Below, in pieces: positions 1 through 64,000 of a stretch of 64,000 nt of DNA. Source of the stretch: an uncultured Enterobacteriaceae bacterium. GTDB lineage: Bacteria > Pseudomonadota > Gammaproteobacteria > Burkholderiales > SG8-39. A program made the translations under genes and the position numbers. Location of the stretch: positions 8,914 to 72,913 of the forward strand of contig CAZNVH010000087.1 in assembly GCA_964576525.1 (NCBI GenBank), given 5' to 3'. The notes beneath the pieces are model-generated. The model did not search any database. It worked only from the letters and a program-made list of their open reading frames with translations, and was not told the origin of the DNA. How positions within the stretch are numbered: the stretch's first letter is position 1; each line of letters begins with the position of its first letter.

Positions 1-376
1 GGTCGCCGACGATCATCAGGCAGCCCAGGCGGTCGGCATCCCGCTCAAGCACATCTGGGCGATCGTCTGGGCGGTTGCCGGATTCGTGGCGCTGGTGGCG
101 GGGCTGCTGTGGGGTTCGCGCAACGGCGTGCAGTTCGCGCTGACCTTCATCGCGCTCAAAGCGCTCCCGGTGCTCCTGATCGGCGGCTTCGAATCGGTGC
201 TCGGCGCGATCATCGGCGGGCTGATCATCGGTGCCACCGAAAAGCTGGCCGAGGTCTATTTCGGCCCCATGGTCGGCGGCGGCATCGAGTCCTGGTTCGC
301 CTACGTGGTGGCGCTGCTGTTCCTGCTGGTGAGGCCGCAGGGCCTGTTCGGCGAAAAATTCATCGACAGGGTATAG
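1..376 (+). CDS. Branched-chain amino acid (HAAT family) ABC transporter permease, LivH/BraD-like. C-terminal fragment; the 5' end lies outside the window.
   Basis: The frame is open from the window edge. The translation ...GIPLKHIWAIVWAVAGFVALVAGLLWG...GGLIIGATEKLAEVYFGP...LLVRPQGLFGEKFIDRV is hydrophobic and ends like LivH-type permeases. TAG stop at 374-376. Confidence 0.8.
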   Translation, partial: VADDHQAAQAVGIPLKHIWAIVWAVAGFVALVAGLLWGSRNGVQFALTFIALKALPVLLIGGFESVLGAIIGGLIIGATEKLAEVYFGPMVGGGIESWFAYVVALLFLLVRPQGLFGEKFIDRV

Positions 377-378
377 CC

Positions 379-1455
379 GTGCTCTACAGGGAAGCGGGCC
401 AGTTCAAGTCCACCTACGCGGAAGACCAGCAGATCTTCCCCATCCGGCAGGACCGGCTCGCCATGGGCGCGCTCCTGGCGGTGGCGTTCATCGTCATTCC
501 GCTGACCGCGAACCCGTACTGGTTATCGGCGATCCTGACCCCGCTGCTGATCTTCGCGCTGGCGGCGCTCGGCCTGAACCTCCTCACCGGCTATGCCGGT
601 CAGCTGTCGCTCGGCACCGCCGCGTTCATGGCGGTGGGCGCGTTCATGACCTACAACTTCATGCTGCGCGCACCCTGGCTCGGCGTCATCCCGAGCTTCA
701 TCCTCGCCGGACTGTGCGCCGCCGCGGTGGGGGTCGCGTTCGGCCTGCCGAGCCTGCGCATCAAGGGCTTCTACCTCGCGGTGGCGACGCTCGCCTGCCA
801 GTTCTTCGTGCTCTGGGCGCTGCAGCGCGTCGGCTGGTTTATGAACTACAGCCCGTCCGGCGTCATCACCGCGCAGAAGATGGTGATCCTCGGCTACGCC
901 TTCGAGTCCCCGGAGTCCAAGTATCTGCTGACGCTCGCGGTGGTCACGGTGATGGCCTTGCTCGCCAAGAACCTGATGCGCAGCGAAACCGGGCGCGCTT
1001 TCATGGCGGTGCGCGACATGGACGTTGCGGCGAGCGTCATCGGCATCCCGATGATGAAAACGAAGCTGCTCGCCTTTGCGATCAGCTCGTTCTATTGCGG
1101 CGTGGCCGGGGCGATGTACACGTTCTGCTATCTCGGCACCGTGGAGCCCGAGGCCTTCAACCTCGACCTGTCGTTCCGGGTGCTGTTCATGATCATCATC
1201 GGCGGCGTGGGCTCGATCCTCGGTTCGTTCATCGGCGCGGCATTCATCACCCTGCTGCCGATTCTTCTGAGCGTCCTGTTCGGCGGCGTCTCCCACCTGC
1301 TCGGGGTCGAGATCCCGCATGCGGTGCTGTCGAACCTGGAACTGATCATCTTCGGGTCGCTGATCGTGTTTTTCCTGATCGTCGAGCCGCACGGGCTGGC
1401 CCGCCTGTGGCAGATCGCCAAGGAAAAGCTGCGTCTGTGGCCGTTTCCTCACTAG
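379..1455 (+). CDS. HAAT family ABC transporter permease, LivM/BraE-like
   Basis: GTG at 379 lies 2 nt after the upstream stop. Translation VLYREAGQFKSTYAEDQQIFP...LNLLTGYAGQLSLGTAAFMAVGAF... is a multi-TM LivM-type protein. The 90 codons upstream in the track ORF (109..) overlap the LivH-like gene and look spurious. Confidence 0.8.
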   Translation: MLYREAGQFKSTYAEDQQIFPIRQDRLAMGALLAVAFIVIPLTANPYWLSAILTPLLIFALAALGLNLLTGYAGQLSLGTAAFMAVGAFMTYNFMLRAPWLGVIPSFILAGLCAAAVGVAFGLPSLRIKGFYLAVATLACQFFVLWALQRVGWFMNYSPSGVITAQKMVILGYAFESPESKYLLTLAVVTVMALLAKNLMRSETGRAFMAVRDMDVAASVIGIPMMKTKLLAFAISSFYCGVAGAMYTFCYLGTVEPEAFNLDLSFRVLFMIIIGGVGSILGSFIGAAFITLLPILLSVLFGGVSHLLGVEIPHAVLSNLELIIFGSLIVFFLIVEPHGLARLWQIAKEKLRLWPFPH

Positions 1456-1510
1456 ACAGAGGGAATGAAATGGCTATACTGAATGTTCGTATCGAGGAGG
1501 AGGAAACCCC

Positions 1511-2833
1511 ATGAAAACCAAAGTCATTGCGGCGTCCATGCTTGCCGCGGCCGGATTCGCCGGCACGGCTGCTGCACAGGTCAAGGAGCAGTTCGTCCCC
1601 GCCAGTTTCTACTGGGTCGGCCCGTATGCGCCGGGCGGCTCGGGCATTGCCGGCGGCATGCTCGACTACTTCAAGATGCTCAACGCCCGCGACGGCGGCA
1701 TCAACGGCGTCAAGCTGACCTGGGAGAAGTGCGAGACGGAATATAACAACGCGCGCGGCGTGGAGTGCTATGAGCGCCTGAAGAAAAAGGGCCCGACCGG
1801 CGCGACCCTGATCCATCCTCTTTCGACCGGCATTACCTACTCGCTGATCGAAAAGGGCACTGCGGACAAGATTCCAATCGTGTCGGTCGGCTACGGCAGG
1901 ACCGACGCCGCCGACGGCCGCGTGTTTCCCTATATCTTCCCGATCATCACCACCTACTGGTCGCAGAACACCGCCAAGATCAAGTTCATGGGCCAGAAAA
2001 TGGGCGGCATGGACAAGCTGTAGGGCGCGAAGATCGTGAACCTGTATCACGGCTCCGCCTACGGCAGGGAAACCATCCCGGTGCTCGACGCGCAGGCCAA
2101 GATCTTCGGCTTCCAGGTCACGCACATCGAGGTCTCCCACCCCGGCAACGAGCAGCAGGCGCAATGGCTGCAGATCCGGCAGGTCCAGCCCGACTGGGTG
2201 ATCCTGCGCGGCTGGGGGGTGATGAACCCGACGGCGCTCAAAGCCGCGCAGCGCGCGGGTTTTCCGCGCGAGAAGATCGTCGGCGTGTGGTGGTCGGGCG
2301 CCGAGGAGGACGTGATCCCGGCGGGCGACGCGGCCAAAGGCTACATCGCCGCCGGCTTCAACGTTTCCGGCTCGAACTACCCGGTGATCCAGGAGATCCA
2401 GAAGCATGTCTACGCCAAGGGCCAGGGCGAGATGGAGGACAAATCGCGCGTCGGCTCGATCTACTACAACCGCGGCGTGGTGTTTGCGATGATCACCACG
2501 GAAGCCGTGCGCAAGGCGCAGGAACGGTACGGCAAGGGCCAGCCGATGACCGGCGAGCAGGTGCGCTGGGGTCTGGAGAATCTGGACATGGACGATGCCT
2601 ATCTGAAGAAGCTTGGCGCCACCGGATTCATGCAGAAACTCAAGATGTCCTGCGCCGACCACGAGGGCGGCGGCCAGGTCAAGTTCCAGCAATGGGACGG
2701 CAGGCAGTGGAAGGTGATCAGCGACTGGATTTCGTCCGACCAGAGGCTGGTGCGGCCGATGATCGAGGCCTCCGCCGCGCAGTACGCGAAGGAAAAGGGC
2801 ATCACCCCGCGCGACTGCTCGAAGGAAAAATAG
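1511..2833 (+). pseudogene. Periplasmic substrate-binding protein (Leu/Ile/Val-binding, type I PBP family) interrupted by one in-frame TAG at 2021-2023
   Basis: ORFs 1511-2023 and 2036-2833 are in the same frame. The N-terminal signal peptide is MKTKVIAASMLAAAGFAGTAAAQ. The read-through sequence ...MGGMDKL*GAKIVNLYHGSAYGRETIP... is continuous with the usual PBP layout. An SD-like gaggaggagg lies upstream of 1511. Confidence 0.7.
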
Positions 2834-2850
2834 CCTGGACCAGGCGCAAC

Positions 2851-2878
2851 AAACGGCCGCCTTCGGGCGGCCGTTTTC
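2851..2878 (+). terminator. Rho-independent-type hairpin between the binding-protein gene and the ATPase gene (probable intra-operon attenuating terminator)
   Basis: aaacggccgcc-ttcg-ggcggccgttt forms a perfect 11-bp stem with a 4-nt loop, followed by a short T run. It lies 18 nt after the TAG at 2831-2833 and 7 nt before the ATG at 2885. Confidence 0.55.
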
Positions 2879-2884
2879 ACGTCC

Positions 2885-3694
2885 ATGACCGCTACCGCCG
2901 CCTACCTCTCCGTCAGCAACGTCGAGGTCATCTACGACCACGTCATCCTGGTGCTGAAGGGCGTGTCGCTGCAGGTGCGTGAAGGCCAGATCGTGGCGCT
3001 GCTCGGCGCCAACGGCGCCGGCAAGTCCACCACGCTCAAGGCGATCTCCAACCTGTTGCGCGCCGAGCGCGGCGACGTGACCAAGGGCCACATCGAGTTT
3101 CGCGGCCAACGCATCGACAAGCTCAACCCGGCCGAGCTGGTGAAGCGCGGCATCTGCCAGGTGATGGAAGGCCGCCATTGCTTCCAGCACCTCACGGTGG
3201 AGGAGAACCTGCTCACCGGCGCCTACACCCGCGGCGCCTTCGGCTCGGGCATACGCGAGGACCTGGAAAAGGTCTACGGCTACTTTCCGCGGCTCAAGGA
3301 GCGCCGCGGCGCCCAGTCGGGATACACCTCGGGCGGCGAGCAGCAGATGACCGCCATCGGCCGCGCGCTGATGGCGCGGCCCAAGATGATCCTGCTCGAC
3401 GAGCCCTCGATGGGCCTCGCGCCGCAGCTGGTCGAGGAGATCTTCGAGATCGTGAAGGAGCTGAACCGCAAGGAGCGCGTCAGCATCCTGGTCGCCGAGC
3501 AGAACACCAACATCGCGCTGCGCTACGCGGACTACGGCTACATCCTGGAGAACGGCCGGGTGGTGATGAACGGCGAGGGCAGCTCGCTCGCCGAGAACGA
3601 GGACGTGAAGGAGTTCTACCTCGGCTTCTCCTCGGGCGGGCGCAAGAGCTTCCGCGACGTGAAGTCGTATCGCCGCCGGAAGCGCTGGCTTTGA
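2885..3694 (+). CDS. HAAT family ABC transporter ATP-binding protein, LivF/BraG-like
   Basis: Walker A GANGAGKST, signature YTSGGEQQM, Walker B ILLDEPSMGLAP. Basic C-terminal tail ...GRKSFRDVKSYRRRKRWL. Confidence 0.85.
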   Translation: MTATAAYLSVSNVEVIYDHVILVLKGVSLQVREGQIVALLGANGAGKSTTLKAISNLLRAERGDVTKGHIEFRGQRIDKLNPAELVKRGICQVMEGRHCFQHLTVEENLLTGAYTRGAFGSGIREDLEKVYGYFPRLKERRGAQSGYTSGGEQQMTAIGRALMARPKMILLDEPSMGLAPQLVEEIFEIVKELNRKERVSILVAEQNTNIALRYADYGYILENGRVVMNGEGSSLAENEDVKEFYLGFSSGGRKSFRDVKSYRRRKRWL

Positions 3695-4944
3695 AAAAGG
3701 AATTCTTCGACAAGCTCGAGGCCCGGCCGGCCAGGAAGCGCGAGGCCGCGCTCATGGCCGAGCTGCCGAAGCTGGTGGCGCACGCCAAGCGCCGCGCTCC
3801 GGGTTTCGCCCGTATCCTCGCCGACGTAGATCCTTCGAAAATAAGAAGTAGAAAAGCCTTCGCAACGCTGCCCGTCACCCGGAAAAGCGATCTCGCCACC
3901 CTGCAGAAAGAGCTGCCGCCGTTCGGCGGCCTGAACGCGACGCCGGTCGAGAAGCTCGCCAAGATCTTCGTCTCGCCCGGCCCGATCTACGACCCCGAGG
4001 GGCGCGGGAAGAACTGGTGGCGCACCGCGCGCGGACTGTTCGCCGGCGGCTTCCGCGCCGGCGACCGGGTGCTCAACAGCTTCGCCTACCACTTCACCCC
4101 GGCGGGCTCGATGCTCGAGTCGGGTGCCGCCGCCCTCGGCTGCACCGTGGTGCCGAGCGGCGTCGGGCAGACCGAGATGCAGGTGGCGGCGATCCGCGAC
4201 TTGCGCCTCAACGCCTTCGTCGGCACGCCGTCGTTCCTCAAGCTGATCGTCGAGAAGGCCGACGAGCTGAAGGCCGACATCTCGAGCCTGAAGAAGGCCC
4301 AGGTCGGCGCCGAATACCTGCCGCCCGCGCTGAGGAAGAGCCTGCACGAGCGCGGCATCGCGGTGTCGCAGTGCTACGCCAGCGCCGACCTCGGCCTGAT
4401 CGCCTACGAGTCGCTGCGCCCGGACGGCACGCCCCACGAGGGGATGATCCTCGACGAGGGGCTGATCCTCGAGATCGTGCGGCCCGGTACCGGCGACCCG
4501 GTCGCGCCGGGCGAAGTGGGCGAGGTCGTGGTGACGCTGCTGAACAAGGATTACCCGCTGATCCGCTTCGCCACCGGCGACCTGTCAGCGGTGCTTGCGG
4601 GCGCGAGCCCCTGCGGCCGCACCAACGTGCGCATCAAGGGCTGGATGGGCCGCGCCGATCAGAGCACCAAGGTGCGCGCCATGTTCGTCACGCCGCGCCA
4701 GGTGAGCGACATCGTGCGCCGCCATCCCGAGATCGCGCGCGCGCGCCTCGTGGTCGAGGGCGAGGCGGGCAACGACGGCATGACGCTGAAGTGCGAGGTG
4801 AAAGAGCGCCCGTCCGGCCTCGCCGACGCGATCGTCGCCTCGATCCGCGAAGTCACCAAGCTGCGCGGCGAGGTCGAGTTGGTGGCGCCGGGCAGCCTGC
4901 CAAACGACGGCAAGGTCATCGAGGACTTGCGCAAGTACGGCTAG
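3691..4944 (+). CDS. Phenylacetate-CoA ligase-like (PaaK family) adenylate-forming enzyme
   Basis: The TTG at 3691 overlaps the upstream TGA (TTGA). Translation LKKEFFDKLEARP...LPVTRKSDL...GDRVLNSFAYHFTPAGSM...GTPSFL...GEVVVT...PLIRFATGDL...GRADQSTKVRAMFV is typical of PaaK-like ligases. The first 170 codons of track ORF 3178.. overlap the ATPase gene and were rejected. Confidence 0.7.
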   Translation: MKKEFFDKLEARPARKREAALMAELPKLVAHAKRRAPGFARILADVDPSKIRSRKAFATLPVTRKSDLATLQKELPPFGGLNATPVEKLAKIFVSPGPIYDPEGRGKNWWRTARGLFAGGFRAGDRVLNSFAYHFTPAGSMLESGAAALGCTVVPSGVGQTEMQVAAIRDLRLNAFVGTPSFLKLIVEKADELKADISSLKKAQVGAEYLPPALRKSLHERGIAVSQCYASADLGLIAYESLRPDGTPHEGMILDEGLILEIVRPGTGDPVAPGEVGEVVVTLLNKDYPLIRFATGDLSAVLAGASPCGRTNVRIKGWMGRADQSTKVRAMFVTPRQVSDIVRRHPEIARARLVVEGEAGNDGMTLKCEVKERPSGLADAIVASIREVTKLRGEVELVAPGSLPNDGKVIEDLRKYG

Positions 4945-5570
4945 CTCTTGCGCGCGGCGCCGACCGGCAGGCGGTCGACGCGCCGCATCTCGTCGTTGTG
5001 CAGCACGCCCTCGTCCTTGAGGAAGGCCTTGAGGAAGTCGAGCGCGTCGGCGCCCCAGAAGACTTCGCCGTCGATGACGAAGCTCGGCACGCCGAACACG
5101 CCACGGCTGGCGGCCTCCGATGTGGCGGTGCGCAGAGGGTCTTTGGCCATCGCGATCTGATCGGTGCTGACGTTGAACTCGGCACACAGGGCGTCGAAGC
5201 GCCGCTCGTGCACCGCGTCGTCGCCGGTGGTCCAGAGCAGCTCGAAGGTGCGGCGCACCACGCGCTCGGTCGAGCCGGCGGCGATGGCGAGACGCAGGTA
5301 GGGCAGCGGGTTGAACGGGTGCGAGGCGGGGAAGCGGAACGTAATGCCGAGCTCGCGCGCCCACCAGGTGCACCAGCGGTAGGTCCATTTGCGCTTCGCC
5401 GGGATCTCGGCCGGGCCTTTCTGCCCCCAGTGCTGCAGCAGCCCCGCGAACAGAATGGGCTTGAAATTGACCGGCGCCCCGAGCTGGTCGAGCCGATGCA
5501 GGCAAATGTACGAGTAGGGCGATACGAAATCGAAGTACCAATCTATGCTAGCGGGCGAGGAGGTGGCCAT
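4941..5570 (-). CDS. 2-hydroxychromene-2-carboxylate isomerase family protein (DsbA-fold, no CxxC)
   Basis: IDWYFDFVSPYSY...GVFGVPSFVIDGEVFWGADALDFL matches the HCCA-isomerase/DsbA-like family pattern. The start was chosen at ATG 5570 (MATSSPAS). ATG 5582 is an alternative. Confidence 0.7.
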   Translation of the reverse strand: MATSSPASIDWYFDFVSPYSYICLHRLDQLGAPVNFKPILFAGLLQHWGQKGPAEIPAKRKWTYRWCTWWARELGITFRFPASHPFNPLPYLRLAIAAGSTERVVRRTFELLWTTGDDAVHERRFDALCAEFNVSTDQIAMAKDPLRTATSEAASRGVFGVPSFVIDGEVFWGADALDFLKAFLKDEGVLHNDEMRRVDRLPVGAARKS

Positions 5571-6372
5571 GGCCGTGCGCATCGAGAAGAAGGGGAAAGT
5601 ATGGACCGTGATTCACTCGCGTGCGCAGGCGCGCAACGCGATGGATCCGGAGAGCGCCGAGGCGCTGGTCGCAGCCTTCGAGGCGTTCGACCGCGACCCG
5701 GACGCGGCGGCGGCGGTGCTGTGGGGCGAGGGCGGGGCGTTCTGCGCCGGGTGGGACCTGAAGTACGGCGCCTCGTTGATGAAGGATCCCACGCCGATCC
5801 ATGAGCTGGATTTTCCTTTGAATGAATCCAAGAAGATTCCTCGGGGACCGCTTGGGCCGACGCGGCTGGAGCTCGACAAGCCGGTGATCGCCGCGGTCGC
5901 CGGCCCGGCGGTGGCGGGCGGCTTCGAGCTCGCGCTGTGGTGCGACGTGCGCGTGATGGAGGAATCGGCGTACTTCGGCGTCTACTGCCGCCGCTGGGGC
6001 GTGCCGCTCATCGACGGCGGCACGGTGCGCCTGCCGCGCATCGTCGGCATGGGCCGGGCGCTCGAGATCATTCTCACCGGCCGCAAGGTGCCGGCCGACG
6101 AGGCGCTGCGCATCGGCGCCTGCGAGCACGTGGTGCCCGACGGAAAATCGCGGGAGTTTGCCGAGGCGATGGCGCACGAGATCGCGCGCTTCCCGCAGGC
6201 CTGCATGCGCGCCGACCGGCGCTCGGCCTACGCCCAGCAAGGCCTGAGCCAGCGCGAGGCGATGCGCAAGGAGTGGACCAACGGGATCCCCGCGTTCAAG
6301 GCCGAAGGCGCGGCGGGCGCGGCGCGCTTCGCCTCAGGCAAGGGGCGGCACGGCAACTTCCGGGACATCTAG
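5569..6372 (+). CDS. Enoyl-CoA hydratase/isomerase (crotonase) family protein
   Basis: MAVRIEKKGKVWTVIHSRAQARNAMD...GEGGAFCAGWDLK...AAVAGPAVAGGFELALWCD shows the crotonase fold signature. A strong SD GAGGAGG lies 5 nt upstream of ATG 5569. Confidence 0.8.
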   Translation: MAVRIEKKGKVWTVIHSRAQARNAMDPESAEALVAAFEAFDRDPDAAAAVLWGEGGAFCAGWDLKYGASLMKDPTPIHELDFPLNESKKIPRGPLGPTRLELDKPVIAAVAGPAVAGGFELALWCDVRVMEESAYFGVYCRRWGVPLIDGGTVRLPRIVGMGRALEIILTGRKVPADEALRIGACEHVVPDGKSREFAEAMAHEIARFPQACMRADRRSAYAQQGLSQREAMRKEWTNGIPAFKAEGAAGAARFASGKGRHGNFRDI

Positions 6373-6528
6373 CCGTTTACGCCGTTCTGGCAGTTTTTTG
6401 AGTACTTGAAACTGCTCTTCTTTGCTCATGCCGCCCCAGCGCGCGATCTCGTCGAGGCTGCGGCAGCAGCCGATGCACACGCCGCGCTGCGAGTCCATCT
6501 GGCAGACCTTGATGCACGGGGAGTTCAC
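6334..6528 (-). CDS. DUF1289 family small cysteine-rich protein
   Basis: [35 protein letters not shown] fits the DUF1289 pattern (C-x3-C...C-x2-CC). The GTG start overlaps the liuE stop (GTGA at 6525-6528). The rest of track ORF 6334-6990 overlaps liuE and was rejected. Confidence 0.55.
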
Positions 6529-7412
6529 TTGAAGGCCTTGTTCACCTTCGAGGAGGGCTCGCGGCCGAGCACGCCGCAGATCCAGCGCCCGATCTCGACC
6601 AGGCGCTTCAGGTCGACGCCGGTGCGCACGCCCAGGCCGTTCATCATGTACACCACGTCCTCGGTGGCGACGTTGCCCGAGGCGCCGGCGGCGTAGGGGC
6701 AGCCGCCGAGCCCGGCGACGGAAGCGTCGAAGGTGGCGACGCCCATCTCGAGCGAGGCGTAGATGTTGGCGAGCGCCTGGCCGTAGGTGTCGTGGTAGTG
6801 CCCGGCGAGCTTTCCGATCGGCACGCGGCGCGCGCAGGCCTCGATCATCGCCCTGGTCTTTCCGGGCGTGCCGGTGCCGATGGTGTCGCCGAGCGACACC
6901 TCGTAGCAGCCCATCTCGTGGAGCGCCGCGGCGACTTCGGCGACACGCTCGGGCTTGACCTCGCCCTCGTAGGGGCAGCCAAGCACGCACGAGACATACC
7001 CGCGCACTTTGACGTTGGCAGCTTTGGCGGCTTCCGTTACCGGTTTGAATCGCTCAAGAGACTCAGCGATGGAGCAGTTGATGTTCTTTTTCGAGAACGC
7101 TTCCGAAGCGGCGCCGAAGATCGCCACTTCGGCCGCCCCGGCGGCGCGCGCCGCCTCGAAGCCCTTGAGGTTCGGCGTGAGCACCGGGTAGGAAACGCCC
7201 GGCTTGCGGCGGATGCGCTTGAGCACTTCGGCGTGGTCGGCCATCTGCGGGATCCACTTCGGCGACACGAAGGCGGTCGCCTCGACCGCCGGCAGGCCGG
7301 CGTCGGCGAGCCGCTCGATCAGCTCGACCTTGACCGCGGTCGGCACCTCGCCGCGCTCGTTCTGCAGCCCGTCGCGCGGGCCGACTTCCACGATCCTGAC
7401 GAAATCACTCAA
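6525..7412 (-). CDS. liuE: Hydroxymethylglutaryl-CoA lyase
   Basis: [19 protein letters not shown]...[14 protein letters not shown]...[11 protein letters not shown]...[12 protein letters not shown]...GLGGCPYA are HMG-CoA lyase hallmarks. Confidence 0.9.
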
Positions 7413-9369
7413 GGGTAACGAGCTCCGCGCCTTCCAGGACCTGCTCGCCCGCGCCGTAATGCACTTCCTTCACCACGCCGTCGGCCGGCGCGGTGATGGT
7501 GTGCTCCATCTTCATCGCCTCCAGGATCAGCAGGGGATCGCCCTTGCTCACCTTGGCGCCCGCTTTGGTCATCACCTTGATGATTTTCCCCGGCATCGGG
7601 GCGGCGAGCGAGCCGGCGGCCTCGGCTTCGATGCCGGCGAGCTCCGGCCGCAGCGACAGGCGGCGGTAGTCGCCGCCGCAGAACACGTGCCAGTCATGGC
7701 CGTCGCGCACTGCGCGCGCCTTGAAGGCCTGGCCGTCGAGCCGCACCAGCAACTGGCCGTCCCCGAGGACCTCGCCGGCAAGCGCAAAGCTGCTGCCGTT
7801 CAGCTCGACGCGCAGGCCCTCTTGCAGGAAGCGCAGGCGCACCGCGTGGCTCGCCTCGCCCTCGAGAAAAACGAGGTCGTGGTGCGAGTCCTGGTTCAGC
7901 CGCCAGCCGTCGACGCGGTGCCAGGGCGAGTGCGGATCGCCGGAAGCCGCGGCGCGGTGGCGCGCGGCGCGCTCCTCCTCGGCGAGTTCGGCGAATGCCG
8001 CGGCGGCGAGCAACTCGCTGGTGGTCTTGTCCTGAAAAAACAGCTCGTCACGGTTGCGCTCGATGAGGCCGGTGTCGAGTTCGGCGGCGCCGAAGGCGCG
8101 GCTCGCCGCGAGGCGGCGCAGGAACGCGACGTTGGTCTTCACCCCGGCGATCTCCACCTCGGCGAGCGCCGCCCGCAGCCGCGCCAGCGCCGCGCCGCGG
8201 TCGGCGCCGTGCACCACCAGCTTGGCGATCATCGGGTCGTACCAGGGCGTGATCTCCGCGTCCGCCTCGATGCCCGTATCGATCCGGACAGAAGAACTCT
8301 CCTCTGGAAAACGCAAATGAACGATCCGTCCGGTCGCCGGCAGGAAATCGCGCGCCGGGTCCTCGGCGTAGATGCGCGCCTCGATGGCGTGGCCCTTGAA
8401 TGAAAGGTCCTTCTGCGCAAACGGCAGGGCCTCGCCCGCGGCGACGCGCAGCTGCAGCTCGACCAGGTCGAGCCCGGTGATCATCTCGGTTACCGGGTGC
8501 TCGACCTGCAGCCGGGTGTTCATCTCCATGAAGTAGAAATGCCCGTCCTGCTCGGCGATGAATTCCACCGTGCCGGCGCCGGTATAGGCGATGGCTTTGG
8601 CTGCGGCGACTGCCGCGGCGCCGATCTCATTTCTCTTGCCGGGAGAAAGGCCGGGGGCCGGCGCCTCTTCCAGGATCTTCTGGTGGCGGCGCTGCACCGA
8701 GCAGTCGCGCTCGAACAGGTGCACCACGTTCCCCTTAGTGTCGCCGAACACCTGGATCTCGATGTGCCTGGGACGCTCGAGGTAGCGCTCGAGCAGCACG
8801 CGGTCGTCACCGAACGAGGATTTCGCCTCCCGCCTGGAGGCTTCCAGGGCGTTCGCAAAGGAAGATTTCTCAGAAACAACCTTCATTCCTTTGCCCCCGC
8901 CACCGGCGGAGGGCTTGATGAGCACCGGGAAGCCGATGCGCGCCGCTTCCTTCTCGAGGAGCGCCGCGTCCTGCTTCTCGCCGTGGTAGCCCGGCACCAG
9001 CGGCACGCCCGCTTTCTCCATCAGGCGCTTGGCGGCGGCCTTGTCGCCCATCGCCGCGATCGCCGCGGGCGAAGGCCCGATGAACACGATGCCGGCCTTG
9101 GCGCAGGCGGCGGCGAAGTCCTCGTTCTCGGAGAGAAAGCCGTAGCCCGGGTGGATCGCCTCGGCACCGGCGGCGCGCGCCGCGGCGATCACCGCCTCGA
9201 TGTCGAGGTAGCTCTCGATGCGCCGCGCCTCGTCGGCGCTGCGCACGTGCAGCGCGCCGTTGTCGGCGTCGGTATGCACCGCGACGCAGCCGATGCCGAG
9301 CCGCCGGGCGGTACGCATCACGCGGCAGGCGATCTCGCCGCGGTTGGCGATCAGGATTTTGGCGAACAC
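7405..9369 (-). CDS. liuD: 3-methylcrotonyl-CoA carboxylase alpha subunit (biotin carboxylase plus biotinyl domain)
   Basis: [21 protein letters not shown]..., an ATP-grasp region, and a C-terminal biotinylation motif ILEAMKMEH. It lies between liuC and liuE. Confidence 0.9.
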
Positions 9370-10133
9370 CAGGACGGCTTTCGTTTTTCGAGGAACGCGG
9401 CGATGCCTTCCCGGCCTTCGGGCGAGCCGCGGATCTCGGCGATGCGCTGCGCGGTCTCGGCTGCCAGCGCGTCGTCGGGCCGGCGCCCGGCAACCGCGCG
9501 GATCAGCTCCTTGGTCCTGGCGTGGGCCTCGGGACCACCGGCAAGCAGGTGCCTGATCAATTCTTCGATGCTCGCATCGAGCTCGCCTGCGGGAACCAAA
9601 GCGGAAAGCATGCCGATGCGGAAAGCTTCCGCAGCGTCGAACACCTCGGCCGTCAGGAAATAGCGCCGCGCGTTGCGCTCGCCCATGGCGCGGATCACGT
9701 AGGGGCTGATGGTCGCGGGCGACAGGCCGAGCTTCGCCTCCGACAGGCAGAACTTGGCCTCGGGCGTGCCGACCGCGATGTCGCAGGCGGCGACCAGCCC
9801 GGTGCCGCCGGCGAACACCGGGCCGTGCACCCGCGCGATGGTCGGCTTGGGCAGGCGGTCGAGCGCCGCCAGCATGTTGGCGAGCGCGCGCGCGTCGGCC
9901 AGGTTCTCCTCGCGGCCGTAGCCCGCCATGCGCTTCATCCAGTTCAGGTCCGCGCCGGCGCAGAACGCCGGGCCGTTGCCGGCAAGGACCATGACGCGGA
10001 CGCTCTCGTCTTTTGCGACGTCCTCGAACGCCCGCGCCAGTTTCCCTATGACTTCATCATCAAAAGCGTTCCTGAGCTCGGGACGGTTCAGGGTGACGCG
10101 GGCGATCCCACCTGCCTTCTTGACCTCGAGCAT
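9351..10133 (-). CDS. liuC: Methylglutaconyl-CoA hydratase (crotonase family)
   Basis: The start ATG at 10133 gives MLEVKKAGGIARVTLNRPELRNAFD...GNGPAFCAGADLNWM...VHGPVFAGGTGLVAACD. It is positioned between liuB and liuD. The N-terminal 105 codons of the track ORF overlap liuB and were rejected. Confidence 0.8.
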   Translation of the reverse strand: MLEVKKAGGIARVTLNRPELRNAFDDEVIGKLARAFEDVAKDESVRVMVLAGNGPAFCAGADLNWMKRMAGYGREENLADARALANMLAALDRLPKPTIARVHGPVFAGGTGLVAACDIAVGTPEAKFCLSEAKLGLSPATISPYVIRAMGERNARRYFLTAEVFDAAEAFRIGMLSALVPAGELDASIEELIRHLLAGGPEAHARTKELIRAVAGRRPDDALAAETAQRIAEIRGSPEGREGIAAFLEKRKPSWCSPKS

Positions 10134-10135
10134 GG

Positions 10136-11721
<1,586 letters not shown>

Positions 11722-11722
<1 letters not shown>

Positions 11723-12297
11723 TAGAACGGCACTTTCAGCCAGCGCTCGAGCTGGTCGAAGCGGTCCATGCCCCAGAACGGCTCGCCGTCGACGATGACG
11801 TAAGGCGAGCCGAACACGCCTTTCGCCAGCGCGGCGTCCACCTCGGCGCGCGTGCGGTCCTTGACCGCCTGGTCGTTGATGTCGGGCTTGCAGCCAACCG
11901 ACGCCGCAACCTTCAGTACGTTGTCGGGCTCGCCGATGTTCACGTTGTCGACGAAGTAGGCATGCAGCAGGGCTTTTGCCAGGGGGATTCGTTTTTCCTC
12001 CGGGGTGGCATAAAAAGCCCTGCACGCGGAAACCGTGCCCACCGGGAACACCTCGGGCAGGCGGAAGGGCACATCGTGGAAGCGCGCCGAGCGCAGGAAG
12101 TCGCGCTTCGAGTAGTCGCCTTTGAGCGGGATCTGCGGCAGCGGGCTGGCGCCGGTGGCCTTGAACGCGACACCGAGCAGGATCGGCCGCCAGGTCACCG
12201 TCCGGCCGTGCCGTGCCGCGAGCGCTTCGATCTTCTGCGCCGCCAGGTAGCCGTAGGGCGAGGAGAAATCGAAATAGAAGTCGAGAGCTGCTTTCAC
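11722..12297 (-). CDS. Second 2-hydroxychromene-2-carboxylate isomerase family protein (DsbA-fold, no CxxC) embedded in the liu operon
   Basis: [18 protein letters not shown]...[28 protein letters not shown]. The GTG start overlaps the upstream TGA (GTGA at 12294-12297). It is a paralog of 4941-5570. Confidence 0.7.
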
Positions 12298-13421
12298 CCC
12301 TCCTCCAGTACACGGCCGATCACGAGACGCTGGATGTCGCTGGCGCCCTCGTAGATCTGCGTCACGCGCACGTCGCGCCACAGCCGCTCCACCGGGAAGT
12401 CGGCGACGTAGCCGTAGCCGCCGTGGATCTGGATCGCGTCCGAGCACACCTTCTCGGCGATCTCGGAAGCGAACAGCTTGGCCATCGAGGCCTCCTTGAT
12501 GCAGGGCTGGCCGGCGTCGCGCAGCCGCGCGGCGCTGAGGTAGAGCTGGCGCGCCGCCTCGACCTGGGTGGCCATGTCGGCGAGTCGGAAGTTGATCGCC
12601 TGGTGCTGGATCAGGGTCTTGCCCATGCTCTTGCGCTCGCGCGCATACGAGAGAGCCGCGGCAAGCGCTGCCTGGGCTACTCCGGTCGCCTGCGCCGCGA
12701 CGTTGATCCGACCGGATTCGAGGTTGGCGAGCGCGATACGGTAGCCCGCGCCCTCCTGCCCGAGCAGACCCGCCGCCGGCAGCTTGCAATTCTCGAGCAC
12801 GATCTGCGCCGTGTCCGAGGCGCGCTGCCCGGTCTTCTCCTCGATGCGGGCGACGATGTAGCCGGGGGTAGAAGTGGGAACCAGGAATGCGCTGATTCCC
12901 TTCTTGCCGGCACCTTTGTCCGTGACGGCGAACACCACCGCGACGTCCGCGTTCTTCCCCGAGGTAATGAACTGCTTCACGCCGTTGAGGAGGTAGCCGT
13001 CGCCCTTGCGCTCGGCGCGCGTGGTGATCGCGGAGGCATCGGAGCCGACCGCGGGCTCGGTGAGCGCGAAGGCGCCGAGCATTTTTCCCTGCGCCAGGGG
13101 TTTCAGGTATTTCTGTTTTTGATCCTGGTTTCCGTAGCCGGACAGGATCCCGGCAACCAGGTTGTTCACCGCGACGATGGTCGCGGTAGCGCAGTCGCCG
13201 GCGGCGATCTCCTCGCAGGCCACCGCGAGCGAGCTGTAGTCGAGGCCGGCGCCGCCCCATTCCTCCGGGATGGCGACGCCATAGAGGCCCATCGCGGCAA
13301 GCCCGCGCAGCGCCTCCCTCGGGAACTCCTTGTCGCGGTCCCAGCGCGCCGCGTTCGGCGCAAGCTGCTCGGCGGCGTAGCGCCGCACCGCCTGGCGGAT
13401 CTCGTCAGCCGGCGCGGACAT
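12294..13421 (-). CDS. Acyl-CoA dehydrogenase (short/branched-chain type)
   Basis: 375-aa ACAD with ...[15 protein letters not shown]...KQFITSG...[38 protein letters not shown]. Confidence 0.85.
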
Positions 13422-13800
13422 AGGTGAGGGTGTGGTGGCTGAAGAGGTTGCCTTTCTTGCCGTGGCACTCGGCGACGCCGTAGATGCGCCGGCGGCCCAT
13501 CTTCAGGATGCGCGCGGTGCAGTAGACGTGCTCGCCCTTGGCCGGCGCGAGGAAGGTGGTGTTCAGGTCGGAAGTGAGCGCGTCGCCCTCGAGCCCGACG
13601 CGCGCTTTGATCGCGAGCCACATCGCGCAATCCGCCGCCGCCATCAGCGCCGGCCCGTTGATGATTCCGCCGGGCCGCTCGAGCGCGGCCTTGTGCGGCA
13701 GCTCGAGGGTGCATTTCCTCTTATCCACGGTCACCACGCGGAAGCCGTAGGGCCGCAGGAAACGCGATCCGTTGAGTAGCTTTTGGAGTTGAGCTTTCAA
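13405..13800 (-). CDS. PaaI/hotdog-fold thioesterase family protein
   Basis: ...FLRPYGFRVVTVDKRKCTLELPHKAALERPGGIINGPALMAAADCAMW...TSDLNTTFLAPA is PaaI-like. The TTG start at 13800 overlaps the thiolase TGA (TTGA). ATG 13845 is an alternative but would overlap the thiolase by 49 nt. Confidence 0.65.
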   Translation of the reverse strand: MKAQLQKLLNGSRFLRPYGFRVVTVDKRKCTLELPHKAALERPGGIINGPALMAAADCAMWLAIKARVGLEGDALTSDLNTTFLAPAKGEHVYCTARILKMGRRRIYGVAECHGKKGNLFSHHTLTYVRAG

Positions 13801-14981
13801 GCCAGCTCGATCGCCATGGCAGTTGCTTCGCCGCCGCCGATGCACAGACTCGCAACGCCGCGCTTCAGGCCGCGCTTGCGCAGCGCGCCGATCAGCGTCA
13901 CGAGGATGCGCGCGCCGGAAGCGCCGATCGGGTGGCCGAGGGCGCAGGCGCCGCCGTGGACGTTGACCTTGTCGCGCGGCAGGCCATGCTCCTTCATCGC
14001 CGCCATCGTCACTACCGCGAAGGCCTCGTTGATTTCGTACAGGTCGACGTCGCTCGCCGTCCAGTTTGTTTTCTCAAGCAACTTTTTTATTGCCACGACC
14101 GGCGCCGTCGTGAACCATGCCGGCTCTTGCGCGTGCGTCGCATGCCCAACCACGACCGCAAGCGGCGCGAGGCCGCGTTTCTTGGCGGTGGAGCGGCGCA
14201 TCATGACGAGGGCGGCAGCGCCGTCCGAGATCGAGCTGGAATTGGCCGCCGTGACGCTGCCGTCCTTTCGGAACGCGGGTTTCAGCGTGGCAATCTTCTC
14301 CAGATTGGCCTTGAAAGGCTGCTCGTCGATTTCGATGAACTTCTGTTCCTTGCCGGCCTTCACCGCGATCGGCGTGATTTCCCAGGCGAAGGAGCCGTCC
14401 TTGTTGGCGGTCTGCGCCCGTTTCAGGGACTGGATCGCGAATTCGTCCTGCGCCTCGCGGGAGAAGCGGTACTTCTGCGCGCAGTCCTCGGCGAAGCTGC
14501 CCATGAGGCGGCCCTTCTCGTAGGCGTCCTCCAGGCCGTCGTAGAACATGTGATCGATCACCTGGCCGTGGCCCATGCGCAGGCCGGCACGGGCTTTCGG
14601 CAGGAGGTAGGGGGCGTTGGTCATGGATTCCATTCCGCCCGCCACGATGATTTCGGAAGAACCTGAAATCAGAAGATCGTTTGCGAACATCGCGGCCTTC
14701 ATCCCCGAGCCGCACATCTTGTTGATCGTGGTGCAGCCGACGGCGAGCGGCAGGCCGGCGCCGAGCGCCGCCTGGCGCGCCGGCGCCTGGCCCTGCCCGG
14801 CGGGCAGCACGCAGCCCATGATCGCCTCCTGCACGTCCTCGGGCCTGATCCTGGCGCGCTCGACCGCGGCGCGGATCGCGGCGGCGCCGAGCTCGGGCGC
14901 GGCGAAGCCCTTCAGCTCGCCCTGGAAGGCGCCCATGGGGGTTCTCGCAGCGGAGACAATAACGATCGGATCCGAGTTCAT
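13797..14981 (-). CDS. Acetyl-CoA C-acetyltransferase (thiolase II)
   Basis: MNSDPIVIVSAARTPMGAFQG..., active-site region NKMCGSGMKA, and C-terminal NVHGGACALGHPIGASGARI...CIGGGEATAMAIE. Confidence 0.9.
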   Translation of the reverse strand: MNSDPIVIVSAARTPMGAFQGELKGFAAPELGAAAIRAAVERARIRPEDVQEAIMGCVLPAGQGQAPARQAALGAGLPLAVGCTTINKMCGSGMKAAMFANDLLISGSSEIIVAGGMESMTNAPYLLPKARAGLRMGHGQVIDHMFYDGLEDAYEKGRLMGSFAEDCAQKYRFSREAQDEFAIQSLKRAQTANKDGSFAWEITPIAVKAGKEQKFIEIDEQPFKANLEKIATLKPAFRKDGSVTAANSSSISDGAAALVMMRRSTAKKRGLAPLAVVVGHATHAQEPAWFTTAPVVAIKKLLEKTNWTASDVDLYEINEAFAVVTMAAMKEHGLPRDKVNVHGGACALGHPIGASGARILVTLIGALRKRGLKRGVASLCIGGGEATAMAIELA

Positions 14982-16121
14982 TCAGGCAGTCTCCGAAAAA
15001 AGTTCGCGACCGATGAGCCAGCGACGAATCTCCGAGGTACCCGCGCCGATCTCGTAGAGCTTGGCGTCGCGCCACAGCCGCCCGGTGGGGGTCTCGTTGA
15101 TGTAGCCCATGCCGCCGAGCGCCTGGATCGCCTCGCCGGCCATCCAGGTGGCCTTCTCGGCCGCGTACAGGATGGCGCCGGCGGCGTCCTTGCGGGTCGT
15201 CTCGTTGCGGTCCAGGGCCTGGCCGACGGCGTAGACGTAGGCGCGGCAGGCCGAGAAGGTGGTGTACATGTCGGCGAGCTTGCCCTGCATCAGCTGGAAC
15301 TCGCCGATCGGCTGGCCGAACTGCTTGCGGTCGTGGACGTAGGGCATCACCACGTCGAGGCAGGCGGCCATGATGCCGAGCGGGCCGCCGGCGAGCACCG
15401 CGCGCTCGTAGTCCAGGCCCGACATCAGGACCTTGACGCCCGCGCCTTCCTGTCCAAGGACGTTCTCGGCAGGAACTTCGCAATCGCGGAACACCAGCTC
15501 GCAGGTGTTCGAGCCGCGCATGCCGAGCTTGTCGAGCTTCTGCGCGGTGGAAAATCCCTGCATGCCCTTCTCAACGAGAAAAGCCGTAATACCTTCAGCT
15601 TTTCCATAGATAACGAGTACATCAGCGTCAGGTCCGTTGGTGATCCACATCTTGTTGCCGTTCAACACGTACTTGTCGCCGCGGCGTTCTTCGCGCAGGC
15701 GCATGCCGACCACGTCGGAGCCCGCGCCGGGCTCGGACATGGCGAGCGCGCCGACGTGCTCTCCCGAGACCAGCCTCGGCAGGTACTTCTTCTTCTGCGC
15801 CTCGGAGCCGTTGCGGCGGATCTGGTTGACGCACAGGTTGGAGTGCGCGCCGTAGGACAGCCCGATCGACGCCGAGGCGCGCGAGATCTCCTCCATCGCC
15901 ACGATGTGCGCGAGGTAGCCCATCGCCGTGCCGCCGTACTGCTCCTCGACCGTGATGCCGAGCAGGCCGAGCTTGCCGAGCTTCGGCCACAGGTCGGGCG
16001 GGAACTCGTTGCTGCGGTCGATTTCCGCGGCGCGCGGGGCGATTTCGTGCGCCGCGAAATCGCGCACCGATTCGCGCAGCATCGCGACCGTTTCTCCGTG
16101 ATCGAAGCGCAGGGTGTTCAT
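14982..16121 (-). CDS. liuA: Isovaleryl-CoA dehydrogenase
   Basis: ACAD with ...[15 protein letters not shown]...KMWITNG...[42 protein letters not shown]. It is the first structural gene after liuR and upstream of liuBCDE. Confidence 0.85.
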
Positions 16122-16143
16122 TCTGGGGAGCCCGGAAGGGTAC

Positions 16144-16165
16144 TTGACGTTTACGTTAACGTCAA
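16144..16165. promoter_or_regulatory. Candidate LiuR (MerR-type) operator/promoter palindrome in the liuR-liuA spacer
   Basis: TTGACGTTTAC|GTTAACGTCAA has 10 of 11 positions inverted-repeat symmetric. TTGACG (-35-like) hexamers sit at both ends. The site overlaps the liuR TGA (16162-16164) and lies 23 nt upstream of the liuA ATG. Confidence 0.5.
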
Positions 16166-16545
16166 CTTTGCCTCAGCCGCTTGCGCACCTTCTTCTCGAA
16201 GGCCTGGATCTCCGAGAGCTGCGCCTCGATGTCCGAGCGCTGCTGCAGCAGGCTCGCCTGGTGCTCTTCGAGCACCGCGAGGAAGCGCTCGAGCTGCGGC
16301 CGCTGGTCGCGCCCGGGCTCGTACATGTCGATCAGCTCGCGGATCTCGGAGAGCGACAGGCCGAGGCGCTTGCCGCGCAGGGTCAGCTTGAGGCGCGTGC
16401 GGTCGCGCGGCGTGTAGATGCGGCGCTGGCCGTCGCGCTTCGGCGCGAGCAGGCCCTGGTCCTCGTAGAAGCGGATTGCGCGCGGCGTGACGTCGAATTC
16501 GCGCGCCAGCTCGCTGATGGAGAATTCGGCGCGTTCCGTTTCCAT
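16162..16545 (-). CDS. liuR: MerR family transcriptional regulator, LiuR-type
   Basis: [26 protein letters not shown]...R.YT.RD..RL is the MerR HTH, followed by a coiled-coil C-terminus. It heads the liu operon. Confidence 0.8.
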
Positions 16546-16570
16546 GGTAGCTTCGCTCTGATTTTAGCTG

Positions 16571-17578
16571 ATGTCTTCTCTCGAATACCCGTTTCCCCAG
16601 GTTCCCGCGCCCGCCACGACCGTCGAGGTCGCGCCGGGAATCCGCTGGCTGTCGATGCCGCTGCCGTTCCAGCTCGACCACATCAACCTGTGGCTGGTCG
16701 ACGAGGAGGAGGGCTGCGCCATTGTCGACACCGGCCTCGGCAACGCCGAGACGCGGGCTCTATGGGAGAAGCTCCTCTCCCGGCCGGTGAAGCGGGTCGT
16801 AGTCACGCACTATCACCCCGACCACGCCGGCAACGCCGCGTGGCTCTGCACGCGCTCGGGCGCCGAGCTGTGGATGACGCAGGGCGAATACCTGACGGCG
16901 CACGCGGTGCGCACGGCGAGCGCGGGCTACACCACCGACGCGGTGCTGGCGGTGTTCCGCCGCAACGGCCTGGACGAGCAGCGCGCCGCCACCATGGCCG
17001 GAGGGGGCAACCGCTATGCCGCGCTGGTGCCCGAGTTCCCGCTGTCCTACCGGCGCATCATCGAGGGGGACGAGGTTGCGATCGGCCAGCAGCGCTGGCG
17101 CGCGATCATCGGCCACGGCCACGCGCCCGAGCACCTGTCGCTCTTCTCCAAGGCGCTGAACACCCTGATCGCGGGCGACATGCTGCTGTCCACGATCTCG
17201 ACCAACGTCAGCGTCTGGTCGATCGACCCGGAGGGGAACCCGCTGCGCCTGTTCCTCGACTCGATCGCGCGCTACCGCGAGCTGCCGGCGGACGTGCTGG
17301 TGCTGCCGTCGCACGGCAAGCCGTTCCGCGGCGCGCATGCCCGCGTAAAGGCGCTCGAGACGCATCACGAGGAAAGATTGAAAGAATTGATCCAGTCCCT
17401 GAAAGAGCCGCGCAGCGCCGCCGAGCTGCTCGGCGTGCTGTTTCGCAGGGCGCTCGACGCCCACCAGACGTTCTTCGCCATGGGCGAGGCGATCGCGCAC
17501 CTGCACTACCTCTACTATGGCGGCCGCGCAAAGCGTGTCCTCGGTGACGATGGCATCATGAGATATGCAGCAACCTGA
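16571..17578 (+). CDS. MBL-fold metallo-hydrolase
   Basis: Contains VVVTHYHPDHAGNAAWL (HxHxDH motif) and later GHGHAPEH. Confidence 0.8.
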   Translation: MSSLEYPFPQVPAPATTVEVAPGIRWLSMPLPFQLDHINLWLVDEEEGCAIVDTGLGNAETRALWEKLLSRPVKRVVVTHYHPDHAGNAAWLCTRSGAELWMTQGEYLTAHAVRTASAGYTTDAVLAVFRRNGLDEQRAATMAGGGNRYAALVPEFPLSYRRIIEGDEVAIGQQRWRAIIGHGHAPEHLSLFSKALNTLIAGDMLLSTISTNVSVWSIDPEGNPLRLFLDSIARYRELPADVLVLPSHGKPFRGAHARVKALETHHEERLKELIQSLKEPRSAAELLGVLFRRALDAHQTFFAMGEAIAHLHYLYYGGRAKRVLGDDGIMRYAAT

Positions 17579-19322
17579 CCTGAGGGAAGTGGCCGAGCGC
17601 GCCTCGAAGATCCTCGGCGAGTTCGCCAGCAAGCAGGCCGAGAACCTGTCCTCCGCGGTGCGCGACGAGATGGGCATCGCCAAGGCGTTCATGGACCTCT
17701 ACGCGCGCATGGCTGCCGACCCGGCGCAGCTCGCGGCGTTCTCGACGAACCTGTGGCTCGACCACATGCGCCTGTGGCAGTCGAGCTGGATGCGCATGAT
17801 GGGCGTGCAGGCCGCGCCGGTGGCCGCTCCCGAGCAGGGCGACGCGCGCTTCAAGGACGAGGACTGGTCGCAGAACTTCCTGTTCGACCTGATCAAGCAG
17901 TCCTACCTGATCAGCGCGCGCCACATCCGCGAATCGGTGGCGCAGGTCGACGGCCTGTCCGAGGAATCCGAGAAGAAGGTGGCTTTCTTCACGCGCCAGT
18001 ACGTCGACGCGCTGTCGCCGTCGAACTTCCTCCTGACCAACCCGCAGGTGCTGCGCGAGACCCTGGCGAGCGGCGGGCAGAACCTGGTGCGCGGCCTGAA
18101 CAACCTGCTCACCGACATCGAGAAGGGCGGCGGCAGCCTGCGCATCTCGATGACCGACGAGAGCGCCTTCCAGCTCGGTCGCAACGTCGCCACCACGCCC
18201 GGGAAAGTGGTCTACCAGAACGACCTGATGCAGCTGATCCAGTACCAGCCGGCGACGCCGCAGGTCTGGAAGCGGCCGCTGGTCATCATCCCGCCCTGGA
18301 TCAACAAGTACTACATCCTCGACCTGCGCGAGAAGAACTCCTTCATCCGCTGGGCGGTGCGGCAGGGCCACACCGTGTTCGTCATCTCCTGGGTCAACCC
18401 GGACGCGAGCCTGGCGCAGAAGGGTTTCGACGACTACATGCGCGAGGGCCCGCTCGCGGCGCTCGACGCGGTGGAGAAGGCGACCGGCGAGCGCCAGGTG
18501 AACTTCATCGGCTATTGCCTGGGAGGGACCCTCCTCGGAGCCACGCTGGCTTATCTGTCTCAAAAGCGGCAAGAGCGGGTCGCGAGCGCCACCTTCTTCG
18601 TCAGCCTGCTCGATTTTTCCCAACCGGGCGAGCTCGGCGTGTTCATCGACGAGGCGCAGGTGGAGAGCCTGGAACGCAAGATGAACGAGCGCGGCTACCT
18701 GGAGGGCTCGGAGATGGCGGGCACCTTCAACCTGCTGCGCGCCAACGACCTGGTGTGGTCCTTCGTCATCAACAACTACCTGCTCGGCAAGGACCCGTTT
18801 CCGTTCGACCTGCTGTACTGGAACGCCGACTCCACCCGCATGCCGGCACGCATGCACAGCTATTACCTGCGCAACATGTACATCCGGAACCTGATGGGCG
18901 TCCCGGGCGGCATCGAGCTCGGTGGCGTGCCGATCGACCTGTCGAAGGTCAAGCTGCCGGCCTACTTCATCTCCACGGCTGAGGACCACATCGCGCCGTG
19001 GAAGACCACCTACAAGGGAGCGCGCTACCTCGGCAGCGCGGGGCGGGGGGCGGTTCGATTTGTCCTCGGCGGCTCGGGCCACATCGCCGGCATCGTCAAC
19101 CCGCCGGCGGCGAAGAAGTACCAGTTCTGGACCAACGACTCCCTGCCCGAAACGGCGGAAGAGTGGTTCAAGAGCGCGACCCAGAAGCCCGGATCCTGGT
19201 GGGAAGACTGGGAAGCCTGGATGGAAAAGCAGAACGCCGAGAAGGTGGCGGCGCGCAAGCCGCGCAAGGCGCTCGAGGACGCGCCCGGCAGCTACGCCAC
19301 GCTGCGTTTTTCGGCTAAGTAA
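17565..19322 (+). CDS. phaC: Class I poly(3-hydroxyalkanoate) synthase
   Basis: 585 aa with ...KRPLVIIPPWINKYYILDL..., lipase box GYCLGG, ...DLLYWNADSTRMPARMH...GGSGHIAGIVNPP. Confidence 0.9.
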   Translation: MQQPDLREVAERASKILGEFASKQAENLSSAVRDEMGIAKAFMDLYARMAADPAQLAAFSTNLWLDHMRLWQSSWMRMMGVQAAPVAAPEQGDARFKDEDWSQNFLFDLIKQSYLISARHIRESVAQVDGLSEESEKKVAFFTRQYVDALSPSNFLLTNPQVLRETLASGGQNLVRGLNNLLTDIEKGGGSLRISMTDESAFQLGRNVATTPGKVVYQNDLMQLIQYQPATPQVWKRPLVIIPPWINKYYILDLREKNSFIRWAVRQGHTVFVISWVNPDASLAQKGFDDYMREGPLAALDAVEKATGERQVNFIGYCLGGTLLGATLAYLSQKRQERVASATFFVSLLDFSQPGELGVFIDEAQVESLERKMNERGYLEGSEMAGTFNLLRANDLVWSFVINNYLLGKDPFPFDLLYWNADSTRMPARMHSYYLRNMYIRNLMGVPGGIELGGVPIDLSKVKLPAYFISTAEDHIAPWKTTYKGARYLGSAGRGAVRFVLGGSGHIAGIVNPPAAKKYQFWTNDSLPETAEEWFKSATQKPGSWWEDWEAWMEKQNAEKVAARKPRKALEDAPGSYATLRFSAK

Positions 19323-20067
19323 GCTTCACGTCGCGGGGCTTGCGCGGCGCGCCCGCCGCGATGCGGTCGTACAGCCAGCCCGGCATCAGGCGCAGCGGAA
19401 TGGACACCAGCGCCATCTGCCAGGGAATCACCGCCAGCCTCGGCTTGCGCGCGATGGCACGCGCGATGCGCCGCGCCGCCTCGTCGGCGGAGAGCAGGAA
19501 AGGCATGCGCCAGCGGTTGACCTGGGTCATGGGCGTGTCGATGTAGCCCGGGCAGATGCAGACCACCGACACGCCGCTGCCATGCAGCTCGGTGCGCAGG
19601 CTCTCCATCCAGGTGATCGCCGCGGCCTTCGAGGCGCTGTAGGCGCCGTTGCCGGCGAGGCCGCGGAAACCGGCGACGCTGCAAATCCCGGCGAGGGTGC
19701 CGCGGCCGGCCTGGCGCATCGCCGGGGCGAACGCCGCCAGGGTCGCGGCCAGGCCGACGACGTTGACCTCGAGCACGCGGCGCAGCTTGGCGACATCCGC
19801 CAGGTCCTCGCCCCTCGTCCCGCTGGAGATGCCGGCGTTGGCGACCACCAGGTCGGGTGGGCCGAAGCGCTCGATGAAGTCCCCGGCGGCCCGCGCGAGC
19901 GCGCTCTCGTCCGTGACGTCCACGGAATAGGAAACTGCTTTTTCGGAAAAAGCCTTTGCTTCGACCGGGCGGCGCGAGATCAACCCGAGACCCTCGGACC
20001 CCCTCGCGTAGTGCCGCGCCAGCGCCTCGCCGATACCCGAGGAGGCGCCGGTGATGACGACCCGCAC
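19315..20067 (-). CDS. Short-chain dehydrogenase/reductase (SDR) family oxidoreductase
   Basis: The GTG start at 20067 gives VRVVITGASSGIGEALA...NAGIS...YSASKAA (TGxxxGxG and YxxxK). It converges on phaC with an 8-nt overlap. Confidence 0.8.
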   Translation of the reverse strand: MRVVITGASSGIGEALARHYARGSEGLGLISRRPVEAKAFSEKAVSYSVDVTDESALARAAGDFIERFGPPDLVVANAGISSGTRGEDLADVAKLRRVLEVNVVGLAATLAAFAPAMRQAGRGTLAGICSVAGFRGLAGNGAYSASKAAAITWMESLRTELHGSGVSVVCICPGYIDTPMTQVNRWRMPFLLSADEAARRIARAIARKPRLAVIPWQMALVSIPLRLMPGWLYDRIAAGAPRKPRDVKLT

Positions 20068-20669
20068 TACCGGTTCTTGCGGACGGTGGCCACCAGCTGG
20101 TTGACGGTTTCCAGCATGGCGTCGTGCGCGCCGACGGTGTAGCGGCCGTGGACCGCCATCGCCGGCGTGCCGTCGACCTTGTACTCGGTGGTGAGGCGCG
20201 CGGCGCGCCGCGCCTTGCCCTGCACGCCGAAGGATTTCGCCGTGTCGGCGAACTTCTTCGGATCGATGTCCTGCTTCTCGAGCCAGGTATTCAGCGCCGG
20301 CGTGTCGGTGCGCAGGCGATCGCGGTGGATGGCGTCGAAGAACGGGCGGTGCAGCTTGTCGAGCACGCCGAGCGCGTCGAAGGTGTAGAAGATCGTGGCG
20401 TCGTGCGCCCAGCGCTCCGACAGCACCGCCGGGACGCGGCGGAACTCGACGTCCTTGGGCAGGGTCTTCAGCCAAGTGTCGAGCTTCGGCTCGAGGTTGT
20501 AGCAGTGGATGCAGCCGTACCAGAAAAACTCGAGTACCTCGATCCTGCCGGCGGCGTCCACCGGCTGCGCCGGGTTGAGCTCCGTCACCATGCCGCTGCG
20601 CTGCTGGGCGCGCGCCAGCCAGGGGGCGGAGAGCAGGGCGGCGACGAGCGTGCGGCGGTACGGGTTCAT
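20067..20669 (-). CDS. dsbA: Periplasmic thiol:disulfide interchange protein DsbA
   Basis: Signal peptide MNPYRRTLVAALLSAPWLARA, and LEFFWYGCIHCYNLEP with a CxxC active site. The ATG overlaps the upstream TGA (ATGA at 20666-20669). Confidence 0.85.
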   Translation of the reverse strand: MNPYRRTLVAALLSAPWLARAQQRSGMVTELNPAQPVDAAGRIEVLEFFWYGCIHCYNLEPKLDTWLKTLPKDVEFRRVPAVLSERWAHDATIFYTFDALGVLDKLHRPFFDAIHRDRLRTDTPALNTWLEKQDIDPKKFADTAKSFGVQGKARRAARLTTEYKVDGTPAMAVHGRYTVGAHDAMLETVNQLVATVRKNR

Positions 20670-21259
20670 TGCTGGTCCTTTATCTTGATCAGGTTGGCCT
20701 CGATGCCGCTTTGCGCCAGCGCCTGGCGCACCTTGTTGATGTCCTCGACCTTGTTGTAAGGCCCCATGCGCACGCGGTACCAGGTCCCCTTGTCGGGCAG
20801 GTTGGCGGGCTCGACGCTCGACTCGAAGCCGAGCATGGCGAGCCGCGCCTTCTGGTTGTCGGCTTCGGCAGGATTCTGGAACGAGCCGGCCTGAATGAAG
20901 AAAACCTCCTTGGAGGCTTCCTGTTGACTGCCCTTGGCGCGCAGGCGCTCGCGCACTTCCTTCTCGGTCACCGGCTCCTCGGCGCCAGGCAGGATGCGGT
21001 AGAAGTCGAATTTCGGCTTCTCCGGTACGGGCGCCGGGGTGGCGCCGCCCTGCGGCAGCCCGGCGATCGGCGACGCCTTGGACGCCGCGCCGTTTTTCTC
21101 CGCCTGCTTCGGCTTGGCGGTCATGAACGGGATCGGGGTGCGGTTGAGGTAGAAGGCGATGCCGAGCGCGACTGCGAGCCCGACCAGCACGCCGACGCCT
21201 ATGCCGAGCAGGAAGTTGCCTGCCGAGTGCCGCGGGGCCGCAGTACGGGGTGTCGCCAT
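20666..21259 (-). CDS. SPOR domain-containing membrane protein (FtsN/DedD-like)
   Basis: [38 protein letters not shown] provides the TM segment, followed by a Pro/Ala-rich linker. The C-terminal FFIQAGSFQNPAEADNQKARLAMLGF...WYRVRMGPY is the SPOR fold signature. Confidence 0.7.
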   Translation of the reverse strand: MATPRTAAPRHSAGNFLLGIGVGVLVGLAVALGIAFYLNRTPIPFMTAKPKQAEKNGAASKASPIAGLPQGGATPAPVPEKPKFDFYRILPGAEEPVTEKEVRERLRAKGSQQEASKEVFFIQAGSFQNPAEADNQKARLAMLGFESSVEPANLPDKGTWYRVRMGPYNKVEDINKVRQALAQSGIEANLIKIKDQQ

Positions 21260-22905
21260 CACATCTTCTCCGGAGCGCTGACGCCAAGGAGCGACAGCCC
21301 GCTGGCCAGCGTTTGGCGCACTGCCGCGCACAGCGCGAGCCGCGCGGTGCGCAGCGCCTCGTCGTCGACGAGGATGCGCTCGGCATTATAGTAGCTGTGA
21401 AACTCGGCCGCGAGGCTGCGCAGGTAGAAGGCCACCGAGTGCGGCGCGAGTTCCTTCGCGGCAACAGCGATCACGTCCGGATATTCCTCCAGCCTGCGAG
21501 CGAGCTGCAGCTCTTTCTCATTGGTGAGTTTGTCCAGGGTGGCGATGCGAAGTTCCGTGCTCTGGGCCTGCGAGAAGACGCTGCACACCCGGGCGTGGGC
21601 GTACTGCACGTAGTAGACCGGGTTCTCCAGGCTCTTCTCGCGCGCGAGGTCGACGTCGAACACGAACTCGGAGTCGGCTTTGCGCGACACGAGGAAGAAG
21701 CGCACCGCGTCGCGTCCCACCCAGTCGATGAGATCGCGCAGCGTCACGTAGGCCCCGGCGCGCTTGGAAATCTTTACCTCCGTGCCGCCGCGCACCACCT
21801 TCACCAGGCTGTGCAGCACGTAGTCGGGATAGCCCTGCGGGATGCCAAGGCCCAGCGCCTGCAGGCCGGCGCGCACCCGGATCACGGTGCTGTGGTGGTC
21901 AGTGCCCTGCACGTCGATCACCTTGCGGAAGCCGCGCTGCCACTTGGTGACGTGGTAGGCGACGTCGGGCAGGAAGTAGGTGTAGGTGCCGTCGGACTTG
22001 CGTACCACCCGGTCCTTGTCGTCACCGTATTCGGTGGTGCGCAGCCACAGCGCGCCGTCCTTCTCGTACGCCTTGCCGCTCGCCACCAGGCCTTTCACCG
22101 CCTGCTCCACCTTGCCGTCGGTGTACAGGCTCGACTCGAGGTAGTAGACGTCGAACTTGACGCCGAACGCCTGCAGATCCGCGTCCTGCTCCTTGCGCAG
22201 GTACGCCACGGCGAAGGCGCGGATCGCATCCTGGTCCTCAGGGCTTTTCTTCTGGGCGAGAAAGTCCCGCGCGATGTCCTCGATGTACTCGCCGGCATAG
22301 CCCTCCTCGGGCCAGCCGCGGTCGCCCGGCTTGATGCCGCGCGCGCGCGCTTGCACCGACCAGGCGAGCTTGTCGATCTGCGCTCCGGCGTCGTTGTAAT
22401 AGAACTCGCGCGTCACGGCGCAGCCCTGCGATTCGTACAGCGCAGCGATCGCATCGCCCAGCGCCGCCTGGCGGCCGTGGCCGACGTGCAGCGGCCCGGT
22501 GGGGTTGGCGGAGACGAACTCCACCTGCACCTTCTCGGGACTGGCCTGGCGCACGCGGCCGTAGTCCGGTCCGGCCTGAAGCACGCGCCGCACCACATCG
22601 ACCTGAGTGGTTTTCTTGAGGCGGAAGTTGATGAACCCCGGACCCTCGATGCTGGGCGATTCGATCAACGACGCGATATCCGGGGTCAGAGCCAGCGTCG
22701 AAGCGGACAGCGACTCCGCCACTTCACGCGGCTTTCTCTTAAGCACCTTGGCCAGCTGCAGCGCGGCGCTCGAAGAATAGTCGCCATGGCTGGCCTGCCT
22801 CGGCCGCTCAAGCGCGTAGACCCGCTCCAGGGCGTGTCCGGGCGCTTCCTTTTCGACCGCCTTCTTGAGCGCCGCTTCGATCGCGGCTTTCGGATCAGCT
22901 GCCAT
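21259..22905 (-). CDS. argS: Arginine--tRNA ligase
   Basis: [16 protein letters not shown] (HIGH motif), a class I core, and the C-terminal anticodon-binding DALR-type region ending ...[10 protein letters not shown]. Confidence 0.9.
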
Positions 22906-22928
22906 GGAAGTCTTTGAATTATAGATTT

Positions 22929-24974
22929 TTAGTCGAACTCGATCGGGTCGACGTCCAGGTGCCAGCGGATCTGGCGCGGAGCGGAATCGAATAGATGCTC
23001 GCTCATTTCCCCCAGGTAGGCCTGAAGCGCCTGCCGCGAGGAGGACTGCATCACGAGCTGCGCACGCTCGAGGTCGGCGCGGCGCGTGAGGATGTGCGGC
23101 ACCGGATCGAACACCTGCACTTCGTCGGGCGCGCGCACGGCGGCCGCGGCTTCGCGCAGGAAACGCAGCGCGGCGTCGAGCTTGGGCGCCTCGGCGCGCA
23201 GCGCGGCCTCGAAGACGAACGGCGGGAAGCCGGCGCGGCGCCGCTCCTCGAGCTGCGAGGCGGCGAAGCCGGCGAAGTCGTGCTGCGCCAGCGCAACGAA
23301 CAGCGGGTGGCCGGGGTAGCGGGTCTGCACCAGCACCTCGCCGGGCTCGCTGCGCCGCCCGGCGCGGCCGGCGACCTGCTCCAGGACCGAGAACAGCCGC
23401 TCCGGCGCGCGGTAGTCCGTGGAGACCAGGGCGCTGTCGGCGTTGAGCACGCCGACCAGGGTAAGGCCGGGGAAGTCATGACCTTTCGCGAGCAGCTGGG
23501 TGCCGACCAGGATGTCGGCTTCTCCGCGCCGGACGCCTTCCAGCGTCCGCGTCAGCTCGCCGCGGCGCCGCGCGCTGTCGCGGTCGATGCGCACGATGCG
23601 CGCCTTCGGGAAGAGCGCCGCGAGCGTTTCCTCGACGCGCTGGGTGCCGCGGCCCATCGGCTTGAGATCGACGTTGCCGCAGGTCGGGCAGGCGCGCGGG
23701 ATCGCGCCCTCCGCGCCGCAGTGGTGGCAGCGCAGCCTGCGGTCCGCGGCATGCAGCACCATGCGCGCCGTGCAGCGCTCGCAGCCCGCGGTCCAGCCGC
23801 AGGCCTCGCAGGCGAGCACCGGCGCGTAGCCCCGGCGGTTGATGAACACCAGGCTTTGCTGGCGTTGGGAGAGCCTTTTCGCAATTTCAGCCAGTAGTTT
23901 TTTCGAAAAACCCTGTTCCACGGGTTCGTTGCGCAGGTCTACGGTCCTCACCACCGGCAGTCGGGCCCCCGGCGAAGCACGCTCCGGGAGCTCGAGCCGT
24001 TCGTAGCGCCCCTGGGTCCAGTTGTGCCAGGTCTCGAGCGAAGGCGTCGCGGTGCCGAGCACCACCGGGCAGCCGGCGAGCTTGGCGCGATACACCGCCG
24101 CATCGCGCGCCGAGTAGCGCAGGCCCTCCTGTTGCTTGAACGACGAGTCATGCTCCTCGTCCACCACCACGAGCGCGAGCCGCGGCAGGGGTGCGAGAAC
24201 GGCGAGCCGCGTGCCGAGCACGATCCCGGCCTCGCCGCGCGCCGCGGCGAGCCAGGCGCCGGTGCGGGCCACGTCCTCGAGTCCGCTGTGCAGCAAGGCA
24301 AGCCGTGCTTCCGGAAAGGCTTGCCGGAAGCGGCCTTCCAGCTGAGGCGTCAGGCTGATCTCGGGCACGAGGATCAGCGCCTGCTGGCCGCGCTCGAGCG
24401 CCTTGGCGGCGAGGTGCAGGTAGACCTCGGTCTTGCCGCTTCCGGTCACGCCGTGAAGCAGGAAGGCCTGAAAGCCGCCGAAGCCGGCGGCCACGCGCTC
24501 CACGATCTCTTTCTGGGATGGAAGAAGCTCGTGGTTCGGCACGAAGCGCGTGCCGGTGGGCGAGCGCTCGGCCTGAAGAACCTTGCGCGGCAGCGGCTTC
24601 AGCGAGCGCAGCCGCGGCGGCAGCGCTCCGATCACGGTTTCGCCGAGCGGGCGCTGGTAGTAGCCGGAAAGAAAGCGCATCAACGCCAGCCACTCGCCGG
24701 GCAGGCGCGGCGCGTCGTCGCGCACCGCGGAAATTGCTTTGATGCGCTCGGCCGGAAGCGCGGCGTCGACGCGCTCCTCGATCACGACGCCGATTTTTTG
24801 CTGCGCGCCGAAGCGCACCGCGACGCGATCGCCAACGTGCGCGTCGATTCCGTTGAGCAACGAATACTCGAAGAGCTTTGCGAGCGGCACGTCGAGCGCC
24901 ACCCGAATGCAGGAAATCTTCCGCGCCGGCAAGGACTTAGGGCTTGTGGATAAAGCTGTGGGTAAAGGCTTCAT
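22929..24974 (-). CDS. priA: Primosomal replication restart helicase PriA
   Basis: Walker [19 protein letters not shown] box, and the Cys-rich zinc region [13 protein letters not shown]...RCHHCG...CPTCG. The start may be internal to the listed first Met. Confidence 0.85.
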
Positions 24975-25143
24975 CCCAGCGTAACCTGCCTCGGGCAGGC
25001 GATCCCGCCCCGGGCCGGGGCTCCACGGGTCCGCCTTTTCCTCCGGGGCGTCAGGGGGTTACAGCTCCCTCTGGAGAGAAGGGGCCAGCCCCGCTGAACC
25101 GCCGGTCAAAGCGCCAAAACTGTGCATAAGTTAATCGGTTGCA

Positions 25144-26180
25144 TCAGGCCGCGGCGTTGCGGCGTCTGCTGTAAGCGCGCACTTCGTCTACAAGCGCCGA
25201 AACAGATTCGATCGGAGTTTTCGGTTGAATGCCGTGACCGAGATTGAAGACATGTCCCGGAGCAGCGCCGAAGCTGTCGATAACCTTTCTTGCGGCTTCG
25301 CGAACGCGTTCCGGCGGCGCGAACAGCGCAGCGGGATCGAGATTTCCTTGTAGCGCGACGCGCCCATCAGCGAGTTTGCGCGCTGCGCGCGGATCGCAGG
25401 TCCAATCGAGACCGACCGCGCTCGCTCCGCTTCCGATCATCGCCGCGAGCCACGGACTGCCGCCCTTGGTGAACAGGATCGTCGGCGCCTTCTTGATCCT
25501 GCTGATTATTTTTCTCGTGTACGAGAGGGAAAAGGTTTCGTAGTCCTCGTGGGCGAGGATGCCGCCCCAGGTGTCGAAGATCATGACCGCGTGGACGCCG
25601 GCGTCGATCTGCGCGTTCAGGTAGTCGGTGACGGCGCGGGTGTTGACCTCGAGGATGTGGTGGAGCAGGTCCGGCCGCGCATGCCGCATCGTCTTCAGCG
25701 TACGCCAGTCGTCGCTGCCGCTGCCTTCGACCATGTAGCAGGCGAGCGTGAAGGGGCTGCCGGAAAACCCGATCAGCGGTACGCGGCCGGCGAGCGCGCT
25801 GCGCGCCTCGCGGACCGCGTCGAGCACGTAGCGCAGCTCGGCGGCGGGGTCGGGCGCCGCCAGCCGGCGGATGGCGCCCTCGTCGCGCAGCGGCCGCTCG
25901 AAGCGCGGCCCCTCGCCTTCGGCGAACCCCAGGCCGAGACCCATGGCGTCGGGCACCGTGAGGATGTCGGAGAACAGGATCGCGGCATCCAGCGGGAAAC
26001 GCGCGAGCGGCTGCACGGTGACCTCGGCGGCGAGCGCCGGGGTCTTCGCCAGCGCGAGAAAGCTGCCGGCCTTCGCCCGCACCGCGTTGTACTCGGGCAG
26101 GTAGCGCCCCGCCTGGCGCATCAGCCATACCGGCGTGGTCTCGGTCGGCTGGCAGGCGAGCGCTTTCAGCAGCGTGTCGT

Positions 26181-26184
<4 letters not shown>
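25144..26184 (-). CDS. hemE: Uroporphyrinogen decarboxylase
   Basis: The GTG start gives [32 protein letters not shown]...[14 protein letters not shown]...MIFDTWGG. It overlaps the upstream TGA (GTGA at 26181-26184). Confidence 0.9.
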
Positions 26185-26669
<485 letters not shown>

Positions 26670-26707
26670 GCGCCTAGCATAATTACGACCCTGACCCCGA
26701 ATTACCT

Positions 26708-26908
26708 GCGGAAGGGTTCCCCGCCTGTGGCGGTGGGTCCGGCTCCCGAACCCCGGCTAAACAGGGTGGTCGCTTACCGGTCACATCAGGTTCATCCGGC
26801 TCGCCAGAGGCGAGGGACGATCGCAACAGTGACGCTAGATCCGCAACCTGGGGAAGCTATCGGTTCGAAGATGAAGGACCCGGTCGCACACCGCAGGGAA
26901 CCCGGTCT
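26708..26908 (-). ncRNA. ssrS: Probable 6S RNA
   Basis: About 200 nt of non-coding sequence lies immediately downstream of zapA on the same strand, which is the conserved zapA-ssrS arrangement. The 5' GGGUUCCC (26903-26896) pairs with the 3' GGGAACCC (26721-26714), and flanking imperfect pairing gives a long closing stem. The ends are approximate. Confidence 0.55.
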
Positions 26909-26910
26909 TT

Positions 26911-27219
26911 TTAAAACAACTTCTCCTGCTTTGCAATCGCCGCGTCGAGTTGCGTCTCGAGCGCGAGCAGGCGCCGCTTCGCCTGGCCGACGTCGAAGCC
27001 GACGCCGAGCTTGACGCTGAGCAATTCGTGCGCCACGTTGAGCGCGGCCATCACCGCGATGCGCTCGGCGCCCATCACCTTGCCGGCCTTGCGGATCTCG
27101 TTCATCTTGGCGTCGAGGTAGGCGACCGCCTGCATCAGCGCCTCGCGCTCGTGATCGTCGCAGGCGACGCGGTAGGTGCGGCCCAGCAAGTTGACTTCGA
27201 CGGTCTTCGCCTCGGCCAT
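26911..27219 (-). CDS. zapA: Cell division protein ZapA
   Basis: MAEAKTVEVNLLGRTYRVACDDHEREALMQAVAYLDAKMNEIRKAGKVMGAERIAVMAALNVAHELL is the ZapA signature. Confidence 0.85.
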   Translation of the reverse strand: MAEAKTVEVNLLGRTYRVACDDHEREALMQAVAYLDAKMNEIRKAGKVMGAERIAVMAALNVAHELLSVKLGVGFDVGQAKRRLLALETQLDAAIAKQEKLF

Positions 27220-27230
27220 GCGGATCGGCC

Positions 27231-27443
27231 TCAACCGGGCAGCCGGGACAGCAGGCCTTCCAGGCGGGCCTTGGCGCCGTTGATCTTCTCGTGAAGACGT
27301 TTCGCGTCGCCGCGCGCGGCCGCTAGCTGCTGGCGCAACTCGAGATTCTCGGTGCGCAGCCGCTCGCAAAGCGAGACAAACTGGGCCACCTTGGTTTCCA
27401 GCGAATTGAACTCCGTCTCCACGCCCGCAACACTATGTTGCAA
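27231..27443 (-). CDS. Small coiled-coil protein upstream of zapA (ZapB-like / TIGR02449-type)
   Basis: 70-aa heptad-rich sequence LETKVAQFVSLCERLRTENLELRQQLAAARGDAKRLHEKINGAKARLEGLL. It is adjacent to and co-oriented with zapA. Confidence 0.55.
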   Translation of the reverse strand: MQHSVAGVETEFNSLETKVAQFVSLCERLRTENLELRQQLAAARGDAKRLHEKINGAKARLEGLLSRLPG

Positions 27444-27487
27444 AACTCAAGCAAGGTCAAGCAGTAAGGCCGGTTTCTGCATGTATT

Positions 27488-28321
27488 TCATGACCTTGCC
27501 GCGCGTGCCCGCTCCAGCGCGCGGCAGACGAGTTCGGCGCCATCGAGCAGGCGCGGGGTGTGGCGCTGGATCAGCTCGGCCGGGATGTGCTGGAACCGGC
27601 TGCGGTCGAGCCCGGGAAGGCCCTGGACCGCTGGGCTGCTGGTCAGGATGACGTCAGGGTTGGCACGCAACACGGCTTCGGGCTCGACCTCCGGGGCGAT
27701 GGCCGGCAGCGCGTCGAACACGTTCTCGCCGCCGCACAGGCGGATCACCTTGCTGATGACGTGCTGGCCGTTGACCGTCAGCAGCGGCCGGTCCCACACC
27801 ATATAGAAGACGCGCAGCGGCGCGCGCTTCGCATACCTCGCCTCGAGGCCGGCCTTCCTCTCCCGAAACTCGGCCGCGGCGCGCGCCGCTTCCCCCGGCG
27901 TTCCGGCAAGGCTGCCCAGGCGCTCCAGGGTGGTGGCGATGTCCTCCAGCTCGCGCGGCTCGGAGCGGAACACCGGCAGGCCGAGCTCGGCGAGCCGGTC
28001 AATCGCGCGCCGGCTGCCGGCGTTCGGCCAGGCGACGACCAGGTCCGGGCGCAGCGCCAGCACGGCCTCGAGGCTGATCTGCGAGTCGCTGCCGACGCGC
28101 GGCAGCGCGCGCGCTTCTGCCGGGTAGTCGCTGTAGTCGACCGCGCCGACCGCCCGCGCCCCGGCGCCCGCCGCGTACAGGAGCTCTGTGAGATGCGGCG
28201 CCAGGCTGACGATGCGGGAGGCGGGGGAAGGGAGCCGAACCTGATTGCCGTAGTCATCCCTTACAACCACCTGGGCGTGACTACTTAACGAAAACAACAA
28301 AGCGAGAACAGCCCAGCGCAT
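27488..28321 (-). CDS. btuF: Periplasmic cobalamin/siderophore-type (class III, BtuF-like) substrate-binding protein
   Basis: The ATG at 28321 gives signal peptide MRWAVLALLFSLSSHAQ, then ...RIVSLAPHLTELLYAAGAG...VGAVDYSDYP...LRPDLVVAW. It is divergent from a B12-riboswitch-controlled receptor gene. Confidence 0.7.
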   Translation of the reverse strand: MRWAVLALLFSLSSHAQVVVRDDYGNQVRLPSPASRIVSLAPHLTELLYAAGAGARAVGAVDYSDYPAEARALPRVGSDSQISLEAVLALRPDLVVAWPNAGSRRAIDRLAELGLPVFRSEPRELEDIATTLERLGSLAGTPGEAARAAAEFRERKAGLEARYAKRAPLRVFYMVWDRPLLTVNGQHVISKVIRLCGGENVFDALPAIAPEVEPEAVLRANPDVILTSSPAVQGLPGLDRSRFQHIPAELIQRHTPRLLDGAELVCRALERARAARS

Positions 28322-28339
28322 CTGGTTATGATATCGGCC

Positions 28340-28490
28340 GCTACCAGGTGTACGGGAAAGAGGTGAAAAGCCTCTACTGCCCCCGCAACGGTAAGCGAGA
28401 AAAGTCGTTCCACGCAGGGCCACTGCGCGAAAGCGCGGGAAGGCGGAACGAGGAAGCTCTCGCGAGTCCGGAGACCGGCCTGGAAGCTTT
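28340..28490 (+). promoter_or_regulatory. Cobalamin (B12) riboswitch in the leader of the TonB-dependent receptor gene
   Basis: P1 arms ccagg (28344-28348) and cctgg (28479-28483). The conserved core is gggaaagaggtgaaaagcc...ctgcccccgcaacggtaagc. A B12-box-like agtccggagaccggcc lies at 28465-28480. SD aggggagg precedes ATG 28536. Confidence 0.8.
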
Positions 28491-28535
28491 CTCAACCATT
28501 TCGCGGCGTCGGGGAAGACGCCAGGGGAGGTTTCT

Positions 28536-30599
28536 ATGCGCCATGCCATCGCCGGCTTCCTCGCCGGTGTGTTCGTTTCCGCTTCGTTTGCGCAGGACGA
28601 CGCCGTGGTCATCACGGCGCCGCGCTTTCCGGAGGAGGTGCGCCGGCTGCCGGCGAGCGTCACCGTCATCACCGAGAGCGACATCGCCCGCAGCGCCGCC
28701 CGCACGCTGCCCGAGCTGCTGCAGTCGGAGGTTGGCTTCACCATGAAGGATCTGTTCGGCAACAACGCCGCGGCCACCTCGATCGACCTGCGCGGCTTCG
28801 GCGTTACCGGCCCGCAGAACACGCTGATCCTGCTCGACGGCCGGCGGCTGAACGACTTCGACCTGTCGGGCGTGCAATGGGCGTCGATCCCGCTCGCCGC
28901 GATCGAGCGCATCGAGGTGGTGCGCGGCAGCGGCGCGGTGCTGTACGGCGACGGCGCCTCCGCCGGAATCGTCAACATCGTGACGCGCTCGCCGCTCACG
29001 CCGGGCACCCGCGTCGAGCTGCTCGGCCGCGCCGCGAGCTTCGATACCCTGGAAGGCCAGGTCTACGGCAGCGCCGCGAGCGGCGGCTTCGGCATCAACG
29101 CCTCGGTGTACGGCTACAGCTCCGAGGGCTACCGCGACAACAACAAGAACGAGCAGCAGAACAACACCCTCAACCTGCGCTGGGCGCTCGCCCGGGGCTC
29201 GCTCGACCTGCGAGCCGGTACCGACCGCCAGGACCTGCGCCTGCCGGGCGGCCGCTTTGTCGAGCCCGACATGGGAATCGACGACTACGCCGCGAATCGG
29301 CGCGCCGCGAGCACGCCGCTCGACTACGCGAGCCGCGACGGGCAGCGCGCGGGGCTCTCGCTCCTGCAGCGCTTCGGCGGCGTCGAAGCCTCGGTCGGCC
29401 TCGACTGGCGCGACAAGGACCAGCGCTCCTACTTCGACCAGAACGGCTTTCCGTCGTACCGCGCCGACAAGCTCGAGCTCACCTCGCTCACGCCGCGCAT
29501 CAAGGTCCCGATCGGCCCCCATTCCCTGGTGGCCGGCGTGGACCTGCACCAGTGGCGCTACGACTCGCGGCGCACCGACCGGCCGGAGAACCTCGGCCAG
29601 CCGGGCAACACCGTGAAGGTGGAGCAGGACACCACCGGGGTCTACCTTCAGGGCAGCTTCCAGCTGCCGTACGACACCATCCTCACCGCGGGCTGGCGCA
29701 GCGAGCGCGCGACCTACAAGGGCGAGGACACGGTGGACTTCAGCGCGCCGAACTGCACCGGCCTGTTCGCGTTCTGCAGCGGCGCGCCCGCGATCGAGGA
29801 GAAGCAGAAGGCCGAGGCCTGGGAGCTCGGCGCGCGCCACGCGCTGACGCGCCAGTGGCAGCTTTTCGGCCGCGCCGGCAAGAGCTTCCGCTTCGTCAAC
29901 GCCGAGGAGATCTACGAGAACGACGCGTTCTTCGCGGCGCAGTTCCAGGTGCTGCGGCCGCAGCAGGCCGAAACGCTCGAGGGCGGGGCCGAGTGGCGCG
30001 CCGGCGGCCACGCGCTGCGCGCGACGCTGTTCCGCACCGACGTCACCGACGAGATCCACCTCGACCCGTTCACCACCGGCGTCGGCAACACCAACCTGCC
30101 GCCTTCGCGCCGGCAGGGCTTCGAGCTGGACGGAAAGGCCCAGCTCGGCAGCCGCGTCAAGCTGAGCGGCGCCTACGCCTACACCGAGGCCGAGTTCCTC
30201 GAGGGCACGCTCGCCGGCTCGGCCGGCGCCATCGGCACCAACATGCCGATTGCCGGCAACACCGTGCCGCTGGTTCCGCGCCACAAGCTGAACCTCGGCC
30301 TCGCCTGGGACGTGGCGGCGCGCACGCTGTTCTCCGCGGCCTTCACCTACGTCAGCGAGCAGGTGCTGGACAACGACGAGCCCAACACGCTCGGCCACAG
30401 GATCCCGGCGTACGCCCTGGTGGACCTCAAGCTCGGGCAGCGCTTCGACTGGGGGCGCATCGCCGCCACGGTCAACAACCTGCTCGACGAGCAGTACTAC
30501 AACTACGCCGTGCGCAGCGCTTTCAATGCGGATCGCTACAGCGTCTACCCGCTGCCGGGCCGCAGCTTCGGCCTCACGGCGGAGGTCGTCCTGCGCTAG
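28536..30599 (+). CDS. btuB: TonB-dependent outer-membrane receptor, BtuB-like
   Basis: Signal peptide, TonB-box-like DDAVVITAPR, plug domain ...VTVITESDI...IDLRGFG...ILLDGRRLND...IERIEVVRGSGAVLYGDGASAGIVNIVT, then a beta-barrel. It is preceded by the B12 riboswitch. Confidence 0.8.
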   Translation: MRHAIAGFLAGVFVSASFAQDDAVVITAPRFPEEVRRLPASVTVITESDIARSAARTLPELLQSEVGFTMKDLFGNNAAATSIDLRGFGVTGPQNTLILLDGRRLNDFDLSGVQWASIPLAAIERIEVVRGSGAVLYGDGASAGIVNIVTRSPLTPGTRVELLGRAASFDTLEGQVYGSAASGGFGINASVYGYSSEGYRDNNKNEQQNNTLNLRWALARGSLDLRAGTDRQDLRLPGGRFVEPDMGIDDYAANRRAASTPLDYASRDGQRAGLSLLQRFGGVEASVGLDWRDKDQRSYFDQNGFPSYRADKLELTSLTPRIKVPIGPHSLVAGVDLHQWRYDSRRTDRPENLGQPGNTVKVEQDTTGVYLQGSFQLPYDTILTAGWRSERATYKGEDTVDFSAPNCTGLFAFCSGAPAIEEKQKAEAWELGARHALTRQWQLFGRAGKSFRFVNAEEIYENDAFFAAQFQVLRPQQAETLEGGAEWRAGGHALRATLFRTDVTDEIHLDPFTTGVGNTNLPPSRRQGFELDGKAQLGSRVKLSGAYAYTEAEFLEGTLAGSAGAIGTNMPIAGNTVPLVPRHKLNLGLAWDVAARTLFSAAFTYVSEQVLDNDEPNTLGHRIPAYALVDLKLGQRFDWGRIAATVNNLLDEQYYNYAVRSAFNADRYSVYPLPGRSFGLTAEVVLR

Positions 30600-30611
30600 T
30601 ACACTCGCGGG

Positions 30612-31670
30612 ATGGTGAGCGATGCCGTCCCGCTGGGGGAATGTGCCCGCGCGCTGGTGGTCAAGCTGCGCCACCATGGCGACGTGCTGCTCGCCGCACC
30701 GGTGCTTGCGCTGCTCAAGGCGCGCGCGCCGTCCCTCCAGGTCGACGCGCTGGTGTATGACGACACCCTGCCGATGCTCGAAGGGCATCCCGCCCTGTCG
30801 CGGCTCTATTTTGTCGGCAGGAAATGGCGGGAGAGGAAAGCTTTTTCCCGGTTCACCCTGGAAAGGCATTTGTTTCGAGAGCTGAAAGCGCGCAACTACG
30901 ACCTGCTCGTGCACCTCTCGGAGCAGCCGCGCGGCGCGTGGCTCGCCCGCCTGCTGGGCGCGCGCTACAGCGTCGCGCCGGCGATGCCGGGCCGCGGCAA
31001 GTTCTGGGCGAATAGCTTCACGCATCTGTATCCGCTGGTGAGCGGCGGGCGGCGCCACCAGGTCGAGCTGAACCTCGACGCGCTGCGGCGCATCGGCGTG
31101 CAGCCTTCGCTCGCCGAGAGGAACGTGGTTTTTGTCCCGGGGCCCGAAGCCGAATCCCGGATCCATGAGCTGGTCGATGAAACCCCGTTCGTGCACATGC
31201 ACCCCGCTTCGCGCTGGCGCTTCAAGTGCTGGCCGGCGGAGCACAACGCCGAGCTGATCGACCGCCTCGCCGTCGACGGGTATCGCGTGGTCCTGACCTC
31301 GGCCCCCGACGAGGTGGGCTTCATCGAAGAAATCGTTCAGAAAGCAAAAGCGCAAACGCTCAACCTGGCCGGCAAGCTCTCGATCAAGGAGCTCGGCGCG
31401 CTCACCGCGCGCGCGCGCCTGTTCATCGGCGTCGACTCGATGCCGATGCATCTGGCCGCGGCGATGGGCACGCCGACGGTGGCGCTGTTCGGCCCGAGCG
31501 GCGAGCACGAGTGGGGCCCGTGGAACGTGGAGCGCCGCGTGGTGACCACGACGCACAGCTGCCGGCCCTGCGGCTTCGACGGCTGCGGCGGCGGCAAGCT
31601 CTCCGAGTGCCTCGCCTTCCTGCCGGTCGATGCGGTGCACGCCGCGGCGCGCGAGCTGCTCTCGAAGTGA
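30612..31670 (+). CDS. waaQ: LPS heptosyltransferase III-like glycosyltransferase (GT9)
   Basis: ALVVKLRHHGDVLLAAPVLALLK... and ...GVDSMPMHLAAAMGTPTVALFGPS are GT9 heptosyltransferase hallmarks. Confidence 0.7.
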   Translation: MVSDAVPLGECARALVVKLRHHGDVLLAAPVLALLKARAPSLQVDALVYDDTLPMLEGHPALSRLYFVGRKWRERKAFSRFTLERHLFRELKARNYDLLVHLSEQPRGAWLARLLGARYSVAPAMPGRGKFWANSFTHLYPLVSGGRRHQVELNLDALRRIGVQPSLAERNVVFVPGPEAESRIHELVDETPFVHMHPASRWRFKCWPAEHNAELIDRLAVDGYRVVLTSAPDEVGFIEEIVQKAKAQTLNLAGKLSIKELGALTARARLFIGVDSMPMHLAAAMGTPTVALFGPSGEHEWGPWNVERRVVTTTHSCRPCGFDGCGGGKLSECLAFLPVDAVHAAARELLSK

Positions 31671-32764
31671 AGGTGGCCATCGTGCGCCAGCGCTACAACC
31701 CCTACGGCGGGGCCGAGCGCTTCGTGGCGCGGGCGCTGCCGGCATTGGAGCTCGCAGGGATGGAAGTGACTTTAATTTCAAGAAAACAACAGGGTTGGGG
31801 CGCACGGCGCTTTCTACGCGTAGATCCCTTCTACGCCGGCAATCTGTGGCGCGACTGGTCGTTCGCGCGCGCCGCGCGCGCGGCGTGGCGGCGCGAAGCC
31901 TTCGATGTGGTGCAGTCGCACGAGCGCATCCCGGGCTGCGACGTGTATCGCGCGGGCGACGGCGTGCACCGGCGCTGGCTCGAGTTGCGCGGCGCGGCCG
32001 CGGGCCCGTTCGAGCGCCTCGGCATCGCGCTGAATCCGTACCACAGCTATGTATGTAAAGCGGAAAAACGGATGCTGGAGCACCCGCGGCTGCGCGCGGT
32101 GATCTGCAACTCGAAGATGGTGCGCGAGGAGATCCGGCGCGGCTTCCGCATCGCGCCGGAGAAGCTGCACGTGATCTACAACGGCGTCGACCTCGAATAC
32201 TTCCACCCCCGCGAGCGCGAGCGGCTGCGCGGCGCGGCGCGCGCCGAGCTCGGCTGCAGCCCGCGCGACATGCTGTTCCTGTTCGTCGGCTCGGGGTTCT
32301 CGCGCAAGGGCCTGGACGCGGCGATCAGCGCGGTTTCACGGACCGATTCCCGCTTGATTGTGGTGGGCAAGGACAACTACAGGGGCGAGGCCGGGGAGCG
32401 AGTGCGGTTCATGGGCGGCCGCGAGGACGTGCGGCCTTACTATGCGGCGGCGGACTGCTTCCTGCTCCCCACGCGCTACGATCCCTTCCCGAACACCGTG
32501 CTGGAAGCGATGGCGATGGGCCTGCCGGCGATCGTCAGCTCGCGCTGCGGCGCCGCCGAAGTGCTCGAGAGAGGCGTCAACGGCTGGGTGTGCGAGCCCG
32601 ACGACGCCGGCGGCATCGCGCGGCTGATGCGCGAGGCCGAGCAGGCGACGCGCGACGGACGCATGGGAGCGGCGGCGCGCGCCGGCGCCGAGCGCTTCGG
32701 CATGGACGCGATGGCGAAGGAGCTGGCCAATTTGTACCAGTCCATTGTGAAAGCACGAGGATGA
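31667..32764 (+). CDS. waaG: LPS core glycosyltransferase, GT4 (WaaG/RfaG-like)
   Basis: The GTG at 31667 overlaps the upstream TGA (GTGA). VKVAIVRQRYNPYGGAERF...VGSGFSRKGLD...DPFPNTVLEAMAMGLPAIVS is the GT4 E-x7-E region. Confidence 0.65.
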   Translation: MKVAIVRQRYNPYGGAERFVARALPALELAGMEVTLISRKQQGWGARRFLRVDPFYAGNLWRDWSFARAARAAWRREAFDVVQSHERIPGCDVYRAGDGVHRRWLELRGAAAGPFERLGIALNPYHSYVCKAEKRMLEHPRLRAVICNSKMVREEIRRGFRIAPEKLHVIYNGVDLEYFHPRERERLRGAARAELGCSPRDMLFLFVGSGFSRKGLDAAISAVSRTDSRLIVVGKDNYRGEAGERVRFMGGREDVRPYYAAADCFLLPTRYDPFPNTVLEAMAMGLPAIVSSRCGAAEVLERGVNGWVCEPDDAGGIARLMREAEQATRDGRMGAAARAGAERFGMDAMAKELANLYQSIVKARG

Positions 32765-34527
32765 GCGCCATTCAAAGCAGCCGGGAGCTCTACGTCCGCC
32801 TGCTGTCCTACGTGCGCCCGTACGCGAAAGTGTTCGCGCTGGCGGTGCTCGCCATGGTCTGCACAGCGGCGACCGAGCCGCTGTTCCCGGCGCTGATCAA
32901 GCCGCTGCTCGACGGCGGCTTCGCGCAGGGCGGGCCGACGCTGCCGCCGATCTGGTTCGCCGCGGGGATCGTCGGCGTGTTCGTGATCCGCGGCGTCCTC
33001 ACCTTCACCTCGTCCTACTGCATGACCTGGGTGGCGAACAAGGTGGTGCTCGACCTGCGCACCGCGATGTTCGCCCGGCTGGTGCGCTTCCCGGCGAAGT
33101 ACTTCGACGACCACGCCTCGGGGACGCTGTTGTCCAAGGTGGCCTACGACGTTGCGGGCGTCACCGGCGCGGCCACCACCGCGCTGACCGTGATCGTCAA
33201 GGACTCGATCGCGGTGGTCGGGCTGCTCGCCTGGCTGTTCTACCTCAACTGGAAGCTGACGCTGATCGCGCTGGTGATCGGCCCGCCGATCGCCTTCACG
33301 GTGCGCGTGATCTCCAGGCGCCTGCGGCGCATGTCGCGCGAAGTGCTGCGCTCGCTCGGCGACGTGGTGCACGTGCTGCAGGAGACCATCGACTGCCACA
33401 GGGTGGTCAAGGTGTTCGGCGGCCAGGACTACGAGACCGCGCGCTTCCGCAGGAGCGCGCAGGTCCTGCGCGGCTTCCTCATGCGCGCCGACGTGCCGGC
33501 GGCGCTCACCACGCCGATCACGCACTTCTTCGCCGCGCTGGCGCTGGCGGTGATCATCTACATCTCGATGCAGGACACGCTGGCGTCGCGCGCCACGGTC
33601 GGCGAGTTCGCCTCCTTCCTCACCGCGATGCTGATGCTGCTCGCGCCGCTCAAGCACCTGAGCGAGGTCAACAACGCGCTGCAGCGCGGCCTCGCCTCGG
33701 CCGAAAGCGTGTTCGGCCTGATCGACTCGCCGGTCGAGGAGGATCGGGGTAGCGTCACCCTGGGACGGGCGCGCGGCGAGGTCAGGTTTGAACGAGTGAG
33801 CTTCACATATCCGACCCGCACCGAGCCCGCGCTGGCCGGGATCGATCTGCACGTGCGTCCCGGGGAGACGGTGGCGCTGGTCGGCGGCTCGGGCGGCGGC
33901 AAGACCACGCTGGTCAACATGCTGCCGCGCTTCTACGCGCCCGACAGCGGGCGCGTGACGCTCGACGGCCACGACATCCAGACGCTGACGCTCGACAGCC
34001 TGCGCGCCAACATCGCGCTGGTCAGCCAGGAGATCGTGCTGTTCAACGATTCGGTCTACGCCAACATCGCCTACGGCGGCATGGGCGGGGCGTCGGAGAA
34101 GGACGTGATCGCCGCCGCCGAGGCGGCGCACGCCATGAGCTTCATCCGCGAGACGCCGGAGGGCCTGAACACGCTCATCGGCGAGAACGGTCTGCGGCTC
34201 TCGGGCGGCCAACGCCAGCGCCTGGCGATCGCGCGCGCCATCCTGAAGAACGCGCCGCTCTTGATCCTCGACGAGGCGACTTCCGCGCTCGACTCGGAGT
34301 CCGAGCGCCTGGTGCAGGCGGCGCTCGACGCGCTGATGCGCGGCCGCACCACCATCGTCATCGCGCACCGCCTGTCGACCATCGAGCGCGCCGACCGCAT
34401 CGTGGTGCTCGAGCGCGGGCGCGTCGTCGAGATCGGCCCGCACGCGGAGCTGCTCGCCAAGGAGGGGGTGTACGCCAAGCTCTACCGGATCCAGTACGCT
34501 ACCGAGGGAGTCGCCGTCGCGTCCTGA
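32761..34527 (+). CDS. msbA: Lipid A export ABC transporter (fused permease/ATPase) MsbA
   Basis: The ATG overlaps the upstream TGA (ATGA). Six-TM N-terminal domain, Walker A GGSGGGKTT, signature LSGGQRQR, Walker B LILDEATSALD. It sits in an LPS core context. Confidence 0.85.
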   Translation: MSAIQSSRELYVRLLSYVRPYAKVFALAVLAMVCTAATEPLFPALIKPLLDGGFAQGGPTLPPIWFAAGIVGVFVIRGVLTFTSSYCMTWVANKVVLDLRTAMFARLVRFPAKYFDDHASGTLLSKVAYDVAGVTGAATTALTVIVKDSIAVVGLLAWLFYLNWKLTLIALVIGPPIAFTVRVISRRLRRMSREVLRSLGDVVHVLQETIDCHRVVKVFGGQDYETARFRRSAQVLRGFLMRADVPAALTTPITHFFAALALAVIIYISMQDTLASRATVGEFASFLTAMLMLLAPLKHLSEVNNALQRGLASAESVFGLIDSPVEEDRGSVTLGRARGEVRFERVSFTYPTRTEPALAGIDLHVRPGETVALVGGSGGGKTTLVNMLPRFYAPDSGRVTLDGHDIQTLTLDSLRANIALVSQEIVLFNDSVYANIAYGGMGGASEKDVIAAAEAAHAMSFIRETPEGLNTLIGENGLRLSGGQRQRLAIARAILKNAPLLILDEATSALDSESERLVQAALDALMRGRTTIVIAHRLSTIERADRIVVLERGRVVEIGPHAELLAKEGVYAKLYRIQYATEGVAVAS

Positions 34528-34541
34528 TCGGGTAGACACCC

Positions 34542-34558
34542 GTAAAACATTGTTTTAC
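34542..34558. promoter_or_regulatory. Candidate operator palindrome of the antitoxin/Doc operon
   Basis: GTAAAACA-t-TGTTTTAC is a perfect 8-bp inverted repeat. It is AT-rich and lies 10 nt upstream of the antitoxin ATG (34568). Confidence 0.4.
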
Positions 34559-34567
34559 AATGGCCGC

Positions 34568-34795
34568 ATGGTCAAGACCATCACCAAAGTCGGCAACTCC
34601 CACGGGTTGATCTTCGATGCGACGCTGCGGGATCTGACCGGACTCAAGCCGGGCGATCAAGTCAACGTCACGGTGCACGAGGGCGGCGCCATCGTCATCA
34701 CGCCGATGACGGCGGTGGTCGACGCCGGCGAGGCGCGCGCGCGCGCAGAGCGGCTCGTGAAGGCGAACAGCGAGCTGTTCCGCCGCCTTGCCTAG
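34568..34795 (+). CDS. AbrB/MazE/SpoVT-type antitoxin (partner of Doc)
   Basis: MVKTITKVGNSHGLIFDATLRDLTGLKPGDQVNV shows the swapped-hairpin AbrB-type DNA-binding motif. It overlaps the Doc gene by 8 nt. Confidence 0.7.
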   Translation: MVKTITKVGNSHGLIFDATLRDLTGLKPGDQVNVTVHEGGAIVITPMTAVVDAGEARARAERLVKANSELFRRLA

Positions 34796-35219
34796 CGCCG
34801 AGCACCGCCACCTCAGCGTTGCTGCCGTAGTTGCGATCCACGAAGCGGTTCTGAAGGCGCATGGCGGCTCGCCCGGTCTGCGCGACGCCGCCCTGCTCGA
34901 ATCCGCGGTCGCGGCGCCCCAAGCCTCGTTTGGCGGCGAGCCTTTGATGAAGGACGGCGTTGAGATCGCCGCCGCCTACCTGTTTTACCTGTGCCGCAAC
35001 CACGCATTCGTGGACGGCAACAAGCGCACCGCGCTTGCCTCATGCCTGGTTTTCCTCGAGTCGAATGAACTGCTGCACGACCCGGAGCGTCCCGGCAGGG
35101 ACGTCGACGCGTGGGAAGCGCTGGTGCTCGACGTGGCGGCGTCGCGCCTTGACCGGGAGCAGACCACAGCCCGATTGCGCCGGCTGCTCGGGAACCGTCC
35201 TTCGAAAAGGAGACCGTGA
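34788..35219 (+). CDS. doc: Doc (death-on-curing) Fic-fold toxin
   Basis: Contains the Doc/Fic motif HAFVDGNKRTA, and ...AIHEAVLKAHGGSPGLRDAALLESAV. A TTG start at 34788 is inferred because no ATG is nearby. Confidence 0.8.
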   Translation: MPSAEHRHLSVAAVVAIHEAVLKAHGGSPGLRDAALLESAVAAPQASFGGEPLMKDGVEIAAAYLFYLCRNHAFVDGNKRTALASCLVFLESNELLHDPERPGRDVDAWEALVLDVAASRLDREQTTARLRRLLGNRPSKRRP

Positions 35220-36307
35220 GACGCCTCTCGATCGTCCACACCGAGTCGTCGCTCGGCTGGGGCGGGCAGGAAATCCGCGTCCTTTCCGAATCGCAGGGAC
35301 TCATCGGCCGCGGCCACGACGTGAAGCTGCTGTGCCCGGCCGAGGCGCGCATCCACGCCGAGGCGCCTCGCTTCGGCGTGCCGGCGATCGCCCTGCCGAT
35401 CGCGCGCAAGCGCCCGGTGGGCGTCAAGGTGCTGCTCGAGTGGCTGAAGCGCAACCGGCCGAACGTGGTCAGCACCCACAGCTCCACCGATTCCTGGCTG
35501 TGCGCGCTCGCGCTGCTCGCGCTCGGCCGGCCGTTCCCGATGGTGCGCACGCGCCACATCTCGGCGCCGGTCTCCGGCAACCTGCCGACGCGCTGGCTCT
35601 ATACGCGCGCCACCGCGCGCATCGTCACCACCGGCGAGGCGCTGAAGACCGAGCTGGTGCAGCGCAACCGCTATCCGGCGGAGCGCATCGACTCGGTGCC
35701 CACCGGCATCGACGCCGGGCGCTATCGGCCGGGCGACCGGGCGGCCGCGCGCGCCTCGCTCGACCTGCCCCAGGATCGGAAGCTGATCGGCATCGTCGCC
35801 ACGCTGCGCAGCTGGAAGGGGCACCTCACCCTGATCGAGGCCTTCGCCGGGCTGCCGGAAGAGGCCTGCCTGGTGATCGTCGGCGACGGACCGATGCGCC
35901 CGGCACTCGAGCCCTTGGTCGAAAAGCTGCAAATCAAGTCGCGGACCGTGTTCGCGGGAAACCAGGCCGACGTGACGCCCTGGCTCCAGGCGCTCGACAT
36001 CTTTGCGCTGCCGTCCTACGCCAACGAAGGCGTGCCGCAGGCGCTGGCGCAGGCGATGCTGACGGCGCTGCCCTGCGTCACCACCAGCATCGGCGCCATC
36101 CCGGAGCTCGCCCGGCACGAGCAGACCGCGCTGGTGGTGCCGCCGCAGGACGTCGGGGCGCTGCGGGGGGCATTGCAGCGACTGCTTTCCGATCCTGTTC
36201 TCTCAAGAAACCTGGGTGAGGCCGCCCGCCAGCACTGTGCGGCCAACTTCTCCTACGAGGGCATGCTCGACCGCATGGAGAAAATCTACCAGCAGGTCAG
36301 CCGCTAG
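35216..36307 (+). CDS. Glycosyltransferase family 4 (GT-B)
   Basis: The GTG overlaps the Doc TGA (GTGA at 35216-35219). SIVHTESSLGWGGQEIRVL...VATLRSWKGH...ANEGVPQALAQAMLTALPCVTT is the E-x7-E-like region. Confidence 0.75.
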   Translation: MRRLSIVHTESSLGWGGQEIRVLSESQGLIGRGHDVKLLCPAEARIHAEAPRFGVPAIALPIARKRPVGVKVLLEWLKRNRPNVVSTHSSTDSWLCALALLALGRPFPMVRTRHISAPVSGNLPTRWLYTRATARIVTTGEALKTELVQRNRYPAERIDSVPTGIDAGRYRPGDRAAARASLDLPQDRKLIGIVATLRSWKGHLTLIEAFAGLPEEACLVIVGDGPMRPALEPLVEKLQIKSRTVFAGNQADVTPWLQALDIFALPSYANEGVPQALAQAMLTALPCVTTSIGAIPELARHEQTALVVPPQDVGALRGALQRLLSDPVLSRNLGEAARQHCAANFSYEGMLDRMEKIYQQVSR

Positions 36308-36317
36308 AATCGCATCC

Positions 36318-37304
36318 ATGCTCCTGGTCACCGGCGGCGCCGGCTTCATCGGCTCCAACTTCGTGCTCTCGACGCTCGCGGCGGGCGGCGAGCCGATCGT
36401 CAACCTCGACAAGCTCACCTACGCTGGCAACCTGCGCAACCTCGACGCCGTGCGCGACGACAAGCGCCACGTGTTCGTGCAGGGCGACATCTGCGACCGC
36501 CACCTCATCAAGGACTTGCTCAGAAAATACCAACCCAGAGCGATCGTTCACTTTGCCGCCGAGAGCCATGTCGATCGCTCGATCGCGGGGCCCGCGGCGT
36601 TCGTGCAGACCAACGTGGTCGGGACGTTCTCGCTGCTCGAGGAAGCCCGGGCGCATTCGAAGGACATCGTCTTCCTGCACGTCTCGACCGACGAGGTCTA
36701 CGGCTCGCTCGGCCCGAAGGACCCCGCCTTCACCGAGGCCACGCCCTACGCGCCGAACAGCCCCTACGCCGCCTCCAAGGCGGCCGCCGACCACCTGGTG
36801 CGCGCCTACCACCACACCTATGGCGTGAAGACGCTCACCACCAACTGCTCCAACAACTTCGGGCCCTACCAGTTCCCGGAGAAGCTGATCCCGCTCGTGA
36901 TCGGCAACGCGCTCGCCGGCAAGCCGCTGCCGGTGTACGGCGACGGAAGCAACGTGCGCGACTGGCTCTACGTGCTCGACCATTGCGACGCGCTGCGCCT
37001 GGTGCTCGAGCGCGGCCGGCCGGGCGAGGCGTACAACATCGGCGGCGGCGGGGAGAGGGCGAACATCGATCTGGTGCGGGAAATCTGCTCATTTCTGGAT
37101 GAATCGAGCCCGCGCAAAGCCGGCAGCTACGCCGAGCTCGTCAGCTTCGTGAAGGACCGCCCCGGCCACGATCGCCGCTACGCCATCGACTCCGCGAAGA
37201 TCGCACGCGAGCTCGGCTGGAAGCCGCGCGAAAGCTTCGCCTCCGGCCTGAAGAAGACCGTGCAGTGGTATGTCGAAAACCGGGCATGGGCGCGGGCCGC
37301 ATGA
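36318..37304 (+). CDS. rfbB: dTDP-glucose 4,6-dehydratase
   Basis: [16 protein letters not shown]...[11 protein letters not shown]...STDEVYG...[13 protein letters not shown]. It heads the rfbBACD gene order. Confidence 0.9.
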
Positions 37305-38179
37305 AAGGCATCGTCCTCGCCGGCGGCTCGGGAACCCGGCTGCACCCGGTGACGCAAGTCGTGTCGAAGCAGTTGCTTCCCGTGTACGACAAGCCGATGG
37401 TGTACTACCCGCTGTCGACGCTGATGCTCGCCGGCATCCGCGACATCCTGCTCATCTCCACGCCGCAGGACACGCCGCGCTTCGAGGCGCTGCTCGGCGA
37501 CGGCAAGCGCTGGGGCATCAGCCTGCGCTACGCCGTGCAGCCGAAGCCCGAAGGCATCGCCCAGGCCTTCCTGGTGGGCCGCGAGTTCATCGGCGGCGAG
37601 CCGGTCGCCCTGGTGCTCGGCGACAACATCTTCCACGGCCATGACCTGACCGAGCTGCTGAAGCGCGCCGCCGCGCGCCGCCGCGGCGCCACGGTGTTCG
37701 CCTACCCGGTCAACGACCCCGGCCGCTACGGCGTGGTCGAGTTCGACGCGAAGGGCAAGGCGGTGAGCATCGAGGAGAAGCCGCGCCAGCCGAAATCGCG
37801 CTACGCGGTGACCGGGTTGTATTTCTACGACGCCGGTGTCGTCGACATCGCCGCGCAGCTCAAGCCGTCGGCGCGCGGCGAGCTGGAGATCACCGATGTG
37901 AACCGCGCCTACCTCGAGCGCGGCGAGCTCGAGGTGATCGCGATGGGCCGCGGCATGGCCTGGCTCGACACCGGAACGCACGAGGCGCTGCTCGAGGCAT
38001 CGCACTTCATCGAAACCATCGAGCGCCGCCAGGGGCTGAAGATCGCCTGCCCGGAGGAAATCGCCTACCGCATGGGGTACATCGACGCCGCCCAGCTCGA
38101 AGCGCTGGCGAAGCCGCTCGAGAAGAGCAGCTACGGCGAGTACCTGAAGCGCGTCGTGACCGACCGCCTGCTGCCGTGA
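37301..38179 (+). CDS. rfbA: Glucose-1-phosphate thymidylyltransferase
   Basis: [39 protein letters not shown]...; ATGA overlap with rfbB. Confidence 0.9.
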
Positions 38180-38721
38180 AGGTAACGCACAGCGAGATTC
38201 CGCAGGTGCTGCTGCTCGAGCCGCGGGTCTTCCAGGACGAAAGGGGCTTCTTCCTGGAAAGCTATAACCGGCGCGCGTTCAACGACGATGTGGGTGTGGA
38301 CGTCGAGTTCGTCCAGGACAACCAGTCGTTCTCGGTGAGGAACGTACTGCGCGGCCTGCACTACCAGATCCGCCAGGCGCAGGGGAAGCTGGTGCAGGTG
38401 CTGGCTGGCGAGATCTTCGATGTCGCGGTCGACCTGCGCCGCAGCTCGCCGGCGTTCGGCAAATGGGCCGGCTTCAACCTTTCCGGCGGCAGCCACCGCA
38501 TGCTGTGGATTCCGCGCGGCTTCGCGCACGGCTACCTGGTGCTGTCGGAGCACGCCATCGTCCTGTACAAGACCACCGACTTCTACGCACCCGAGCACGA
38601 ACGCACCATCCTGTGGAACGACCCGGCGCTCGGCATCAAGTGGCCGCTCGAGGACACGCCGATCGTGAGCGACAAGGACCGGCGCGGCGCGACGTTCGGC
38701 GCCGCCGAACTGTTCGATTGA
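38176..38721 (+). CDS. rfbC: dTDP-4-dehydrorhamnose 3,5-epimerase
   Basis: ...[13 protein letters not shown]...[17 protein letters not shown]...[18 protein letters not shown]...; GTGA overlap with rfbA. Confidence 0.9.
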
Positions 38722-39563
38722 GGATCCTGCTCACCGGCAGCAACGGCCAGGCCGGCTGGGAGCTCGAGCGCGCGCTTCCGGTGCTGGGCGAGGTCGTGGC
38801 CACGGATCGGGCCGGGCTGGATCTGGCCGATGTCCGTGCCATTCGGGAAGTCCTCGAAAAAACAAGGCCGCAAGTCATCGTCAACGCGGCCGCCTACACC
38901 GCGGTCGACAAGGCCGAGTCGGACGCTGATGCGGCGATGCAGGTCAACGGCGTCGCGCCGGGCATCCTCGCCGAGGAGGCGAAACGCCTGGGCGCGCTGC
39001 TGGTCCACTACTCCACCGACTACGTCTTCGACGGCGAAAAGCGTGCGCCTTACCTGGAAGACGATGCGCCGGCGCCAATCAGCGTCTACGGCCGCAGCAA
39101 GCTCGAAGGCGAGCGCCGCATCGCCGCGTCCGGCTGCCGCCACCTGATCCTGCGGGCGAGCTGGGTCTACGCGCCGCGCGGCCGGAATTTCTTCCTGACG
39201 ATCGCGCGCAAGGCGCGGGCCGGCGAGGCGCTGCGCGTGGTCGCCGACCAGCACGGCGTGCCGACCGAGGCGAAGTTCCTCGCCGAGATGACCGTCGCCC
39301 TGCTGCATGGCCACGCGGAAGGCGTGTTCAACGTCGTTCCCGCGGGCGCCACCACGTGGCACGGCTTCGCCTCGGAGATCGCGCAACGCGTCGGCGCAGG
39401 GCAGCCGGTCGCCGCGATCGCGACGGCGGACTACCCGACGCCGGCGCGGCGCCCGCAGTACTCGATCCTCGACTGCGGCAAGCTCGCGGCGCGGCTCGGC
39501 GTGCCGCCGCCGGGCTGGCAATCGCTGCTGGATCGTTGCATGAAAACCTGGATGCAGGCCTAG
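38718..39563 (+). CDS. rfbD: dTDP-4-dehydrorhamnose reductase
   Basis: The TTG start (TTGA overlap with rfbC) gives [16 protein letters not shown]...VNAAAYTAVDKAE...STDYVFDG...YGRSKLEGE. Confidence 0.85.
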   Translation: MRILLTGSNGQAGWELERALPVLGEVVATDRAGLDLADVRAIREVLEKTRPQVIVNAAAYTAVDKAESDADAAMQVNGVAPGILAEEAKRLGALLVHYSTDYVFDGEKRAPYLEDDAPAPISVYGRSKLEGERRIAASGCRHLILRASWVYAPRGRNFFLTIARKARAGEALRVVADQHGVPTEAKFLAEMTVALLHGHAEGVFNVVPAGATTWHGFASEIAQRVGAGQPVAAIATADYPTPARRPQYSILDCGKLAARLGVPPPGWQSLLDRCMKTWMQA

Positions 39564-39578
39564 CCGGGCTGCGCCCGC

Positions 39579-40517
39579 CTAGACATTGCCGTAGCGGGTG
39601 TTGCGGATCATGGTGAAGCCCTTCACCAGCTCCTCGATGCCGGCGTCGAGCGAGAACTTCGGTTTCCAGCCGGTGGCCTCGATCTTGGCGTTGGAGACGA
39701 TGTAGTTGCGCTGGTCCGGGTCCTTGCCGACCGGCGCTTCGAGGAACACGAAGCCCTTCACCCGGTGGGTAATCGCTTCGCACAGCTCGCGCTTCGATAC
39801 GTTCGCGTCGGACAGGCCGACGTTATAGATCTGACCGCGCATCTTTTCGCGGTTGGCGATGGCGTGCATGAAGGCGCCGGCGACGTCGCGCACGTGGATG
39901 TAGTTGCGCTTGAAGCTCGACTCGAACAGCACTACGAAGCGGTCGTGCACCGCGCGGTAGGTGAAGTCGTTCACCAGCAGGTCGATGCGCATGCGCGGCG
40001 ACATGCCGAACACGGTGGCGAGGCGCAGGCTGATGGCGTTGGCGTGGCGCATCAGCTTCTTTTCCACTTCGACCTTTTCGATCGCGTACTGCGAGATCGG
40101 CTTGAGCGGCGACTCCTCGGTGCAGAAATTGTTCTTGTCGCCGCTGCCATAGGCGCTGTTGGTGGTCGGCATCAGCACGTACTGCTCGCGCGCGACGTTC
40201 TTCAGCATCATGGCGATCGCGTCGTGGTTGACGCTGGTCGCGCCGACCGGGTCGCGGTTGCACAGCGGGGCGCCGACGTAGGCGGCGAGCGGGATGACGA
40301 TCTCGGCCTCGCGGATCAGCGGCAGCATCGCCGACTCGATACGGATGTCGCCGCGGATCACGCGGAAATTGCGGTTGGCGCAGACGTGCGCGAGGCTGTT
40401 CTGCGCGTACATGAAGTTGTCTACGACGGTGACGTCGTGCCCGGCGGCGAGCAGCTCGGGGACAAGGATGGAGCCGAGGTAGCCGGCGCCGCCGGTGACG
40501 AGGATGCGGTGACCCAT
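39579..40517 (-). CDS. NAD-dependent epimerase/dehydratase (extended SDR)
   Basis: MGHRILVTGGAGYLGSILVPELL...; catalytic region PISQYAIEKVEVE (YxxxK). It is the last gene of the minus-strand kinase/nucleotidyltransferase module. Confidence 0.75.
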   Translation of the reverse strand: MGHRILVTGGAGYLGSILVPELLAAGHDVTVVDNFMYAQNSLAHVCANRNFRVIRGDIRIESAMLPLIREAEIVIPLAAYVGAPLCNRDPVGATSVNHDAIAMMLKNVAREQYVLMPTTNSAYGSGDKNNFCTEESPLKPISQYAIEKVEVEKKLMRHANAISLRLATVFGMSPRMRIDLLVNDFTYRAVHDRFVVLFESSFKRNYIHVRDVAGAFMHAIANREKMRGQIYNVGLSDANVSKRELCEAITHRVKGFVFLEAPVGKDPDQRNYIVSNAKIEATGWKPKFSLDAGIEELVKGFTMIRNTRYGNV

Positions 40518-40528
40518 GGAATTCCCTC

Positions 40529-41182
40529 TTAGTGTCCGGTGATGATGGTTTCGGCGGCCCGCCAGTCTTCGGGGATGCCGATATCGACGAACGGCGCGTC
40601 GAAGACGCAGCCGTAGATGTCCTTGATCCCCGGCAGCAGATCCTTCTCGAGATTGAACGCCTGCTTCGGCATGTCGGTTCGCTCGAAAAGAAATACGCCG
40701 CCGTTGGCGAGTTCGCCGCCGGCGAGGCTGGTGACGCGGCCGCGCGCGTCGAGCGAGACCCCGGTATAGCGCGGATGGTCCGACCTGAACAACGCCAACG
40801 TCACCTTCGCGCCCTTTTCCCGATGAAAGGCATGAAGCGTCCGCAGGGGTACGGCGAAGTAAGTATCGCCGTTCAGCACGAGGAAGGTCTGCTCCTTCAC
40901 GGAGGCCAGGGCCTGAAGCAGGGCGCCGCCGGTGCCGAGCGGCTTGTCTTCCACCGAGTAGGCGAGCTCGCAACCGCGATACGTCGCGCCGAAATGGGAC
41001 TCGATGAGCTCGTGCTTGTAGCCGATAGCGAGCACCGCGCGGCGCACGCCCTGGGCGATCCAGTAGTCGAGCAGGCGCTCGAGAAACGGGCGCCCGCCGA
41101 CCGGCGCGAGGGGCTTGGGGACATCCGCCACCGCGGCGCGTAGCCGTGTGCCGAGGCCTCCCGCCAGGACGACGGCTTCCAC
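40529..41182 (-). CDS. Sugar-1-phosphate nucleotidyltransferase, HddC-like (D-glycero-alpha-D-manno-heptose-1-P guanylyltransferase type)
   Basis: MEAVVLAGGLGTRLRAAVADVPKPLAPVGGRPFLE is the NTP-transferase G-loop. It is short (217 aa) and paired with a GHMP kinase, as in GDP-heptose pathways. Sugar specificity is inferred only. Confidence 0.65.
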   Translation of the reverse strand: MEAVVLAGGLGTRLRAAVADVPKPLAPVGGRPFLERLLDYWIAQGVRRAVLAIGYKHELIESHFGATYRGCELAYSVEDKPLGTGGALLQALASVKEQTFLVLNGDTYFAVPLRTLHAFHREKGAKVTLALFRSDHPRYTGVSLDARGRVTSLAGGELANGGVFLFERTDMPKQAFNLEKDLLPGIKDIYGCVFDAPFVDIGIPEDWRAAETIITGH

Positions 41183-41185
41183 CGC

Positions 41186-42178
41186 CTACAGACCGGACGG
41201 CTGGTAAAGCACGATGCGGCTGCCGGACATATCGAACTCGAACGGCACGTGCACGAACTTCGCCAGCTGCTCGCGCACCGCCGCCTGGCGCTCGGGCGCG
41301 ACGAACAGCAGCATGAAGCCGCCGCCGCCCGCCCCGAGAAGCTTGCCGCCAATGGCGCCCGCTTCGCGCGCTTGCGCGTAGATGCGGTCGATTTCGTCCG
41401 TCGTCACCATCTCCGAGAGCTTGCGTTTGTGCGTCCAGGCTTCGTGCAGCAGGCCGCCGAAGTCCGCGAGCGGGTGGTTCTTCGCGAGGACCTGCACGCC
41501 TTCGTCGACCATTGCGGTCATGCGGTGGATCTCCTCGGCGCGCTTCGCCAGGTTGCCGATCTTCGACTTGGCCACCTCGGAGGCGATGCGCGCGAATCCG
41601 GTGAACACCAGCATCAGGTTCTTCTGGAACGCGCCGAGGCGCTCGACCGGCAGCACCATCGGCTGCACCTCGATGCTGCCGTCGCGGCGGAAGTCGATGC
41701 GGTTGAAGCCGCCGTACGCCGCCGAGATCTGGTCCTGCGAGCCGACATTTTCCTGGATCACGTCCTGCTCGATGTGGATCGCGAGCGTGCCGAGCTCCTC
41801 CTTGGAGATAAGGCGCCCCTGCATCGCGCGCAGCGCGTTGATCAGGCCGACGGTGAACGCCGAACTCGAGCCCAGGCCGGAGCGCGCCGGCAGGTCGCCG
41901 TCATGGTGGATCTCCACGCCCTGGTCCCAGCGGAAATAGGTGAATACGCCGCGCACCGCGGGGTGCTGGATCTCGGCGATCTCGTTGACCGTTTCCTGCT
42001 TGCGGTAGACGAGGCGATGCTTGTAGTCGAAGAAGGGCGGCAGCCGCCGGCAGCTGATGTAGCAGTACTTGTCGATGGCCGTCGCGAGGACCGCGCCGCC
42101 ATGCTCTCGGTACCACTGCGGGTAATCGCTGCCGCCGCCAAAAAAAGAGACCCGAAAGGGGGTCCGGCTGATGATCAT
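41186..42178 (-). CDS. GHMP-family sugar kinase, HddA-like (heptose-7-P / anomeric sugar kinase type)
   Basis: MIISRTPFRVSFFGGGSDYP...DLPARSGLGSSSAFTVGL (GHMP motif II)...GKLLGAGGGGFMLLF (motif III). Confidence 0.7.
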   Translation of the reverse strand: MIISRTPFRVSFFGGGSDYPQWYREHGGAVLATAIDKYCYISCRRLPPFFDYKHRLVYRKQETVNEIAEIQHPAVRGVFTYFRWDQGVEIHHDGDLPARSGLGSSSAFTVGLINALRAMQGRLISKEELGTLAIHIEQDVIQENVGSQDQISAAYGGFNRIDFRRDGSIEVQPMVLPVERLGAFQKNLMLVFTGFARIASEVAKSKIGNLAKRAEEIHRMTAMVDEGVQVLAKNHPLADFGGLLHEAWTHKRKLSEMVTTDEIDRIYAQAREAGAIGGKLLGAGGGGFMLLFVAPERQAAVREQLAKFVHVPFEFDMSGSRIVLYQPSGL

Positions 42179-42222
42179 GATGTTAAAATCAAACCCAAAT
42201 TTTATCAGAGGGTTAGTGCCGC
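42179..42222. promoter_or_regulatory. AT-rich 44-bp divergent intergenic region (back-to-back promoters of the two sugar-nucleotide modules)
   Basis: gatgttaaaatcaaacccaaattttatcagagggttagtgccgc hand-counts at 17 of 44 G+C (39%), against about 70% in the flanks. It is the only non-coding DNA between the divergent operons. Confidence 0.35.
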
Positions 42223-43206
42223 ATGTTGGCGGGTTTTGTTAAGCAGGGGGACGCCGCCCTCCATACGCGCCTCTACCGTTCGCTGTATCGCATCCGACGC
42301 GCCGAAGAGGAAATCGCTCGCGTCTATCCGACGGACAAGATCAAGAGCCCGGTGCACCTGTCGATCGGCCAGGAGGGCGTGGCCGTCGGCGTGTGCGAAG
42401 CGCTCGAGCCTGACGACGTCGTCTTCGGCTCGTACCGCGGCCACGCGATGTATCTCGCGAAGGGCGGCGAGCTGAAACGCATGATCGCGGAGCTCTACGG
42501 CAAGATCGACGGCTGCGCGCGCGGCAAGGGCGGCTCGATGCACCTCGTCGACGTCGCGCGTGGCGTGATGGGGACTTCCGCGGTCGTCGCCACGACGATT
42601 CCGAACGCGGTCGGCTACGCGTACGCGCTCAGGCTGCGCAAGGAGCGCCGCGCCGTGGTTTCCTTCTTCGGCGACGGTGCAACGGAAGAAGGCGTGTTCA
42701 CCGAGTCGCTCAATTTCGCGGCGCTGAAGAAGCTGCCGATCCTCTTCGTCTGCGAGAACAACCGCTACGCCATCCATACCCACCAGCACCGGCGGCAGGC
42801 GAACGACGACATCTGCGGCCGCGTGCGCAGCCACGGCATCGCCGCGCATCGCATCGAGGAAAACGATGTGCTGGCGCTCCATGCGCTGACCAGAAAGCTG
42901 ATTCAAGAAGTTCGTGGCGGGAGCGGTCCGGCGTTCGTCGAGTGCATGACCTACCGCTGGCTCGAGCACGTCGGCCCCGGCGAGGACTTCGCCCTGGGTT
43001 TTCGCGAGCGCGCGGAAGCCGAGACCTGGAAGGAGGGCGATCCGGTGAAGAAAGTCGGCGACACGCTCGAGGCCGCGGCGCGCGAGCAGATCGAGAAGGA
43101 AGTCGAGGCCGAAATCGCCGCCGCATTCGATTTCGCCGAGTCGAGCGCCTTCCCCGGCGAAGCCGAGCTGCATCGCCACGTCTACCGGGACCGCGCCGAT
43201 GGATAG
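42223..43206 (+). CDS. Thiamine-diphosphate-dependent 2-oxoacid dehydrogenase E1 alpha-like subunit
   Basis: Canonical ThDP motif GDGATEEGVFTESLNFAALKKLPILFVCENN (GDG-x26-NN), plus ...SPVHLSIGQEGVAVG...YRGHA. Confidence 0.8.
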   Translation: MLAGFVKQGDAALHTRLYRSLYRIRRAEEEIARVYPTDKIKSPVHLSIGQEGVAVGVCEALEPDDVVFGSYRGHAMYLAKGGELKRMIAELYGKIDGCARGKGGSMHLVDVARGVMGTSAVVATTIPNAVGYAYALRLRKERRAVVSFFGDGATEEGVFTESLNFAALKKLPILFVCENNRYAIHTHQHRRQANDDICGRVRSHGIAAHRIEENDVLALHALTRKLIQEVRGGSGPAFVECMTYRWLEHVGPGEDFALGFRERAEAETWKEGDPVKKVGDTLEAAAREQIEKEVEAEIAAAFDFAESSAFPGEAELHRHVYRDRADG

Positions 43207-44245
43207 GGCAAGCTCGTTCGTCGACGCCATCCGCGAGGCAACCGACCAGGAGATGGCGCGCGACCCGCGCGTCGTGCTCTTCGGTCTCGACGTCGACGAC
43301 CCGAAGGCGATCCTCGGCACGACCAAGGGGCTGGCCGAGCGCTACGGGCCCGAGCGCGTGTTCGGAACACCGCTCTCCGAGGATGCGATGACCGGCGCTG
43401 CAGTCGGCATGGCGCTCGCCGGCCTGCGGCCGATCCACGTCCATATCCGCATGGACTTCGTGATGCTCGCCATGAACCAGCTCATCAACATGGCGGCGAA
43501 GACGCACTACATGTTCGGCGGCCAGGAGAGTTGCCCGCTGGTCGTGCGCTCGATCATCGGCAAGAGCTGGGGGCAGGGCGCGCAGCACTCGCAGGGCCTT
43601 TACGCCTTTTTCATGCACGTGCCCGGGCTGAAGGTCGTCGCGCCCTCCACGCCGTACGATGCCAAGGGCTGCCTCGCCGCGGCGGTGCGTGACGAGAATC
43701 CGGTGATGTTTGTCGAGCACCGCATTCTGTACTACCAGAAGGGGCCGGTGCCGGAGGAGAGTTATGAAGTCCTACCCGGCAAGGCGCGCGTCGCCGTCCC
43801 GGGCAAGGACGTGACCATCGTCGGCATCTCCTACATGCAGGTCGAGGCGCTGCGCGCGCAGCGCTACCTGCAGGAAGTCGGCGTGTCTGCCGAGATCATC
43901 GACCCGATCTGGCTCTCGCCGCTCGATGTCGACACCATCGCCGCTTCGGCGGCCCGCACCGGGCGGCTGCTGGTGGTCGACAACGGCTGGAGCACCTGCG
44001 GCGCGAGCGCCGAGATCCTCAGCGCCGTCTACGAGAAGCTGCAGGACGGCCGCCTGCCGCGCGCACGGCGCATGGCGTTCGCGCCGACGCCCTGCCCGAC
44101 GACGCCGAGCCTGGAGAAGCTCTTCTATCCCAACGCCCGCACCATCGCCGCCGCCGCGTACGACCTGGTCAAAGGCTCGCCGCAGGGCTGGCTGCCGCAC
44201 GAGCGTCCCGACCTCAACGACATCGAGTTCAAGGGGCCGTTCTGA
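43199..44245 (+). CDS. 2-oxoacid dehydrogenase E1 beta-like (transketolase pyrimidine-binding/C-terminal) subunit
   Basis: ...RVFGTPLSEDAMTGAAVGMALAGLRPI...QHSQGLYAFFMHVPGLKVVAPSTPYDAKG...; 8-nt overlap with the alpha subunit gene. Confidence 0.8.
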   Translation: MDRASSFVDAIREATDQEMARDPRVVLFGLDVDDPKAILGTTKGLAERYGPERVFGTPLSEDAMTGAAVGMALAGLRPIHVHIRMDFVMLAMNQLINMAAKTHYMFGGQESCPLVVRSIIGKSWGQGAQHSQGLYAFFMHVPGLKVVAPSTPYDAKGCLAAAVRDENPVMFVEHRILYYQKGPVPEESYEVLPGKARVAVPGKDVTIVGISYMQVEALRAQRYLQEVGVSAEIIDPIWLSPLDVDTIAASAARTGRLLVVDNGWSTCGASAEILSAVYEKLQDGRLPRARRMAFAPTPCPTTPSLEKLFYPNARTIAAAAYDLVKGSPQGWLPHERPDLNDIEFKGPF

Positions 44246-45417
44246 TGCAGTGGCCGCTGATGCGCAACAACATCGTGCGCGAGGACCTCGATTCGTTGAT
44301 CGAGCTGCTGCGCGGCGACGATCCGATGCTGACGCAGTCGGGCAACGTGCGCGCCTTCGAGCGCGAGTGGTCCGAGTGGCTCGGCGTCAGGCACAGCGTG
44401 TTCGTCAACTCCGGCTCGTCGGCGAACCTGATCACCATGGCGGCGCTGCGCGAGCTGCGCGGCAGCGGCGAAGTGATCGTGCCGACGCTCACCTGGGTCT
44501 CCGACATCGCCTCGGTCCTGCAATGCGGCTTCGATCCGGTGTTCGTCGACATCGACGAGCGCACTTTCGGCATGGACGTGGACGAGGTGCTGAAGAAGAT
44601 CACCAAGCGCACGCGCGCCGTTTTCCTCACGCATATCCTCGGCTACAACGCGCTCGACGACCGGCTGCTCGAGGGCCTCAGCAAGCGCGGCGTGCCTCTC
44701 GTCGAGGACGTGTGCGAGTCGCACGGCGCCACCTTCAGGGGCAGGAAGCTCGGCGCGTTCGGCCTGGTGTCGAACTTCTCCTTCTACTATGCCCACCACA
44801 TGAGCACGGTCGAAGGCGGCATGGTCTGCACCGACAACGCCGAGTTCTACGAGACGCTGCGCATGCTGCGCTCGCACGGTATGGTGCGCGAGATGCAATC
44901 GCCGGAGCTGAAGAGTAAGTACCAGAGCCGCTATCCGGACCTCAACCCCGACTTCATCTTCGCTTTCCCGGCCTACAACGTGCGCAGCACCGAGCTGAAC
45001 GCGGTCATCGGCCGCACGCAGCTCAAGCGGCTGGATGCCAATAACGAGCGACGCACCGAGAACCTGAAGCTGTTCCTGAAGAACCTCGATCCGAAGCTCT
45101 ACCGGACGGATTTTGCTGTCGAAGGCAGCTGCAACTACGCCTTTACTCTGGTGCTCAAGAAAGCCGACGATAAGCTGATGGCCGCCGTATCGAAAATCTT
45201 GCGGGAAGCGGGTGTTGAATTTCGCCGCGGCACTTCCGGCGGAGGCAATCAGCTCCGCCAACCCTACTTGCGCAAGCTCCTCGGCGATGACGCCTGGAAG
45301 TCCTACCCCAAGGTCGACCACGTGCACTTCTACGGCATGTACATCGGCAACTATCCGGATCTCGAGCACGATCGGATCCACGAGCTGTGCAAGCTGCTGA
45401 ACGGAGTGCGCGCTTGA
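44245..45417 (+). CDS. DegT/DnrJ/EryC1 fold enzyme of the PMP-dependent sugar 3-dehydratase type (ColD/E1-like)
   Basis: SGSSANL..., ...EDVCESHGA..., and NFSFYYAHHMSTVEGG. In that last motif, the position of the Schiff-base Lys in the aminotransferase motif SFHxxKxxxxxEGG is occupied by His. Confidence 0.7.
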   Translation: MQWPLMRNNIVREDLDSLIELLRGDDPMLTQSGNVRAFEREWSEWLGVRHSVFVNSGSSANLITMAALRELRGSGEVIVPTLTWVSDIASVLQCGFDPVFVDIDERTFGMDVDEVLKKITKRTRAVFLTHILGYNALDDRLLEGLSKRGVPLVEDVCESHGATFRGRKLGAFGLVSNFSFYYAHHMSTVEGGMVCTDNAEFYETLRMLRSHGMVREMQSPELKSKYQSRYPDLNPDFIFAFPAYNVRSTELNAVIGRTQLKRLDANNERRTENLKLFLKNLDPKLYRTDFAVEGSCNYAFTLVLKKADDKLMAAVSKILREAGVEFRRGTSGGGNQLRQPYLRKLLGDDAWKSYPKVDHVHFYGMYIGNYPDLEHDRIHELCKLLNGVRA

Positions 45418-46403
45418 GCGAGATCAGGAGCGCGCTCATCACCGGCATCGGCGGCTCGGGCGGCAGCTACCTCGCCGAGTACATCGCCGAGCACCATCCG
45501 CAGGTGAAGCTGCACGGCTTCGCGCGCTGGCACAGCACCACGCAGGAGAATCTGGCCAATCTCAAGGGCAAGGTGGCGGTGCATGAGGTGGATCTCAACG
45601 ACTTCGGCTCGGTGATCGAGGCGCTGCAGGCGGTGCGCCCGGACGCGATCTTCCACCTCGCCGCGCATGCCAACGTGCGCGCGTCGTTCATCACGCCGCA
45701 GGCGGTACTCTCGAACAACATTCTTGGCACCGGCAATCTCTTCGAGGCGGTGCGCATCGCCAAGCTCGATCCGCTGATCCAGCTCTGCAGCACTTCGGAG
45801 GTTTACGGCCAGGTCGATCCGAAGGACGTGCCGATCCGCGAGGAGGCGCCGCTGCGCCCGGCGAGCCCGTACGCAGTGTCGAAGGTGGCGCAGGATCTCC
45901 TCGGCTACACCTATTTCGTCGCCTACAAGATGCGCATCATCCGTACGCGCATGTTTGCTTACTTGAACCCGCGCCGGATCGATCTCTTCGCCACTTCATT
46001 TGCTCGCCAGGTCGCGCGCATCGAGGTCGGGCTGCAGCAGGAGCTTGCGCATGGCAATCTCGAATCCGTGCGCACCATCGTCGATGTGCGCGACGCCATG
46101 CGCGCCTACTGGGAGGCTTTGCTGCACTGCAAGGCGGGCGAGGTCTATAATATCGGCGGTACTGCGACGATGAGCGTCGGGGAAGTGCTCAAGAGGCTGA
46201 TCGCATTGGCGAAAAAACCCATCCCGACCCGCCTCGATCCAGCCCTGCTGCGCCCCGCCGACGTCACCCTACAGATTCCAAATGTCGAGCGATTCATCGC
46301 CGCGACCGGCTGGAAGCCGGAATATTCGTTCGACGAGAGCCTCGCGCACCTGCTTGAATACTGGCGCCGCCGCGCGGCTCAGGAGATAGCAACGACACGA
46401 TGA
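45414..46403 (+). CDS. GDP-mannose 4,6-dehydratase / Rmd-family extended SDR
   Basis: The TTG start (TTGA overlap) gives ALITGIGGSGGSYLAEYI...CSTSEVYG...ASPYAVSKVAQD, which is Gmd-like in its Rossmann motif and S/T-Y-K triad. Confidence 0.7.
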   Translation: MSEIRSALITGIGGSGGSYLAEYIAEHHPQVKLHGFARWHSTTQENLANLKGKVAVHEVDLNDFGSVIEALQAVRPDAIFHLAAHANVRASFITPQAVLSNNILGTGNLFEAVRIAKLDPLIQLCSTSEVYGQVDPKDVPIREEAPLRPASPYAVSKVAQDLLGYTYFVAYKMRIIRTRMFAYLNPRRIDLFATSFARQVARIEVGLQQELAHGNLESVRTIVDVRDAMRAYWEALLHCKAGEVYNIGGTATMSVGEVLKRLIALAKKPIPTRLDPALLRPADVTLQIPNVERFIAATGWKPEYSFDESLAHLLEYWRRRAAQEIATTR

Positions 46404-48466
46404 GCAATCTGCAGAACATCCGTATCGCCACTCGGGAAAATAATGCCCAGGTGACGCGCGCGGTCACGCTGCAGCCGGCGGCCGACAATAAGACGCCGCT
46501 GCGCGTCGGCCTGGTGCAGATCAACAACAGCTTCTCCGGCCAGAACTACATGCCGTATTCGGCGGGCCTGTTGCAGGCCTACGCCATGAAGAACGCGCGC
46601 CATCCGAAGCGCTATGACTTCCAGCTGCCGATCTACTCGCGCATCCCGGTGGCGAAGGCCGTCGAGCAGCTCAAGGACGCCGACGTCATCGGCTTCAGCG
46701 CCTACGTCTGGAACATCCGCATCTCGCTCGAGATCGCGCGCCGCCTGAAGGCGCTCAAGCCGGAGATGCTGATCGTCTTCGGCGGGCCGCAGGTGCCCGA
46801 CCGCTCGGAGGCGTTCCTGCGCGAGCACCGCTTCATCGACTTCGCGGTGCACGGCGAGGGCGAGGCGGTATTCCTGTCGATCCTCGAGAACTTTCCGTCG
46901 CGCACCTTCGAGCAGGTGCCTTCGATCAGCTTCGTGCGCGCCGACGGCAGCTTCCAGCTCAACCCGCGCGCCGAGCGCCTGCACGACATCTCGGTCATCC
47001 CGTCGCCCTACCTCTCGGGCATGTTCGACTCGCTGATGGCGGCGAACCCGCAGGAGAAGTGGCTGATCCTGTGGGAGACGAACCGCGGCTGCCCCTTCAA
47101 GTGCACCTTCTGCGACTGGGGTTCGGCGATCGCCGCCAAGGTCAGCCAGTTCGATCTCGAGCGGCTGCTGCGCGAAGTGGACTGGTTCGCCGGCAACAAG
47201 ATCGAGTTCATCTTCTGCTGCGACGCCAACTACGGCATGCTGAAGCGCGATTACGCCATCACCAAGTACGTCGCCGAGACCAAGCAGCGCCTGGGCTTTC
47301 CGCGGGCGCTGTCGGTGCAGAACACCAAGAATGGCACCGAGCGCGCCTACAAGGTGCAGAAGCTCCTCTCCGACGCCGGCCTCAACAAGGGCGTCGCCAT
47401 CGCGCTGCAATCGGTCGACGAGCACACGCTGGAGGCGATCAAGCGAGAGAACATCTCCACCGAGTCCTTCCAGGAGCTGCAGCGGCGCTTCACCCGCGAC
47501 CGGGTCGAGACCTACTCCGACCTGATCCTCGGGCTGCCGGGCGAGACCTACGACTCGTTCGCCGACGGCGTCGGCAGCGTCATCGACAACGGCCAGCACA
47601 ACCGCATCCAGTTCAACAACCTGTCGATCCTGCCGAACGCCGAGATGGGCGATCCCGCCTATCAGAAGAAATACGGCATGGTCACGGTGGAGACCAAGAT
47701 CGTCAACATCCACGGCTCGCTCAAGGAGACCGCGGAAGAAGAGATCTTCGAGGTGCAGGACTTGGTCGTCGCCACGGCATCGATGCCGCACGCGGCGTGG
47801 GTGCGCACGCGCGCCTTCTGCTGGATGACGGCGCTGCTGCACTTCGACAAGGTGATGCAGATTCCGCTGGTGCTGGTGCGCAACCTGTGCGACATCGGCT
47901 ACCGCGACATCGTCGAGGCTTTCCTCGGCGAGCGCGCCGACCGCTACCCGGTGATCGCCGACATCAAGCGCTTCTTCGTCGACAAGGCGCGCGACATCCA
48001 GGGCGGCGGCGCGGAGTACTGCCACTCGGACGAGTGGCTCGACATCTTCTGGCCGGCCGACGAGTACGTGCTGATCAAGCTGTGCGTCGAGGGCAAGCTC
48101 GACCGTTTCTACGCCGAGGCCGAGAGCCTGCTCGCCGAGCTGACCGAGGCGAGATCGGCGGCGCTGCCGCGCGAGCTCCTGCACGAGGCGGTGCGCCTCA
48201 ACCGCCAGTTGATCAAGCTGCCGTTCCAGCGCGACGACATCGAGGTCGAGACCTCGCACAACATCTGGGATTACTACCGCGCCGTGCTGGTGGGCGACCG
48301 CGTGCCGCTCGAGGACCGTGCCTGCATCAACCGCATCCGCCGAAGCCAGGCCGTCTACGAAACCTGGACCGACTGGTACCGCGAGGTGATCTGGTACGGC
48401 AACAAGAAGGGCGCCTACCTCTACGGAAACGACGCCGCCGAGCGGGAACTCGCCGGCCACTACTAG
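46400..48466 (+). CDS. Cobalamin-binding (class B) radical SAM enzyme, 688 aa
   Basis: N-terminal B12-binding-like Rossmann region ...VIGFSAYVWNIRISLEIARRLKALKPEMLIVFGGPQV.... Radical SAM cluster motif NRGCPFKCTFCDWG (CxxxCxxC). Long C-terminal extension of about 250 aa. ATGA overlap with the upstream gene. Confidence 0.8.
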   Translation: MSNLQNIRIATRENNAQVTRAVTLQPAADNKTPLRVGLVQINNSFSGQNYMPYSAGLLQAYAMKNARHPKRYDFQLPIYSRIPVAKAVEQLKDADVIGFSAYVWNIRISLEIARRLKALKPEMLIVFGGPQVPDRSEAFLREHRFIDFAVHGEGEAVFLSILENFPSRTFEQVPSISFVRADGSFQLNPRAERLHDISVIPSPYLSGMFDSLMAANPQEKWLILWETNRGCPFKCTFCDWGSAIAAKVSQFDLERLLREVDWFAGNKIEFIFCCDANYGMLKRDYAITKYVAETKQRLGFPRALSVQNTKNGTERAYKVQKLLSDAGLNKGVAIALQSVDEHTLEAIKRENISTESFQELQRRFTRDRVETYSDLILGLPGETYDSFADGVGSVIDNGQHNRIQFNNLSILPNAEMGDPAYQKKYGMVTVETKIVNIHGSLKETAEEEIFEVQDLVVATASMPHAAWVRTRAFCWMTALLHFDKVMQIPLVLVRNLCDIGYRDIVEAFLGERADRYPVIADIKRFFVDKARDIQGGGAEYCHSDEWLDIFWPADEYVLIKLCVEGKLDRFYAEAESLLAELTEARSAALPRELLHEAVRLNRQLIKLPFQRDDIEVETSHNIWDYYRAVLVGDRVPLEDRACINRIRRSQAVYETWTDWYREVIWYGNKKGAYLYGNDAAERELAGHY

Positions 48467-49426
48467 GTGCGTTACCGGAAACTGGGCCGCTCCGGCCTCT
48501 CGGTGTCCGAGGTCGGCTTCGGCGCCTGGGGCATCGGCGGCAACAAGGACGGCGCGGTCGCCTACGGGCCGACCGACGAGGCGCAGTCGCTCGACGCGCT
48601 CGCCGCGGCGCGCGACGCCGGCATCAACTTCTTCGACACCGCGGATCTCTACGGCTTCGGCGAGAGCGAGCGCCTCATCGGCAGGGCCTTTTCCGGCTGC
48701 CGCGACCAGGTGGTCATCGCCAGCAAGGTCGGTATGCTGGATGCGACGGGCAAGCAGGATTTCGAGCCCGCGCGCATCGAGAAGGCGCTCGACGCCAGCT
48801 TGGCGCGGCTTCGGACCGACTATGTGGATCTCTATCAACTCCATAGCCCGTCGCTCGAGGTCCTCGAAAGCAAGCCTGCGGTCCTCCGGACGCTGGACAG
48901 GCTGCGGGAGAGAGGGAAGATTCGCTGCGTCGGCATCTCGCTGCGCGGCCCGGAGGAGGGCGCAAGAGCGCTCGCGCTCTATCCGTTCGCCGCGGTACAG
49001 GTGAACTTCAACCTGCTCGACCAGCGCCTGCTCGACCTCGGCCTCGCCGAGCTCTGCGCCGAGCGCGGCGCCGGCATCATCGCTCGCACGCCGCTTTGCT
49101 TCGGCTTCCTCACCACGAAATACTCGGCTGACGAAAAGTTCGATGCGTCGGACCATCGCAGCCGCTGGAATCCGGAGCAACGCCGCGTCTGGGCATCGGC
49201 GTATGACCTGTTCGAGAAATACAGCAAGAAGCCGGAGACGGCGGCGCAATTTGCCATCCGCTTCTGTCTCTCATTCGAAGCAGTGTCGTCCGTGATTCCC
49301 GGCATGCTCACCCGCGAGCACGTCGCGGAGAACAGCGTCGCCGGCGGTACGCCGATGCTCGGCGCGCCGGAGACGAGCCGCATCCGCGACATCTACAAAT
49401 CGAACCGCTTTTTTGTCGGACGCTGA
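48467..49426 (+). CDS. Aldo/keto reductase
   Basis: The GTG lies immediately after the upstream TAG. YRKLGRSGLSVSEVGFGAWGIGG...FFDTADLYG.GESE...DLYQLHSP shows the AKR signatures. Confidence 0.85.
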   Translation: MRYRKLGRSGLSVSEVGFGAWGIGGNKDGAVAYGPTDEAQSLDALAAARDAGINFFDTADLYGFGESERLIGRAFSGCRDQVVIASKVGMLDATGKQDFEPARIEKALDASLARLRTDYVDLYQLHSPSLEVLESKPAVLRTLDRLRERGKIRCVGISLRGPEEGARALALYPFAAVQVNFNLLDQRLLDLGLAELCAERGAGIIARTPLCFGFLTTKYSADEKFDASDHRSRWNPEQRRVWASAYDLFEKYSKKPETAAQFAIRFCLSFEAVSSVIPGMLTREHVAENSVAGGTPMLGAPETSRIRDIYKSNRFFVGR

Positions 49427-49427
49427 C

Positions 49428-50384
49428 ATGCTGTTCAAGGACAAGCGCATCCTCGTCGCCGGTGCCACCGGGCTGATCGGCAGCCACCTGCTGGCGCGCC
49501 TGCTCGCCGAGGGCGCGCGGGTGCGGGCCACGCACTGGAAGCGCGACCTGCCCATCCAGCATGCGTCGCTCGAGTCGATGCGCGTCGATCTGACGCAGGG
49601 CGACGACTGCCGCAAGGCAGTGCGCGACATGGAGTGGGTGTTCCTTTGCGCCGCCAGTACCTCCGGCGCGCATACCATCGCCTCGACGCCGATGGTGCAC
49701 GTGACGCCGAACGTGCTCATCAACTCGCAGATGCTGGAGGCGGCCTACGAATCGGGCGTGGCCAAGTTCATGTGGCTCTCCAGCACGGTCGCCTACCCGC
49801 CGAGCGACAAGCCGATGCGCGAGGAGCAGATGTTCGAGGGCGAGCCGTTCGAAAAGTACTATTTCGCCGGCTGGACCAAGCGCTTCACCGAGATCCTGTG
49901 CCGCATGTACGGCGAGAAGCTGGCGCGGCGCATGACCACCATCGTGCTGCGGCCGACCAACGTCTACGGGCCGAACGACGACTTCGAGTTCGCCACCTCC
50001 CACGTCATCCCGGCGCTGATCCGCAAGATCGTCGAGCGCTGGGACCCGATCGAGGTGTGGGGCGACGGCAGCGAGGTGCGCGACGCGATCTACGTCGACG
50101 ACATGGTCGAGGCGATGGTGCTCGCCGCGCAGCGGCTGCAGAGCTACGACGCGGTGAACGTGGGCCTCGGGCGTGGCTACAGCGTGAATGAGATCCTGAA
50201 GATGCTGCTCGAGCTCGACAGTTACGAGAATGCACGCATCGTCTACGATCGGTCGAAACCGACCATGATCCCCATCCGCCTGATCGACACCGCCAAGGCC
50301 GAACGCGTGCTCGGCTTCAAGGCCAAGGTCGACCTGCGGGAGGGGCTGCGCCGCACACTCGATTGGTATCGGAAGCAGCGATGA
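49428..50384 (+). CDS. NAD(P)-dependent epimerase/reductase, GDP-L-fucose synthase / ColC-like SDR
   Basis: MLFKDKRILVAGATGLIGSHL...WLSSTVAYP...YYFAGWTKRF...VLRPTNVYGPND. The start was chosen at ATG 49428, 1 nt after the AKR stop. TTG 49413 is an alternative. Confidence 0.7.
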   Translation: MLFKDKRILVAGATGLIGSHLLARLLAEGARVRATHWKRDLPIQHASLESMRVDLTQGDDCRKAVRDMEWVFLCAASTSGAHTIASTPMVHVTPNVLINSQMLEAAYESGVAKFMWLSSTVAYPPSDKPMREEQMFEGEPFEKYYFAGWTKRFTEILCRMYGEKLARRMTTIVLRPTNVYGPNDDFEFATSHVIPALIRKIVERWDPIEVWGDGSEVRDAIYVDDMVEAMVLAAQRLQSYDAVNVGLGRGYSVNEILKMLLELDSYENARIVYDRSKPTMIPIRLIDTAKAERVLGFKAKVDLREGLRRTLDWYRKQR

Positions 50385-50917
50385 TCAAGCCCTGGAAAGT
50401 GCTGAAGCGCAGGCCCGTGTACCGCGCCGATCCCTGGCTCGCGGTCGAGCGTCAGGAGGTGGAACTGCCCGACGGCCGCGTCGTCGCCGACTACCACCGC
50501 ATTACGCTGCCCGACTGCGCCGGCGTGGTGGTGCAACGCGAGGATGGTCGCTTCCTCGTCGCGCGCCAGTACCGCCATGGACTCGGCCGCGTCAGCCTGA
50601 CCCTGCCCGGTGGCAGCCTGAACCCGGGGGAATCGCCGCTTGCAGGCGCCAAGCGGGAGCTGCGCGAAGAGACCGGCTATGAGGCGCCGTCCTGGAAGCC
50701 GCTTGGCAGCTTCGTCATGAACGCGAACTACGGCTGCGGCACGATGCATTTCTTCCTCGCCTCGGGAGCGCAGCCGGCGATGGCGGCGAACAACGACGAT
50801 CTCGAAGAGAGCGAGCTGGTATTTCTCACCCGGGACGAATTGCGCGCTGCGATCGGCAGCGGCGAGGTCGCGGCGCTGGCGGCGGTCGCCGCAATCCTGC
50901 TCGCTCTCAGCCCATGA
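50381..50917 (+). CDS. Nudix hydrolase (nucleotide-sugar hydrolase type, Gmm/WcaH-like position)
   Basis: Complete Nudix box GGSLNPGESPLAGAKRELREETGY. ATGA overlap with the upstream SDR gene. Confidence 0.8.
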   Translation: MIKPWKVLKRRPVYRADPWLAVERQEVELPDGRVVADYHRITLPDCAGVVVQREDGRFLVARQYRHGLGRVSLTLPGGSLNPGESPLAGAKRELREETGYEAPSWKPLGSFVMNANYGCGTMHFFLASGAQPAMAANNDDLEESELVFLTRDELRAAIGSGEVAALAAVAAILLALSP

Positions 50918-51527
50918 AGCCGACGAGCATGTAGCGCGGCTCGCGCGCGAATGGCGCGACCGGCGTGACGAGGTGCGGCGGTCGCGTCTTGCCGTGATTG
51001 AGAACGACTAGCTGGTTGAACTTCGGCAACGCCGGCGTCATTACCTCATCCTCGACTGTCATGAGGATGCCGCCCCAGTCCCACTTCCAGTTCTTGCTCA
51101 GGTAGTAGATGAAGCCCACCGGACCCGCGTAGTCGTCGATGTGGACACGGAACTGGTCGCCCTCTGTCATCTTGTAGGCGCGCAAGTCCACCTTGTCGGA
51201 CTTGTTGCCCGAAAGATCCTCGAGCATCGGCCGAATGTGATTGGCGTAGATGCCAGTGATCGCCGGATTGCTTTCCAGCCAGCGCGACCGCCAGAAGCTC
51301 GCTATGTAGACCTCGCCGGGCTCGGGCAGGAAAGGCGAGTTGGTGCGAAACACGTGCTCGTAGTGATGCTTGCGTTCCTGGCGGATGTGGTCGTATTCGG
51401 CGGTCTGGTAGAGAGCGCGCGCGCTTTCAGCGACGCTGGCCGGCAGGGCCTCCTCGATGATCACCGTGCCCTGCTGTTGGAACTGCCGGCGGCGCGCGTC
51501 ACCCCGGATCGGCATCGGTTCGGACAT
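50907..51527 (-). CDS. 2-oxoglutarate/Fe(II)-dependent oxygenase-like protein
   Basis: ...DQFRVHIDDYAG (HxD)...WKWDWGGIL...NQLVVLNHGKTRPPHLVTPV is consistent with a 2OG-Fe(II) jelly-roll. The start at ATG 51527 gives MSEPMPIRG. Confidence 0.55.
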   Translation of the reverse strand: MSEPMPIRGDARRRQFQQQGTVIIEEALPASVAESARALYQTAEYDHIRQERKHHYEHVFRTNSPFLPEPGEVYIASFWRSRWLESNPAITGIYANHIRPMLEDLSGNKSDKVDLRAYKMTEGDQFRVHIDDYAGPVGFIYYLSKNWKWDWGGILMTVEDEVMTPALPKFNQLVVLNHGKTRPPHLVTPVAPFAREPRYMLVGFMG

Positions 51528-51565
51528 CAGCTCCCTCGAATCATGAATCGGCGAGAGACAATACT

Positions 51566-52702
51566 CTACACCTGACCTAAGCGCGCGATTGCCTGCCAGG
51601 TCGCGCGCGCGGTTTCGTCCCAGTCGAAGCGCTGCGAGTGGCGCGCGGCTGCTGCGCCGAGGCGCTCGCGGGTGCTGGGCTCGCGCAGCAGCCGCAGGAG
51701 CAGGTGCGCGAGCTCGGCGTCGTCCGCCGGATCGAAGTATTCCACTGCGTCGCCGCCGAACTCGGGCATTGGCGGCCGGCGCGAGCAGGCGATCGGCTTG
51801 CCCGCTGCCATCGCCTCGAGCAGCGCGTTCGGGCAGTTCTCCGCTTCGGAAGCGAAGACCACGGCGAGCGCGTGGTGGTACGCGGCCGGAAGCTCGTCGT
51901 AGGGTGTGTTGCCGGTGATTGTCACCCGCGGGCCGATGCCCAGGCGCGCGATCTCCCCGCGCACCCGGCGGGCGTAGGAAGTGTTGTCCGGGCCGACGAG
52001 GAGCAGGGCGAGCGGACCCTGCCACTCCCTGAGCGCGCGTGCGAATGCACGCACCACCTCGAGCTGGGCCTTGTAGGGCTCGAAGCTTGAGACGTAGAGA
52101 ATGTAGGGCTCGCGCGGCAGCCAGCCGGGGCGCGGCGCGCGCGCGGCGGACGCAGGCCGAAACACTTCGCTAATGCCGTGCGGAATGGTGACCGCATGCA
52201 GCAGCGGCCGTCCCGCGCGCTGCTCGATGAGCCCGCGGGCGTAATCGGAGAGGAAGATCACCAAGTCGGCCTCGAGCATACTTCGCAACATTACGCGCTC
52301 GAGCAGCCAGTTGCGCACGCGCTGCCAGCCCAGCGGGTACTTCGCGCGCGCGGCGCGATCGAACGGGATCACATTGCGGAACATCGTCACGCGCCGGCAG
52401 CCCGGCGGCGCGGTGCTGCCGACCACGCCGCCAGGAAAGAAAAGCACCGACGCCCCCAGCTCCGCCGCTTGCCGGCGAAGGAAGATTTTCTCCGATGCCG
52501 CCCGCAGAAGCGCATTGCCCGTCGGCCAGATTGCTTCGATCGGGCGTACACGCTCGCTCGCTACCTTCCCGCTCACCTCGGGCGGCGCGAGCAGGTGGAT
52601 CGTCGCCGGCTCCCCCGGCGGCAGGCGCGTGAGGAGGTTGAGAAGGTAGGTCTGGCCGCCGCCCTGCCGCGCGGACAGCGCGTCGATCAGCATCACGCTC
52701 AT
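51566..52702 (-). CDS. Glycosyltransferase family 4 (GT-B)
   Basis: MSVMLIDALSARQGGGQTYLLNLL...YILYVSSFEPYKA...SEAENCPNALLEAMAAGKPIACS is the E-x7-E region. ATGA overlap with asnB-like. Confidence 0.75.
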   Translation of the reverse strand: MSVMLIDALSARQGGGQTYLLNLLTRLPPGEPATIHLLAPPEVSGKVASERVRPIEAIWPTGNALLRAASEKIFLRRQAAELGASVLFFPGGVVGSTAPPGCRRVTMFRNVIPFDRAARAKYPLGWQRVRNWLLERVMLRSMLEADLVIFLSDYARGLIEQRAGRPLLHAVTIPHGISEVFRPASAARAPRPGWLPREPYILYVSSFEPYKAQLEVVRAFARALREWQGPLALLLVGPDNTSYARRVRGEIARLGIGPRVTITGNTPYDELPAAYHHALAVVFASEAENCPNALLEAMAAGKPIACSRRPPMPEFGGDAVEYFDPADDAELAHLLLRLLREPSTRERLGAAAARHSQRFDWDETARATWQAIARLGQV

Positions 52703-54534
52703 GCGAAGGGATGCAGCATCAGCACTGCCCAGAGGAGGGGATGCGTGTCGCGCCGGCCCGAAAGGTGCAGCGCGAACAGCTCCTGCATGCGGCGCCGGTC
52801 GAGGGGAAAGCGCTCGTAGAGCCGCCGGTCCTCGAGCCGCTCGCGCGCCCAGTCGCGCAGCGGCCCGCGCAGCCAGCGGTCGATCGGCACGGTGAAGCCC
52901 TGCTTCGGGCGCTCGACGATCTCGCGTGGCAGCAGGCGATAGGCGAGGCGCCGCAGCAGGTACTTGCCCTCGCCGCTGCGCAGCTTCCAGGCGAGCGGCA
53001 GGCGCTGGCTCCACTCGACCAGCTCGTGATCGAGGAGCGGCTCGCGCGCCTCGAGCGAGTAGGCCATGCTGGAGACGTCGGTCTTCTGCAGGTACTCCTC
53101 GGGCAGGATGTGCGTGAGATCGAGCCGCATCGCGCGTTCCGCCGCCGACAGGCTCTCGGGCATGCGCTTGAGCGAGTGCGCGAAGACCTGGTCCAGGTCG
53201 AGTCGCGGCCTCACTTCCGGGGCGAGCACGCTACCGAAATCCTTCGAGATGCTGCGCATCAAGCGGAATGCCTTCAGGGGCCCGCTTTCCGCCAGCGCCG
53301 CCCCGAGCAGGCGCAAGCGGTGCGAGGGCGCAAGCGCCAGCGCGCCGGCGACGCCGCGCCGCAGCGCCGCCGGCAGCCGGAAAGCTGGCGCGATGCGCTT
53401 GAGGATAGCGTAGTAGTGGTAGCCCCCGAACAGCTCGTCGCCGCCGTCGCCGCCAAGCGCGACGGTGACCTGGCGCCGCGCCAGCCGCGATACCGCCAGC
53501 GCGGGGAACGCCGAGCTGTCGAAGAACGGCTCGTCGAACTGCTCGTGAAAGGACGGCACTAGGGCGAGGAGGTCGTCGACCGACAGGATCTCCTGCCGGT
53601 GTTCGGTGCCGAGGGCGCGCGCTACCTTCGCGGCGTGCGCGCTCTCGTCGTACTGCGGCTCGCGAAAGCCGATGGTGAAGGTCTTCACCGGCCCGCTCGC
53701 GAGGCGTGCCATCATCGCAACGACCACCGAGCTGTCGATGCCGCCCGAGAGAAAGGCACCGAGCGGTACGTCGGCGATGAGGCGCGAGCGCACGCTGCGT
53801 TCGACCAGTACTTCCAGTTCGTCGAGGAGATCGTTCTCGGAACGCCCTCGCCATGCGGCGATCGGCTCAATCTGGAGCGGACTCCAGTAGGGCGCGACCG
53901 TCGCGCGTCCCTCGCGGAATTCGAGCCAGTGGCCGGCAGGCAGCTTGCGGATTGAGGCGTAAAGGCCATGCGACGCCGGGAAATAGCCGCTTTCCAGGTA
54001 GAGCGCGAGCCCGTCGAGGTCGAGCGCGCTGGCGAGGCCCGGCCGGTACGCGATGAGCGCGCGCGGCCGCGACCCGAACACGATCTCGCCGCCCTCCAGG
54101 GCGTAGTAGAGCGGCTTCACCCCGAGGCGGTCGCGCGCGAGAAGCAGGCTTTTCTCCCGCCGGTCCCAGATGCCGAGCGCGAACATGCCGCGCAGCCGCT
54201 GCAGGAAGCTCTTCCCCCAGCGCCGGTAGGCCGCGAGGATGACTTCCGAGTCCGAGTCGCTGCGCCACGGTCCGTCCAGCTCGGCGCGCAGCTCGCGGAA
54301 GTTGTAGATCTCGCCGTTGTAGGCGAGGACGTAGCGCTCGTCGGCGGTGACCATCGGCAGGTGGCCCGCGCTCGACAGGTCCTGGATCGCGAGCCGGCAG
54401 TTCGCCAGCACCGCGCCCCCCTCGCTCCACACGCCGCGGTCGTCCGGACCGCGAGCGAGGATGCTGGTGATGGCGGCTTCGGCGCGCGCCGGTTCGGCGG
54501 CGCGCGTGCCGGCTGCGCCGGCGATGCCGCACAC
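52699..54534 (-). CDS. Asparagine synthase (glutamine-hydrolysing) family amidotransferase (WbpS-like)
   Basis: N-terminal nucleophile MCGIAG, ...YNGEIYNF..., and the PP-loop SGGIDSS. Confidence 0.85.
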   Translation of the reverse strand: MCGIAGAAGTRAAEPARAEAAITSILARGPDDRGVWSEGGAVLANCRLAIQDLSSAGHLPMVTADERYVLAYNGEIYNFRELRAELDGPWRSDSDSEVILAAYRRWGKSFLQRLRGMFALGIWDRREKSLLLARDRLGVKPLYYALEGGEIVFGSRPRALIAYRPGLASALDLDGLALYLESGYFPASHGLYASIRKLPAGHWLEFREGRATVAPYWSPLQIEPIAAWRGRSENDLLDELEVLVERSVRSRLIADVPLGAFLSGGIDSSVVVAMMARLASGPVKTFTIGFREPQYDESAHAAKVARALGTEHRQEILSVDDLLALVPSFHEQFDEPFFDSSAFPALAVSRLARRQVTVALGGDGGDELFGGYHYYAILKRIAPAFRLPAALRRGVAGALALAPSHRLRLLGAALAESGPLKAFRLMRSISKDFGSVLAPEVRPRLDLDQVFAHSLKRMPESLSAAERAMRLDLTHILPEEYLQKTDVSSMAYSLEAREPLLDHELVEWSQRLPLAWKLRSGEGKYLLRRLAYRLLPREIVERPKQGFTVPIDRWLRGPLRDWARERLEDRRLYERFPLDRRRMQELFALHLSGRRDTHPLLWAVLMLHPFA

Positions 54535-54536
54535 GG

Positions 54537-55490
54537 CTAAGCGGCCGGGCGTCTGCCGCGCCCGACGATGCCGTTATAGCCGTTGAAGGCTTCGACCGAA
54601 ACGAAGCCTGCTTCCTCGAACCAGCGGCGCACCTCGCGCGCGGACTGCGGCTTGTCATAGGCCGGCGCGTACATGTCGAAGGTGTCGAGCACCGCCCAGT
54701 CGCGGTTCTGCTCGGGCGTGAGGCCGAGATGCGAATACTCGACGATCGGCGAGAGCCGCGCGCCGACGCGGCCCGCGACGCTGCGCAGGAACCGTGTCGG
54801 CGCCACGAGCGGCGGTGTGAGACGCTCGACGATGCGATAAAGCTTTTCCGGATTCATCGATCGGGTGAGCGGCCGCAGCAGGTATTTCCAGTGCATCAGC
54901 GCGGCGAGAGAACGGCGGTACACGTCGATCACCAGGTCGCCGCCGGGCTTCACGTGCCTTGCGAGACTGCGGAAGGCGCGCCCGGGATCGGGCGTGTGCT
55001 GCAGCACGCCGAGGCAGAGCACGTGATCGAACCAGGCCTCAGGCAGCGGAATGGCGAAGATGTCGCCCTGGAACAGCCGCAGCTTGGGCGAGCCGCCGTG
55101 ATTGCCGGCGTTGGCGTCGACCGCGTTGGAGTAGTCGAACGAATAGACGGTCGCGCCGGTGCGGCAGAGGATCTCGGTGAAGCGGCCGGCCCCCGAGCCC
55201 GACTCGAGGATGCGTGCTGCGGGCATGGCGCGTGGCCAGCCCGTCGTCTCGAACAGGCGCCTTTCCGAGATCGGCTTGCCGACCGAGCTGTCGAGCTGGG
55301 TGCGCGGGTGCCGGTTCCACTGCAGGCCGAACGAGGCGCTGTAGTTCTCGCGCGCCGCGAAGCGCGGAATGCCGCGCTCCACGGGATACGCGGCGCCGCA
55401 TTTCGCGCAGCGCAGCGCCTGCGCCGCCTCGGCGAGCGGCGCGCGGCAGGCCGGACAGACGTAGTCAGCGGCGAGCGGCGATCTTTCCAT
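54537..55490 (-). CDS. Class I SAM-dependent methyltransferase with N-terminal Trm112-like zinc ribbon
   Basis: CPACRAPL...RCAKCGAAYPVERGIPRF is the zinc ribbon. Motif I is ILESGSGAGRF. Confidence 0.8.
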   Translation of the reverse strand: MERSPLAADYVCPACRAPLAEAAQALRCAKCGAAYPVERGIPRFAARENYSASFGLQWNRHPRTQLDSSVGKPISERRLFETTGWPRAMPAARILESGSGAGRFTEILCRTGATVYSFDYSNAVDANAGNHGGSPKLRLFQGDIFAIPLPEAWFDHVLCLGVLQHTPDPGRAFRSLARHVKPGGDLVIDVYRRSLAALMHWKYLLRPLTRSMNPEKLYRIVERLTPPLVAPTRFLRSVAGRVGARLSPIVEYSHLGLTPEQNRDWAVLDTFDMYAPAYDKPQSAREVRRWFEEAGFVSVEAFNGYNGIVGRGRRPAA

Positions 55491-57198
55491 CGGCGACTTC
55501 GTAGACGAGATCGCAATCGCGCAGCGTCGCCGGGCGGTGCGAGATGATGAGCAGGGTCTTGCGATGCGACAGGCTGCGGATCGCCTCCAGTACCGCCTGC
55601 TCGGTCTCCTGGTCGAGCGCGCTCGTCGCTTCGTCGAAGATCAGCACCTCGGGGTCGCGGTAGAGCGCACGGGCGATGACCAGGCGCTGGCGCTGGCCGC
55701 CGGACAGGCGCACGCCGCGCTCGCCGACCACGGTGTCGTAGCCTTGCGGCAGGCCGGCAATGAAGTCGTGGATGTTGGCGGCGCCCGCTGCGCGCTCGAC
55801 CTGCGCCTGCGAGATGGCCTCGTCGCCGACGCCGAAGGCGATGTTGCGCGAGATCGTGTCGTCCAGCAGAAAGAGCGTCTGCGGGACATAGCCGATACGG
55901 CTGCGCCACGCCGGCGCGAGTTCGCCAGTGAGCCGAGTGCCGTTCAGGCGGATCTCGCCCGCGGCGGGCTCGATCAGCCCGGCGATGAGATCGATCACCG
56001 TGCTCTTGCCGGCGCCGGTGGCGCCGACCAGGCCGACCGTCGAGCGCCGCGGAATCTGCATGTCGGCTTGCTCGACGACCGGCTTCGCCGTCCCGGGATA
56101 CTGGTAGGTCACGCCGTGCAAGCTGATCGGGGGCTGCAACTGCGCCGCGAGGGCCGTCAAGGTCGCCGCCGGCGGTGACCCGGTCGTCGGCTGTGCCAGC
56201 AGCTCAGCGAGCGTGGCGGCCACCGCGGAGTTCTGCTGCACGATGATCGCGTTGGCGAAAATTTGTTGCAGCTGCGGCAGCAGCCGGTAGGCGGCGAAGA
56301 GGTAGAAGCCGAGCAGCGGCGCCGCGGCCTGCCAGCCTCCGGCACCGCCGCTCAGGTAGAGCGCGAGAACCAGCACGGCGGCGAACGCCGCGGTCTCGAT
56401 CAGGTACCGGGGCAGAACGCTCACCTTCACTGCGTACTCGTACTGCTCCGCCAGCGCGCGCGCCGCCTGGCCGAAGTTGTCGGAAAAATGCGGCCCGCAG
56501 TCGAGCATGCGCAGCTCGCGAATTCCGGCGATGGTCTCGGTGGTGATGCGGCTGATGCGCTCGCGTGCCTGGAAGGCGAGATCGCCGCTCCGGCGGATGC
56601 GTCCCTGCAGGCGGCGATAGACGGCGAGATACACGCCGGCCAGCGCCATGAACGAGACGAGGGCGAGCACGGGATCGACCGCGAGCACGAGAAGCGCGAC
56701 GGCCACCGCGACCACCACGCGCGCCGCCACGATGAGCAACGGCATGAGCAGCGACGCCGACAGGCGCTCGGTCTCGTAGACGATGTTCTTCACGATGGCG
56801 GAGGAGTGCGCGCTGAAGAAGTACTCGTAGGGTTTGCCCAGGTAGGCCCCGAGCGCACAGACGGCGATGCGTTGCCACACCGCCCAGGTGAGCCGCGCCG
56901 AGAACCAGGTGACGCAGAAGGCGAGCAGGTTGCTGAGGGCGATGAGGCCGAGCGCGAGGAAGGCGAGCACGTAGGGATTGCGGCTCGGCAGCAGGCTCGC
57001 GCAGGCGGCCCCCGCGGTCTGGCCGAGCTTGCCGCAAGGGTCGTCCGCCGAGGTGAGGACCGCGACGAGCGGCACGACCGAGAGCACGCCGCTCACCTCG
57101 ATCGCGCCGGAGACGAGCATCAGGGCCGCGAGCCAGGCCGAGCGGGTCTTTTCCGCCGGGTCGAGCAGGCGCCAGAGCTGGGCGATCGTGCGCGTCAC
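55465..57198 (-). CDS. Fused TMD-NBD ABC exporter (type I exporter fold; PglK/MsbA-like)
   Basis: The GTG start (GTGA overlap) gives VTRTIAQLWRLLDPAEK. Six predicted TM helices, Walker A GATGAGKST, signature LSGGQRQR, Walker B LIFDEATSALD. Confidence 0.85.
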   Translation of the reverse strand: MTRTIAQLWRLLDPAEKTRSAWLAALMLVSGAIEVSGVLSVVPLVAVLTSADDPCGKLGQTAGAACASLLPSRNPYVLAFLALGLIALSNLLAFCVTWFSARLTWAVWQRIAVCALGAYLGKPYEYFFSAHSSAIVKNIVYETERLSASLLMPLLIVAARVVVAVAVALLVLAVDPVLALVSFMALAGVYLAVYRRLQGRIRRSGDLAFQARERISRITTETIAGIRELRMLDCGPHFSDNFGQAARALAEQYEYAVKVSVLPRYLIETAAFAAVLVLALYLSGGAGGWQAAAPLLGFYLFAAYRLLPQLQQIFANAIIVQQNSAVAATLAELLAQPTTGSPPAATLTALAAQLQPPISLHGVTYQYPGTAKPVVEQADMQIPRRSTVGLVGATGAGKSTVIDLIAGLIEPAAGEIRLNGTRLTGELAPAWRSRIGYVPQTLFLLDDTISRNIAFGVGDEAISQAQVERAAGAANIHDFIAGLPQGYDTVVGERGVRLSGGQRQRLVIARALYRDPEVLIFDEATSALDQETEQAVLEAIRSLSHRKTLLIISHRPATLRDCDLVYEVADGKIAARR

Positions 57199-58385
57199 GT
57201 GCGCCGCAACCCCGCGACAAGCCCATCTCTGAAGCCTCCCAGGAGGCCACGCCAGTACGACACGCGCCACAACCATTCCGTGACGATCTCGCGTAACGCC
57301 CGGATAGGTGAGCCGCGGTGCAGGGCGTGAAGGACTGCCACTCCCCTGGATCTCCCCATGCTCTCATAGAAGAACGGGCCACGAAATTCCGACTGCACGG
57401 TCGGAGCGCGTTGGTCGCGCATAGCCAGGATATCGGCGAACAGCCGTGTGAACTGAACTTCGGGCGTGAGCTCGGCGCGATATCTTCGATGTGCCTCGGC
57501 CGAGATCCGCCTGCGAAGGTTGTCGTCGCCAAGATACTTTCGTGTTTGAACGAGCAGGTCATGCGCGTCCCGGAACACGCCGATGTCGATGCCAGGTCGG
57601 AACCAGTGCTCCACACATGGCGCCCACTCGCAAAGGCAAAACCGCCCTAGGGCCGCAAGCTCGAAAGGCCGTCCTTTGATTTGCGCCACGCGGGCGCGCT
57701 CTGGGTTATGGCGGAGGATCCATGCAGGAGGATTCGTCGCGGTGAAATTGAGGTTGATCCTGCTTCGTCTGAAAACATCTACAACCCCCGCATCAGATAG
57801 ACGTCCGTTACGGCTGCCGGCGCCGTAGTCAGCGATTTGAATGCCATTGCTTTCGAGGTGATGTACGTAGTCACGCCTGCCTGGCTTGCTGATGTCGCCC
57901 ACGAAGGAAACGTCAATATCCTCGGCGGCGGTGTTAAGCCCACCGTTCACATGAGGTTGCTGCAACTGGGCGACATAGGCCGGTACGCCCGCGCGTTTGA
58001 GCCATTCGGCTCCGGCTATGTCCGATGTGATCACGGCGCTGCAGGACTGATAAAAAAACTTGCTCTGATCAAAGTAGATTTCGTCATCAAAGCCGAATCC
58101 GACGACGGTCGCCCGCCGCTTTAGGCTGGAAACGAATTCCGGCGTGAGATAGGAGAAGCTGTTGGGAAACTGCGTGTAGATAACGATGTCCGGACCAGCC
58201 CCATCAATTCCCCTCGCCACCTGTCTCTGCGCCGCTCTGGGCCCCTCGGACAGGTACAGAGCGCGGTAGTCCAACACCTCGAACCTGCGGAATAGCTTGA
58301 GGAAGAACTCAGCGTAACGCCTGAAGACGGGATGGTCGCCAGGTTGTAGCCACATCGCGCTCGCTTCAACCAAACCAACTGTCAC
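57195..58385 (-). CDS. CgeB-like glycosyltransferase (Glyco_trans_1_2-type C-domain), paralog A (divergent, lower GC)
   Basis: ...DIDVSFVGD...VFRRSRINLNFTATN...IKGRPFELAALGRFCLCEWAPCVEHWFRPGIDIGVFRDAHDLLVQTRKYL... is homologous to the three upstream genes. The GTG start (GTGA overlap) gives VTVGLVEAS, aligning with MNFVVLEAQ of paralog D. Confidence 0.6.
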   Translation of the reverse strand: MTVGLVEASAMWLQPGDHPVFRRYAEFFLKLFRRFEVLDYRALYLSEGPRAAQRQVARGIDGAGPDIVIYTQFPNSFSYLTPEFVSSLKRRATVVGFGFDDEIYFDQSKFFYQSCSAVITSDIAGAEWLKRAGVPAYVAQLQQPHVNGGLNTAAEDIDVSFVGDISKPGRRDYVHHLESNGIQIADYGAGSRNGRLSDAGVVDVFRRSRINLNFTATNPPAWILRHNPERARVAQIKGRPFELAALGRFCLCEWAPCVEHWFRPGIDIGVFRDAHDLLVQTRKYLGDDNLRRRISAEAHRRYRAELTPEVQFTRLFADILAMRDQRAPTVQSEFRGPFFYESMGRSRGVAVLHALHRGSPIRALREIVTEWLWRVSYWRGLLGGFRDGLVAGLRRT

Positions 58386-59629
58386 CGGACACCTTTCAGC
58401 CGGCGACGGAAGTACACGACTACCGTGGCTACCAACGCCGCTGCTCGCGAACGACCGCGTGCGCCGTGCAGCCCCGCGCCGGCGAAGGCGATCGCCGCCG
58501 ACGGCGTGAAGCGCCCGGTGCGCGCGAGCAGGCCGAGCTCGTCGAGCAACAGGCGCAGCCGTCCCGTGAAGAGGAAGACCACGAGGTACTTGAAACGCCA
58601 CGCACCGAACGCCGAGAGGAACGGGCGGTCGAGGTAGAGCGGCAGGCGCCGCGCGGCGCGTTTCCTCGCCGCCCGCAGCCGCAGGGTCTCCGCCATCGAG
58701 GTCCAGAACTTCGCCTCGTCGTACTGCGCCAGCGCCCGCTGGTAGGCGCGCGCGGCCATCGCTTCGCGCTCTGTTTCCCGTGCAAGATAGTGACGCGCCT
58801 TCGCGACCAGGTCGCGCTCGTCGCGAAACACGTCGATCTCGTGCCCTACCTCGAACAGCATCTCGATCCCGGGGGCGTGCTCCGAGAGCACGAACGACCC
58901 GCACAGGGCGATCTTCGAGCAGCGCCCCTTGACTTGCCGCACCCGCCGGTGGATCGACAGGTGACGGTCAAGCGGCGTGGCGACGTTGCCGGCGGTAAAG
59001 TTGAGGTTGATGCGCGAGCGCCGGTAGATGTCGATGACTTCGGCCTGCCCGACGATGCCGGCCGGCGTCCCGGCGCCGAACAGCGAAACGGCGATACCCG
59101 CGCTCTCGAGCGCGCGCGCGTAGCCTTCGCGGCCGACCTTGCCGCGCATGGCGCCGATGAACGAAACGTCGATGTCCTTGCGCGGCTGCGGAGCCGGATG
59201 GAACAGCGCCGGGCTGAATACGTTCGGCAGGAACAGAGCGTCGATCCCGTAGAGGCGGTAGCGCTCGCACAGCGGGTTGTTGGTGAGCACCAGGTCGAAG
59301 CACTGGGCGTAGTAACGATGCGAGACGTCGAAGTAGTACTCGTCGTCGCCCAGGATGAGGACGCGGTACAGGTGCGCCAGGTCATCGTGGAGGAAGGCGG
59401 GGCGGAAATCGAATTCGATGCCGAGCCCGTAGATCAGCATCTCGACCTGTCTTTCGCGCACCAGCACGAGCAGTGCCTGCTCCAGGCCTTTCATTCCCCG
59501 TTCGCGGTACACCGCCTCGGGATCCAGCCGGTGCACCACGCGGCCGCCGTAGGCTTCGACGCAGCGCGCGTAGTCGAGATCGTTGAAGCGCGCCTCGGGC
59601 GTCTCCGGTCCGAGCAATAGGACGCTCAT
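58382..59629 (-). CDS. CgeB-like glycosyltransferase, paralog B
   Basis: MSVLLLGPE...YRERGMKGLE...GDDEYYFD...CFDLVLTNNPL...DIDVSFIG...YRRSRINLNFTAGN...VKGRCSKIALCGSFVLSEHAPGIEMLFEVGHEIDVFRDERDLV...; conserved C-terminal tail FGAWRFKYLVVFLFTGRLRLL. Confidence 0.65.
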   Translation of the reverse strand: MSVLLLGPETPEARFNDLDYARCVEAYGGRVVHRLDPEAVYRERGMKGLEQALLVLVRERQVEMLIYGLGIEFDFRPAFLHDDLAHLYRVLILGDDEYYFDVSHRYYAQCFDLVLTNNPLCERYRLYGIDALFLPNVFSPALFHPAPQPRKDIDVSFIGAMRGKVGREGYARALESAGIAVSLFGAGTPAGIVGQAEVIDIYRRSRINLNFTAGNVATPLDRHLSIHRRVRQVKGRCSKIALCGSFVLSEHAPGIEMLFEVGHEIDVFRDERDLVAKARHYLARETEREAMAARAYQRALAQYDEAKFWTSMAETLRLRAARKRAARRLPLYLDRPFLSAFGAWRFKYLVVFLFTGRLRLLLDELGLLARTGRFTPSAAIAFAGAGLHGARGRSRAAALVATVVVYFRRRLKGVR

Positions 59630-60867
59630 CGCCGTCCCTTGAGCAATAGGCGCACCGCCCGCGCGACCATCGCGACGGCGGCGGCGCTCCGTGAATGCTG
59701 CCGCGCGATGTGCAGCCCTGCGGCGGCGAGCCAAGCCGCGGCGCGCGGGTTGAAGCGCCCGGCGCGCAGGAGGAGCAGCAGCTCCTCGAAGAACAGACGC
59801 AGCCGCCCTGCGAAGAAGAAGATCACCAGGTACTTGAAGCGCCAAGCGCCGAAGCCGGACCAAAACGGCGCATCGATCAGGAGCGGCAGCGCGCCCGTCC
59901 TGCCGGCCTTGTCGCGGGCACGGCCTTCGATCGCCGCCGCCATCCGTTCCCAGTACCTGGACTCCTCGTAGTACTGGAGCGCGCGTGCGTGCGCCCGCGC
60001 GGCCATCTCCTCGCGCCGCGCTTCATTGGCGAGATAGAAGCGCGCCTTGGCTACGAGCTCCTCCTCGTCCTCGAAGACATCGATCTCCTCGCCCGGCTGG
60101 AACAGCTTCTCGATCCCGGGCGCGTATTCCGACAGCACGAAGGACCCGCACAGCGCGATCTTGGTGCAGCGACCCTTGACCTGGCGGATGCGCCGCACGA
60201 TGGTCTGCTCGGAGTCGAGCGGATAGCTGCCGACCCCGGTGAAGTTGAGGTTGATGCGCGAGCGCCTATAGGTCTGCACCACCGCCTGGGTATCGAGAGG
60301 GCCGGCGGTGCTGCCCGGCCCGTGGAGCGCGACGCCGATGCCGGCGCCCTCCAGTGCCCGTACGGCGCCGTCGCGCCCGCTCTTGTTCAGCGCCGTGCCG
60401 ATGAAGGAGGCGTCGATGTCCTTCGCGACCGCGCGGTCCGGAAAGAAGCGCTCCTTGCTGAACACGCTGGGAAACATGTCGGCGTCGATGCCGTACTGGC
60501 GATAACGCTCGTGCAAGGGATTGTGGGTCAGCACCAGATCGAAGCACTGGCCGTAGTACCGGTCGGCCATGTCAAAGCCGTATTCGTCGTCGCCGGTCAT
60601 GAACACGCGATAGACATGCGCCAAGCTCTGGTGCAGGAACTGCGGCCGGAAATCGTAGCCGCCGGTCCAGTTGAGCAGCACGTCGATGGACTGCTCTTCG
60701 ACGACGCGCAGCACCTCGGATTCCAGCCCCGACATGCCGCGCTCGCGATACAGCGCGTCCGGGTCGAGTTCGTGCACGTTGCCCCAGATGCGCTGCAGCG
60801 GGCCGACGAGGTCGAGATCGGTGAACGCGAAGCCGGCCTTGTTCGGAATCATGACCAGCGCGTTCAT
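59626..60867 (-). CDS. CgeB-like glycosyltransferase, paralog C
   Basis: MNALVMIPN...YRERGMSGLE...GDDEYGFD...CFDLVLTHNPL...YRRSRINLNFTGVG...VKGRCTKIALCGSFVLSEYAPGIEKLF...; tail FGAWRFKYLVIFFFAGRLRLF. ATGA overlaps at both ends. Confidence 0.65.
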   Translation of the reverse strand: MNALVMIPNKAGFAFTDLDLVGPLQRIWGNVHELDPDALYRERGMSGLESEVLRVVEEQSIDVLLNWTGGYDFRPQFLHQSLAHVYRVFMTGDDEYGFDMADRYYGQCFDLVLTHNPLHERYRQYGIDADMFPSVFSKERFFPDRAVAKDIDASFIGTALNKSGRDGAVRALEGAGIGVALHGPGSTAGPLDTQAVVQTYRRSRINLNFTGVGSYPLDSEQTIVRRIRQVKGRCTKIALCGSFVLSEYAPGIEKLFQPGEEIDVFEDEEELVAKARFYLANEARREEMAARAHARALQYYEESRYWERMAAAIEGRARDKAGRTGALPLLIDAPFWSGFGAWRFKYLVIFFFAGRLRLFFEELLLLLRAGRFNPRAAAWLAAAGLHIARQHSRSAAAVAMVARAVRLLLKGRR

Positions 60868-62114
60868 GCGCGCCCTCCGAACATCCGGCGCAGCATCCGC
60901 GCGCTGGCCGCGACCCAGGCGGCGGGAAGCGAGCGCTGACGCGCGATGTGCAAGCCGGTGGCAGCGAACCAGGCCGCGGCCCGCAAGTTGCACGCGCCGG
61001 CGCGCGCGAGAAGGAGCAGCTCGCCCAGGAAGAGCAGCAGCCTGCCGGTGAAGAGGAAAATCATCAGGTACCTGAAGCGGCACGCGCCGTAGGAGGCCCA
61101 GAACGGCCGGTCGAGAATCAGCGGTAGGCGCGCCGGCGTGCGCTGGCGCGCGAGGGCGCGCCGTTCCAGCCGCGCGCTGACCCCCTTCCAGTACTTCGCT
61201 TCATCGTACTGCTCGACCGACCGCGCATGCGCGCGCGCGGCCATCGCCTCGCGTTCCTCGGCATTCGCCAGGTAGTGGCGCGCTTTCTCGACGAGCTCGT
61301 CGGCATCGCGGAACACGTCGATCTCACGCCCGGGTTCGAACAGCCGCTCGATCCCGGGCGCGTACTCCGACAGCACGAACGAGCCGCACAGCGCGATTTT
61401 CGAGCAGCGTCCCTTCACTTGTCGCACGCGGTCCATGATCGCGTCCTGCGGGGCAAGCGGCGAGCGAGCCGCGCCGGTGAAGTTTAGATTGATCCGCGAC
61501 TGGCGGTAGACGGCGACCGCGCCGTCGGCCGAGATCGGCCCGTTGGCCGTGCCGTAACCGTGGACGGCCACCTTGATGCCGGCGCGCTCCAGGGCGGCGA
61601 TGCCAGCCTCGCGCCCGGCCTTGCCCTTCACCGCGCCGATGAACGAGACGTCGTGGCGCTTGTCCCGGTTCTGCTCCGACGGATGGAAGACAGTGGACGG
61701 GTAGACGCTGGGGTAGTACTCGGCATCGATGAGATACTGGTGGTAGCGCTCGACCAGCGGGTTCGCCGACAGGACCAAGTCGTAGGCCTGGCCATTGTAC
61801 CGGTCGAAACGTTCGAAGTGCCCCTCGTCGTCGCCGACGATGTAGACACGGTAGCAGTCCTCCAGGCCGTAGACGAAGCGCGGGTCGAGCTCCATCCACA
61901 TGCCGAAGGCGCAGCAGACGAACACCTCGGCGCGGGTCTCGCGCACCGCCGCCGTGATCGCGGCCTCCAGGCCCGAGCTGCCCGCGCGCTCGTAGATCGC
62001 GCAGGGGTCGAGCATTTCCACCCGGTGGCCGCCGTAGGCGGCGAGGGCGCGCGAGATGCTCTGGTCGAGCAGGCGCGTGTCCTCGTTCTGGGCTTCCAGG
62101 ACGACGAAATTCAT
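60864..62114 (-). CDS. CgeB-like glycosyltransferase, paralog D
   Basis: MNFVVLEAQ...GDDEGHFE...AYDLVLSANPL...YRQSRINLNFTGAA...VKGRCSKIALCGSFVLSEYAPGIERLF...; tail YGACRFRYLMIFLFTGRLLLF. Confidence 0.65.
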   Translation of the reverse strand: MNFVVLEAQNEDTRLLDQSISRALAAYGGHRVEMLDPCAIYERAGSSGLEAAITAAVRETRAEVFVCCAFGMWMELDPRFVYGLEDCYRVYIVGDDEGHFERFDRYNGQAYDLVLSANPLVERYHQYLIDAEYYPSVYPSTVFHPSEQNRDKRHDVSFIGAVKGKAGREAGIAALERAGIKVAVHGYGTANGPISADGAVAVYRQSRINLNFTGAARSPLAPQDAIMDRVRQVKGRCSKIALCGSFVLSEYAPGIERLFEPGREIDVFRDADELVEKARHYLANAEEREAMAARAHARSVEQYDEAKYWKGVSARLERRALARQRTPARLPLILDRPFWASYGACRFRYLMIFLFTGRLLLFLGELLLLARAGACNLRAAAWFAATGLHIARQRSLPAAWVAASARMLRRMFGGRA

Positions 62115-62118
62115 GGCG

Positions 62119-63396
62119 CTACAGCCGCCAGACGGCGAAACCGGCTCCGGCGAGCTCGCGCGCGTCGAGCCGTGACTTGACGTCGACGAACACCGCGCCG
62201 CGCGCCGCCTTCTGCGCAAAATCTTTGATCGATCGATCAAGCAGCTGCCGGTGCGGCACGGCGAGCACCAGAAGCTGCGCGACAGGCAGGCTCTCCCACG
62301 CTTCCAGCTTGATGCCGTACTCGTGCTCGGCTTCCTGCGGATCGGCGACCGGGTCGTGCACGTGCACTTCGAGGCCGTGGTTGCGCAGCTCGGCGACCAG
62401 GTCGGCGACTTTCGAGTTGCGCAGGTCGGCCACGTTCTCTTTGAACGTCAAGCCGAGCACGTTGGCTCTCGAGCCGCGCACCGCGAAGCCGGCACGCGCC
62501 AGCTCCTTCACCGCCATCTCGGCGACGTAGCCCGCCATGCTGTCGTTGATGCGCCGGCCGGCGAGGATGATCTCGGGGTGGTAGCCGAGCTTTTCCGCCT
62601 TGTGCGTGAGGTAGTACGGATCGACGCCGATGCAGTGACCGCCGACGAGACCGGGGTGGAAGGGAACGAAATTCCACTTCGTGGCGGCGGCGCGCAGCAC
62701 CTCGGCGGTATCGATGCCAATGCGGTGGAAGATGATCGCCAGCTCGTTCATCAGTGCGATGTTGAGGTCGCGCTGCGTATTCTCTATCACCTTCGCCGCC
62801 TCGGCGACGCGGATCGAGGGCGCGCGGTGCACGCCGGCCTTCACCACCGAGCCATAGAGCGCCGCCACCTTGTCGAGCGTTTCGGCATCGTCGCCGGAGA
62901 CGACCTTGGTGATCTTCGAAAGAGAATGCTCCTTGTCCCCGGGATTGATGCGCTCGGGCGAGTAGCCGACGTGGAAGCCCTCGCGCCAGCGCAGTCCCGA
63001 GGCGCGCTCGAGCACCGGCACGCAGTCTTCCTCGGTGCAGCCGGGGTAGACCGTGGATTCGATCACTACGATGGCGCCGCGCTTCAGGTTCTTGCCGGCG
63101 ACCTCGCAGGCCGAGAGGAGCAGCCTTAGGTCGGGCCGGTGCGCCTCGTCGACCGGCGTCGGCACCGCGATGATGAGAACGTCGGCTTCTCTCAGCGCGG
63201 CTGGATCGCTCGTCAATTGCAGCTGTCGCGCGCCGGCGAGCTCCTGCGTCGAGACTTCGCCGGTGGCGTCGCGGCCGGATTTCAGGCGCGCGATCTTGTG
63301 CTCGTCGCGGTCGTAGCCGAGCGTCGGGCCGGCGGCGCCGAACGCCGCTGCGAGCGGCAGGCCGACGTAGCCGAGGCCGATGACGCCGACTCTCAT
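62119..63396 (-). CDS. Nucleotide-sugar 6-dehydrogenase (UDP-glucose/GDP-mannose dehydrogenase family; TviB/WbpO-like)
   Basis: MRVGVIGLGYVGLPLAAAF..., catalytic Cys region GLVGGHCIGVDPYYL. ATGA overlap with the upstream epimerase gene. Confidence 0.85.
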   Translation of the reverse strand: MRVGVIGLGYVGLPLAAAFGAAGPTLGYDRDEHKIARLKSGRDATGEVSTQELAGARQLQLTSDPAALREADVLIIAVPTPVDEAHRPDLRLLLSACEVAGKNLKRGAIVVIESTVYPGCTEEDCVPVLERASGLRWREGFHVGYSPERINPGDKEHSLSKITKVVSGDDAETLDKVAALYGSVVKAGVHRAPSIRVAEAAKVIENTQRDLNIALMNELAIIFHRIGIDTAEVLRAAATKWNFVPFHPGLVGGHCIGVDPYYLTHKAEKLGYHPEIILAGRRINDSMAGYVAEMAVKELARAGFAVRGSRANVLGLTFKENVADLRNSKVADLVAELRNHGLEVHVHDPVADPQEAEHEYGIKLEAWESLPVAQLLVLAVPHRQLLDRSIKDFAQKAARGAVFVDVKSRLDARELAGAGFAVWRL

Positions 63397-64000
63397 CGGT
63401 GGTAGTCCCGGTACCAGTCGACGAAGCGGCGCACGCCGACCTCGATCGGCGTCGAGGGCTTGAAGCCGGTCGCCGCGGCGAGTTCGGCCGTGTCGGCATA
63501 GGTGGCCGGGACATCGCCCGGCTGCAACGGCTGCAGGTCGAGGCGCGCCTTCTTCCCCAGGCAGTCCTCGAGGATGCGGATGTAGCGCATCAACTCGACC
63601 GGCTGATGGTTGCCGATGTTGTAGATGCGCCAGGGCGCGCTCGAGCTGGCACTGTCCGGCTGCTCGGCGTTCCACCGCGCATCGGGCGCCGCCGGGCGCT
63701 CGACGACGCGCGCCACACCCTCCACGATGTCGTCGATATACGTGAAGTCGCGGACCATGCGCCCCTCATTGAACACCGGCAGCGCCTCGCCGGCGAGGAT
63801 GCCGCGGGTGAACTTGAACAGCGCCATGTCTGGCCGTCCCCAGGGGCCGTACACGGTGAAAAAGCGCAAGCCCGTGCAGGGCATCCGGTAGAGATGCGCG
63901 TAGCAGTGCGCCATCAGCTCGTTCGCCTTCTTGGTCGCGGCGTAGAGCGACACCGGATGGTCGACGTTGTCGTGCTCGGAGAACGGCAGCCGCTGGTTGG
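63393..64000 (-). CDS. NAD-dependent nucleotide-sugar (UDP-glucuronate-type) 4-epimerase. C-terminal part only; the 5' end is beyond the window.
   Basis: The frame is open to the window edge: ...NQRLPFSEHDNVDHPVSLYAATKKANELMAHCYAHLYRMPCTGLRFFTVYGPWGRPDMA... (YxxxK), ending ...RFVDWYRDYHR. Confidence 0.8.
   Translation of the reverse strand, partial: NQRLPFSEHDNVDHPVSLYAATKKANELMAHCYAHLYRMPCTGLRFFTVYGPWGRPDMALFKFTRGILAGEALPVFNEGRMVRDFTYIDDIVEGVARVVERPAAPDARWNAEQPDSASSSAPWRIYNIGNHQPVELMRYIRILEDCLGKKARLDLQPLQPGDVPATYADTAELAAATGFKPSTPIEVGVRRFVDWYRDYHR

Follow-up and report, generated by a model that had tools for sequence, protein, structure and literature searches.

A putative operon for a branched, C-methylated GDP-heptose in an O-antigen cluster of an uncultured betaproteobacterium

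Results

We analysed a window of 64,000 nucleotides of DNA from an uncultured betaproteobacterium of soil or groundwater. Between positions 42,223 and 50,917 its forward strand carries eight genes whose junctions, in the list of open reading frames, overlap by 1–31 nucleotides or abut, just as an earlier note on this DNA had described. They encode, in this order, the alpha and beta subunits of an E1 enzyme (E1-alpha and E1-beta), a ColD-type enzyme, a Gmd/Rmd-type SDR, a B12-dependent radical SAM enzyme (rSAM), an aldo-keto reductase (AKR), an Fcl-like SDR and a Nudix hydrolase (Table 1). GC3 in the called frames is 0.82–0.94. The family to which the earlier note had assigned each product is borne out by the Pfam and NCBIfam models (E1_dh; Transket_pyr and Transketolase_C; DegT; GDP_Man_Dehyd/Epimerase; B12-binding and Radical_SAM; Aldo_ket_red; Epimerase; NUDIX). 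For both SDRs and the Nudix hydrolase, comparison with a relative, termed L084, suggests slightly later start codons. All NCBIfam equivalog scores of the cassette and of the divergent genes next to it are below their cut-offs, and substrate-level assignments are, therefore, extrapolations.

Table 1. Features of the eight-gene cassette and of the divergent operon, with positions in the window.
Feature	Position	Strand	Family or remark
SDR, Cj1427-like putative GDP-heptose C4-dehydrogenase	39579..40517	-	Third gene of the divergent operon
HddC-like sugar-1-phosphate guanylyltransferase	40529..41182	-	Pfam NTP_transferase
HddA-like GHMP sugar kinase	41186..42178	-	Pfam GHMP_kinases_N/C
Intergenic region between the divergent operons, AT-rich, 44 bp	42179..42222	.	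Read from the sequence; spacing kept in L084
ThDP-dependent E1 alpha subunit, putative 2-oxoacid decarboxylase/carboligase half	42223..43206	+	PF00676, 206 bits
E1 beta subunit	43199..44245	+	Transket_pyr and Transketolase_C
ColD-type PLP/PMP-dependent GDP-4-keto-sugar 3-dehydratase	44245..45417	+	DegT family
Gmd/Rmd-clade SDR, putative GDP-(heptose) 4,6-dehydratase or 4-reductase	45387..46403	+	PF16363
Cobalamin-dependent (class B) radical SAM enzyme of the TokK/CysS/KedN5 type, putative C-methyltransferase	46400..48466	+	B12-binding and Radical_SAM
Aldo-keto reductase, putative NAD(P)H-dependent ketoreductase	48467..49426	+	PF00248, 197 bits
Fcl-like extended SDR	49413..50384	+	Top NCBIfam model GDP-L-fucose synthase, 172.6 bits (cut-off 500)
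Nudix hydrolase, ADP-sugar/NDP-sugar pyrophosphatase type	50363..50917	+	PF00293

The intergenic region is presumed to be the promoter region of both operons; a sigma-70 consensus scan found no site. On its other side the earlier note had placed an HddA/HddC-like module. Both of these genes are real, but the operon consists of three genes and the third, encoding an SDR, had been overlooked. For the kinase, the top NCBIfam model is HddA (136 bits, cut-off 600) and the top PDB matches are the heptose-phosphate kinases 4n3o, 3k85 and 4usk; its homologs are 46–59% identical across phyla. The guanylyltransferase scores highest with the HddC model (165.6 bits, cut-off 300), followed by mannose-1-P guanylyltransferase (128 bits), and its top PDB match is 6jq8, a protein of the Y. 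pseudotuberculosis 6-deoxy-D-mannoheptose pathway (118 bits). The reading frame of the overlooked SDR has a high GC3 and its start is MGHRILVTGGAGYLGS. Over its full length it matches PDB 6vo6/6vo8 (365 bits, E=1.9e-108), of which we take 6vo6 to be Cj1427, the GDP-heptose C4-dehydrogenase of C. jejuni. Homologs with 54–72% identity occur in eight related loci, and the position of the gene is likewise filled in L081, L084 and L085. Neither gmhA nor gmhB was found in the 64,000-nt window, and no manB, manC or gmd equivalog was found among the window ORFs scanned.

Within the cassette, the ColD-type enzyme has as its top PDB match, over the full length, 2gms, the ColD/WbdK protein of E. coli O55 (176 bits), compared to only 123 bits with the E1 dehydrase 3bcx. 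The position of the ColD catalytic His188, the residue that replaces Lys, is kept (FYYAHH compared to FYSHH), which agrees with the ColD-like reading of the earlier note. The Gmd/Rmd-clade SDR, whose start codon is uncertain (the L084 homolog has 325 residues), contains the motifs STSEVYG and YAVSK and is equally close to Rmd and to the heptose 4,6-dehydratase of C. jejuni, 7us5 (189 bits). It could be an Rmd-like reductase instead of a dehydratase. The Fcl-like SDR, which probably starts at the ATG at 49428, has GDP-L-fucose synthases as its top PDB matches (129 bits). It retains the equivalents of Ser107, Lys140 and His179, and the Tyr is shifted. The equivalent of Cys109, however, is Ala or Val in all 31 of the 31 clade members. 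This makes the ColC-like epimerase/reductase role that had been proposed for it doubtful; the protein is probably a reductase devoid of epimerase function. The Nudix hydrolase, previously thought to be Gmm-like, finds its top PDB matches in Ndx2 (2yvm), NudF and ADP-ribose pyrophosphatases, and neither a Gmm nor a NudK structure is among its PDB matches. Its L084 homolog combines PF28549 NDPSase_N with NUDIX, and at least 12 related loci also have Nudix genes.

These assignments bear on the sugar skeleton, for which the earlier note had allowed a hexose or a heptose. With a hexose, the Gmd-, ColD- and ColC-like enzymes would turn GDP-mannose into a 3,6-dideoxyhexose of the colitose type, which would then become a branched, methylated, yersiniose-like octose on GDP. 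The ColD-type enzyme is nearest to a GDP-4-keto-6-deoxymannose 3-dehydratase, the Gmd/Rmd-clade SDR has the STSE motif of Gmd and as nearest match Rmd, an enzyme of GDP-hexoses, an Fcl-like SDR is present, and HddC-type enzymes are related to mannose-1-P guanylyltransferases. We nevertheless consider this skeleton unlikely: the genes for GDP-mannose supply were not found among the ORFs scanned, the HddA/HddC-like pair is co-conserved with the cassette across phyla, it shares its operon with the 6vo6-like SDR, and the Cys on which epimerisation of the ColC/Fcl type depends is missing from the Fcl-like SDR. The HddA-, HddC- and Cj1427-like genes, together with a dehydratase that is equally near to 7us5 and Rmd, favour a GDP-heptose over GDP-mannose.

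The other half of the cassette adds carbon-carbon chemistry. The E1-alpha subunit matches the NCBIfam model PDH_E1_alph_y with 288 bits (cut-off 394) and, as its top PDB match, human PDH E1-alpha (160 bits), and NCBIfam PDH E1-beta models match the E1-beta subunit below their cut-offs. There is no E2 or E3 gene in the cluster, and the pair is, therefore, most simply read as a stand-alone ThDP carboligase. The rSAM matches the KedN5 subfamily (288 bits, cut-off 700) and, second best among NCBIfam models, HpnJ (75 bits). Its residues 49–506 align with TokK (7kdx; 348 bits, E=7e-103), and CysS (9n1b) scores 205 bits. The CxxxCxxC motif (C231/C235/C238) is invariant in a family whose members are 56–95% identical across many phyla. 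The C-methylation that the earlier note had proposed is thus in line with a relationship to cobalamin-type C-methyltransferases. Elsewhere in the window, the stretch at 28.3–30.6 kb holds a cobalamin riboswitch along with a TonB receptor, which suggest a supply of B12.

The translation of the AKR contains the D/Y/K/H tetrad (DTADLYG, SKVG, QLHSP), and its gene lies directly downstream of the rSAM gene in 50 of the 59 loci that have it. With an intact tetrad the enzyme could, as had been suggested, reduce an acyl branch. However, the AKR is tied more closely to the rSAM than to E1-alpha/beta: it stays with the rSAM in loci devoid of the E1 pair, and some loci have the pair and no AKR. A role as acyl-branch ketoreductase is, therefore, less secure than the earlier note had made it seem.

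A search of other genomes, which the earlier note had suggested, found the rSAM family in at least 592 species genomes. L084 has the same 11-gene layout (rSAM 91% identical), L081 the same gene order (75%) and L085/L086 a near-identical one (75%), and unbiased ORF clustering of 80 loci from many phyla recovered the same families around the rSAM. The association of these genes is thus not due to chance. Among 41 complete loci, defined by at least 8 kb on both sides of the rSAM, 19 combine rSAM, AKR, E1-alpha/beta, dehydratase, kinase and nucleotidyltransferase. The individual frequencies are 90% for the Fcl-like SDR, 78% for the AKR, 76% for E1-alpha, 73% for the dehydratase SDR, 71% each for E1-beta and the nucleotidyltransferase and 66% for the GHMP kinase. 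E1-alpha and E1-beta are paired in 29 of the 41, and about one quarter of the complete loci lack the pair, which means that the target of the rSAM may be the sugar itself and not a branch. Other variants carry an RmlC-like epimerase. The cassette is modular and widespread among environmental bacteria, and the window harbours its ColD variant.

Such modularity raises the question whether the genes have a single output. The HddA-, HddC-, Cj1427-, dehydratase-, ColD- and Fcl-like products might yield an ordinary GDP-heptose, 3,6-dideoxy or 6-deoxy, like C. jejuni HS:5, while E1-alpha/beta, rSAM and AKR build or modify something different, be it a non-carbohydrate substituent or a small hydroxy-ketone, or act on the sugar after glycosyl transfer. 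The C. jejuni set is by itself sufficient for 3,6-dideoxyheptoses, the rSAM-AKR pair is found without E1-alpha/beta and in a few loci (L019, L077) even without recognisable sugar-nucleotide genes, and Pau7 works on a glycosylated antibiotic rather than on an NDP-sugar. Yet in the window the two sets are interleaved and translationally coupled, with E1-alpha/beta in front of the ColD and dehydratase genes and rSAM/AKR between the two SDRs; the interleaving varies among variants, but the co-occurrence persists. Moreover, genes that would serve a non-sugar substituent (carrier protein, CoA ligase, acyltransferase) are absent from the cassette. We regard such a division of labour as improbable.

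Discussion

The overlapping starts and stops, the 11-gene layout in L084, the gene order in L081 and L085 and the co-occurrence in 41 loci argue for one pathway. The surrounding cluster also contains rmlBADC, GT4 and GT1_2 transferases and a PglK/MsbA-like ABC exporter. We give somewhat better than even chances to the view that the eight-gene and the divergent three-gene operons belong to a single nucleotide-sugar pathway in a cluster for LPS O-antigen, and that this pathway yields a GDP-activated, branched and C-methylated heptose. If so, the operon turns a seven-carbon sugar, activated by GDP, into a surface sugar not described before, which is deoxy, C-branched and C-methylated. In agreement with the earlier note, which had called the enzyme combination undescribed, our literature search found no paper on E1-alpha/beta, ColD, B12-rSAM, AKR, SDR and Nudix together.

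For the route that we propose, the enzyme families come from the search tools, and we infer substrates and order of steps. The other heptose steps would fall to housekeeping GmhA and GmhB, whose genes would lie outside the window. The Cj1427-like dehydrogenase and/or the Gmd/Rmd-type SDR would form a GDP-4-keto or GDP-4-keto-6-deoxy heptose, from which the ColD-type enzyme would remove the 3-OH with PLP and glutamate. E1-alpha/beta would decarboxylate a 2-oxoacid, most simply pyruvate, and transfer the resulting acyl-anion equivalent to the ketone at C4. As has been proposed for AviB1/B2 and Pau11/12, this would create a tertiary alcohol with a 4-C-acyl branch. The TokK-like rSAM would then place one or more methyl groups on an unactivated sp3 carbon, for which the acyl methyl beside the carbonyl and C7/C6 of the heptose are candidates. 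The AKR may reduce the ketone that is left, in the side chain or in the ring, the Fcl-like SDR may carry out a further reduction, and the Nudix hydrolase may hydrolyse NDP-sugar that is off-pathway or in excess. We thus predict a heptose that is GDP-activated, C4-branched, C-methylated and either 3-deoxy or 3,6-dideoxy, a higher sugar of C10 or larger that would be built into the O-antigen. Two points fit this route less well. The two operons together have both a C4-dehydrogenase-like and a dehydratase-type SDR, and a ThDP attack at C4 would leave no 4-ketone, which puts the role of the Fcl-like SDR in doubt.

A different use of the same enzymes would be ring closure. Instead of, or besides, a simple branch, rSAM and ThDP enzyme might attach a C2 unit at C4 of a 3-deoxy-4-keto-heptose and close it onto C7, giving a caryose-like 4,8-cyclo-3,9-dideoxy-nonose (C7 + C2 = C9) or another bicyclic higher sugar related to it. 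The number of carbons and the functional groups agree with this: the origin would be a heptose, ColD would account for the 3-deoxygenation and pyruvate for a terminal methyl, there would be tertiary alcohols at C4 and C8, and a Cj1427-like enzyme would give the 4-ketone and keep the 6-OH that caryose needs. Furthermore, radical SAM enzymes have been linked to the formation of other cyclitols (calditol, BHT cyclitol ether), HpnJ is the second-best NCBIfam match of the rSAM, the literature states caryose biosynthesis to be unknown, and both the host and the caryose producer are betaproteobacteria. However, the chemistry is conjectural and the rSAM is far nearer to the methyltransferases TokK and CysS than to HpnJ. 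Moreover, the closest rSAM homologs include no Burkholderia or Trinickia name, and, in a corresponding check for bradyrhizose producers, no Bradyrhizobium was among the top 120 homologs of a Hyphomicrobiales family member. We therefore think a carbocycle very unlikely.

The branched heptose that we favour shares features with several known systems. The GDP-colitose pathway (Gmd, ColD, ColC) with Gmm is matched by a ColD-type dehydratase that keeps the catalytic His and by two SDRs, one of the Gmd/Rmd clade and one Fcl-like; the window differs in that no genes for GDP-mannose supply were found, the epimerisation Cys is missing and the Nudix hydrolase is not of the Gmm type. With TokK, ThnK, CysS and KedN5 the rSAM shares an N-terminal B12-binding domain and the CxxxCxxC radical SAM core. 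TokK and CysS, the nearest of these, are iterative cobalamin-dependent C-methyltransferases. Whereas the known members act on carbapenam, aminobenzoate or naphthoate antibiotic intermediates, the family of the window rSAM sits in polysaccharide/nucleotide-sugar clusters in at least 592 species and has a conserved C-terminal region (~507–688) beyond the reported TokK alignment.

The C. jejuni capsular set comprises HddA, HddC, Cj1427, a 4,6-dehydratase, a PLP-dependent C3-dehydratase and C4-reductases (Raushel/Holden, PMC10680097). Kinase, guanylyltransferase, C4-dehydrogenase and 4,6-dehydratase all have homologs in the window, which adds a ColD-type 3-dehydratase and an Fcl-like reductase; the RmlC-like epimerase of C. 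jejuni is found in other variants of the cassette. Unlike the window, C. jejuni has no ThDP E1 pair, cobalamin radical SAM enzyme, AKR or Nudix hydrolase, and its products are unbranched heptose stereoisomers; in the window, gmhA and gmhB were not found in the cluster.

YerE/YerF, ErwE, MMAR_2332 and MyGE, which serve yersiniose, erwiniose, caryophyllose and gastriose, share with our proposal the concept that a ThDP enzyme adds an acyl group at the C4 ketone of a 3,6-dideoxy-4-keto sugar nucleotide, that NAD(P)H reduction follows and that branched sugars of O-antigen or LOS result (PMC9306805). The YerE-type ThDP proteins consist of a single chain and have CDP-3,6-dideoxy-4-keto-glucose as their substrate, and 2-oxoacids made by an aldolase give long branches (PMC9306805). 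The window, in contrast, has an E1 alpha/beta heteromer, GDP-type enzymes and no aldolase, in place of which the rSAM could extend carbon chains. The YerE/YerF logic invoked previously is, therefore, an analogy only, and the likeness to caryophyllose finds no support, since its known routes use YerE-like enzymes and an aldolase, both of which are missing here.

The avilamycin (AviB1/B2) and paulomycin (Pau11/12 and Pau7) systems are closer. AviB1/B2 and Pau11/12 use dTDP-2,6-dideoxyhexoses and belong to actinomycete antibiotic clusters devoid of a B12-rSAM, whereas the window is a Gram-negative LPS locus with GDP-heptose enzymes, and Pau7 acts after glycosylation. Common to them and the window are a split PDH-E1-like pair without E2/E3, deoxysugar genes and an AKR with an intact tetrad, a likeness of families and gene set rather than of aligned sequences. 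Pau11/12 are homologs of AviB1/B2, the C4 acetyl branch is proposed to be formed by enzymes of the E1-alpha/beta type, and the AKR Pau7 reduces it in vitro to hydroxyethyl (PMC4753412). An E1-alpha/beta pair with an AKR is thus the published genetic logic for C4-hydroxyethyl octoses (PMC4753412).

The cassette and its surroundings

The eight plus-strand ORFs of the cassette lie where the earlier note had placed them and overlap or abut one another, and Pfam and NCBIfam confirm every gene family that it had named for them. Their GC3 is 0.82–0.94, and the GC content of the window, which is chromosomal DNA, is about 67%. The first 27 kb contain housekeeping genes (leucine catabolism, PhaC, PriA, ArgS). 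The LPS region starts about 28 kb into the window and comprises a GT9 heptosyltransferase, MsbA, a GT4 transferase, rmlBADC, the cassette and more glycosyltransferases, as well as an AsnB-like amidotransferase, a methyltransferase, a PglK/MsbA-like ABC exporter and a UDP-glucose-dehydrogenase-like gene. No tRNA gene was found in the window, and a consensus scan of 39–52.5 kb returned no sigma-70-like promoter.

Positions of features in the window and in loci of other genomes that encode relatives of the radical SAM enzyme
Feature	Sequence	Position	Strand	Remarks
Cobalamin riboswitch	window	28329–28497	+	Rfam RF00174, 104 bits
TonB-dependent receptor	window	~28500–30599	+	Plug and beta-barrel domains
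Cj1427-like SDR	window	39579–40517	-	312 aa
HddC-like nucleotidyltransferase	window	40529–41182	-	
HddA-like kinase	window	41186–42178	-	
Cassette of eight genes	window	42223–50917	+	
Dehydratase-type SDR	window	45387–46403	+	
Cobalamin-dependent radical SAM enzyme	window	46400–48466	+	
Fcl-like SDR	window	49413–50384	+	
ORF with C-terminal 2OG-Fe(II) oxygenase domain	window	50907–~51560	-	PF13640, E=1e-7
GT4 gene beside the oxygenase ORF	window	51566–52696		Probably this frame rather than the listed 482-aa ORF
AsnB-like glutamine amidotransferase	window	52699–54534	-	Best model XrtA/PEP-CTERM amidotransferase, 515 bits, below its cut-off
Class I methyltransferase fused to Trm112p	window	54537–55490	-	
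Four tandem Glyco_trans_1_2 paralogues	window	within 57273–62447: ~57273–58400, 58382–60022, 59626–61200, 60864–62447	-	Stop-to-stop frames overlap
UDP-glucose/GDP-mannose dehydrogenase-family gene	window	62119–63765	-	
ORF without Pfam match	L085/L086	1109–2695	-	528 aa
ORF without Pfam match	L085/L086	9075–9995	+	306 aa
ORF without Pfam match	L085/L086	12071–13024	+	317 aa
Large cassette variant	L082/L083	1–21965		
Radical SAM gene in other contexts	L019, L064, L077	~10001–12000		57–60% identical

Further features of the LPS region were recorded. At its edge, about 16 kb from the radical SAM gene, the riboswitch lies directly 5' of the gene for the TonB-dependent receptor, which is presumably BtuB-like. 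Together they argue that the organism takes up corrinoids; their closeness to the cassette may be coincidence. The oxygenase ORF is convergent with the Nudix gene, whose end it overlaps by 11 nt. At this position the closest relative (L084) has only 89 bp, and the gene is absent. The four tandem paralogues probably encode transferases that polymerise or decorate the O-antigen. Finally, the AsnB-like, Trm112p-methyltransferase and dehydrogenase-family genes suggest that the same glycan contains an amidated uronic acid.

Conservation of the cassette

As the earlier note had suggested, we searched for the cassette in other genomes, using an alignment of the radical SAM enzyme to scan a single genome for each GTDB species. 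Relatives were found in at least 592 species of Beta- and Alphaproteobacteria, Nitrospirota, Elusimicrobiota, Omnitrophota, Planctomycetota, Verrucomicrobiota, Acidobacteriota and Cyanobacteria; the best 80 of these loci show 56–91% identity. The Alphaproteobacteria are notably Reyranella, including complete genomes, and the cultured Enhydrobacter aerosaccus ATCC 27094, whose locus (L052) encodes the radical SAM enzyme, an aldo-keto reductase (AKR), the E1 pair, an Fcl-like SDR and a nucleotidyltransferase. Partner genes were mapped by tblastn and by unbiased all-against-all clustering of ORFs, and both methods recover the same partners around the radical SAM gene. Among the 41 complete loci, defined by at least 8 kb on both sides of this gene, an Fcl-like SDR is present in 90%, the AKR in 78%, E1-alpha in 76%, a dehydratase-type SDR in 73%, E1-beta and an HddC-like NTP transferase in 71% each and an HddA-like kinase in 66%. 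Leaving aside the Fcl-like SDR, 19 of these 41 loci have all six remaining partners. E1-alpha/beta are absent from about a quarter of the complete loci, and there are loci with an AKR and no E1 as well as loci with E1 and no AKR. Joint occurrence and separate occurrence bear in opposite directions on the idea that the gene set has two independent outputs, which we hold to be improbable.

The layout of the cassette varies. One locus (L084) has exactly the 11-gene layout of the window, another (L081) has its gene order within a Wzx-type cluster, and two (L085/L086) have its gene order plus extra ORFs of no recognised family. The variant with ColD and Cj1427-like genes is found in the window and in L002, L069 and L071. 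In the variant of other Betaproteobacteria and Reyranella, the cassette includes a gene for an RmlC-like epimerase and one that resembles class-I methyltransferases, and yet another variant has a different DegT (35–39% identity). A large variant (L082/L083, found via P0093; JGI 3300000574, GCA_900218045.1) encodes two B12 radical SAM enzymes, two E1 alpha/beta pairs, a PhyH dioxygenase, Rieske and DJ-1/PfpI proteins, a HAD phosphatase, an NDPSase_N-Nudix protein, a GHMP kinase and at least six SDRs, and presumably makes a more heavily modified sugar.

In the betaproteobacterial variant of L085/L086, the ORFs without a Pfam match flank the radical SAM gene; this variant occurs in 41 blocks of the metagenome collection.

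Resemblance to GDP-heptose pathways

The divergent operon contains the HddA-like and HddC-like genes that the earlier note had recognised, but also a third gene that it had missed. Among NCBIfam models, the kinase matches HddA best (136 against a cut-off of 600) and the nucleotidyltransferase HddC (165.6 against 300), and their best PDB relatives are HddA and HddC as well. The third gene, downstream of these two, encodes an SDR that matches PDB 6vo6/6vo8 over its whole length (365 bits, E=1.9e-108); we take 6vo6 to be Cj1427. The dehydratase-type SDR of the cassette is about equally near Rmd (198 bits) and the C. jejuni GDP-heptose 4,6-dehydratase 7us5 (189 bits). It has the Gmd-type STSE and YxxxK motifs, and its catalytic motif does not separate dehydratase from reductase, since the Rmd of A. 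thermoaerophilus also has Ser-Glu. Between them, the two SDRs would provide a Cj1427-type C4-dehydrogenase and/or a GDP-heptose 4,6-dehydratase.

The 3-dehydratase assignment of the DegT protein is borne out. It is of the ColD type: it scores 176 bits against ColD of E. coli O55, and in the alignment to 2gms and 3b8x the active-site His replaces the PLP-binding Lys (FYYAHH opposite FYSHH in ColD); 3b8x, an H188N mutant entry, shows N at this catalytic position. Two other assignments need revision. The first is the reading of the Fcl-like SDR as a ColC/Fcl-like epimerase-reductase. Compared with an E. coli Fcl reference sequence, it keeps the equivalents of Ser, Lys and His179, but has Val in place of Cys109, a position at which 31/31 members of its clade have Ala or Val, leaving the Cys/His acid-base pair incomplete. 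Moreover, the window protein and its homologues in 30 loci have the motif Y-[FY]-x-A-G-W-x-K instead of YxxxK, with the Tyr six rather than four residues before the Lys. Because of the Val and the displaced Tyr, we regard a plain reductase as more likely than an epimerase-reductase; the protein probably does not epimerise. The second is the Gmm-like Nudix hydrolase: its best matches are ADP-ribose/ADP-sugar pyrophosphatases, neither Gmm nor NudK is among its PDB matches at E≤1e-3, and its L084 ortholog has an NDPSase_N + NUDIX architecture.

The capsular heptose toolkit of C. jejuni consists of a kinase, a guanylyltransferase, a C4-dehydrogenase, a 4,6-dehydratase, a PLP/glutamate-dependent C3-dehydratase and C4-reductases (PMC10680097), and these are the activities predicted for the two operons. 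A pathway of the C. jejuni type would be expected to encode the isomerase GmhA and the phosphatase GmhB along with its other enzymes, whereas a Pfam scan of the window ORFs found neither gmhA nor gmhB (no SIS or HAD gene); we assume that housekeeping copies are encoded elsewhere in the genome. Nor were manB or manC found among the window ORFs scanned. Because of the HddA/HddC relatives, the 6vo6-like SDR, the nearness of the other SDR to 7us5, the toolkit shared with C. jejuni and the failure to find manB or manC among the scanned ORFs, we prefer a GDP-heptose skeleton to the GDP-mannose/colitose skeleton of the earlier note. The GDP-colitose pathway has the His-type ColD in common with the window, but not the ManB/ManC supply, the Gmm-type Nudix hydrolase or the Cys/His pair of ColC, and a colitose-type hexose skeleton appears unlikely.

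Enzymes of C-methylation and branching

The radical SAM enzyme has a B12-binding domain (PF02310), a radical SAM domain (PF04055) and a CxxxCxxC motif with the invariant residues C231, C235 and C238. Among solved structures, it is closest to TokK (348 bits, E=7e-103, residues 49–506) and CysS (205 bits, E=2e-59). The KedN5 subfamily (NF033712) is its best NCBIfam model, yet only residues 48–433 are aligned and the score of 288 bits lies below the cut-off of 700, which places the enzyme outside this curated subfamily. TokK, CysS and KedN5 are cobalamin-dependent C-methyltransferases; they build alkyl groups by methylating sp3 carbons once or several times. In view of these relatives C-methylation, which the earlier note had thought probable, is most likely the chemistry of the enzyme. 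No identical protein is on record; the closest relatives, at 91–95% identity, are from MAGs of Burkholderiales and Betaproteobacteria.

Three members of the family (L019, L064, L077) lie outside a recognisable GDP-heptose or E1 context, one beside PEPCK and cyclophilin, one beside Rieske and LPG_synthase_TM proteins and one beside a GT2-HAD fusion and a DAO oxidoreductase. Enzymes of this family may act on more than one substrate.

The E1_dh gene overlaps the Transket_pyr/Transketolase_C gene by 8 nt. Both proteins score below the PDH equivalog cut-offs of NCBIfam, and no genes for a lipoyl-E2 or an E3 were found in the cluster. A split E1 pair without E2 and E3 inside a deoxysugar gene set is the arrangement of AviB1/AviB2 and Pau11/Pau12, which are proposed to use pyruvate to form an acetyl branch at C4; in vitro, Pau7, an aldo-keto reductase, reduces this branch to hydroxyethyl (PMC4753412). 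The AKR of the window has the catalytic tetrad. An AKR occurs in 59 loci, in 50 of which it lies within 300 bp downstream of the radical SAM gene, and across loci it follows this gene more closely than it follows the E1 pair; it may serve either the radical SAM step or the E1 step. No YerE-like substitute was found in radical SAM loci lacking E1-alpha/beta.

An HpnJ- or calditol-synthase-like cyclase was also considered for the radical SAM enzyme. HpnJ, which may form a cyclitol, matches at only 75 bits, and the far stronger matches to TokK and CysS leave such a cyclase as a low-probability rival. A cyclising role would nevertheless make the cassette family a route to carbocyclic or bicyclic caryose-type LPS sugars, and the ColD-containing betaproteobacterial variant in the window one to a caryose-like 4,8-cyclo-3,9-dideoxynonose: a heptose would be 3-deoxygenated, E1-alpha/beta would put a pyruvate-derived C2 unit on C4, and the B12 radical SAM enzyme with the AKR would close or extend the second ring. 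The biosynthesis of caryose is stated to be unknown, and the carbon count (C7 + C2 = C9), the 3-deoxy position and the tertiary alcohols at C4 and C8 all fit. Set against this, the enzyme resembles methyltransferases, the basis of the proposal is inference, and the analogous comparison with bradyrhizose producers lent no support. The best 120 matches to a Hyphomicrobiales family member include no Bradyrhizobium and carry only Reyranella and MAG names; the bradyrhizose cluster comprises 11 genes, which the text of the paper does not itemise. We consider the carbocyclic route highly unlikely.

A proposed pathway and its relation to known systems

The protein families, active-site residues, operon structure and co-conservation have been shown in the preceding sections, and on balance we think it somewhat probable that the two operons encode one pathway to a GDP-heptose-derived, branched and C-methylated sugar. 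GDP-heptose would be formed first and then oxidised at C4, with or without 6-deoxygenation. ColD-type 3-deoxygenation, ThDP-dependent addition of an acyl group at C4, which might turn this carbon into a tertiary alcohol, cobalamin/radical SAM C-methylation and reductions by the AKR and SDR would follow, and the finished sugar would be transferred into the O-antigen. The substrates, the order of the steps, the site of methylation and the role of the Nudix hydrolase are predictions, as is the product itself.

The claim that the pathway is undescribed stands, with the skeleton corrected and precedents added: literature searches (radical SAM/cobalamin with O-antigen, branched sugars, GDP-heptose, manno-heptose) found no description of this gene combination. 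All component families are known, and each part of the logic has a precedent in C. jejuni heptoses, ColD, AviB/Pau branching or TokK-type methylation; the novelty lies in their combination within a conserved and widespread LPS/EPS cassette. If the proposal is true, LPS/capsule nucleotide-sugar biosynthesis would have its first assigned cobalamin-dependent radical SAM enzyme, and a C-branching system of the E1-alpha/beta type would for the first time be known beyond actinomycete antibiotics. The surface sugars made by the cassette, derived from heptose, branched and methylated, would form a large undescribed family in at least 592 species, for most of which the glycans have never been analysed, and the cassette would offer tractable enzymes for tertiary-alcohol and C-alkylated sugars (a TokK-like enzyme that is 56–95% conserved and a stand-alone E1 carboligase). 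That hundreds of species should carry a B12 radical SAM and E1-type carboligase cassette for GDP-heptoses would surprise specialists, and the prediction can be tested directly in the cultured carriers, E. aerosaccus ATCC 27094 and Reyranella.

Yersiniose, erwiniose, caryophyllose and gastriose, the Gram-negative branched sugars that have been studied to date, depend on single-chain YerE-type enzymes that act on CDP-sugars, with aldolases making the long donors (PMC9306805). Neither a single-chain acetolactate-synthase-like ThDP enzyme nor an aldolase for extended donors was found in the window. The YerE/YerF logic invoked by the earlier note holds conceptually, but the enzymes belong to the actinomycete type: YerE/YerF rely on a single-chain enzyme and a CDP-3,6-dideoxy-4-keto-hexose, whereas the window combines an E1 alpha/beta heteromer with GDP-type activating enzymes. 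AviB1/AviB2 and Pau11/Pau12 are the published precedent for an E1 pair of this kind in a sugar pathway.

Follow-up and report, generated by a model that had tools for sequence, protein, structure and literature searches.

The window, that is, the whole stretch of 64,000 nucleotides that was analysed, contains a plus-strand operon in which a gene for a TokK-like cobalamin-dependent radical SAM protein (rSAM) lies among genes resembling those of nucleotide-sugar enzymes, next to a divergent module on the minus strand. The features are:

39579-42178, minus strand: divergent activation module (HddA-like, HddC-like and SDR genes)
39579-40532, minus strand: SDR of the divergent module, the gene beside the HddC-like one
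40529-41182, minus strand: HddC-like GDP-sugar nucleotidyltransferase (best match NCBIfam HddC, 166 bits vs a cut-off of 300)
41186-42178, minus strand: HddA-like GHMP kinase (best match NCBIfam HddA, 136 bits vs a cut-off of 600)
42223-44245, plus strand: ThDP-dependent E1 alpha/E1 beta pair (42223-43206 and 43199-44245; Pfam E1_dh, Transket_pyr and Transketolase_C)
44245-45417, plus strand: ColD-type PMP-dependent sugar 3-dehydratase, DegT family (ColD/WbdK 2gms, E=7e-51)
45387-46403, plus strand: GDP-sugar 4,6-dehydratase-like SDR (Pfam GDP_Man_Dehyd, 2e-64)
46400-48466, plus strand, stop codon included: TokK-like cobalamin-dependent radical SAM gene, P0001 (ORF, translation, Pfam)
46499-47044, plus strand: cobalamin-binding Rossmann domain, about aa 34-215 (Pfam PF02310; TokK and CysS alignments)
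47045-47839, plus strand: radical SAM core, about aa 216-480 (Pfam PF04055; invariant columns)
47090-47113, plus strand: [4Fe-4S] motif C231/C235/C238, within the radical SAM core
47840-48463, plus strand: C-terminal domain, predicted third domain of TokK/CysS type, about aa 481-688 (Foldseek; invariant columns)
48467-49426, plus strand: aldo-keto reductase (AKR; Pfam Aldo_ket_red, 4e-58)
49413-50384, plus strand: GDP-L-fucose-synthase-like (Fcl-like) SDR, epimerase/reductase type (GDP-L-fucose synthase, E=1.5e-36)
50363-50917, plus strand: NUDIX hydrolase, final gene of the plus-strand operon (Pfam NUDIX, 7e-18)

The rSAM reading frame translates into 688 amino acids with no internal stops. 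Its start codon, the ATG at 46400, shares an ATGA with the TGA stop of the SDR gene upstream, GGAGA lying 15-19 nt 5' of it, and its TAG (48464-48466) directly adjoins the GTG with which the AKR gene begins at 48467, as expected from the translational coupling on both sides that a preliminary description of this DNA had claimed. Contigs matching perfectly across both rSAM gene junctions were present in two runs labelled RNA-Seq, a tentative sign that transcription runs over both. The same description had credited the protein with a B12-binding-like N-terminus and a CPFKCTFC motif, and the reading frame and Pfam bear this out: PF02310 matches aa 84-159 (47.9 bits, cut-off 32.1) and PF04055 matches aa 227-388 (45.7 bits, cut-off 29.5). 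The limits of the cobalamin domain are carried over from CysS, and this domain has no DxHxxG His ligand. The cluster motif reads C231-x3-C235-x2-C238, and its three Cys residues are invariant across 28 diverse homologs.

The best solved relatives of rSAM are TokK (E=7e-103, 348 bits) and CysS (E=2e-59, 205 bits), which the family profile scores at 420 and 264 bits, respectively. A ThnK-like ORF is 38% identical over aa 45-514 (483 aa). The top NCBIfam model is that of the KedN5 family (NF033712; 288 bits, aa 48-433), a family of methylcobalamin-dependent radical SAM C-methyltransferases, but its cut-off of 700 is missed and only positions 13-402 of its 624 are matched. This leaves the C-terminal third of the model unmatched, and NCBI's rule does not count rSAM as a member. 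Identity with HpnJ, HpnR or BchE was rejected, the scores (75.1 vs 577.6, 37.1 vs 650 and 40.5 vs 481 bits, respectively) being far under the cut-offs. All of the characterised proteins closest to rSAM in sequence are methylases; the non-methylating HpnJ and BchE reach only 75 and 40 bits.

Particular residues point to the same relatives. Residue mapping was based on HMMER alignments and on the TokK and CysS papers. W104 pairs with TokK W76 and CysS W75, and W240 with TokK W215 and CysS W206; both are invariant among the 28 homologs. According to the TokK paper, Trp76 sits beneath the cobalt and Trp215 in the active site, and the two mark TokK, ThnK and CysS among cobalamin methylases, their equivalents being absent from GenK, Fom3, PhpK and TsrM. 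W221, which pairs with CysS W188 in the family-profile alignment, is also invariant, and L408, the counterpart of TokK L383, is conserved. The TokK/CysS-type substrate anchor on the third beta-strand is, however, absent. In the strand P301-RALSVQNTKN of the radical SAM core, an invariant S305 takes the position of TokK R280, which anchors the substrate by binding its carboxylate, and of CysS Trp271, which serves as a gate and in substrate binding. Together with the invariant Q307, N308 and T309 it forms a polar substrate-contact strand, unlike that of either enzyme. The replacement suggests a different substrate, for which a hydroxyl-rich compound would be a good fit, and is no argument against a common chemistry.

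TokK and ThnK (sequential methylases of carbapenem C6; PDB 7KDX, 7KDY) share with rSAM a three-domain layout in which a cobalamin Rossmann domain and a radical SAM core are followed by a large C-terminal domain for the substrate. CysS, which extends an O-methyl group iteratively in cystobactamid synthesis (PDB 9N1B-D), has the three-domain fold too but is more distant, and its substrate is aromatic and pantetheine- or carrier-bound. The AlphaFold model of rSAM (pLDDT 78, pTM 0.81) superposes in Foldseek on TokK at TM 0.78 over 680 columns of the 688-aa protein and on CysS at 0.71, and on OxsB and TsrM only at 0.45. In the preliminary description the C-terminal domain, put at about 250 aa, had gone unrecognised. 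The domain is indeed long and is conserved in the 28 homologs up to the last residues, with invariant motifs W665-YGNKKGAYLYG-676 and G686-H687, but its fold is a familiar one: judging by the model, the domain corresponds to the third one of TokK and CysS, which binds the substrate. Sequence uniqueness is confined to its last ~175 aa; BLASTP aligns the ThnK-like ORF as far as aa 514 and detects no similarity beyond. In residues 662-680 the pLDDT of the model is below 50.

The preliminary description had compared rSAM with GenK and Fom3. By sequence, predicted fold and the Trp pair, the apt comparators are instead the sequential C-methylases TokK/ThnK and CysS. GenK, GenD1, Fms7 and MoeK5 are class B radical SAM C-methylases of aminoglycoside and moenomycin sugars; for GenK, GenD1, Fom3 and MoeK5 the methyl acceptor is a carbinol carbon of a sugar or sugar-like substrate, and Fom3 accepts a CMP-linked, i.e., nucleotide-linked, substrate. 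GenK-type enzymes and Fom3 are a functional precedent for the methylation of sp3 sugar carbons by a cobalamin radical SAM enzyme, and a 2026 review lists GenK, GenD1, Fom3 and MoeK5 among the Csp3-methyltransferases. All five are distant from rSAM in sequence, none of their models ranking near the top, and their substrates are antibiotic scaffolds instead of surface-polysaccharide precursors.

The neighbouring genes are as they had been described earlier (E1 alpha/beta, DegT-type, SDR, AKR, Fcl-like SDR and NUDIX), and the proposed GDP-sugar setting is in keeping with their matches to ColD, to GDP-heptose 4,6-dehydratase and Rmd, and to GDP-fucose synthase. None of the curated NCBIfam cut-offs for Gmd, Fcl, HddA and HddC is reached (for the Fcl-like SDR, GDPFucSynFcl gives 172.6 bits, under its cut-off of 500), and the top solved relatives are GDP-sugar enzymes. 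Among solved structures, the 4,6-dehydratase-like SDR scores 198 bits with Rmd (2pk3), 189 with the GDP-heptose 4,6-dehydratase of C. jejuni (7us5) and 118 with Gmd; its top solved relative is thus a reductase. The scores of the 4,6-dehydratase-like, HddA-like and HddC-like proteins below curated thresholds and the rank of Rmd count against the proposed GDP-sugar scheme. The ColD-type protein, RfbH-like in NCBIfam, has a His at the position of the Schiff-base Lys (SFYYAHHMSTVEGG).

In the window the E1 alpha/beta pair comes without an E2 or E3 and is presumed, by analogy, to be a two-carbon sugar-branching enzyme. In avilamycin (AviB1/AviB2) and paulomycin (Pau11/Pau12) synthesis, the C-4 acetyl branch comes from an E1 alpha/beta-like pair and is reduced to hydroxyethyl by the AKR Pau7, a precedent for an E1 pair together with an AKR. 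Pau7, however, works on the finished glycoside, these clusters are those of actinomycete antibiotics, and no TokK-like radical SAM enzyme is on record in the literature for the acetyl-branch clusters. A cobalamin riboswitch (28329-28497, plus strand, 104 bits) lies 17.9 kb upstream of the rSAM gene, and a TonB-dependent receptor gene (28536-30599) lies 3' of it. The earlier caution that a link with this B12 uptake system, 18 kb away, may be coincidental still applies; nothing ties the riboswitch specifically to the operon.

Members of the rSAM ortholog group turned up in 570 genome stretches, and the top 80 of these span at least 10 phyla. Examination of 86 loci (56-95% identity, at least 10 phyla) placed the orthologs in nucleotide-sugar or glycan loci in nearly all cases. 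The hopanoid or bacteriochlorophyll context, which the preliminary description had named as one that would speak against a role in glycan synthesis, occurred in 0 of the 86. In 62 of 76 loci the gene directly downstream of rSAM encodes a reductase, an indication of a keto substrate. This reductase is an AKR in 51 of the 76, and in 11 loci an Fcl-type SDR stands in its place; this class reduces a ring 4-keto group, which would equally fit a ring-proximal site. Among well-flanked loci, an Fcl-like SDR is present in 42 of 47, and HddA-like and HddC-like genes each co-occur with rSAM in 33 of 47. Of 45 well-flanked loci, 36 encode a ThDP enzyme, either E1 alpha/beta or a split transketolase, no more than 10 kb from rSAM, and 34 have the E1 pair in that range. 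The link to a ThDP-installed side chain suggested earlier is therefore frequent but not obligatory: no ThDP enzyme was found within 10 kb in the other nine, where rSAM and the reductase are retained, as in L074 (SDR-rSAM-AKR-MBOAT) and L072 (rSAM-SDR-GT). These loci imply that the branch is not an obligatory feature of the substrate, unless the ThDP genes are elsewhere in those genomes. In Azospirillum sp. TSA2s, a NUDIX gene adjoins the rSAM ortholog.

The TokK-like build and the recurrence of the sugar operon across phyla suggest that the enzyme adds a methyl carbon to an undescribed activated sugar. We consider it probable, by analogy, that rSAM C-methylates a nucleotide-sugar intermediate. 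The class B methylase acting on a GDP-sugar that had been proposed is supported by relatives and context, the reaction itself being drawn from analogy. What speaks against a GDP-sugar is that TokK and CysS are known to act on substrates with a pantetheine handle and not a nucleotide. TokK belongs to a beta-lactam cluster, whereas the rSAM setting is a GDP-sugar/glycan operon, in Gram-negative bacteria and other phyla, with no pantetheinylated substrate in view. If the analogy with TokK and CysS holds, one SAM would methylate cob(I)alamin, held base-off and His-off above Trp104, and a second would be cleaved at the [4Fe-4S] cluster of C231, C235 and C238 to give a 5'-deoxyadenosyl radical. Hydrogen abstraction by this radical at an sp3 carbon of the sugar intermediate would leave a substrate radical, which would then acquire the methyl group of methylcobalamin.

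Which carbon is methylated can be proposed only tentatively, the ThDP-installed branch being a possible site. The HddA/HddC-like, 4,6-dehydratase-like and ColD-like enzymes would supply the substrate, a GDP-linked 4-keto-6-deoxy or 3,6-dideoxy intermediate, to which E1 alpha/beta would have added a two-carbon acyl branch. The favoured position is the carbon adjoining the branch carbonyl, where one or several methyl additions would turn acetyl into propionyl or isobutyryl, and the coupled AKR would afterwards reduce the ketone. The scheme as a whole, TokK-type C-methylation of a GDP-linked keto-sugar at its branch in a surface-glycan pathway followed by ketoreduction, is offered with the same reserve. 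Its more specific form, in which iterative methylation of a GDP-linked, ThDP-branched and probably heptose-derived keto-sugar builds ethyl- or isopropyl-type side chains before ketoreduction, is unlikely as it stands.

The methyl group might instead go onto the sugar backbone in the same pathway, at C3 or C5 beside a ring 4-keto group or at the terminal C6 or C7. The ThDP branch would then be uninvolved and the downstream reductase would act on the ring 4-keto group. We regard this as rather unlikely. In its favour, rSAM and the reductase directly downstream form the most conserved unit and stay together in the nine loci that have no ThDP enzyme within 10 kb, the Fcl-type SDR of the 11 loci is of the class that reduces the 4-keto group of GDP-4-keto-6-deoxy sugars, and the carbinol carbons methylated by GenK, GenD1, Fom3 and MoeK5 belong to sugars or sugar-like substrates. 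On the other hand, 80% of the well-flanked loci have a ThDP enzyme, and the window encodes an AKR as well as an Fcl-like SDR, which suggests that two carbonyls need reducing. Moreover, ordinary SAM enzymes normally methylate C3 and C5 of 4-keto sugars, via an enolate, which would make a radical enzyme unnecessary at these positions.

It is improbable that the enzyme acts later, on a sugar already linked to a polyprenyl-phosphate carrier or growing glycan, or on a non-sugar substituent of the glycan. GT2 genes are immediate neighbours in L001, L003 and L005, as are MBOAT and LPG_synthase_TM genes in L074 and L045, and the long handle that TokK and CysS bind in a channel formed by their cobalamin and C-terminal domains could equally be a lipid phosphate. 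However, in the window rSAM lies between, and is coupled to, soluble nucleotide-sugar enzymes, a placement seen in most loci, and neither Pfam nor the AlphaFold model gave sign of a transmembrane segment or a transferase fusion in the protein.

Slightly less probable still is a chemistry other than methylation, such as a radical C-C cyclisation or rearrangement to a caryose-like carbocycle. Class B enzymes that do not methylate are known (BchE, OxsB, HpnJ, ThnL), and the keto branch of the cassette could in principle close onto the sugar chain. Yet TokK, the KedN5 model and CysS all score far above HpnJ and BchE, and the Trp pair specific to TokK, ThnK and CysS is invariant in rSAM. In addition, caryose retains its C6 hydroxyl, whereas the cassette has a 4,6-dehydratase-type enzyme. 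Finally, that the gene is unrelated to the glycan, or an inactive remnant placed in the operon by chance, is hardly credible: one ortholog (L025) does lie among the unrelated housekeeping genes PEPCK, NadA and OmpA, but every cofactor residue is invariant at 56-95% identity over at least 10 phyla, nearly all the other loci retain a glycan setting, and rSAM is translationally coupled to both flanking genes.

Antibiotic, cofactor and lipid pathways are the known settings of cobalamin-dependent radical SAM methylases. In the literature we found no report of such a methylase acting on the nucleotide-sugar precursor of a cell-surface polysaccharide, nor any characterised member of the rSAM group or described glycan-pathway member of its type, in agreement with the earlier statement that the step had not been described. 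Two cultured carriers of an ortholog, Azospirillum sp. TSA2s, where the gene is E6C67_RS04265 on plasmid p2, and Enhydrobacter aerosaccus ATCC 27094, bring the question within reach of the bench. Should the iterative reading hold, it would define an undescribed class of C-alkylated surface sugars in bacteria of at least ten phyla, and a TokK-type enzyme would for the first time have a nucleotide sugar as its substrate. If the proposed function is correct, rSAM would extend the TokK-type enzymes to a new class of substrate, and its substrate-binding strand and C-terminal subdomain would set it apart among them. Many environmental bacteria would then bear surface sugars with a radical-installed extra carbon, unreported by standard glycan analysis, and the synthesis of those sugars would depend on vitamin B12.

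The gene of the 688-aa cobalamin-dependent radical SAM protein (rSAM) and a cobalamin riboswitch lie in the window as follows.

46400-48466, + strand: rSAM ORF, 688 codons in an uninterrupted frame
28329-28497: cobalamin riboswitch, 104 bits

Classification with Pfam HMMs yields two domains above their cut-offs, B12-binding at aa 84-159 (47.9 bits; cut-off 32.1) and Radical_SAM at aa 227-388 (45.7 bits; cut-off 29.5). The motif CPFKCTFC corresponds to C231-x3-C235-x2-C238. At its 5' end, the ATG start codon and the preceding gene's stop codon share an ATGA, with GGAGA 15-19 nt upstream of the ATG, and the TAG stop immediately adjoins the GTG start of the AKR gene. Thus the frame, domains, motif and coupling on both sides, all read from the sequence in the preliminary description, are borne out by the ORF, the Pfam matches and the junctions. 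The first ~33 residues (window 46400-46498) have low model confidence and are matched only in relatives from Betaproteobacteria and in a minority of the remaining ones; elsewhere the match begins at about aa 19-36. The riboswitch is also real and precedes a TonB-dependent receptor gene, which is followed by LPS-core glycosyltransferase genes and msbA. This locus shows the organism to be a corrinoid importer; no specific tie between the riboswitch and the rSAM operon is seen within the window.

Among curated families, KedN5 (methylcobalamin-dependent C-methyltransferases) matches rSAM best, with 288 bits where the cut-off is 700, and over aa 48-433 alone; judged by this score, rSAM lies outside the family. 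The HpnJ, HpnR, BchE and PhpK models gave 37-75 bits against cut-offs of 480-650, which none reached. Of solved structures, TokK matches best (E=7e-103, aa 49-506) and CysS second (E=2e-59), and a profile from 28 homologs scores 420 bits with TokK and 264 bits with CysS. A 681-aa ThnK-like ORF on plasmid pSCAT of Streptantibioticus cattleyicolor, which from its location and length we infer to be ThnK, is 38% identical over rSAM aa 45-514, with no alignment past residue 514. An AlphaFold2 model made with a 28-sequence alignment (pLDDT 78, pTM 0.81; low confidence in the cluster loop 227-248 and in residues 662-680) superposes on TokK with a TM of 0.78 over 680 columns, on CysS with 0.71, and on OxsB and TsrM with 0.45. 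Because of the superposition on TokK and CysS, the C-terminal part can be equated with the third, substrate-binding domain of these enzymes. The preliminary description had not recognised that part, whose fold is a known one; unique in sequence are the last ~175 residues alone. These are conserved within the family to the final residues (W665-YGNKKGAYLYG-676, G686-H687).

The cofactor residues follow the TokK pattern. According to the TokK paper, Trp76 (beneath the cobalt) and Trp215 (in the active site) are common to TokK, ThnK and CysS and are not found in GenK, Fom3, PhpK or TsrM. In HMMER alignments they correspond to rSAM W104 and W240, both invariant in the family, and an invariant W221 aligns with CysS W188. 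The cobalamin domain of rSAM has no His ligand motif, in agreement with the base-off, His-off cobalamin binding of TokK. With the same fold and signature residues, rSAM would by analogy work like TokK, ThnK and CysS. It differs from TokK and CysS in that the substrate-anchoring residue is missing. TokK uses Arg280 to hold the carbapenam carboxylate, and exchange of this residue (R280Q) leaves almost no activity; the gate Trp271 of CysS occupies the same position. In rSAM the position is an invariant Ser305, which is part of an invariant polar strand, S305-V-Q307-N308-T309-K310-N311. Such a strand would be expected if the cofactor chemistry were retained with a different, hydroxyl-rich substrate. 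Sequence alignments to TokK end near its residue 480, short of N515 and Y652; S305, Q307, N308 and T309, and in the C-terminal part the WYGNKKGAYLYG loop, may be substrate contacts.

A word-indexed search gave 4125 relatives of rSAM; identity is 61-95% and length 620-693 aa among the best 120. Representatives of 50%-identity clusters were also searched exhaustively: 1876 clusters fall at E<1e-30, some 150 of these with scores no lower than TokK's, and in most the alignment extends through the C-terminal domain. In a scan of one genome per species, 570 stretches encode relatives. The best 80 of the 570 (56-91% identity) come from Beta- and Alphaproteobacteria, Planctomycetota, Omnitrophota, Nitrospirota, Elusimicrobiota, Verrucomicrobiota, Acidobacteriota, Cyanobacteriota, Spirochaetota and Poribacteria, with one cultured strain among them, Enhydrobacter aerosaccus ATCC 27094. 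No fusions with pathway partners were found among the long relatives, which carry inteins or are tandem duplications. Relatives P0124, P0125, P0128, P0131 and P0157 (~1000-1090 aa, 42-53% identity) carry Intein_splicing with LAGLIDADG_3, Hom_end or DUF559 domains, and alignment breakpoints put the insertion at or inside the CxxxCxxC motif (window aa ~229-237, nt ~47084-47110). P0137 (1283 aa) and P0141 (1271 aa) are tandem fusions with two complete B12-binding and Radical_SAM modules per polypeptide.

The rSAM gene is real and conserved, and there are tentative signs that it is transcribed in situ. The window sequence is complete in two freshwater-sediment DNA runs and partial in two runs from the same habitat labelled "METAGENOMIC RNA-Seq", a run type guessed by the tool. 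Mismatch-free contigs from the latter two runs span 46165-46701 (dehydratase/rSAM junction) and 48296-48635 (rSAM/AKR junction). Should these libraries indeed be RNA, in situ transcription and co-transcription of the genes would follow; DNA carry-over is possible.

The setting of the gene was compared by tblastn of all ortholog loci with the window's neighbour proteins, and neighbours were counted in 47 loci having at least 6 kb on each side; several loci were annotated by our own ORF calls and Pfam.

Neighbours of rSAM orthologs (loci with the gene, of 47)
Fcl-like SDR: 42/47
E1 alpha: 36/47
E1 beta: 35/47
4,6-dehydratase-like SDR: 35/47
AKR: 35/47
GHMP kinase: 33/47
Nucleotidyltransferase: 33/47
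ColD-like enzyme: 18/47
NUDIX hydrolase: 6/47

In 62 of the 76 loci with sufficient sequence, rSAM is followed directly by a same-strand reductase gene (an AKR in 51/76, an Fcl-like SDR in 11/76). With duplicate contigs removed, a ThDP enzyme is present within 10 kb in 36 of 45 well-flanked loci and was not found within that distance in 9. Some E1-less loci have a split transketolase in place of the E1 genes. One is in a cultured strain, Azospirillum sp. TSA2s, whose mobilizable 352-kb plasmid p2 (L087; NZ_CP039644.1, 280153-310168) encodes a 52% identical ortholog, E6C67_RS04265, in the order Gmd, SDR, split transketolase, methyltransferase, GT61, SDR, NUDIX, rSAM, AKR. Either type of ThDP enzyme, E1 alpha/beta or split transketolase, can therefore stand in for the other. 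At this locus a gene annotated as a canonical Gmd takes the dehydratase place, and the kinase/transferase pair is absent. Loci without a ThDP enzyme within 10 kb include L074 (SDR-rSAM-AKR-MBOAT, with deacetylase, sulfotransferase and HisF/HisH-like genes), L072 (rSAM-SDR-GT1) and L025, where the ortholog stands alone amid housekeeping genes. Homologs placed consistently in non-glycan contexts, which the preliminary description had named as a refuting result, are thus not what this survey shows.

Two further settings are of note. Reyranella genomes seem to have two ortholog copies. The second, at L045:7185-13078 (a Reyranella sp. MAG, also without a ThDP enzyme) and in the sister loci L055, L062 and L085, adjoins a 527-aa B12-radical SAM gene and genes for an FkbM-type methyltransferase and an LPG_synthase_TM membrane protein; E1, AKR and dehydratase genes are absent there. 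A planctomycete-like metagenome contig (L001:1099-3755 and 12948-16367) has the ortholog, a second B12-radical SAM enzyme, a PhyH oxygenase, a Rieske protein, a DJ-1/PfpI protein and two separate E1 alpha/beta pairs, and seems to represent an expanded form of the pathway. Its second B12-radical SAM enzyme was rejected as an informative relative (19% identity, different family).

The sugar handle in the window is probably GDP, judging from the solved relatives of the neighbours (Rmd, GDP-heptose 4,6-dehydratase, ColD, GDP-L-fucose synthase) and from the HddA- and HddC-like genes. The SDR upstream of rSAM is closest to the GDP-6-deoxy-4-hexulose reductase Rmd (198 bits), then to the GDP-heptose 4,6-dehydratase of C. 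jejuni (189 bits) and Gmd (118 bits). The SDR downstream of the AKR is closest to GDP-L-fucose synthase. The ColD-like enzyme, whose best solved relative is ColD/WbdK (E=7e-51), has His in place of the Schiff-base Lys (SFYYAHHMSTVEGG). The divergent HddA- and HddC-like genes are both below curated cut-offs, and the AKR has generic relatives only. The sugar may be either a heptose or a hexose. Paulomycin provides a precedent for the E1 pair and the AKR: Pau11/Pau12 attach a C-4 acetyl branch, which the AKR Pau7 reduces to hydroxyethyl. An erwiniose route was also considered, in which GDP-heptose would be 4,6-dehydrated, 3-deoxygenated, C4-branched and C7-methylated to 3,6,8-trideoxy-4-C-(1-hydroxyethyl)-octose. 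It was dropped as an identification because, according to the literature, erwiniose, caryophyllose and gastriose are made from CDP-3,6-dideoxy-4-keto-glucose and long 2-keto acids via YerE-type enzymes and aldolases, a unifying scheme with no radical SAM step. Its chemical logic is possible for an undescribed sugar. The cassette is flanked as follows.

36216-39563, + strand: complete rmlB-rmlA-rmlC-rmlD (dTDP-L-rhamnose set), all above curated cut-offs, directly upstream of the GDP-sugar cassette
50907-51527, - strand: 206-aa 2OG-Fe(II) oxygenase-like gene (Pfam 2OG-FeII_Oxy_3), convergent with the NUDIX gene, 3' ends overlapping by 11 nt

Given the adjoining rml set, the glycan probably contains rhamnose too. 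Beyond the oxygenase-like gene, on the - strand, come a GT4, an AsnB-type amidotransferase, a Trm112-fused methyltransferase and a fused ABC exporter.

The protein thus combines class B architecture, the TokK fold, the cofactor residues and a family-specific substrate strand, and its gene lies in a conserved glycan context among GDP-type neighbours, with a reductase conserved downstream. By analogy, rSAM is likely to C-methylate a nucleotide-sugar intermediate. As in TokK and CysS, the reaction would be a two-SAM ping-pong: methylcobalamin would be made first, a 5'-deoxyadenosyl radical would then take hydrogen from an sp3 carbon of the substrate, and the substrate radical would receive the methyl group of methylcobalamin. 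The order of rSAM and then reductase suggests that the substrate still has its carbonyl, and the first methylation by TokK is adjacent to a carbonyl. For these two reasons we tentatively favor the carbon adjacent to the carbonyl of the ThDP-installed acyl branch, which would receive one or more methyls before reduction by the AKR. The main rival, methylation of the sugar backbone either beside the 4-keto group of the ring or at the end of the chain, is somewhat less probable; it draws on the loci without ThDP enzymes and on those with an Fcl-type SDR replacing the AKR. Phylogeny does not settle the site. In a maximum-likelihood tree of 82 orthologs, E1-associated loci are scattered across all major branches, and E1-less loci form no distinct clade besides two groups, the long-branch Tagaea/Azospirillum group and the Reyranella second copies. 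Action on a lipid-linked or polymerised sugar, rather than on the nucleotide-sugar, is improbable, and a radical reaction without methyl transfer, for instance closure of a carbocycle, quite improbable. That the gene has no connection to the glycan is hardly credible in view of its conserved context.

GenK, GenD1, Fms7 and MoeK5 are class B enzymes that methylate sugars, and Fom3 is one that accepts a nucleotide-linked substrate; they are functional precedents for rSAM, yet distant relatives. Full-text literature searches found no characterised TokK-type enzyme in a polysaccharide or nucleotide-sugar pathway, in keeping with the initial view that such a step on a GDP-sugar for a surface polysaccharide is not described. 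At the level of sequence analysis, the conserved glycan context, the GDP-type neighbours and the relation to TokK support the interpretation originally put forward, in which rSAM would methylate a GDP-sugar destined for a surface polysaccharide.

Follow-up and report, generated by a model that had tools for sequence, protein, structure and literature searches.

The closest described relative of the proteins considered here is CgeB of B. subtilis, the sole studied member of its family. The crust protein CgeA has been proposed as the target that CgeB glycosylates, and CgeB is predicted to use one glutamate in its N-terminal domain together with two arginines, the activity recorded in vitro being only a weak band shift (PMC13577073). 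In Acinetobacter, other proteins of the same Pfam family, PF13524, carry the annotation of LOS outer-core transferases (PMC10327509). A literature search found only CgeB and the unstudied Acinetobacter Gtr proteins, in agreement with the view taken in the initial annotation that no characterised example is known. A precedent for the export of a complete glycan is provided by H. pylori, in which the whole O-antigen is assembled on a lipid carrier and flipped by Wzk (PMC2841628).

Here, we describe a run of four CgeB-like genes in a 64,000-nucleotide stretch of DNA (the window) from the genome of an uncultured Burkholderiales. The host is described as an uncultured soil-type bacterium. The array sits in an LPS/O-antigen region, within one tightly packed operon on the minus strand. 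On balance, we think it probable that the four products are active GT-B glycosyltransferases, each forming its own linkage on a lipid-linked surface glycan.

As initially annotated, 57195-62114 holds four tandem paralogs: intact, consecutive and related reading frames, transcribed in the order D, C, B, A (62114 to 57195). Gene D (60864-62114, 416 aa) is followed by C (59626-60867, 413 aa) and B (58382-59629, 415 aa), all three of the long type, and then by the short-type gene A (57195-58385). The NTGA overlap proposed for each junction holds for D/C and C/B, both of which read ATGA, but B and A overlap (GTGA) only if A begins at a GTG at 58385 (396 aa). The other candidate starts are a TTG at 58373 (392 aa) and an ATG at 58355 (386 aa), the latter being the choice of a public gene caller. 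The TTG is the most likely start, because it fits both the ortholog N-terminal consensus (MxxAxALWLVPG) and the usual ortholog length of 392 aa; it would leave an 8-nt gap after B. An ABC exporter gene begins at a GTG that overlaps the stop codon of A (GTGA, 57195-57198), confirming that the exporter directly follows the array. This gene spacing supports a packing of D, C, B and A close enough for translational coupling.

All four proteins match PF13524 at 67-90 bits against a cut-off of 25 (D 89.7, C 88.2, B 79.2, A 67.2) and match no other Pfam family, PF00534 and PF13439 included. This bears out their earlier assignment to the CgeB type rather than to ordinary GT4 enzymes; DUF3880, which had also been put forward, was detected in none of them by HMM search. 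They belong to an uncharacterised CgeB-like subfamily. Their similarity to one another is well beyond chance, with full-length BLASTP identities of 57.6% for B/C, 52.6% for B/D and 51.0% for C/D (E 1e-131 to 1e-141), and of 32-39% across approximately 210-280 residues for A against B, C and D (E 1e-31 to 1e-41). Every shared motif block that had been picked out by eye was recovered in an alignment of the four proteins, and a 22-mer cited for similarity at the nucleotide level occurs exactly twice (59001-59022 and 60245-60266), where shuffled sequence predicts none. Given that paralog identity is no more than 32-58%, the duplications are ancient. Divergence between paralogs also differs by region, with N-terminal domains 40-55% identical, C-terminal (donor) domains 56-60% and tails 54-62%. 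Such differences would accord with separate acceptor specificities, and the less divergent C-domains and tails may reflect shared donor and membrane features.

AlphaFold2 models of C (pLDDT 92.9, pTM 0.90) and A (pLDDT 91.7) are complete two-Rossmann GT-B folds, nearest to GT4 enzymes. In Foldseek searches the model of C was matched best by the GT4 enzymes BshA, BA1558, GlgM and PimB' (E 2e-10 to 4e-9, TM 0.53-0.59), while the model of A returned a GT-B/GT4-like fold with GtfA (4pqg), SdgB and TarM among its matches. Pocket-type residues, namely the N-domain DDE motif, R165, N206/N208, K231-G-R233, E247 and E261, vary little or not at all in either the long or the short type, which argues for active enzymes. 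The EX7E motif of GT4 enzymes is altered: its first glutamate is missing from all four proteins and its second from B, C and D. The position equivalent to this second, ribose-binding glutamate is occupied by another residue in all 45 long-type sequences (K in 26, M in 17, I in 2). It is E or D in 45/45 A-types, with gene A itself keeping the canonical glutamate at the N-terminus of the helix, and 10 more distant relatives have kept it too. Because of this replacement, the long-type copies might bind nucleotide in another way, or might lack catalysis altogether.

Were catalysis lacking, the array could encode an obligate hetero-oligomeric synthase, in which the A-type protein would be catalytic and the long types non-catalytic or acceptor-presenting, by analogy with the role of GtfB towards GtfA, and in which the helical tails would drive assembly with each other, with the ABC exporter, or with both. 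We regard such a synthase, which the initial annotation had offered as the alternative to a four-sugar repeat, as unlikely, although it deserves serious consideration. The loss of the glutamate from the whole long-type clade with a variable replacement counts in its favour, and the presence of GtfA, SdgB and TarM among the structural matches of A points the same way. However, the long types keep R165, K231, R233, E247, E261 and the DDE motif, which would be unexpected in a pure scaffold, and their divergence is greatest in the N-domains, a pattern compatible with distinct acceptor specificities.

The tails bear on the same question. A conserved hydrophobic-basic tail had been reported as limited to B, C and D, and tail alignment places it there: at 60867-61142 in D (approximately 92 aa, net charge +12), 59629-59904 in C (+12) and 58385-58660 in B (+15), all on the minus strand. 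The limitation itself did not stand, as A is also tailed, with an extension of a different type that the model shows as three helices running from residue 327 to the end of the protein and that bears the motif FYESMGRSRG..LHAL.RG.PLRAL.E...YWRGF. The long-type tails (+12 to +15) are attached to acidic or neutral bodies, that of C having a net charge of -10. In C, the tail comprises helices at 333-353, 356-369, 374-388 and 393-412, with a pLDDT of 94-98 along most of its length. The model packs this tail with confidence into a helical subdomain (pTM 0.90), so that the hydrophobic helix could lie buried instead of sitting in the membrane. When a profile of the tail was searched against 1.84 billion representative proteins, just 8 representatives were retrieved, of which the full-length ones (411-419 aa) have the tail C-terminally and the other three are fragments of 85-153 aa. 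The basic tail is restricted to this family and was seen nowhere else among those proteins; a family-specific module of this kind, as opposed to a generic membrane anchor, would also suit a hetero-oligomer.

A survey of 17 independent loci alters the initial picture of the four-fold array as the basic unit. The recurring unit is a pair: a long (B-type) gene lies immediately upstream of a short (A-type) gene in 17/17 loci, and an MsbA/PglK/HepA-like ABC exporter gene lies immediately downstream of the A-type gene in 15/17. Thirteen loci have just this pair or some variant of the pair; C and D are optional, being present, added together, in 4. More distant relatives likewise occur as pairs. Strict pairing and overlapping stop and start codons would fit a protein complex equally well, and both count in favour of the hetero-oligomeric synthase. 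Gene B is orthologous to the one long gene of two-gene loci, with 56-61% identity to that of L004 and L006, and A is 56-68% identical to its A-type orthologs. In a neighbour-joining tree, A, B, C and D form distinct clades, with our D gene in the D clade and our B gene in a large B clade. The D-C-B-A-ABC order is kept in the nitrospirote Ca. Nitronereus thalassa, with orthologs position by position (D, first gene, 72% identity; C, second, 68%; B, third, 59%; A, 56%). The recurrence of the same arrangement in an unrelated phylum argues that the array is real and functional, and the ordered orthologs in Nitrospirota, together with the separate clades, suggest that it is under purifying selection.

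These conservation data largely refute a reading of the array as redundant or decaying, with one working copy and the rest recent duplicates drifting towards pseudogenes, which we consider highly improbable. Gene A is compositionally atypical and reads as foreign (GC3 0.68 against 0.87-0.91 in its neighbours), and a C-type copy is split in one related locus (L029, 49 + 331 aa), both of which could be taken as signs of decay. Against this, the four reading frames are all intact, each gene falls in a clade of its own orthologs, which are 56-72% identical across phyla and keep the order, the duplications are ancient, and B, C and D have a GC3 (0.87-0.90) like that of the surrounding genes.

The rest of the operon, all on the minus strand, suggests what the array may act upon. 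Upstream of D lie a gene for an NAD-dependent nucleotide-sugar epimerase (63393-64000, PF01370 with a weak TviC-like match, truncated by the window end) and, overlapping it by ATGA and directly upstream of D, one for a TviB-like UDP-N-acetylhexosamine 6-dehydrogenase (62119-63396, 425 aa; TIGR03026 380 bits). The dehydrogenase gene also precedes the arrays in L004, L006, L028, L031, L033-L035, L037, L080 and L081. Downstream of A follow the ABC exporter, a fused TMD-NBD protein of the MsbA/PglK/HepA type (55465-57198, 577 aa; PF00664 and PF00005), whose best NCBIfam matches all fall under their cut-offs (HepA family 271 bits, MsbA 262, PglK 231); a SAM methyltransferase carrying a Trm112-like zinc ribbon at its N-terminus (54537-55490; PF08241 and PF03966), which also follows the ABC gene in L003, L004, L006, L030, L035, L080 and L081; an AsnB-like glutamine amidotransferase (52699-54534; PF00733 and GATase domains; TIGR03108 515 bits, under cut-off), conserved in the module and a candidate uronic-acid amidating enzyme; a canonical GT4 glycosyltransferase (51566-52702; PF00534 90.6 bits) with an intact EX7E, ENCPNALLE in translation; and, as the last gene, a 2OG-Fe(II) oxygenase (50907-51527; PF13640) with orthologs in L003 and L080. 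The module of dehydrogenase, array, ABC, methyltransferase, AsnB and GT4 genes recurs in at least 10 loci. A heptosyltransferase gene, msbA, rmlBADC and genes of several nucleotide-sugar pathways also lie in the window. A non-exhaustive scan of the genes at about 36-64 kb revealed no Wzx, Wzy, Wzm or Wzt, leaving the coupled ABC transporter as the sole exporter identified in the cluster. Neither an initiating transferase nor a ligase or oligosaccharyltransferase was seen within the window, which weighs against assembly of a lipid-linked glycan; a PF00953 initiating transferase is present in related loci.

This setting weighs on a further alternative, in which the four would be protein glycosyltransferases in the manner proposed for CgeB, with a surface or secreted protein as target in place of a lipid-linked polysaccharide. 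The CgeB proposal itself and the protein O-glycosyltransferases GtfA and SdgB among the structural neighbours lend it some credence. We nonetheless judge it improbable: an LPS core/O-antigen region with nucleotide-sugar pathways and an AsnB-type amidotransferase, PF00953 in related loci, no conserved candidate target protein adjoining the array, and the annotation of other PF13524 proteins as Acinetobacter LOS outer-core transferases all run counter to it.

Under the lipid-linked glycan model that we favour, D, C, B and A are most likely membrane-peripheral enzymes forming different linkages of an LPS or surface glycan that contains hexosaminuronic acid. Each would add one residue from a nucleotide sugar to a lipid-linked acceptor on the cytoplasmic side of the inner membrane. 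The products of the two genes upstream probably make at least one of the donors, a UDP-2-acetamido-hexuronic acid. A helical tail of strongly basic character would hold the array proteins against the membrane or against the acidic glycan, which would then be amidated and methylated before the coupled transporter exported or flipped the finished product. The B+A pair may represent an ancestral core responsible for two linkages, with C and D joining it as a further pair by which the unit is lengthened or branched.

The array proteins share with CgeB their Pfam family (PF13524 Glyco_trans_1_2, COG4641), two Rossmann-like domains followed by a C-terminal helical tail, and a conserved N-domain acidic residue with two arginines, predicted on the CgeB side (PMC13577073); several array homologs are auto-annotated 'spore maturation protein CgeB'. 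In contrast, CgeB has 317 aa and a 36-residue tail, whereas the array proteins have 392-416 aa and a basic helical subdomain of approximately 90 aa, their long types are without the canonical glutamate, and they occur in a Gram-negative host in an LPS/O-antigen context with an ABC exporter, not with a spore-crust protein. The best structural matches are retaining GT4 enzymes (BshA 3mbo, BA1558 2jjm, PimA 2gej, PimB' 3oka, PglA 8dqd and GlgM 6tvp; E 1e-10 to 1e-7 and TM 0.5-0.6 for both models), and two features are in register with canonical GT4: the Arg/Lys that follows the first C-domain strand and, in the A-type only, the helix-N-terminal glutamate. However, the model of C is just 8-14% identical in sequence to the 50 PDB matches listed, and a profile-profile comparison of the array family with the locus's own GT4 was not significant. 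Likeness to GtfA/GtfB, the streptococcal serine-rich-repeat protein O-GlcNAc transferase complex, lies in a GT-B paralog pair of which one lacks catalytic residues; it is one of analogy only, and the array long types keep most pocket residues.

As with PglK (C. jejuni), Wzk (H. pylori) and HepA, which exports heterocyst polysaccharide in Anabaena, the exporter is a single TMD-NBD polypeptide that belongs to the MsbA fold family and is encoded in a glycan locus, without Wzx/Wzy or Wzm/Wzt among the genes scanned, but its scores are far under the equivalog cut-offs (HepA 271 vs 725, PglK 231 vs 1000) and no ligase or oligosaccharyltransferase accompanies it within the window. The dehydrogenase, epimerase and amidotransferase of the operon resemble TviB/TviC of the Vi antigen and the WbpO/WbpP/WbpS-type pathway to hexosaminuronic acid (amide) of P. 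aeruginosa O6, the AsnB-like protein being presumably comparable to the amidotransferase WbpS. The dehydrogenase scores 455 bits against NF011729, below the TviB equivalog cut-off of 592, and the locus differs from that of the Vi antigen in having neither a TviE-type polymerase nor a Vex exporter. Overall, the array is best viewed as a so far uncharacterised variant of conventional polysaccharide synthesis rather than a new kind of system.

The four CgeB-like genes of the array are transcribed from the minus strand in the order D (60864-62114, 416 aa), C (59626-60867, 413 aa), B (58382-59629, 415 aa) and A (57195-58385, 396 aa given a GTG start), and are followed by an ABC exporter gene. The initial annotation described each gene as overlapping the next by NTGA. 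This is correct for the D/C and C/B junctions, which both show ATGA overlaps, but applies to the B/A junction (GTGA) only if A begins at GTG. An alternative TTG start at 58373 shortens the protein to 392 aa, the length typical of the orthologs, and separates the gene from B by 8 nt; the consensus N-terminus (MxxAxALWLVPG) derived from 45 A-type orthologs suits this start better than GTG. A public gene call places the start at ATG 58355; copies of the locus in public data are contigs of 7-8 kb. The exporter gene begins at a GTG that overlaps the TGA stop codon of A, and it overlaps a methyltransferase gene by 26 nt, with 4-nt overlaps at the subsequent methyltransferase/AsnB and AsnB/GT4 junctions. 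Upstream of D, an epimerase and a dehydrogenase gene share an ATGA overlap, and D starts 4 nt past the dehydrogenase stop. Alongside this tight packing, a promoter and terminator scan of the 50-64 kb interval returned no site above shuffle expectation and no evidence for internal transcription units. Therefore, the genes from the epimerase to a terminal 2OG-Fe(II) oxygenase (50907-51527, minus strand) form an 11-gene operon.

All four proteins belong to PF13524 (Glyco_trans_1_2, CgeB type), their sole credible Pfam match, with scores of 67.2 (A), 79.2 (B), 88.2 (C) and 89.7 bits (D) against a gathering cut-off of 25 bits. PF00534 (Glycos_transf_1, GT4) gave no match to any of them at E <= 1, and their first description as CgeB-type proteins rather than ordinary GT4 enzymes is thus upheld. 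The DUF3880 N-terminal domain occurs in many CgeB-type proteins; the DUF3880 search that had been proposed alongside that description produced no match at E <= 1 in A, B, C or D. NCBIfam contains no family for the four proteins (best E 0.04), and searches of PDB chains with C, A and the family profiles gave chance-level matches only (E >= 0.2), and therefore no solved relative. AlphaFold2 models of C (pLDDT 92.9, pTM 0.90) and A (pLDDT 91.7, pTM 0.89), built on family alignments, are nonetheless complete GT-B folds, with two Rossmann-like domains, an inter-domain cleft and a C-terminal crossover helix; the N-domain forms a Rossmann-like GT-B half despite the missing DUF3880 match. Foldseek returned 271 PDB matches for C and 132 for A at E <= 1e-3, and nearly all of the best 50 matches listed per model are GT-B glycosyltransferases. 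The top matches of both models are GT4 retaining transferases (BshA, BA1558, GlgM, PimB', PimA and PglA), with TarM, SdgB and GtfA also among the matches of A. Taken together, the Pfam assignment, the modelled folds and their best structural matches in GT4 mark A-D as glycosyltransferase-like proteins with a GT-B fold, from the CgeB branch.

Pairwise identity among B, C and D is 51-58% along the entire protein (E 1e-131 to 1e-141), and A aligns with them at 32-39% identity in the core (E 1e-31 to 1e-41). The proposal of four related neighbouring genes is borne out, with every motif block first read by eye present in the alignment. The 22-mer reported as shared at the nucleotide level has exactly two occurrences, at 59001 and 60245, where none would be expected by chance. 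Divergence among B, C and D is greatest in the N-terminal domain (40-55% identity), the acceptor half of GT-B enzymes, with the C-domains 56-60% and the C-terminal tails 54-62% identical. Such a pattern would fit paralogs alike in donor chemistry and localisation that differ in the acceptor they recognise.

Several positions are invariant or nearly so in both the B/C/D-like proteins (long type) and the A-like proteins (short type): the N-domain DDE motif, R165, N206/N208, K231-G-R233, E247 and E261 (C numbering). In a published AF3 model of CgeB, an N-domain Glu is assigned to catalysis and two Arg to diphosphate binding (PMC13577073), and we infer that the conserved positions of A-D are consistent with this assignment. 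In vitro evidence for glycosyl transfer by CgeB is itself preliminary (PMC13577073). We consider it very improbable that the array proteins glycosylate proteins in the CgeB manner.

The two types differ at an R-x-F-E motif at the start of a C-domain helix. The Arg is invariant in all members, and the Glu position is occupied by E (43) or D (2) in 45 A-type sequences and by E in 10/10 distant relatives; the 45 members of the B/C/D clade carry K (26), M (17) or I (2), and E in none. A gap-free 35-residue register with the canonical GT4 enzyme of the operon places the second EX7E Glu of the latter on A E232 (A numbering), equivalent to C K236. The first EX7E Glu position is Arg/Lys in the long type and variable in the A type, and the EX7E motif does not occur in A-D. 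Alignment of the family profiles with the operon's own GT4 using hhalign was not significant (probability < 1%), so this residue equivalence rests on the gap-free motif register and the secondary structure of the models. In GT4 structures such as PimA and WaaG, the second EX7E Glu binds the nucleotide ribose. Its loss in the B/C/D clade is derived and clade-defining. For the long type, altered nucleotide recognition is favoured over catalytic death, because the other pocket residues remain invariant.

The last ~90 residues of C are modelled as four helices (333-353, 356-369, 374-388 and 393-412), mostly with pLDDT 94-98. Net charge is +12 to +15 in the tails of B, C and D, against 0 to -10 for the rest of each protein. 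The most hydrophobic 19-residue windows (Kyte-Doolittle 1.4-2.1) fall within the first two tail helices, and these windows contain Arg and Glu, so that a transmembrane helix is less likely here than a packed, peripheral subdomain of basic character. A true transmembrane anchor was considered and judged unlikely, given these charged residues and the confidently modelled packing of the four-helix subdomain. The tail described in the initial annotation is conserved and basic, but the transmembrane prediction suggested there yields no likely membrane-spanning helix; nor is an extension confined to B, C and D, since A carries a conserved helical tail of its own, with three helices and a separate motif. 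A profile of the three long-type tails, searched against 1.84 billion representative proteins, found eight matches only: full-length proteins (411-419 aa) with the tail at the C-terminus, and three fragments of 85-153 aa. The long-type tail is private to its subfamily and not a reusable module.

Homolog searches recovered ~65 long-type and ~60 A-type cluster representatives, almost all metagenomic. A scan of GTDB-representative genomes found two close loci only, both in Burkholderiales/Betaproteobacteria MAGs, and a metagenome scan added nine further short loci. In the neighbour-joining tree, A-type proteins form one clade and B-type proteins a large one, with C and D in smaller clades of their own. 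In Ca. Nitronereus thalassa (Nitrospirota), the gene order is D-C-B-A-ABC-methyltransferase-(extra A-type)-AsnB-2OG-GT4, with positional orthologs of the window genes at 72% (D), 68% (C), 59% (B) and 56% (A) identity. PriA of the window shares 79-85% identity with many proteins from uncultured Burkholderiales, which marks the host as an uncultured member of that order, and the module has crossed phylum boundaries. The idea that the extra copies are decaying duplicates or pseudogenes is contradicted by the conservation of these orthologs; we rejected it on that ground and regard it as scarcely credible. The additional A-type paralog of Nitronereus (16660-17934 of its locus, 424 aa) lies between the methyltransferase and AsnB genes and is 55% identical to A; a close relative of it, P0104, is found on a 187-kb contig.

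Using HMMs for the two types together with called genes, we classified 17 independent loci. Three long genes and one short gene occur in the window, Nitronereus (L003), L028 and L029, and one of each type in L004, L006, L008, L009, L030, L031, L033, L034, L037, L038, L080 and L081. L035 has the order long-short-long'-ABC, and 0/17 loci have exactly two long genes ahead of the short one. The C-type copy of L029 (8755-10004) is split into ORFs of 49 and 331 aa, through either a frameshift/pseudogene or an assembly error. A long gene lies immediately 5' of the short gene in 17/17 loci, and an ABC exporter gene follows directly in 15/17. Thus, the basic unit is a long/short pair coupled to an exporter, with C and D an optional pair added upstream. 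The four-fold array upstream of an ABC exporter to which attention was first drawn is present in the window, but as a four-gene form found in 4/17 loci it is not this basic unit. More distant relatives (~30% identity) from Elusimicrobia, Deltaproteobacteria, Omnitrophica, other groups and metagenome contigs are often paired as well, either adjacent or 1.4-4.7 kb apart (L010, L013-L015, L017, L040, L041, L043, L045, L047, L054, L056-L061, L064 and L065). Pairing may be an old property of the PF13524 branch to which the array belongs.

An obligate hetero-complex, with the long-type proteins as accessory subunits, would fit this strict pairing as well as the overlapping codons, the loss of the Glu in the long type and the subfamily-private tail. 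The long-type pockets are otherwise intact, however, and on balance we consider such a complex rather unlikely.

Base composition points to exchange within the array. Gene A (57195-58373) has a GC content of 0.59 and a GC3 of 0.68, with GC3 at 0.87-0.91 in B, C, D and the ABC gene. The switches in GC3 around A are sharp and coincide with the gene ends, and A-type orthologs at other loci match their neighbours in composition; A looks like a single-gene replacement from a lower-GC donor. A second sign of mosaicism is seen in L028, where the B-type gene (6661-7953) deviates, with a GC3 of 0.65 versus 0.80-0.84 for D, C and A. With A deviant in the window and B in L028, recombination thus seems to swap single genes of the array, a process common in O-antigen loci. 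For genome annotation, our analysis shows that in uncultured Burkholderiales and Nitrospirota these 'hypothetical / CgeB-like' genes are part of an O-antigen-type module that is mobile and mosaic.

The array exporter combines PF00664 and PF00005 in one 577-aa protein (a fused TMD-NBD of the ABC_membrane type), and comes nearest to the NCBIfam models for the HepA family (271/725 bits), MsbA (262/602) and PglK (NF050066, 230.9/1000), though with scores far below every equivalog cut-off. The dehydrogenase upstream of D, preceded by the epimerase, is TviB-like (455 bits, cut-off 592), and a fragment of the epimerase gives a TviC-type match of 39 bits (cut-off 760). Downstream, the AsnB-like amidotransferase and Zn-ribbon methyltransferase are kept together with the array across loci. 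The closing 2OG oxygenase is retained in L003 and L080; at its position L028 has a PhyH-type oxygenase and a TylF-like methyltransferase. Oxygenases at the operon end suggest hydroxylation of a sugar or substituent. No initiating phosphoglycosyl transferase, ligase or oligosaccharyltransferase was found in the window, and neither Wzx/Wzy, Wzm/Wzt nor any ABC2_membrane match was seen among the window genes scanned. A PF00953 initiating transferase adjoins the module in L006 and L080, within a divergent operon (L006 86-5043, L080 1-5694) that encodes FnlA/B/C-like enzymes, a GT4 and this WecA/WbpL-type transferase. Together, the PF00953 and FnlABC-like genes point to undecaprenyl-phosphate-linked assembly. 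A Wzx-like gene lies at the edge of L006.

The surroundings of the array have the gene content of an LPS core/O-antigen region. They include a GT9 heptosyltransferase of the LPS core region (30600-31670), a bona fide MsbA-type gene (32059-34527, ABC_membrane 169 bits), GT4 and rmlBADC genes (35153-39563) and a minus-strand GHMP-kinase/nucleotidyltransferase/epimerase operon (39579-42178). The kinase of this operon, a GHMP sugar kinase, resembles HddA (136 bits, short of the cut-off), and its NAD-dependent epimerase (~39579-40525) has a low GC3 and was missed by GC3-based gene finding. A plus-strand unusual-sugar pathway (42223-50917) comprises PDH-E1-like TPP E1alpha/beta subunits, a DegT aminotransferase, a 4,6-dehydratase, an aldo-keto reductase, an epimerase/reductase, a NUDIX hydrolase and a KedN5-family B12-radical-SAM C-methyltransferase (288 bits); the pathway probably yields an amino deoxy sugar that is branched or C-methylated. 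Radical-SAM, aldo-keto reductase and epimerase genes, with NUDIX or GHMP kinase genes, travel with PF13524 arrays in L003, L004, L029 and L081. The window also holds leucine-catabolism genes, phaC and priA. Of its two MsbA-fold exporters, one is likely the housekeeping MsbA and the other coupled to the array.

We are now able to propose that A-D are four active, membrane-peripheral GT-B transferases building a lipid-linked surface glycan that is exported by the coupled ABC protein, with B and A as the core, and consider this explanation reasonably probable. Under this model, each of D, C, B and A would add one residue or linkage to the glycan, which would contain a 2-acetamido-hexuronic acid, later amidated and/or methylated. 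B and A would represent an ancestral two-linkage core that C and D extend or branch, and the coupled transporter would export or flip the product. Whole-glycan flipping by such a transporter has a precedent in H. pylori Wzk (PMC2841628). A more radical arrangement would have an obligate long/short hetero-complex docked on the type-IV ABC exporter through the basic four-helix tails, with non-catalytic long copies holding acceptors or guiding chains, and their number (one or three) setting the repeat architecture. Such a complex would constitute a synthase-exporter machine for a surface glycan, although we think this quite unlikely.

CgeB/PF13524 proteins are widespread in polysaccharide, LOS and spore-coat loci, and we know of almost no biochemistry and no solved structure for the family. 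The initial annotation knew of no characterised example of such an array, and our literature search likewise found none for this subfamily. With an obligate pair and an optional extra pair, clade-wide Glu loss, a unique basic helical appendage and exporter coupling, the subfamily is a clean comparative system. Its study would shed light on donor binding by CgeB-type enzymes, on whether GT-B paralogs that occur in pairs function as complexes and on the use of type-IV ABC exporters for surface glycans beyond the epsilonproteobacterial PglK/Wzk systems. Its pairing, Glu loss, private tail and type-IV ABC coupling make it a reasonable target for biochemistry in a neglected family.

Among known systems, the array locus lacks TviB/TviC equivalogs, TviE and Vex genes and so differs from the Vi-antigen (TviBCDE) locus. 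It is also unlike the Wzm/Wzt (ABC-2) pathway of O-antigen export, which has a separate ABC-2 permease and an NBD bearing a carbohydrate-binding module, as its exporter is of the ABC_membrane (type IV) class. The PglK/Wzk flippase pathway resembles it in having a fused TMD-NBD exporter within a glycan locus, although the array exporter has no equivalog-level match to PglK. Current models of polysaccharide synthesis are not challenged by the array, which varies a well-known plan, a surface-polysaccharide operon with paralogous glycosyltransferases, rather than being a new kind of system.
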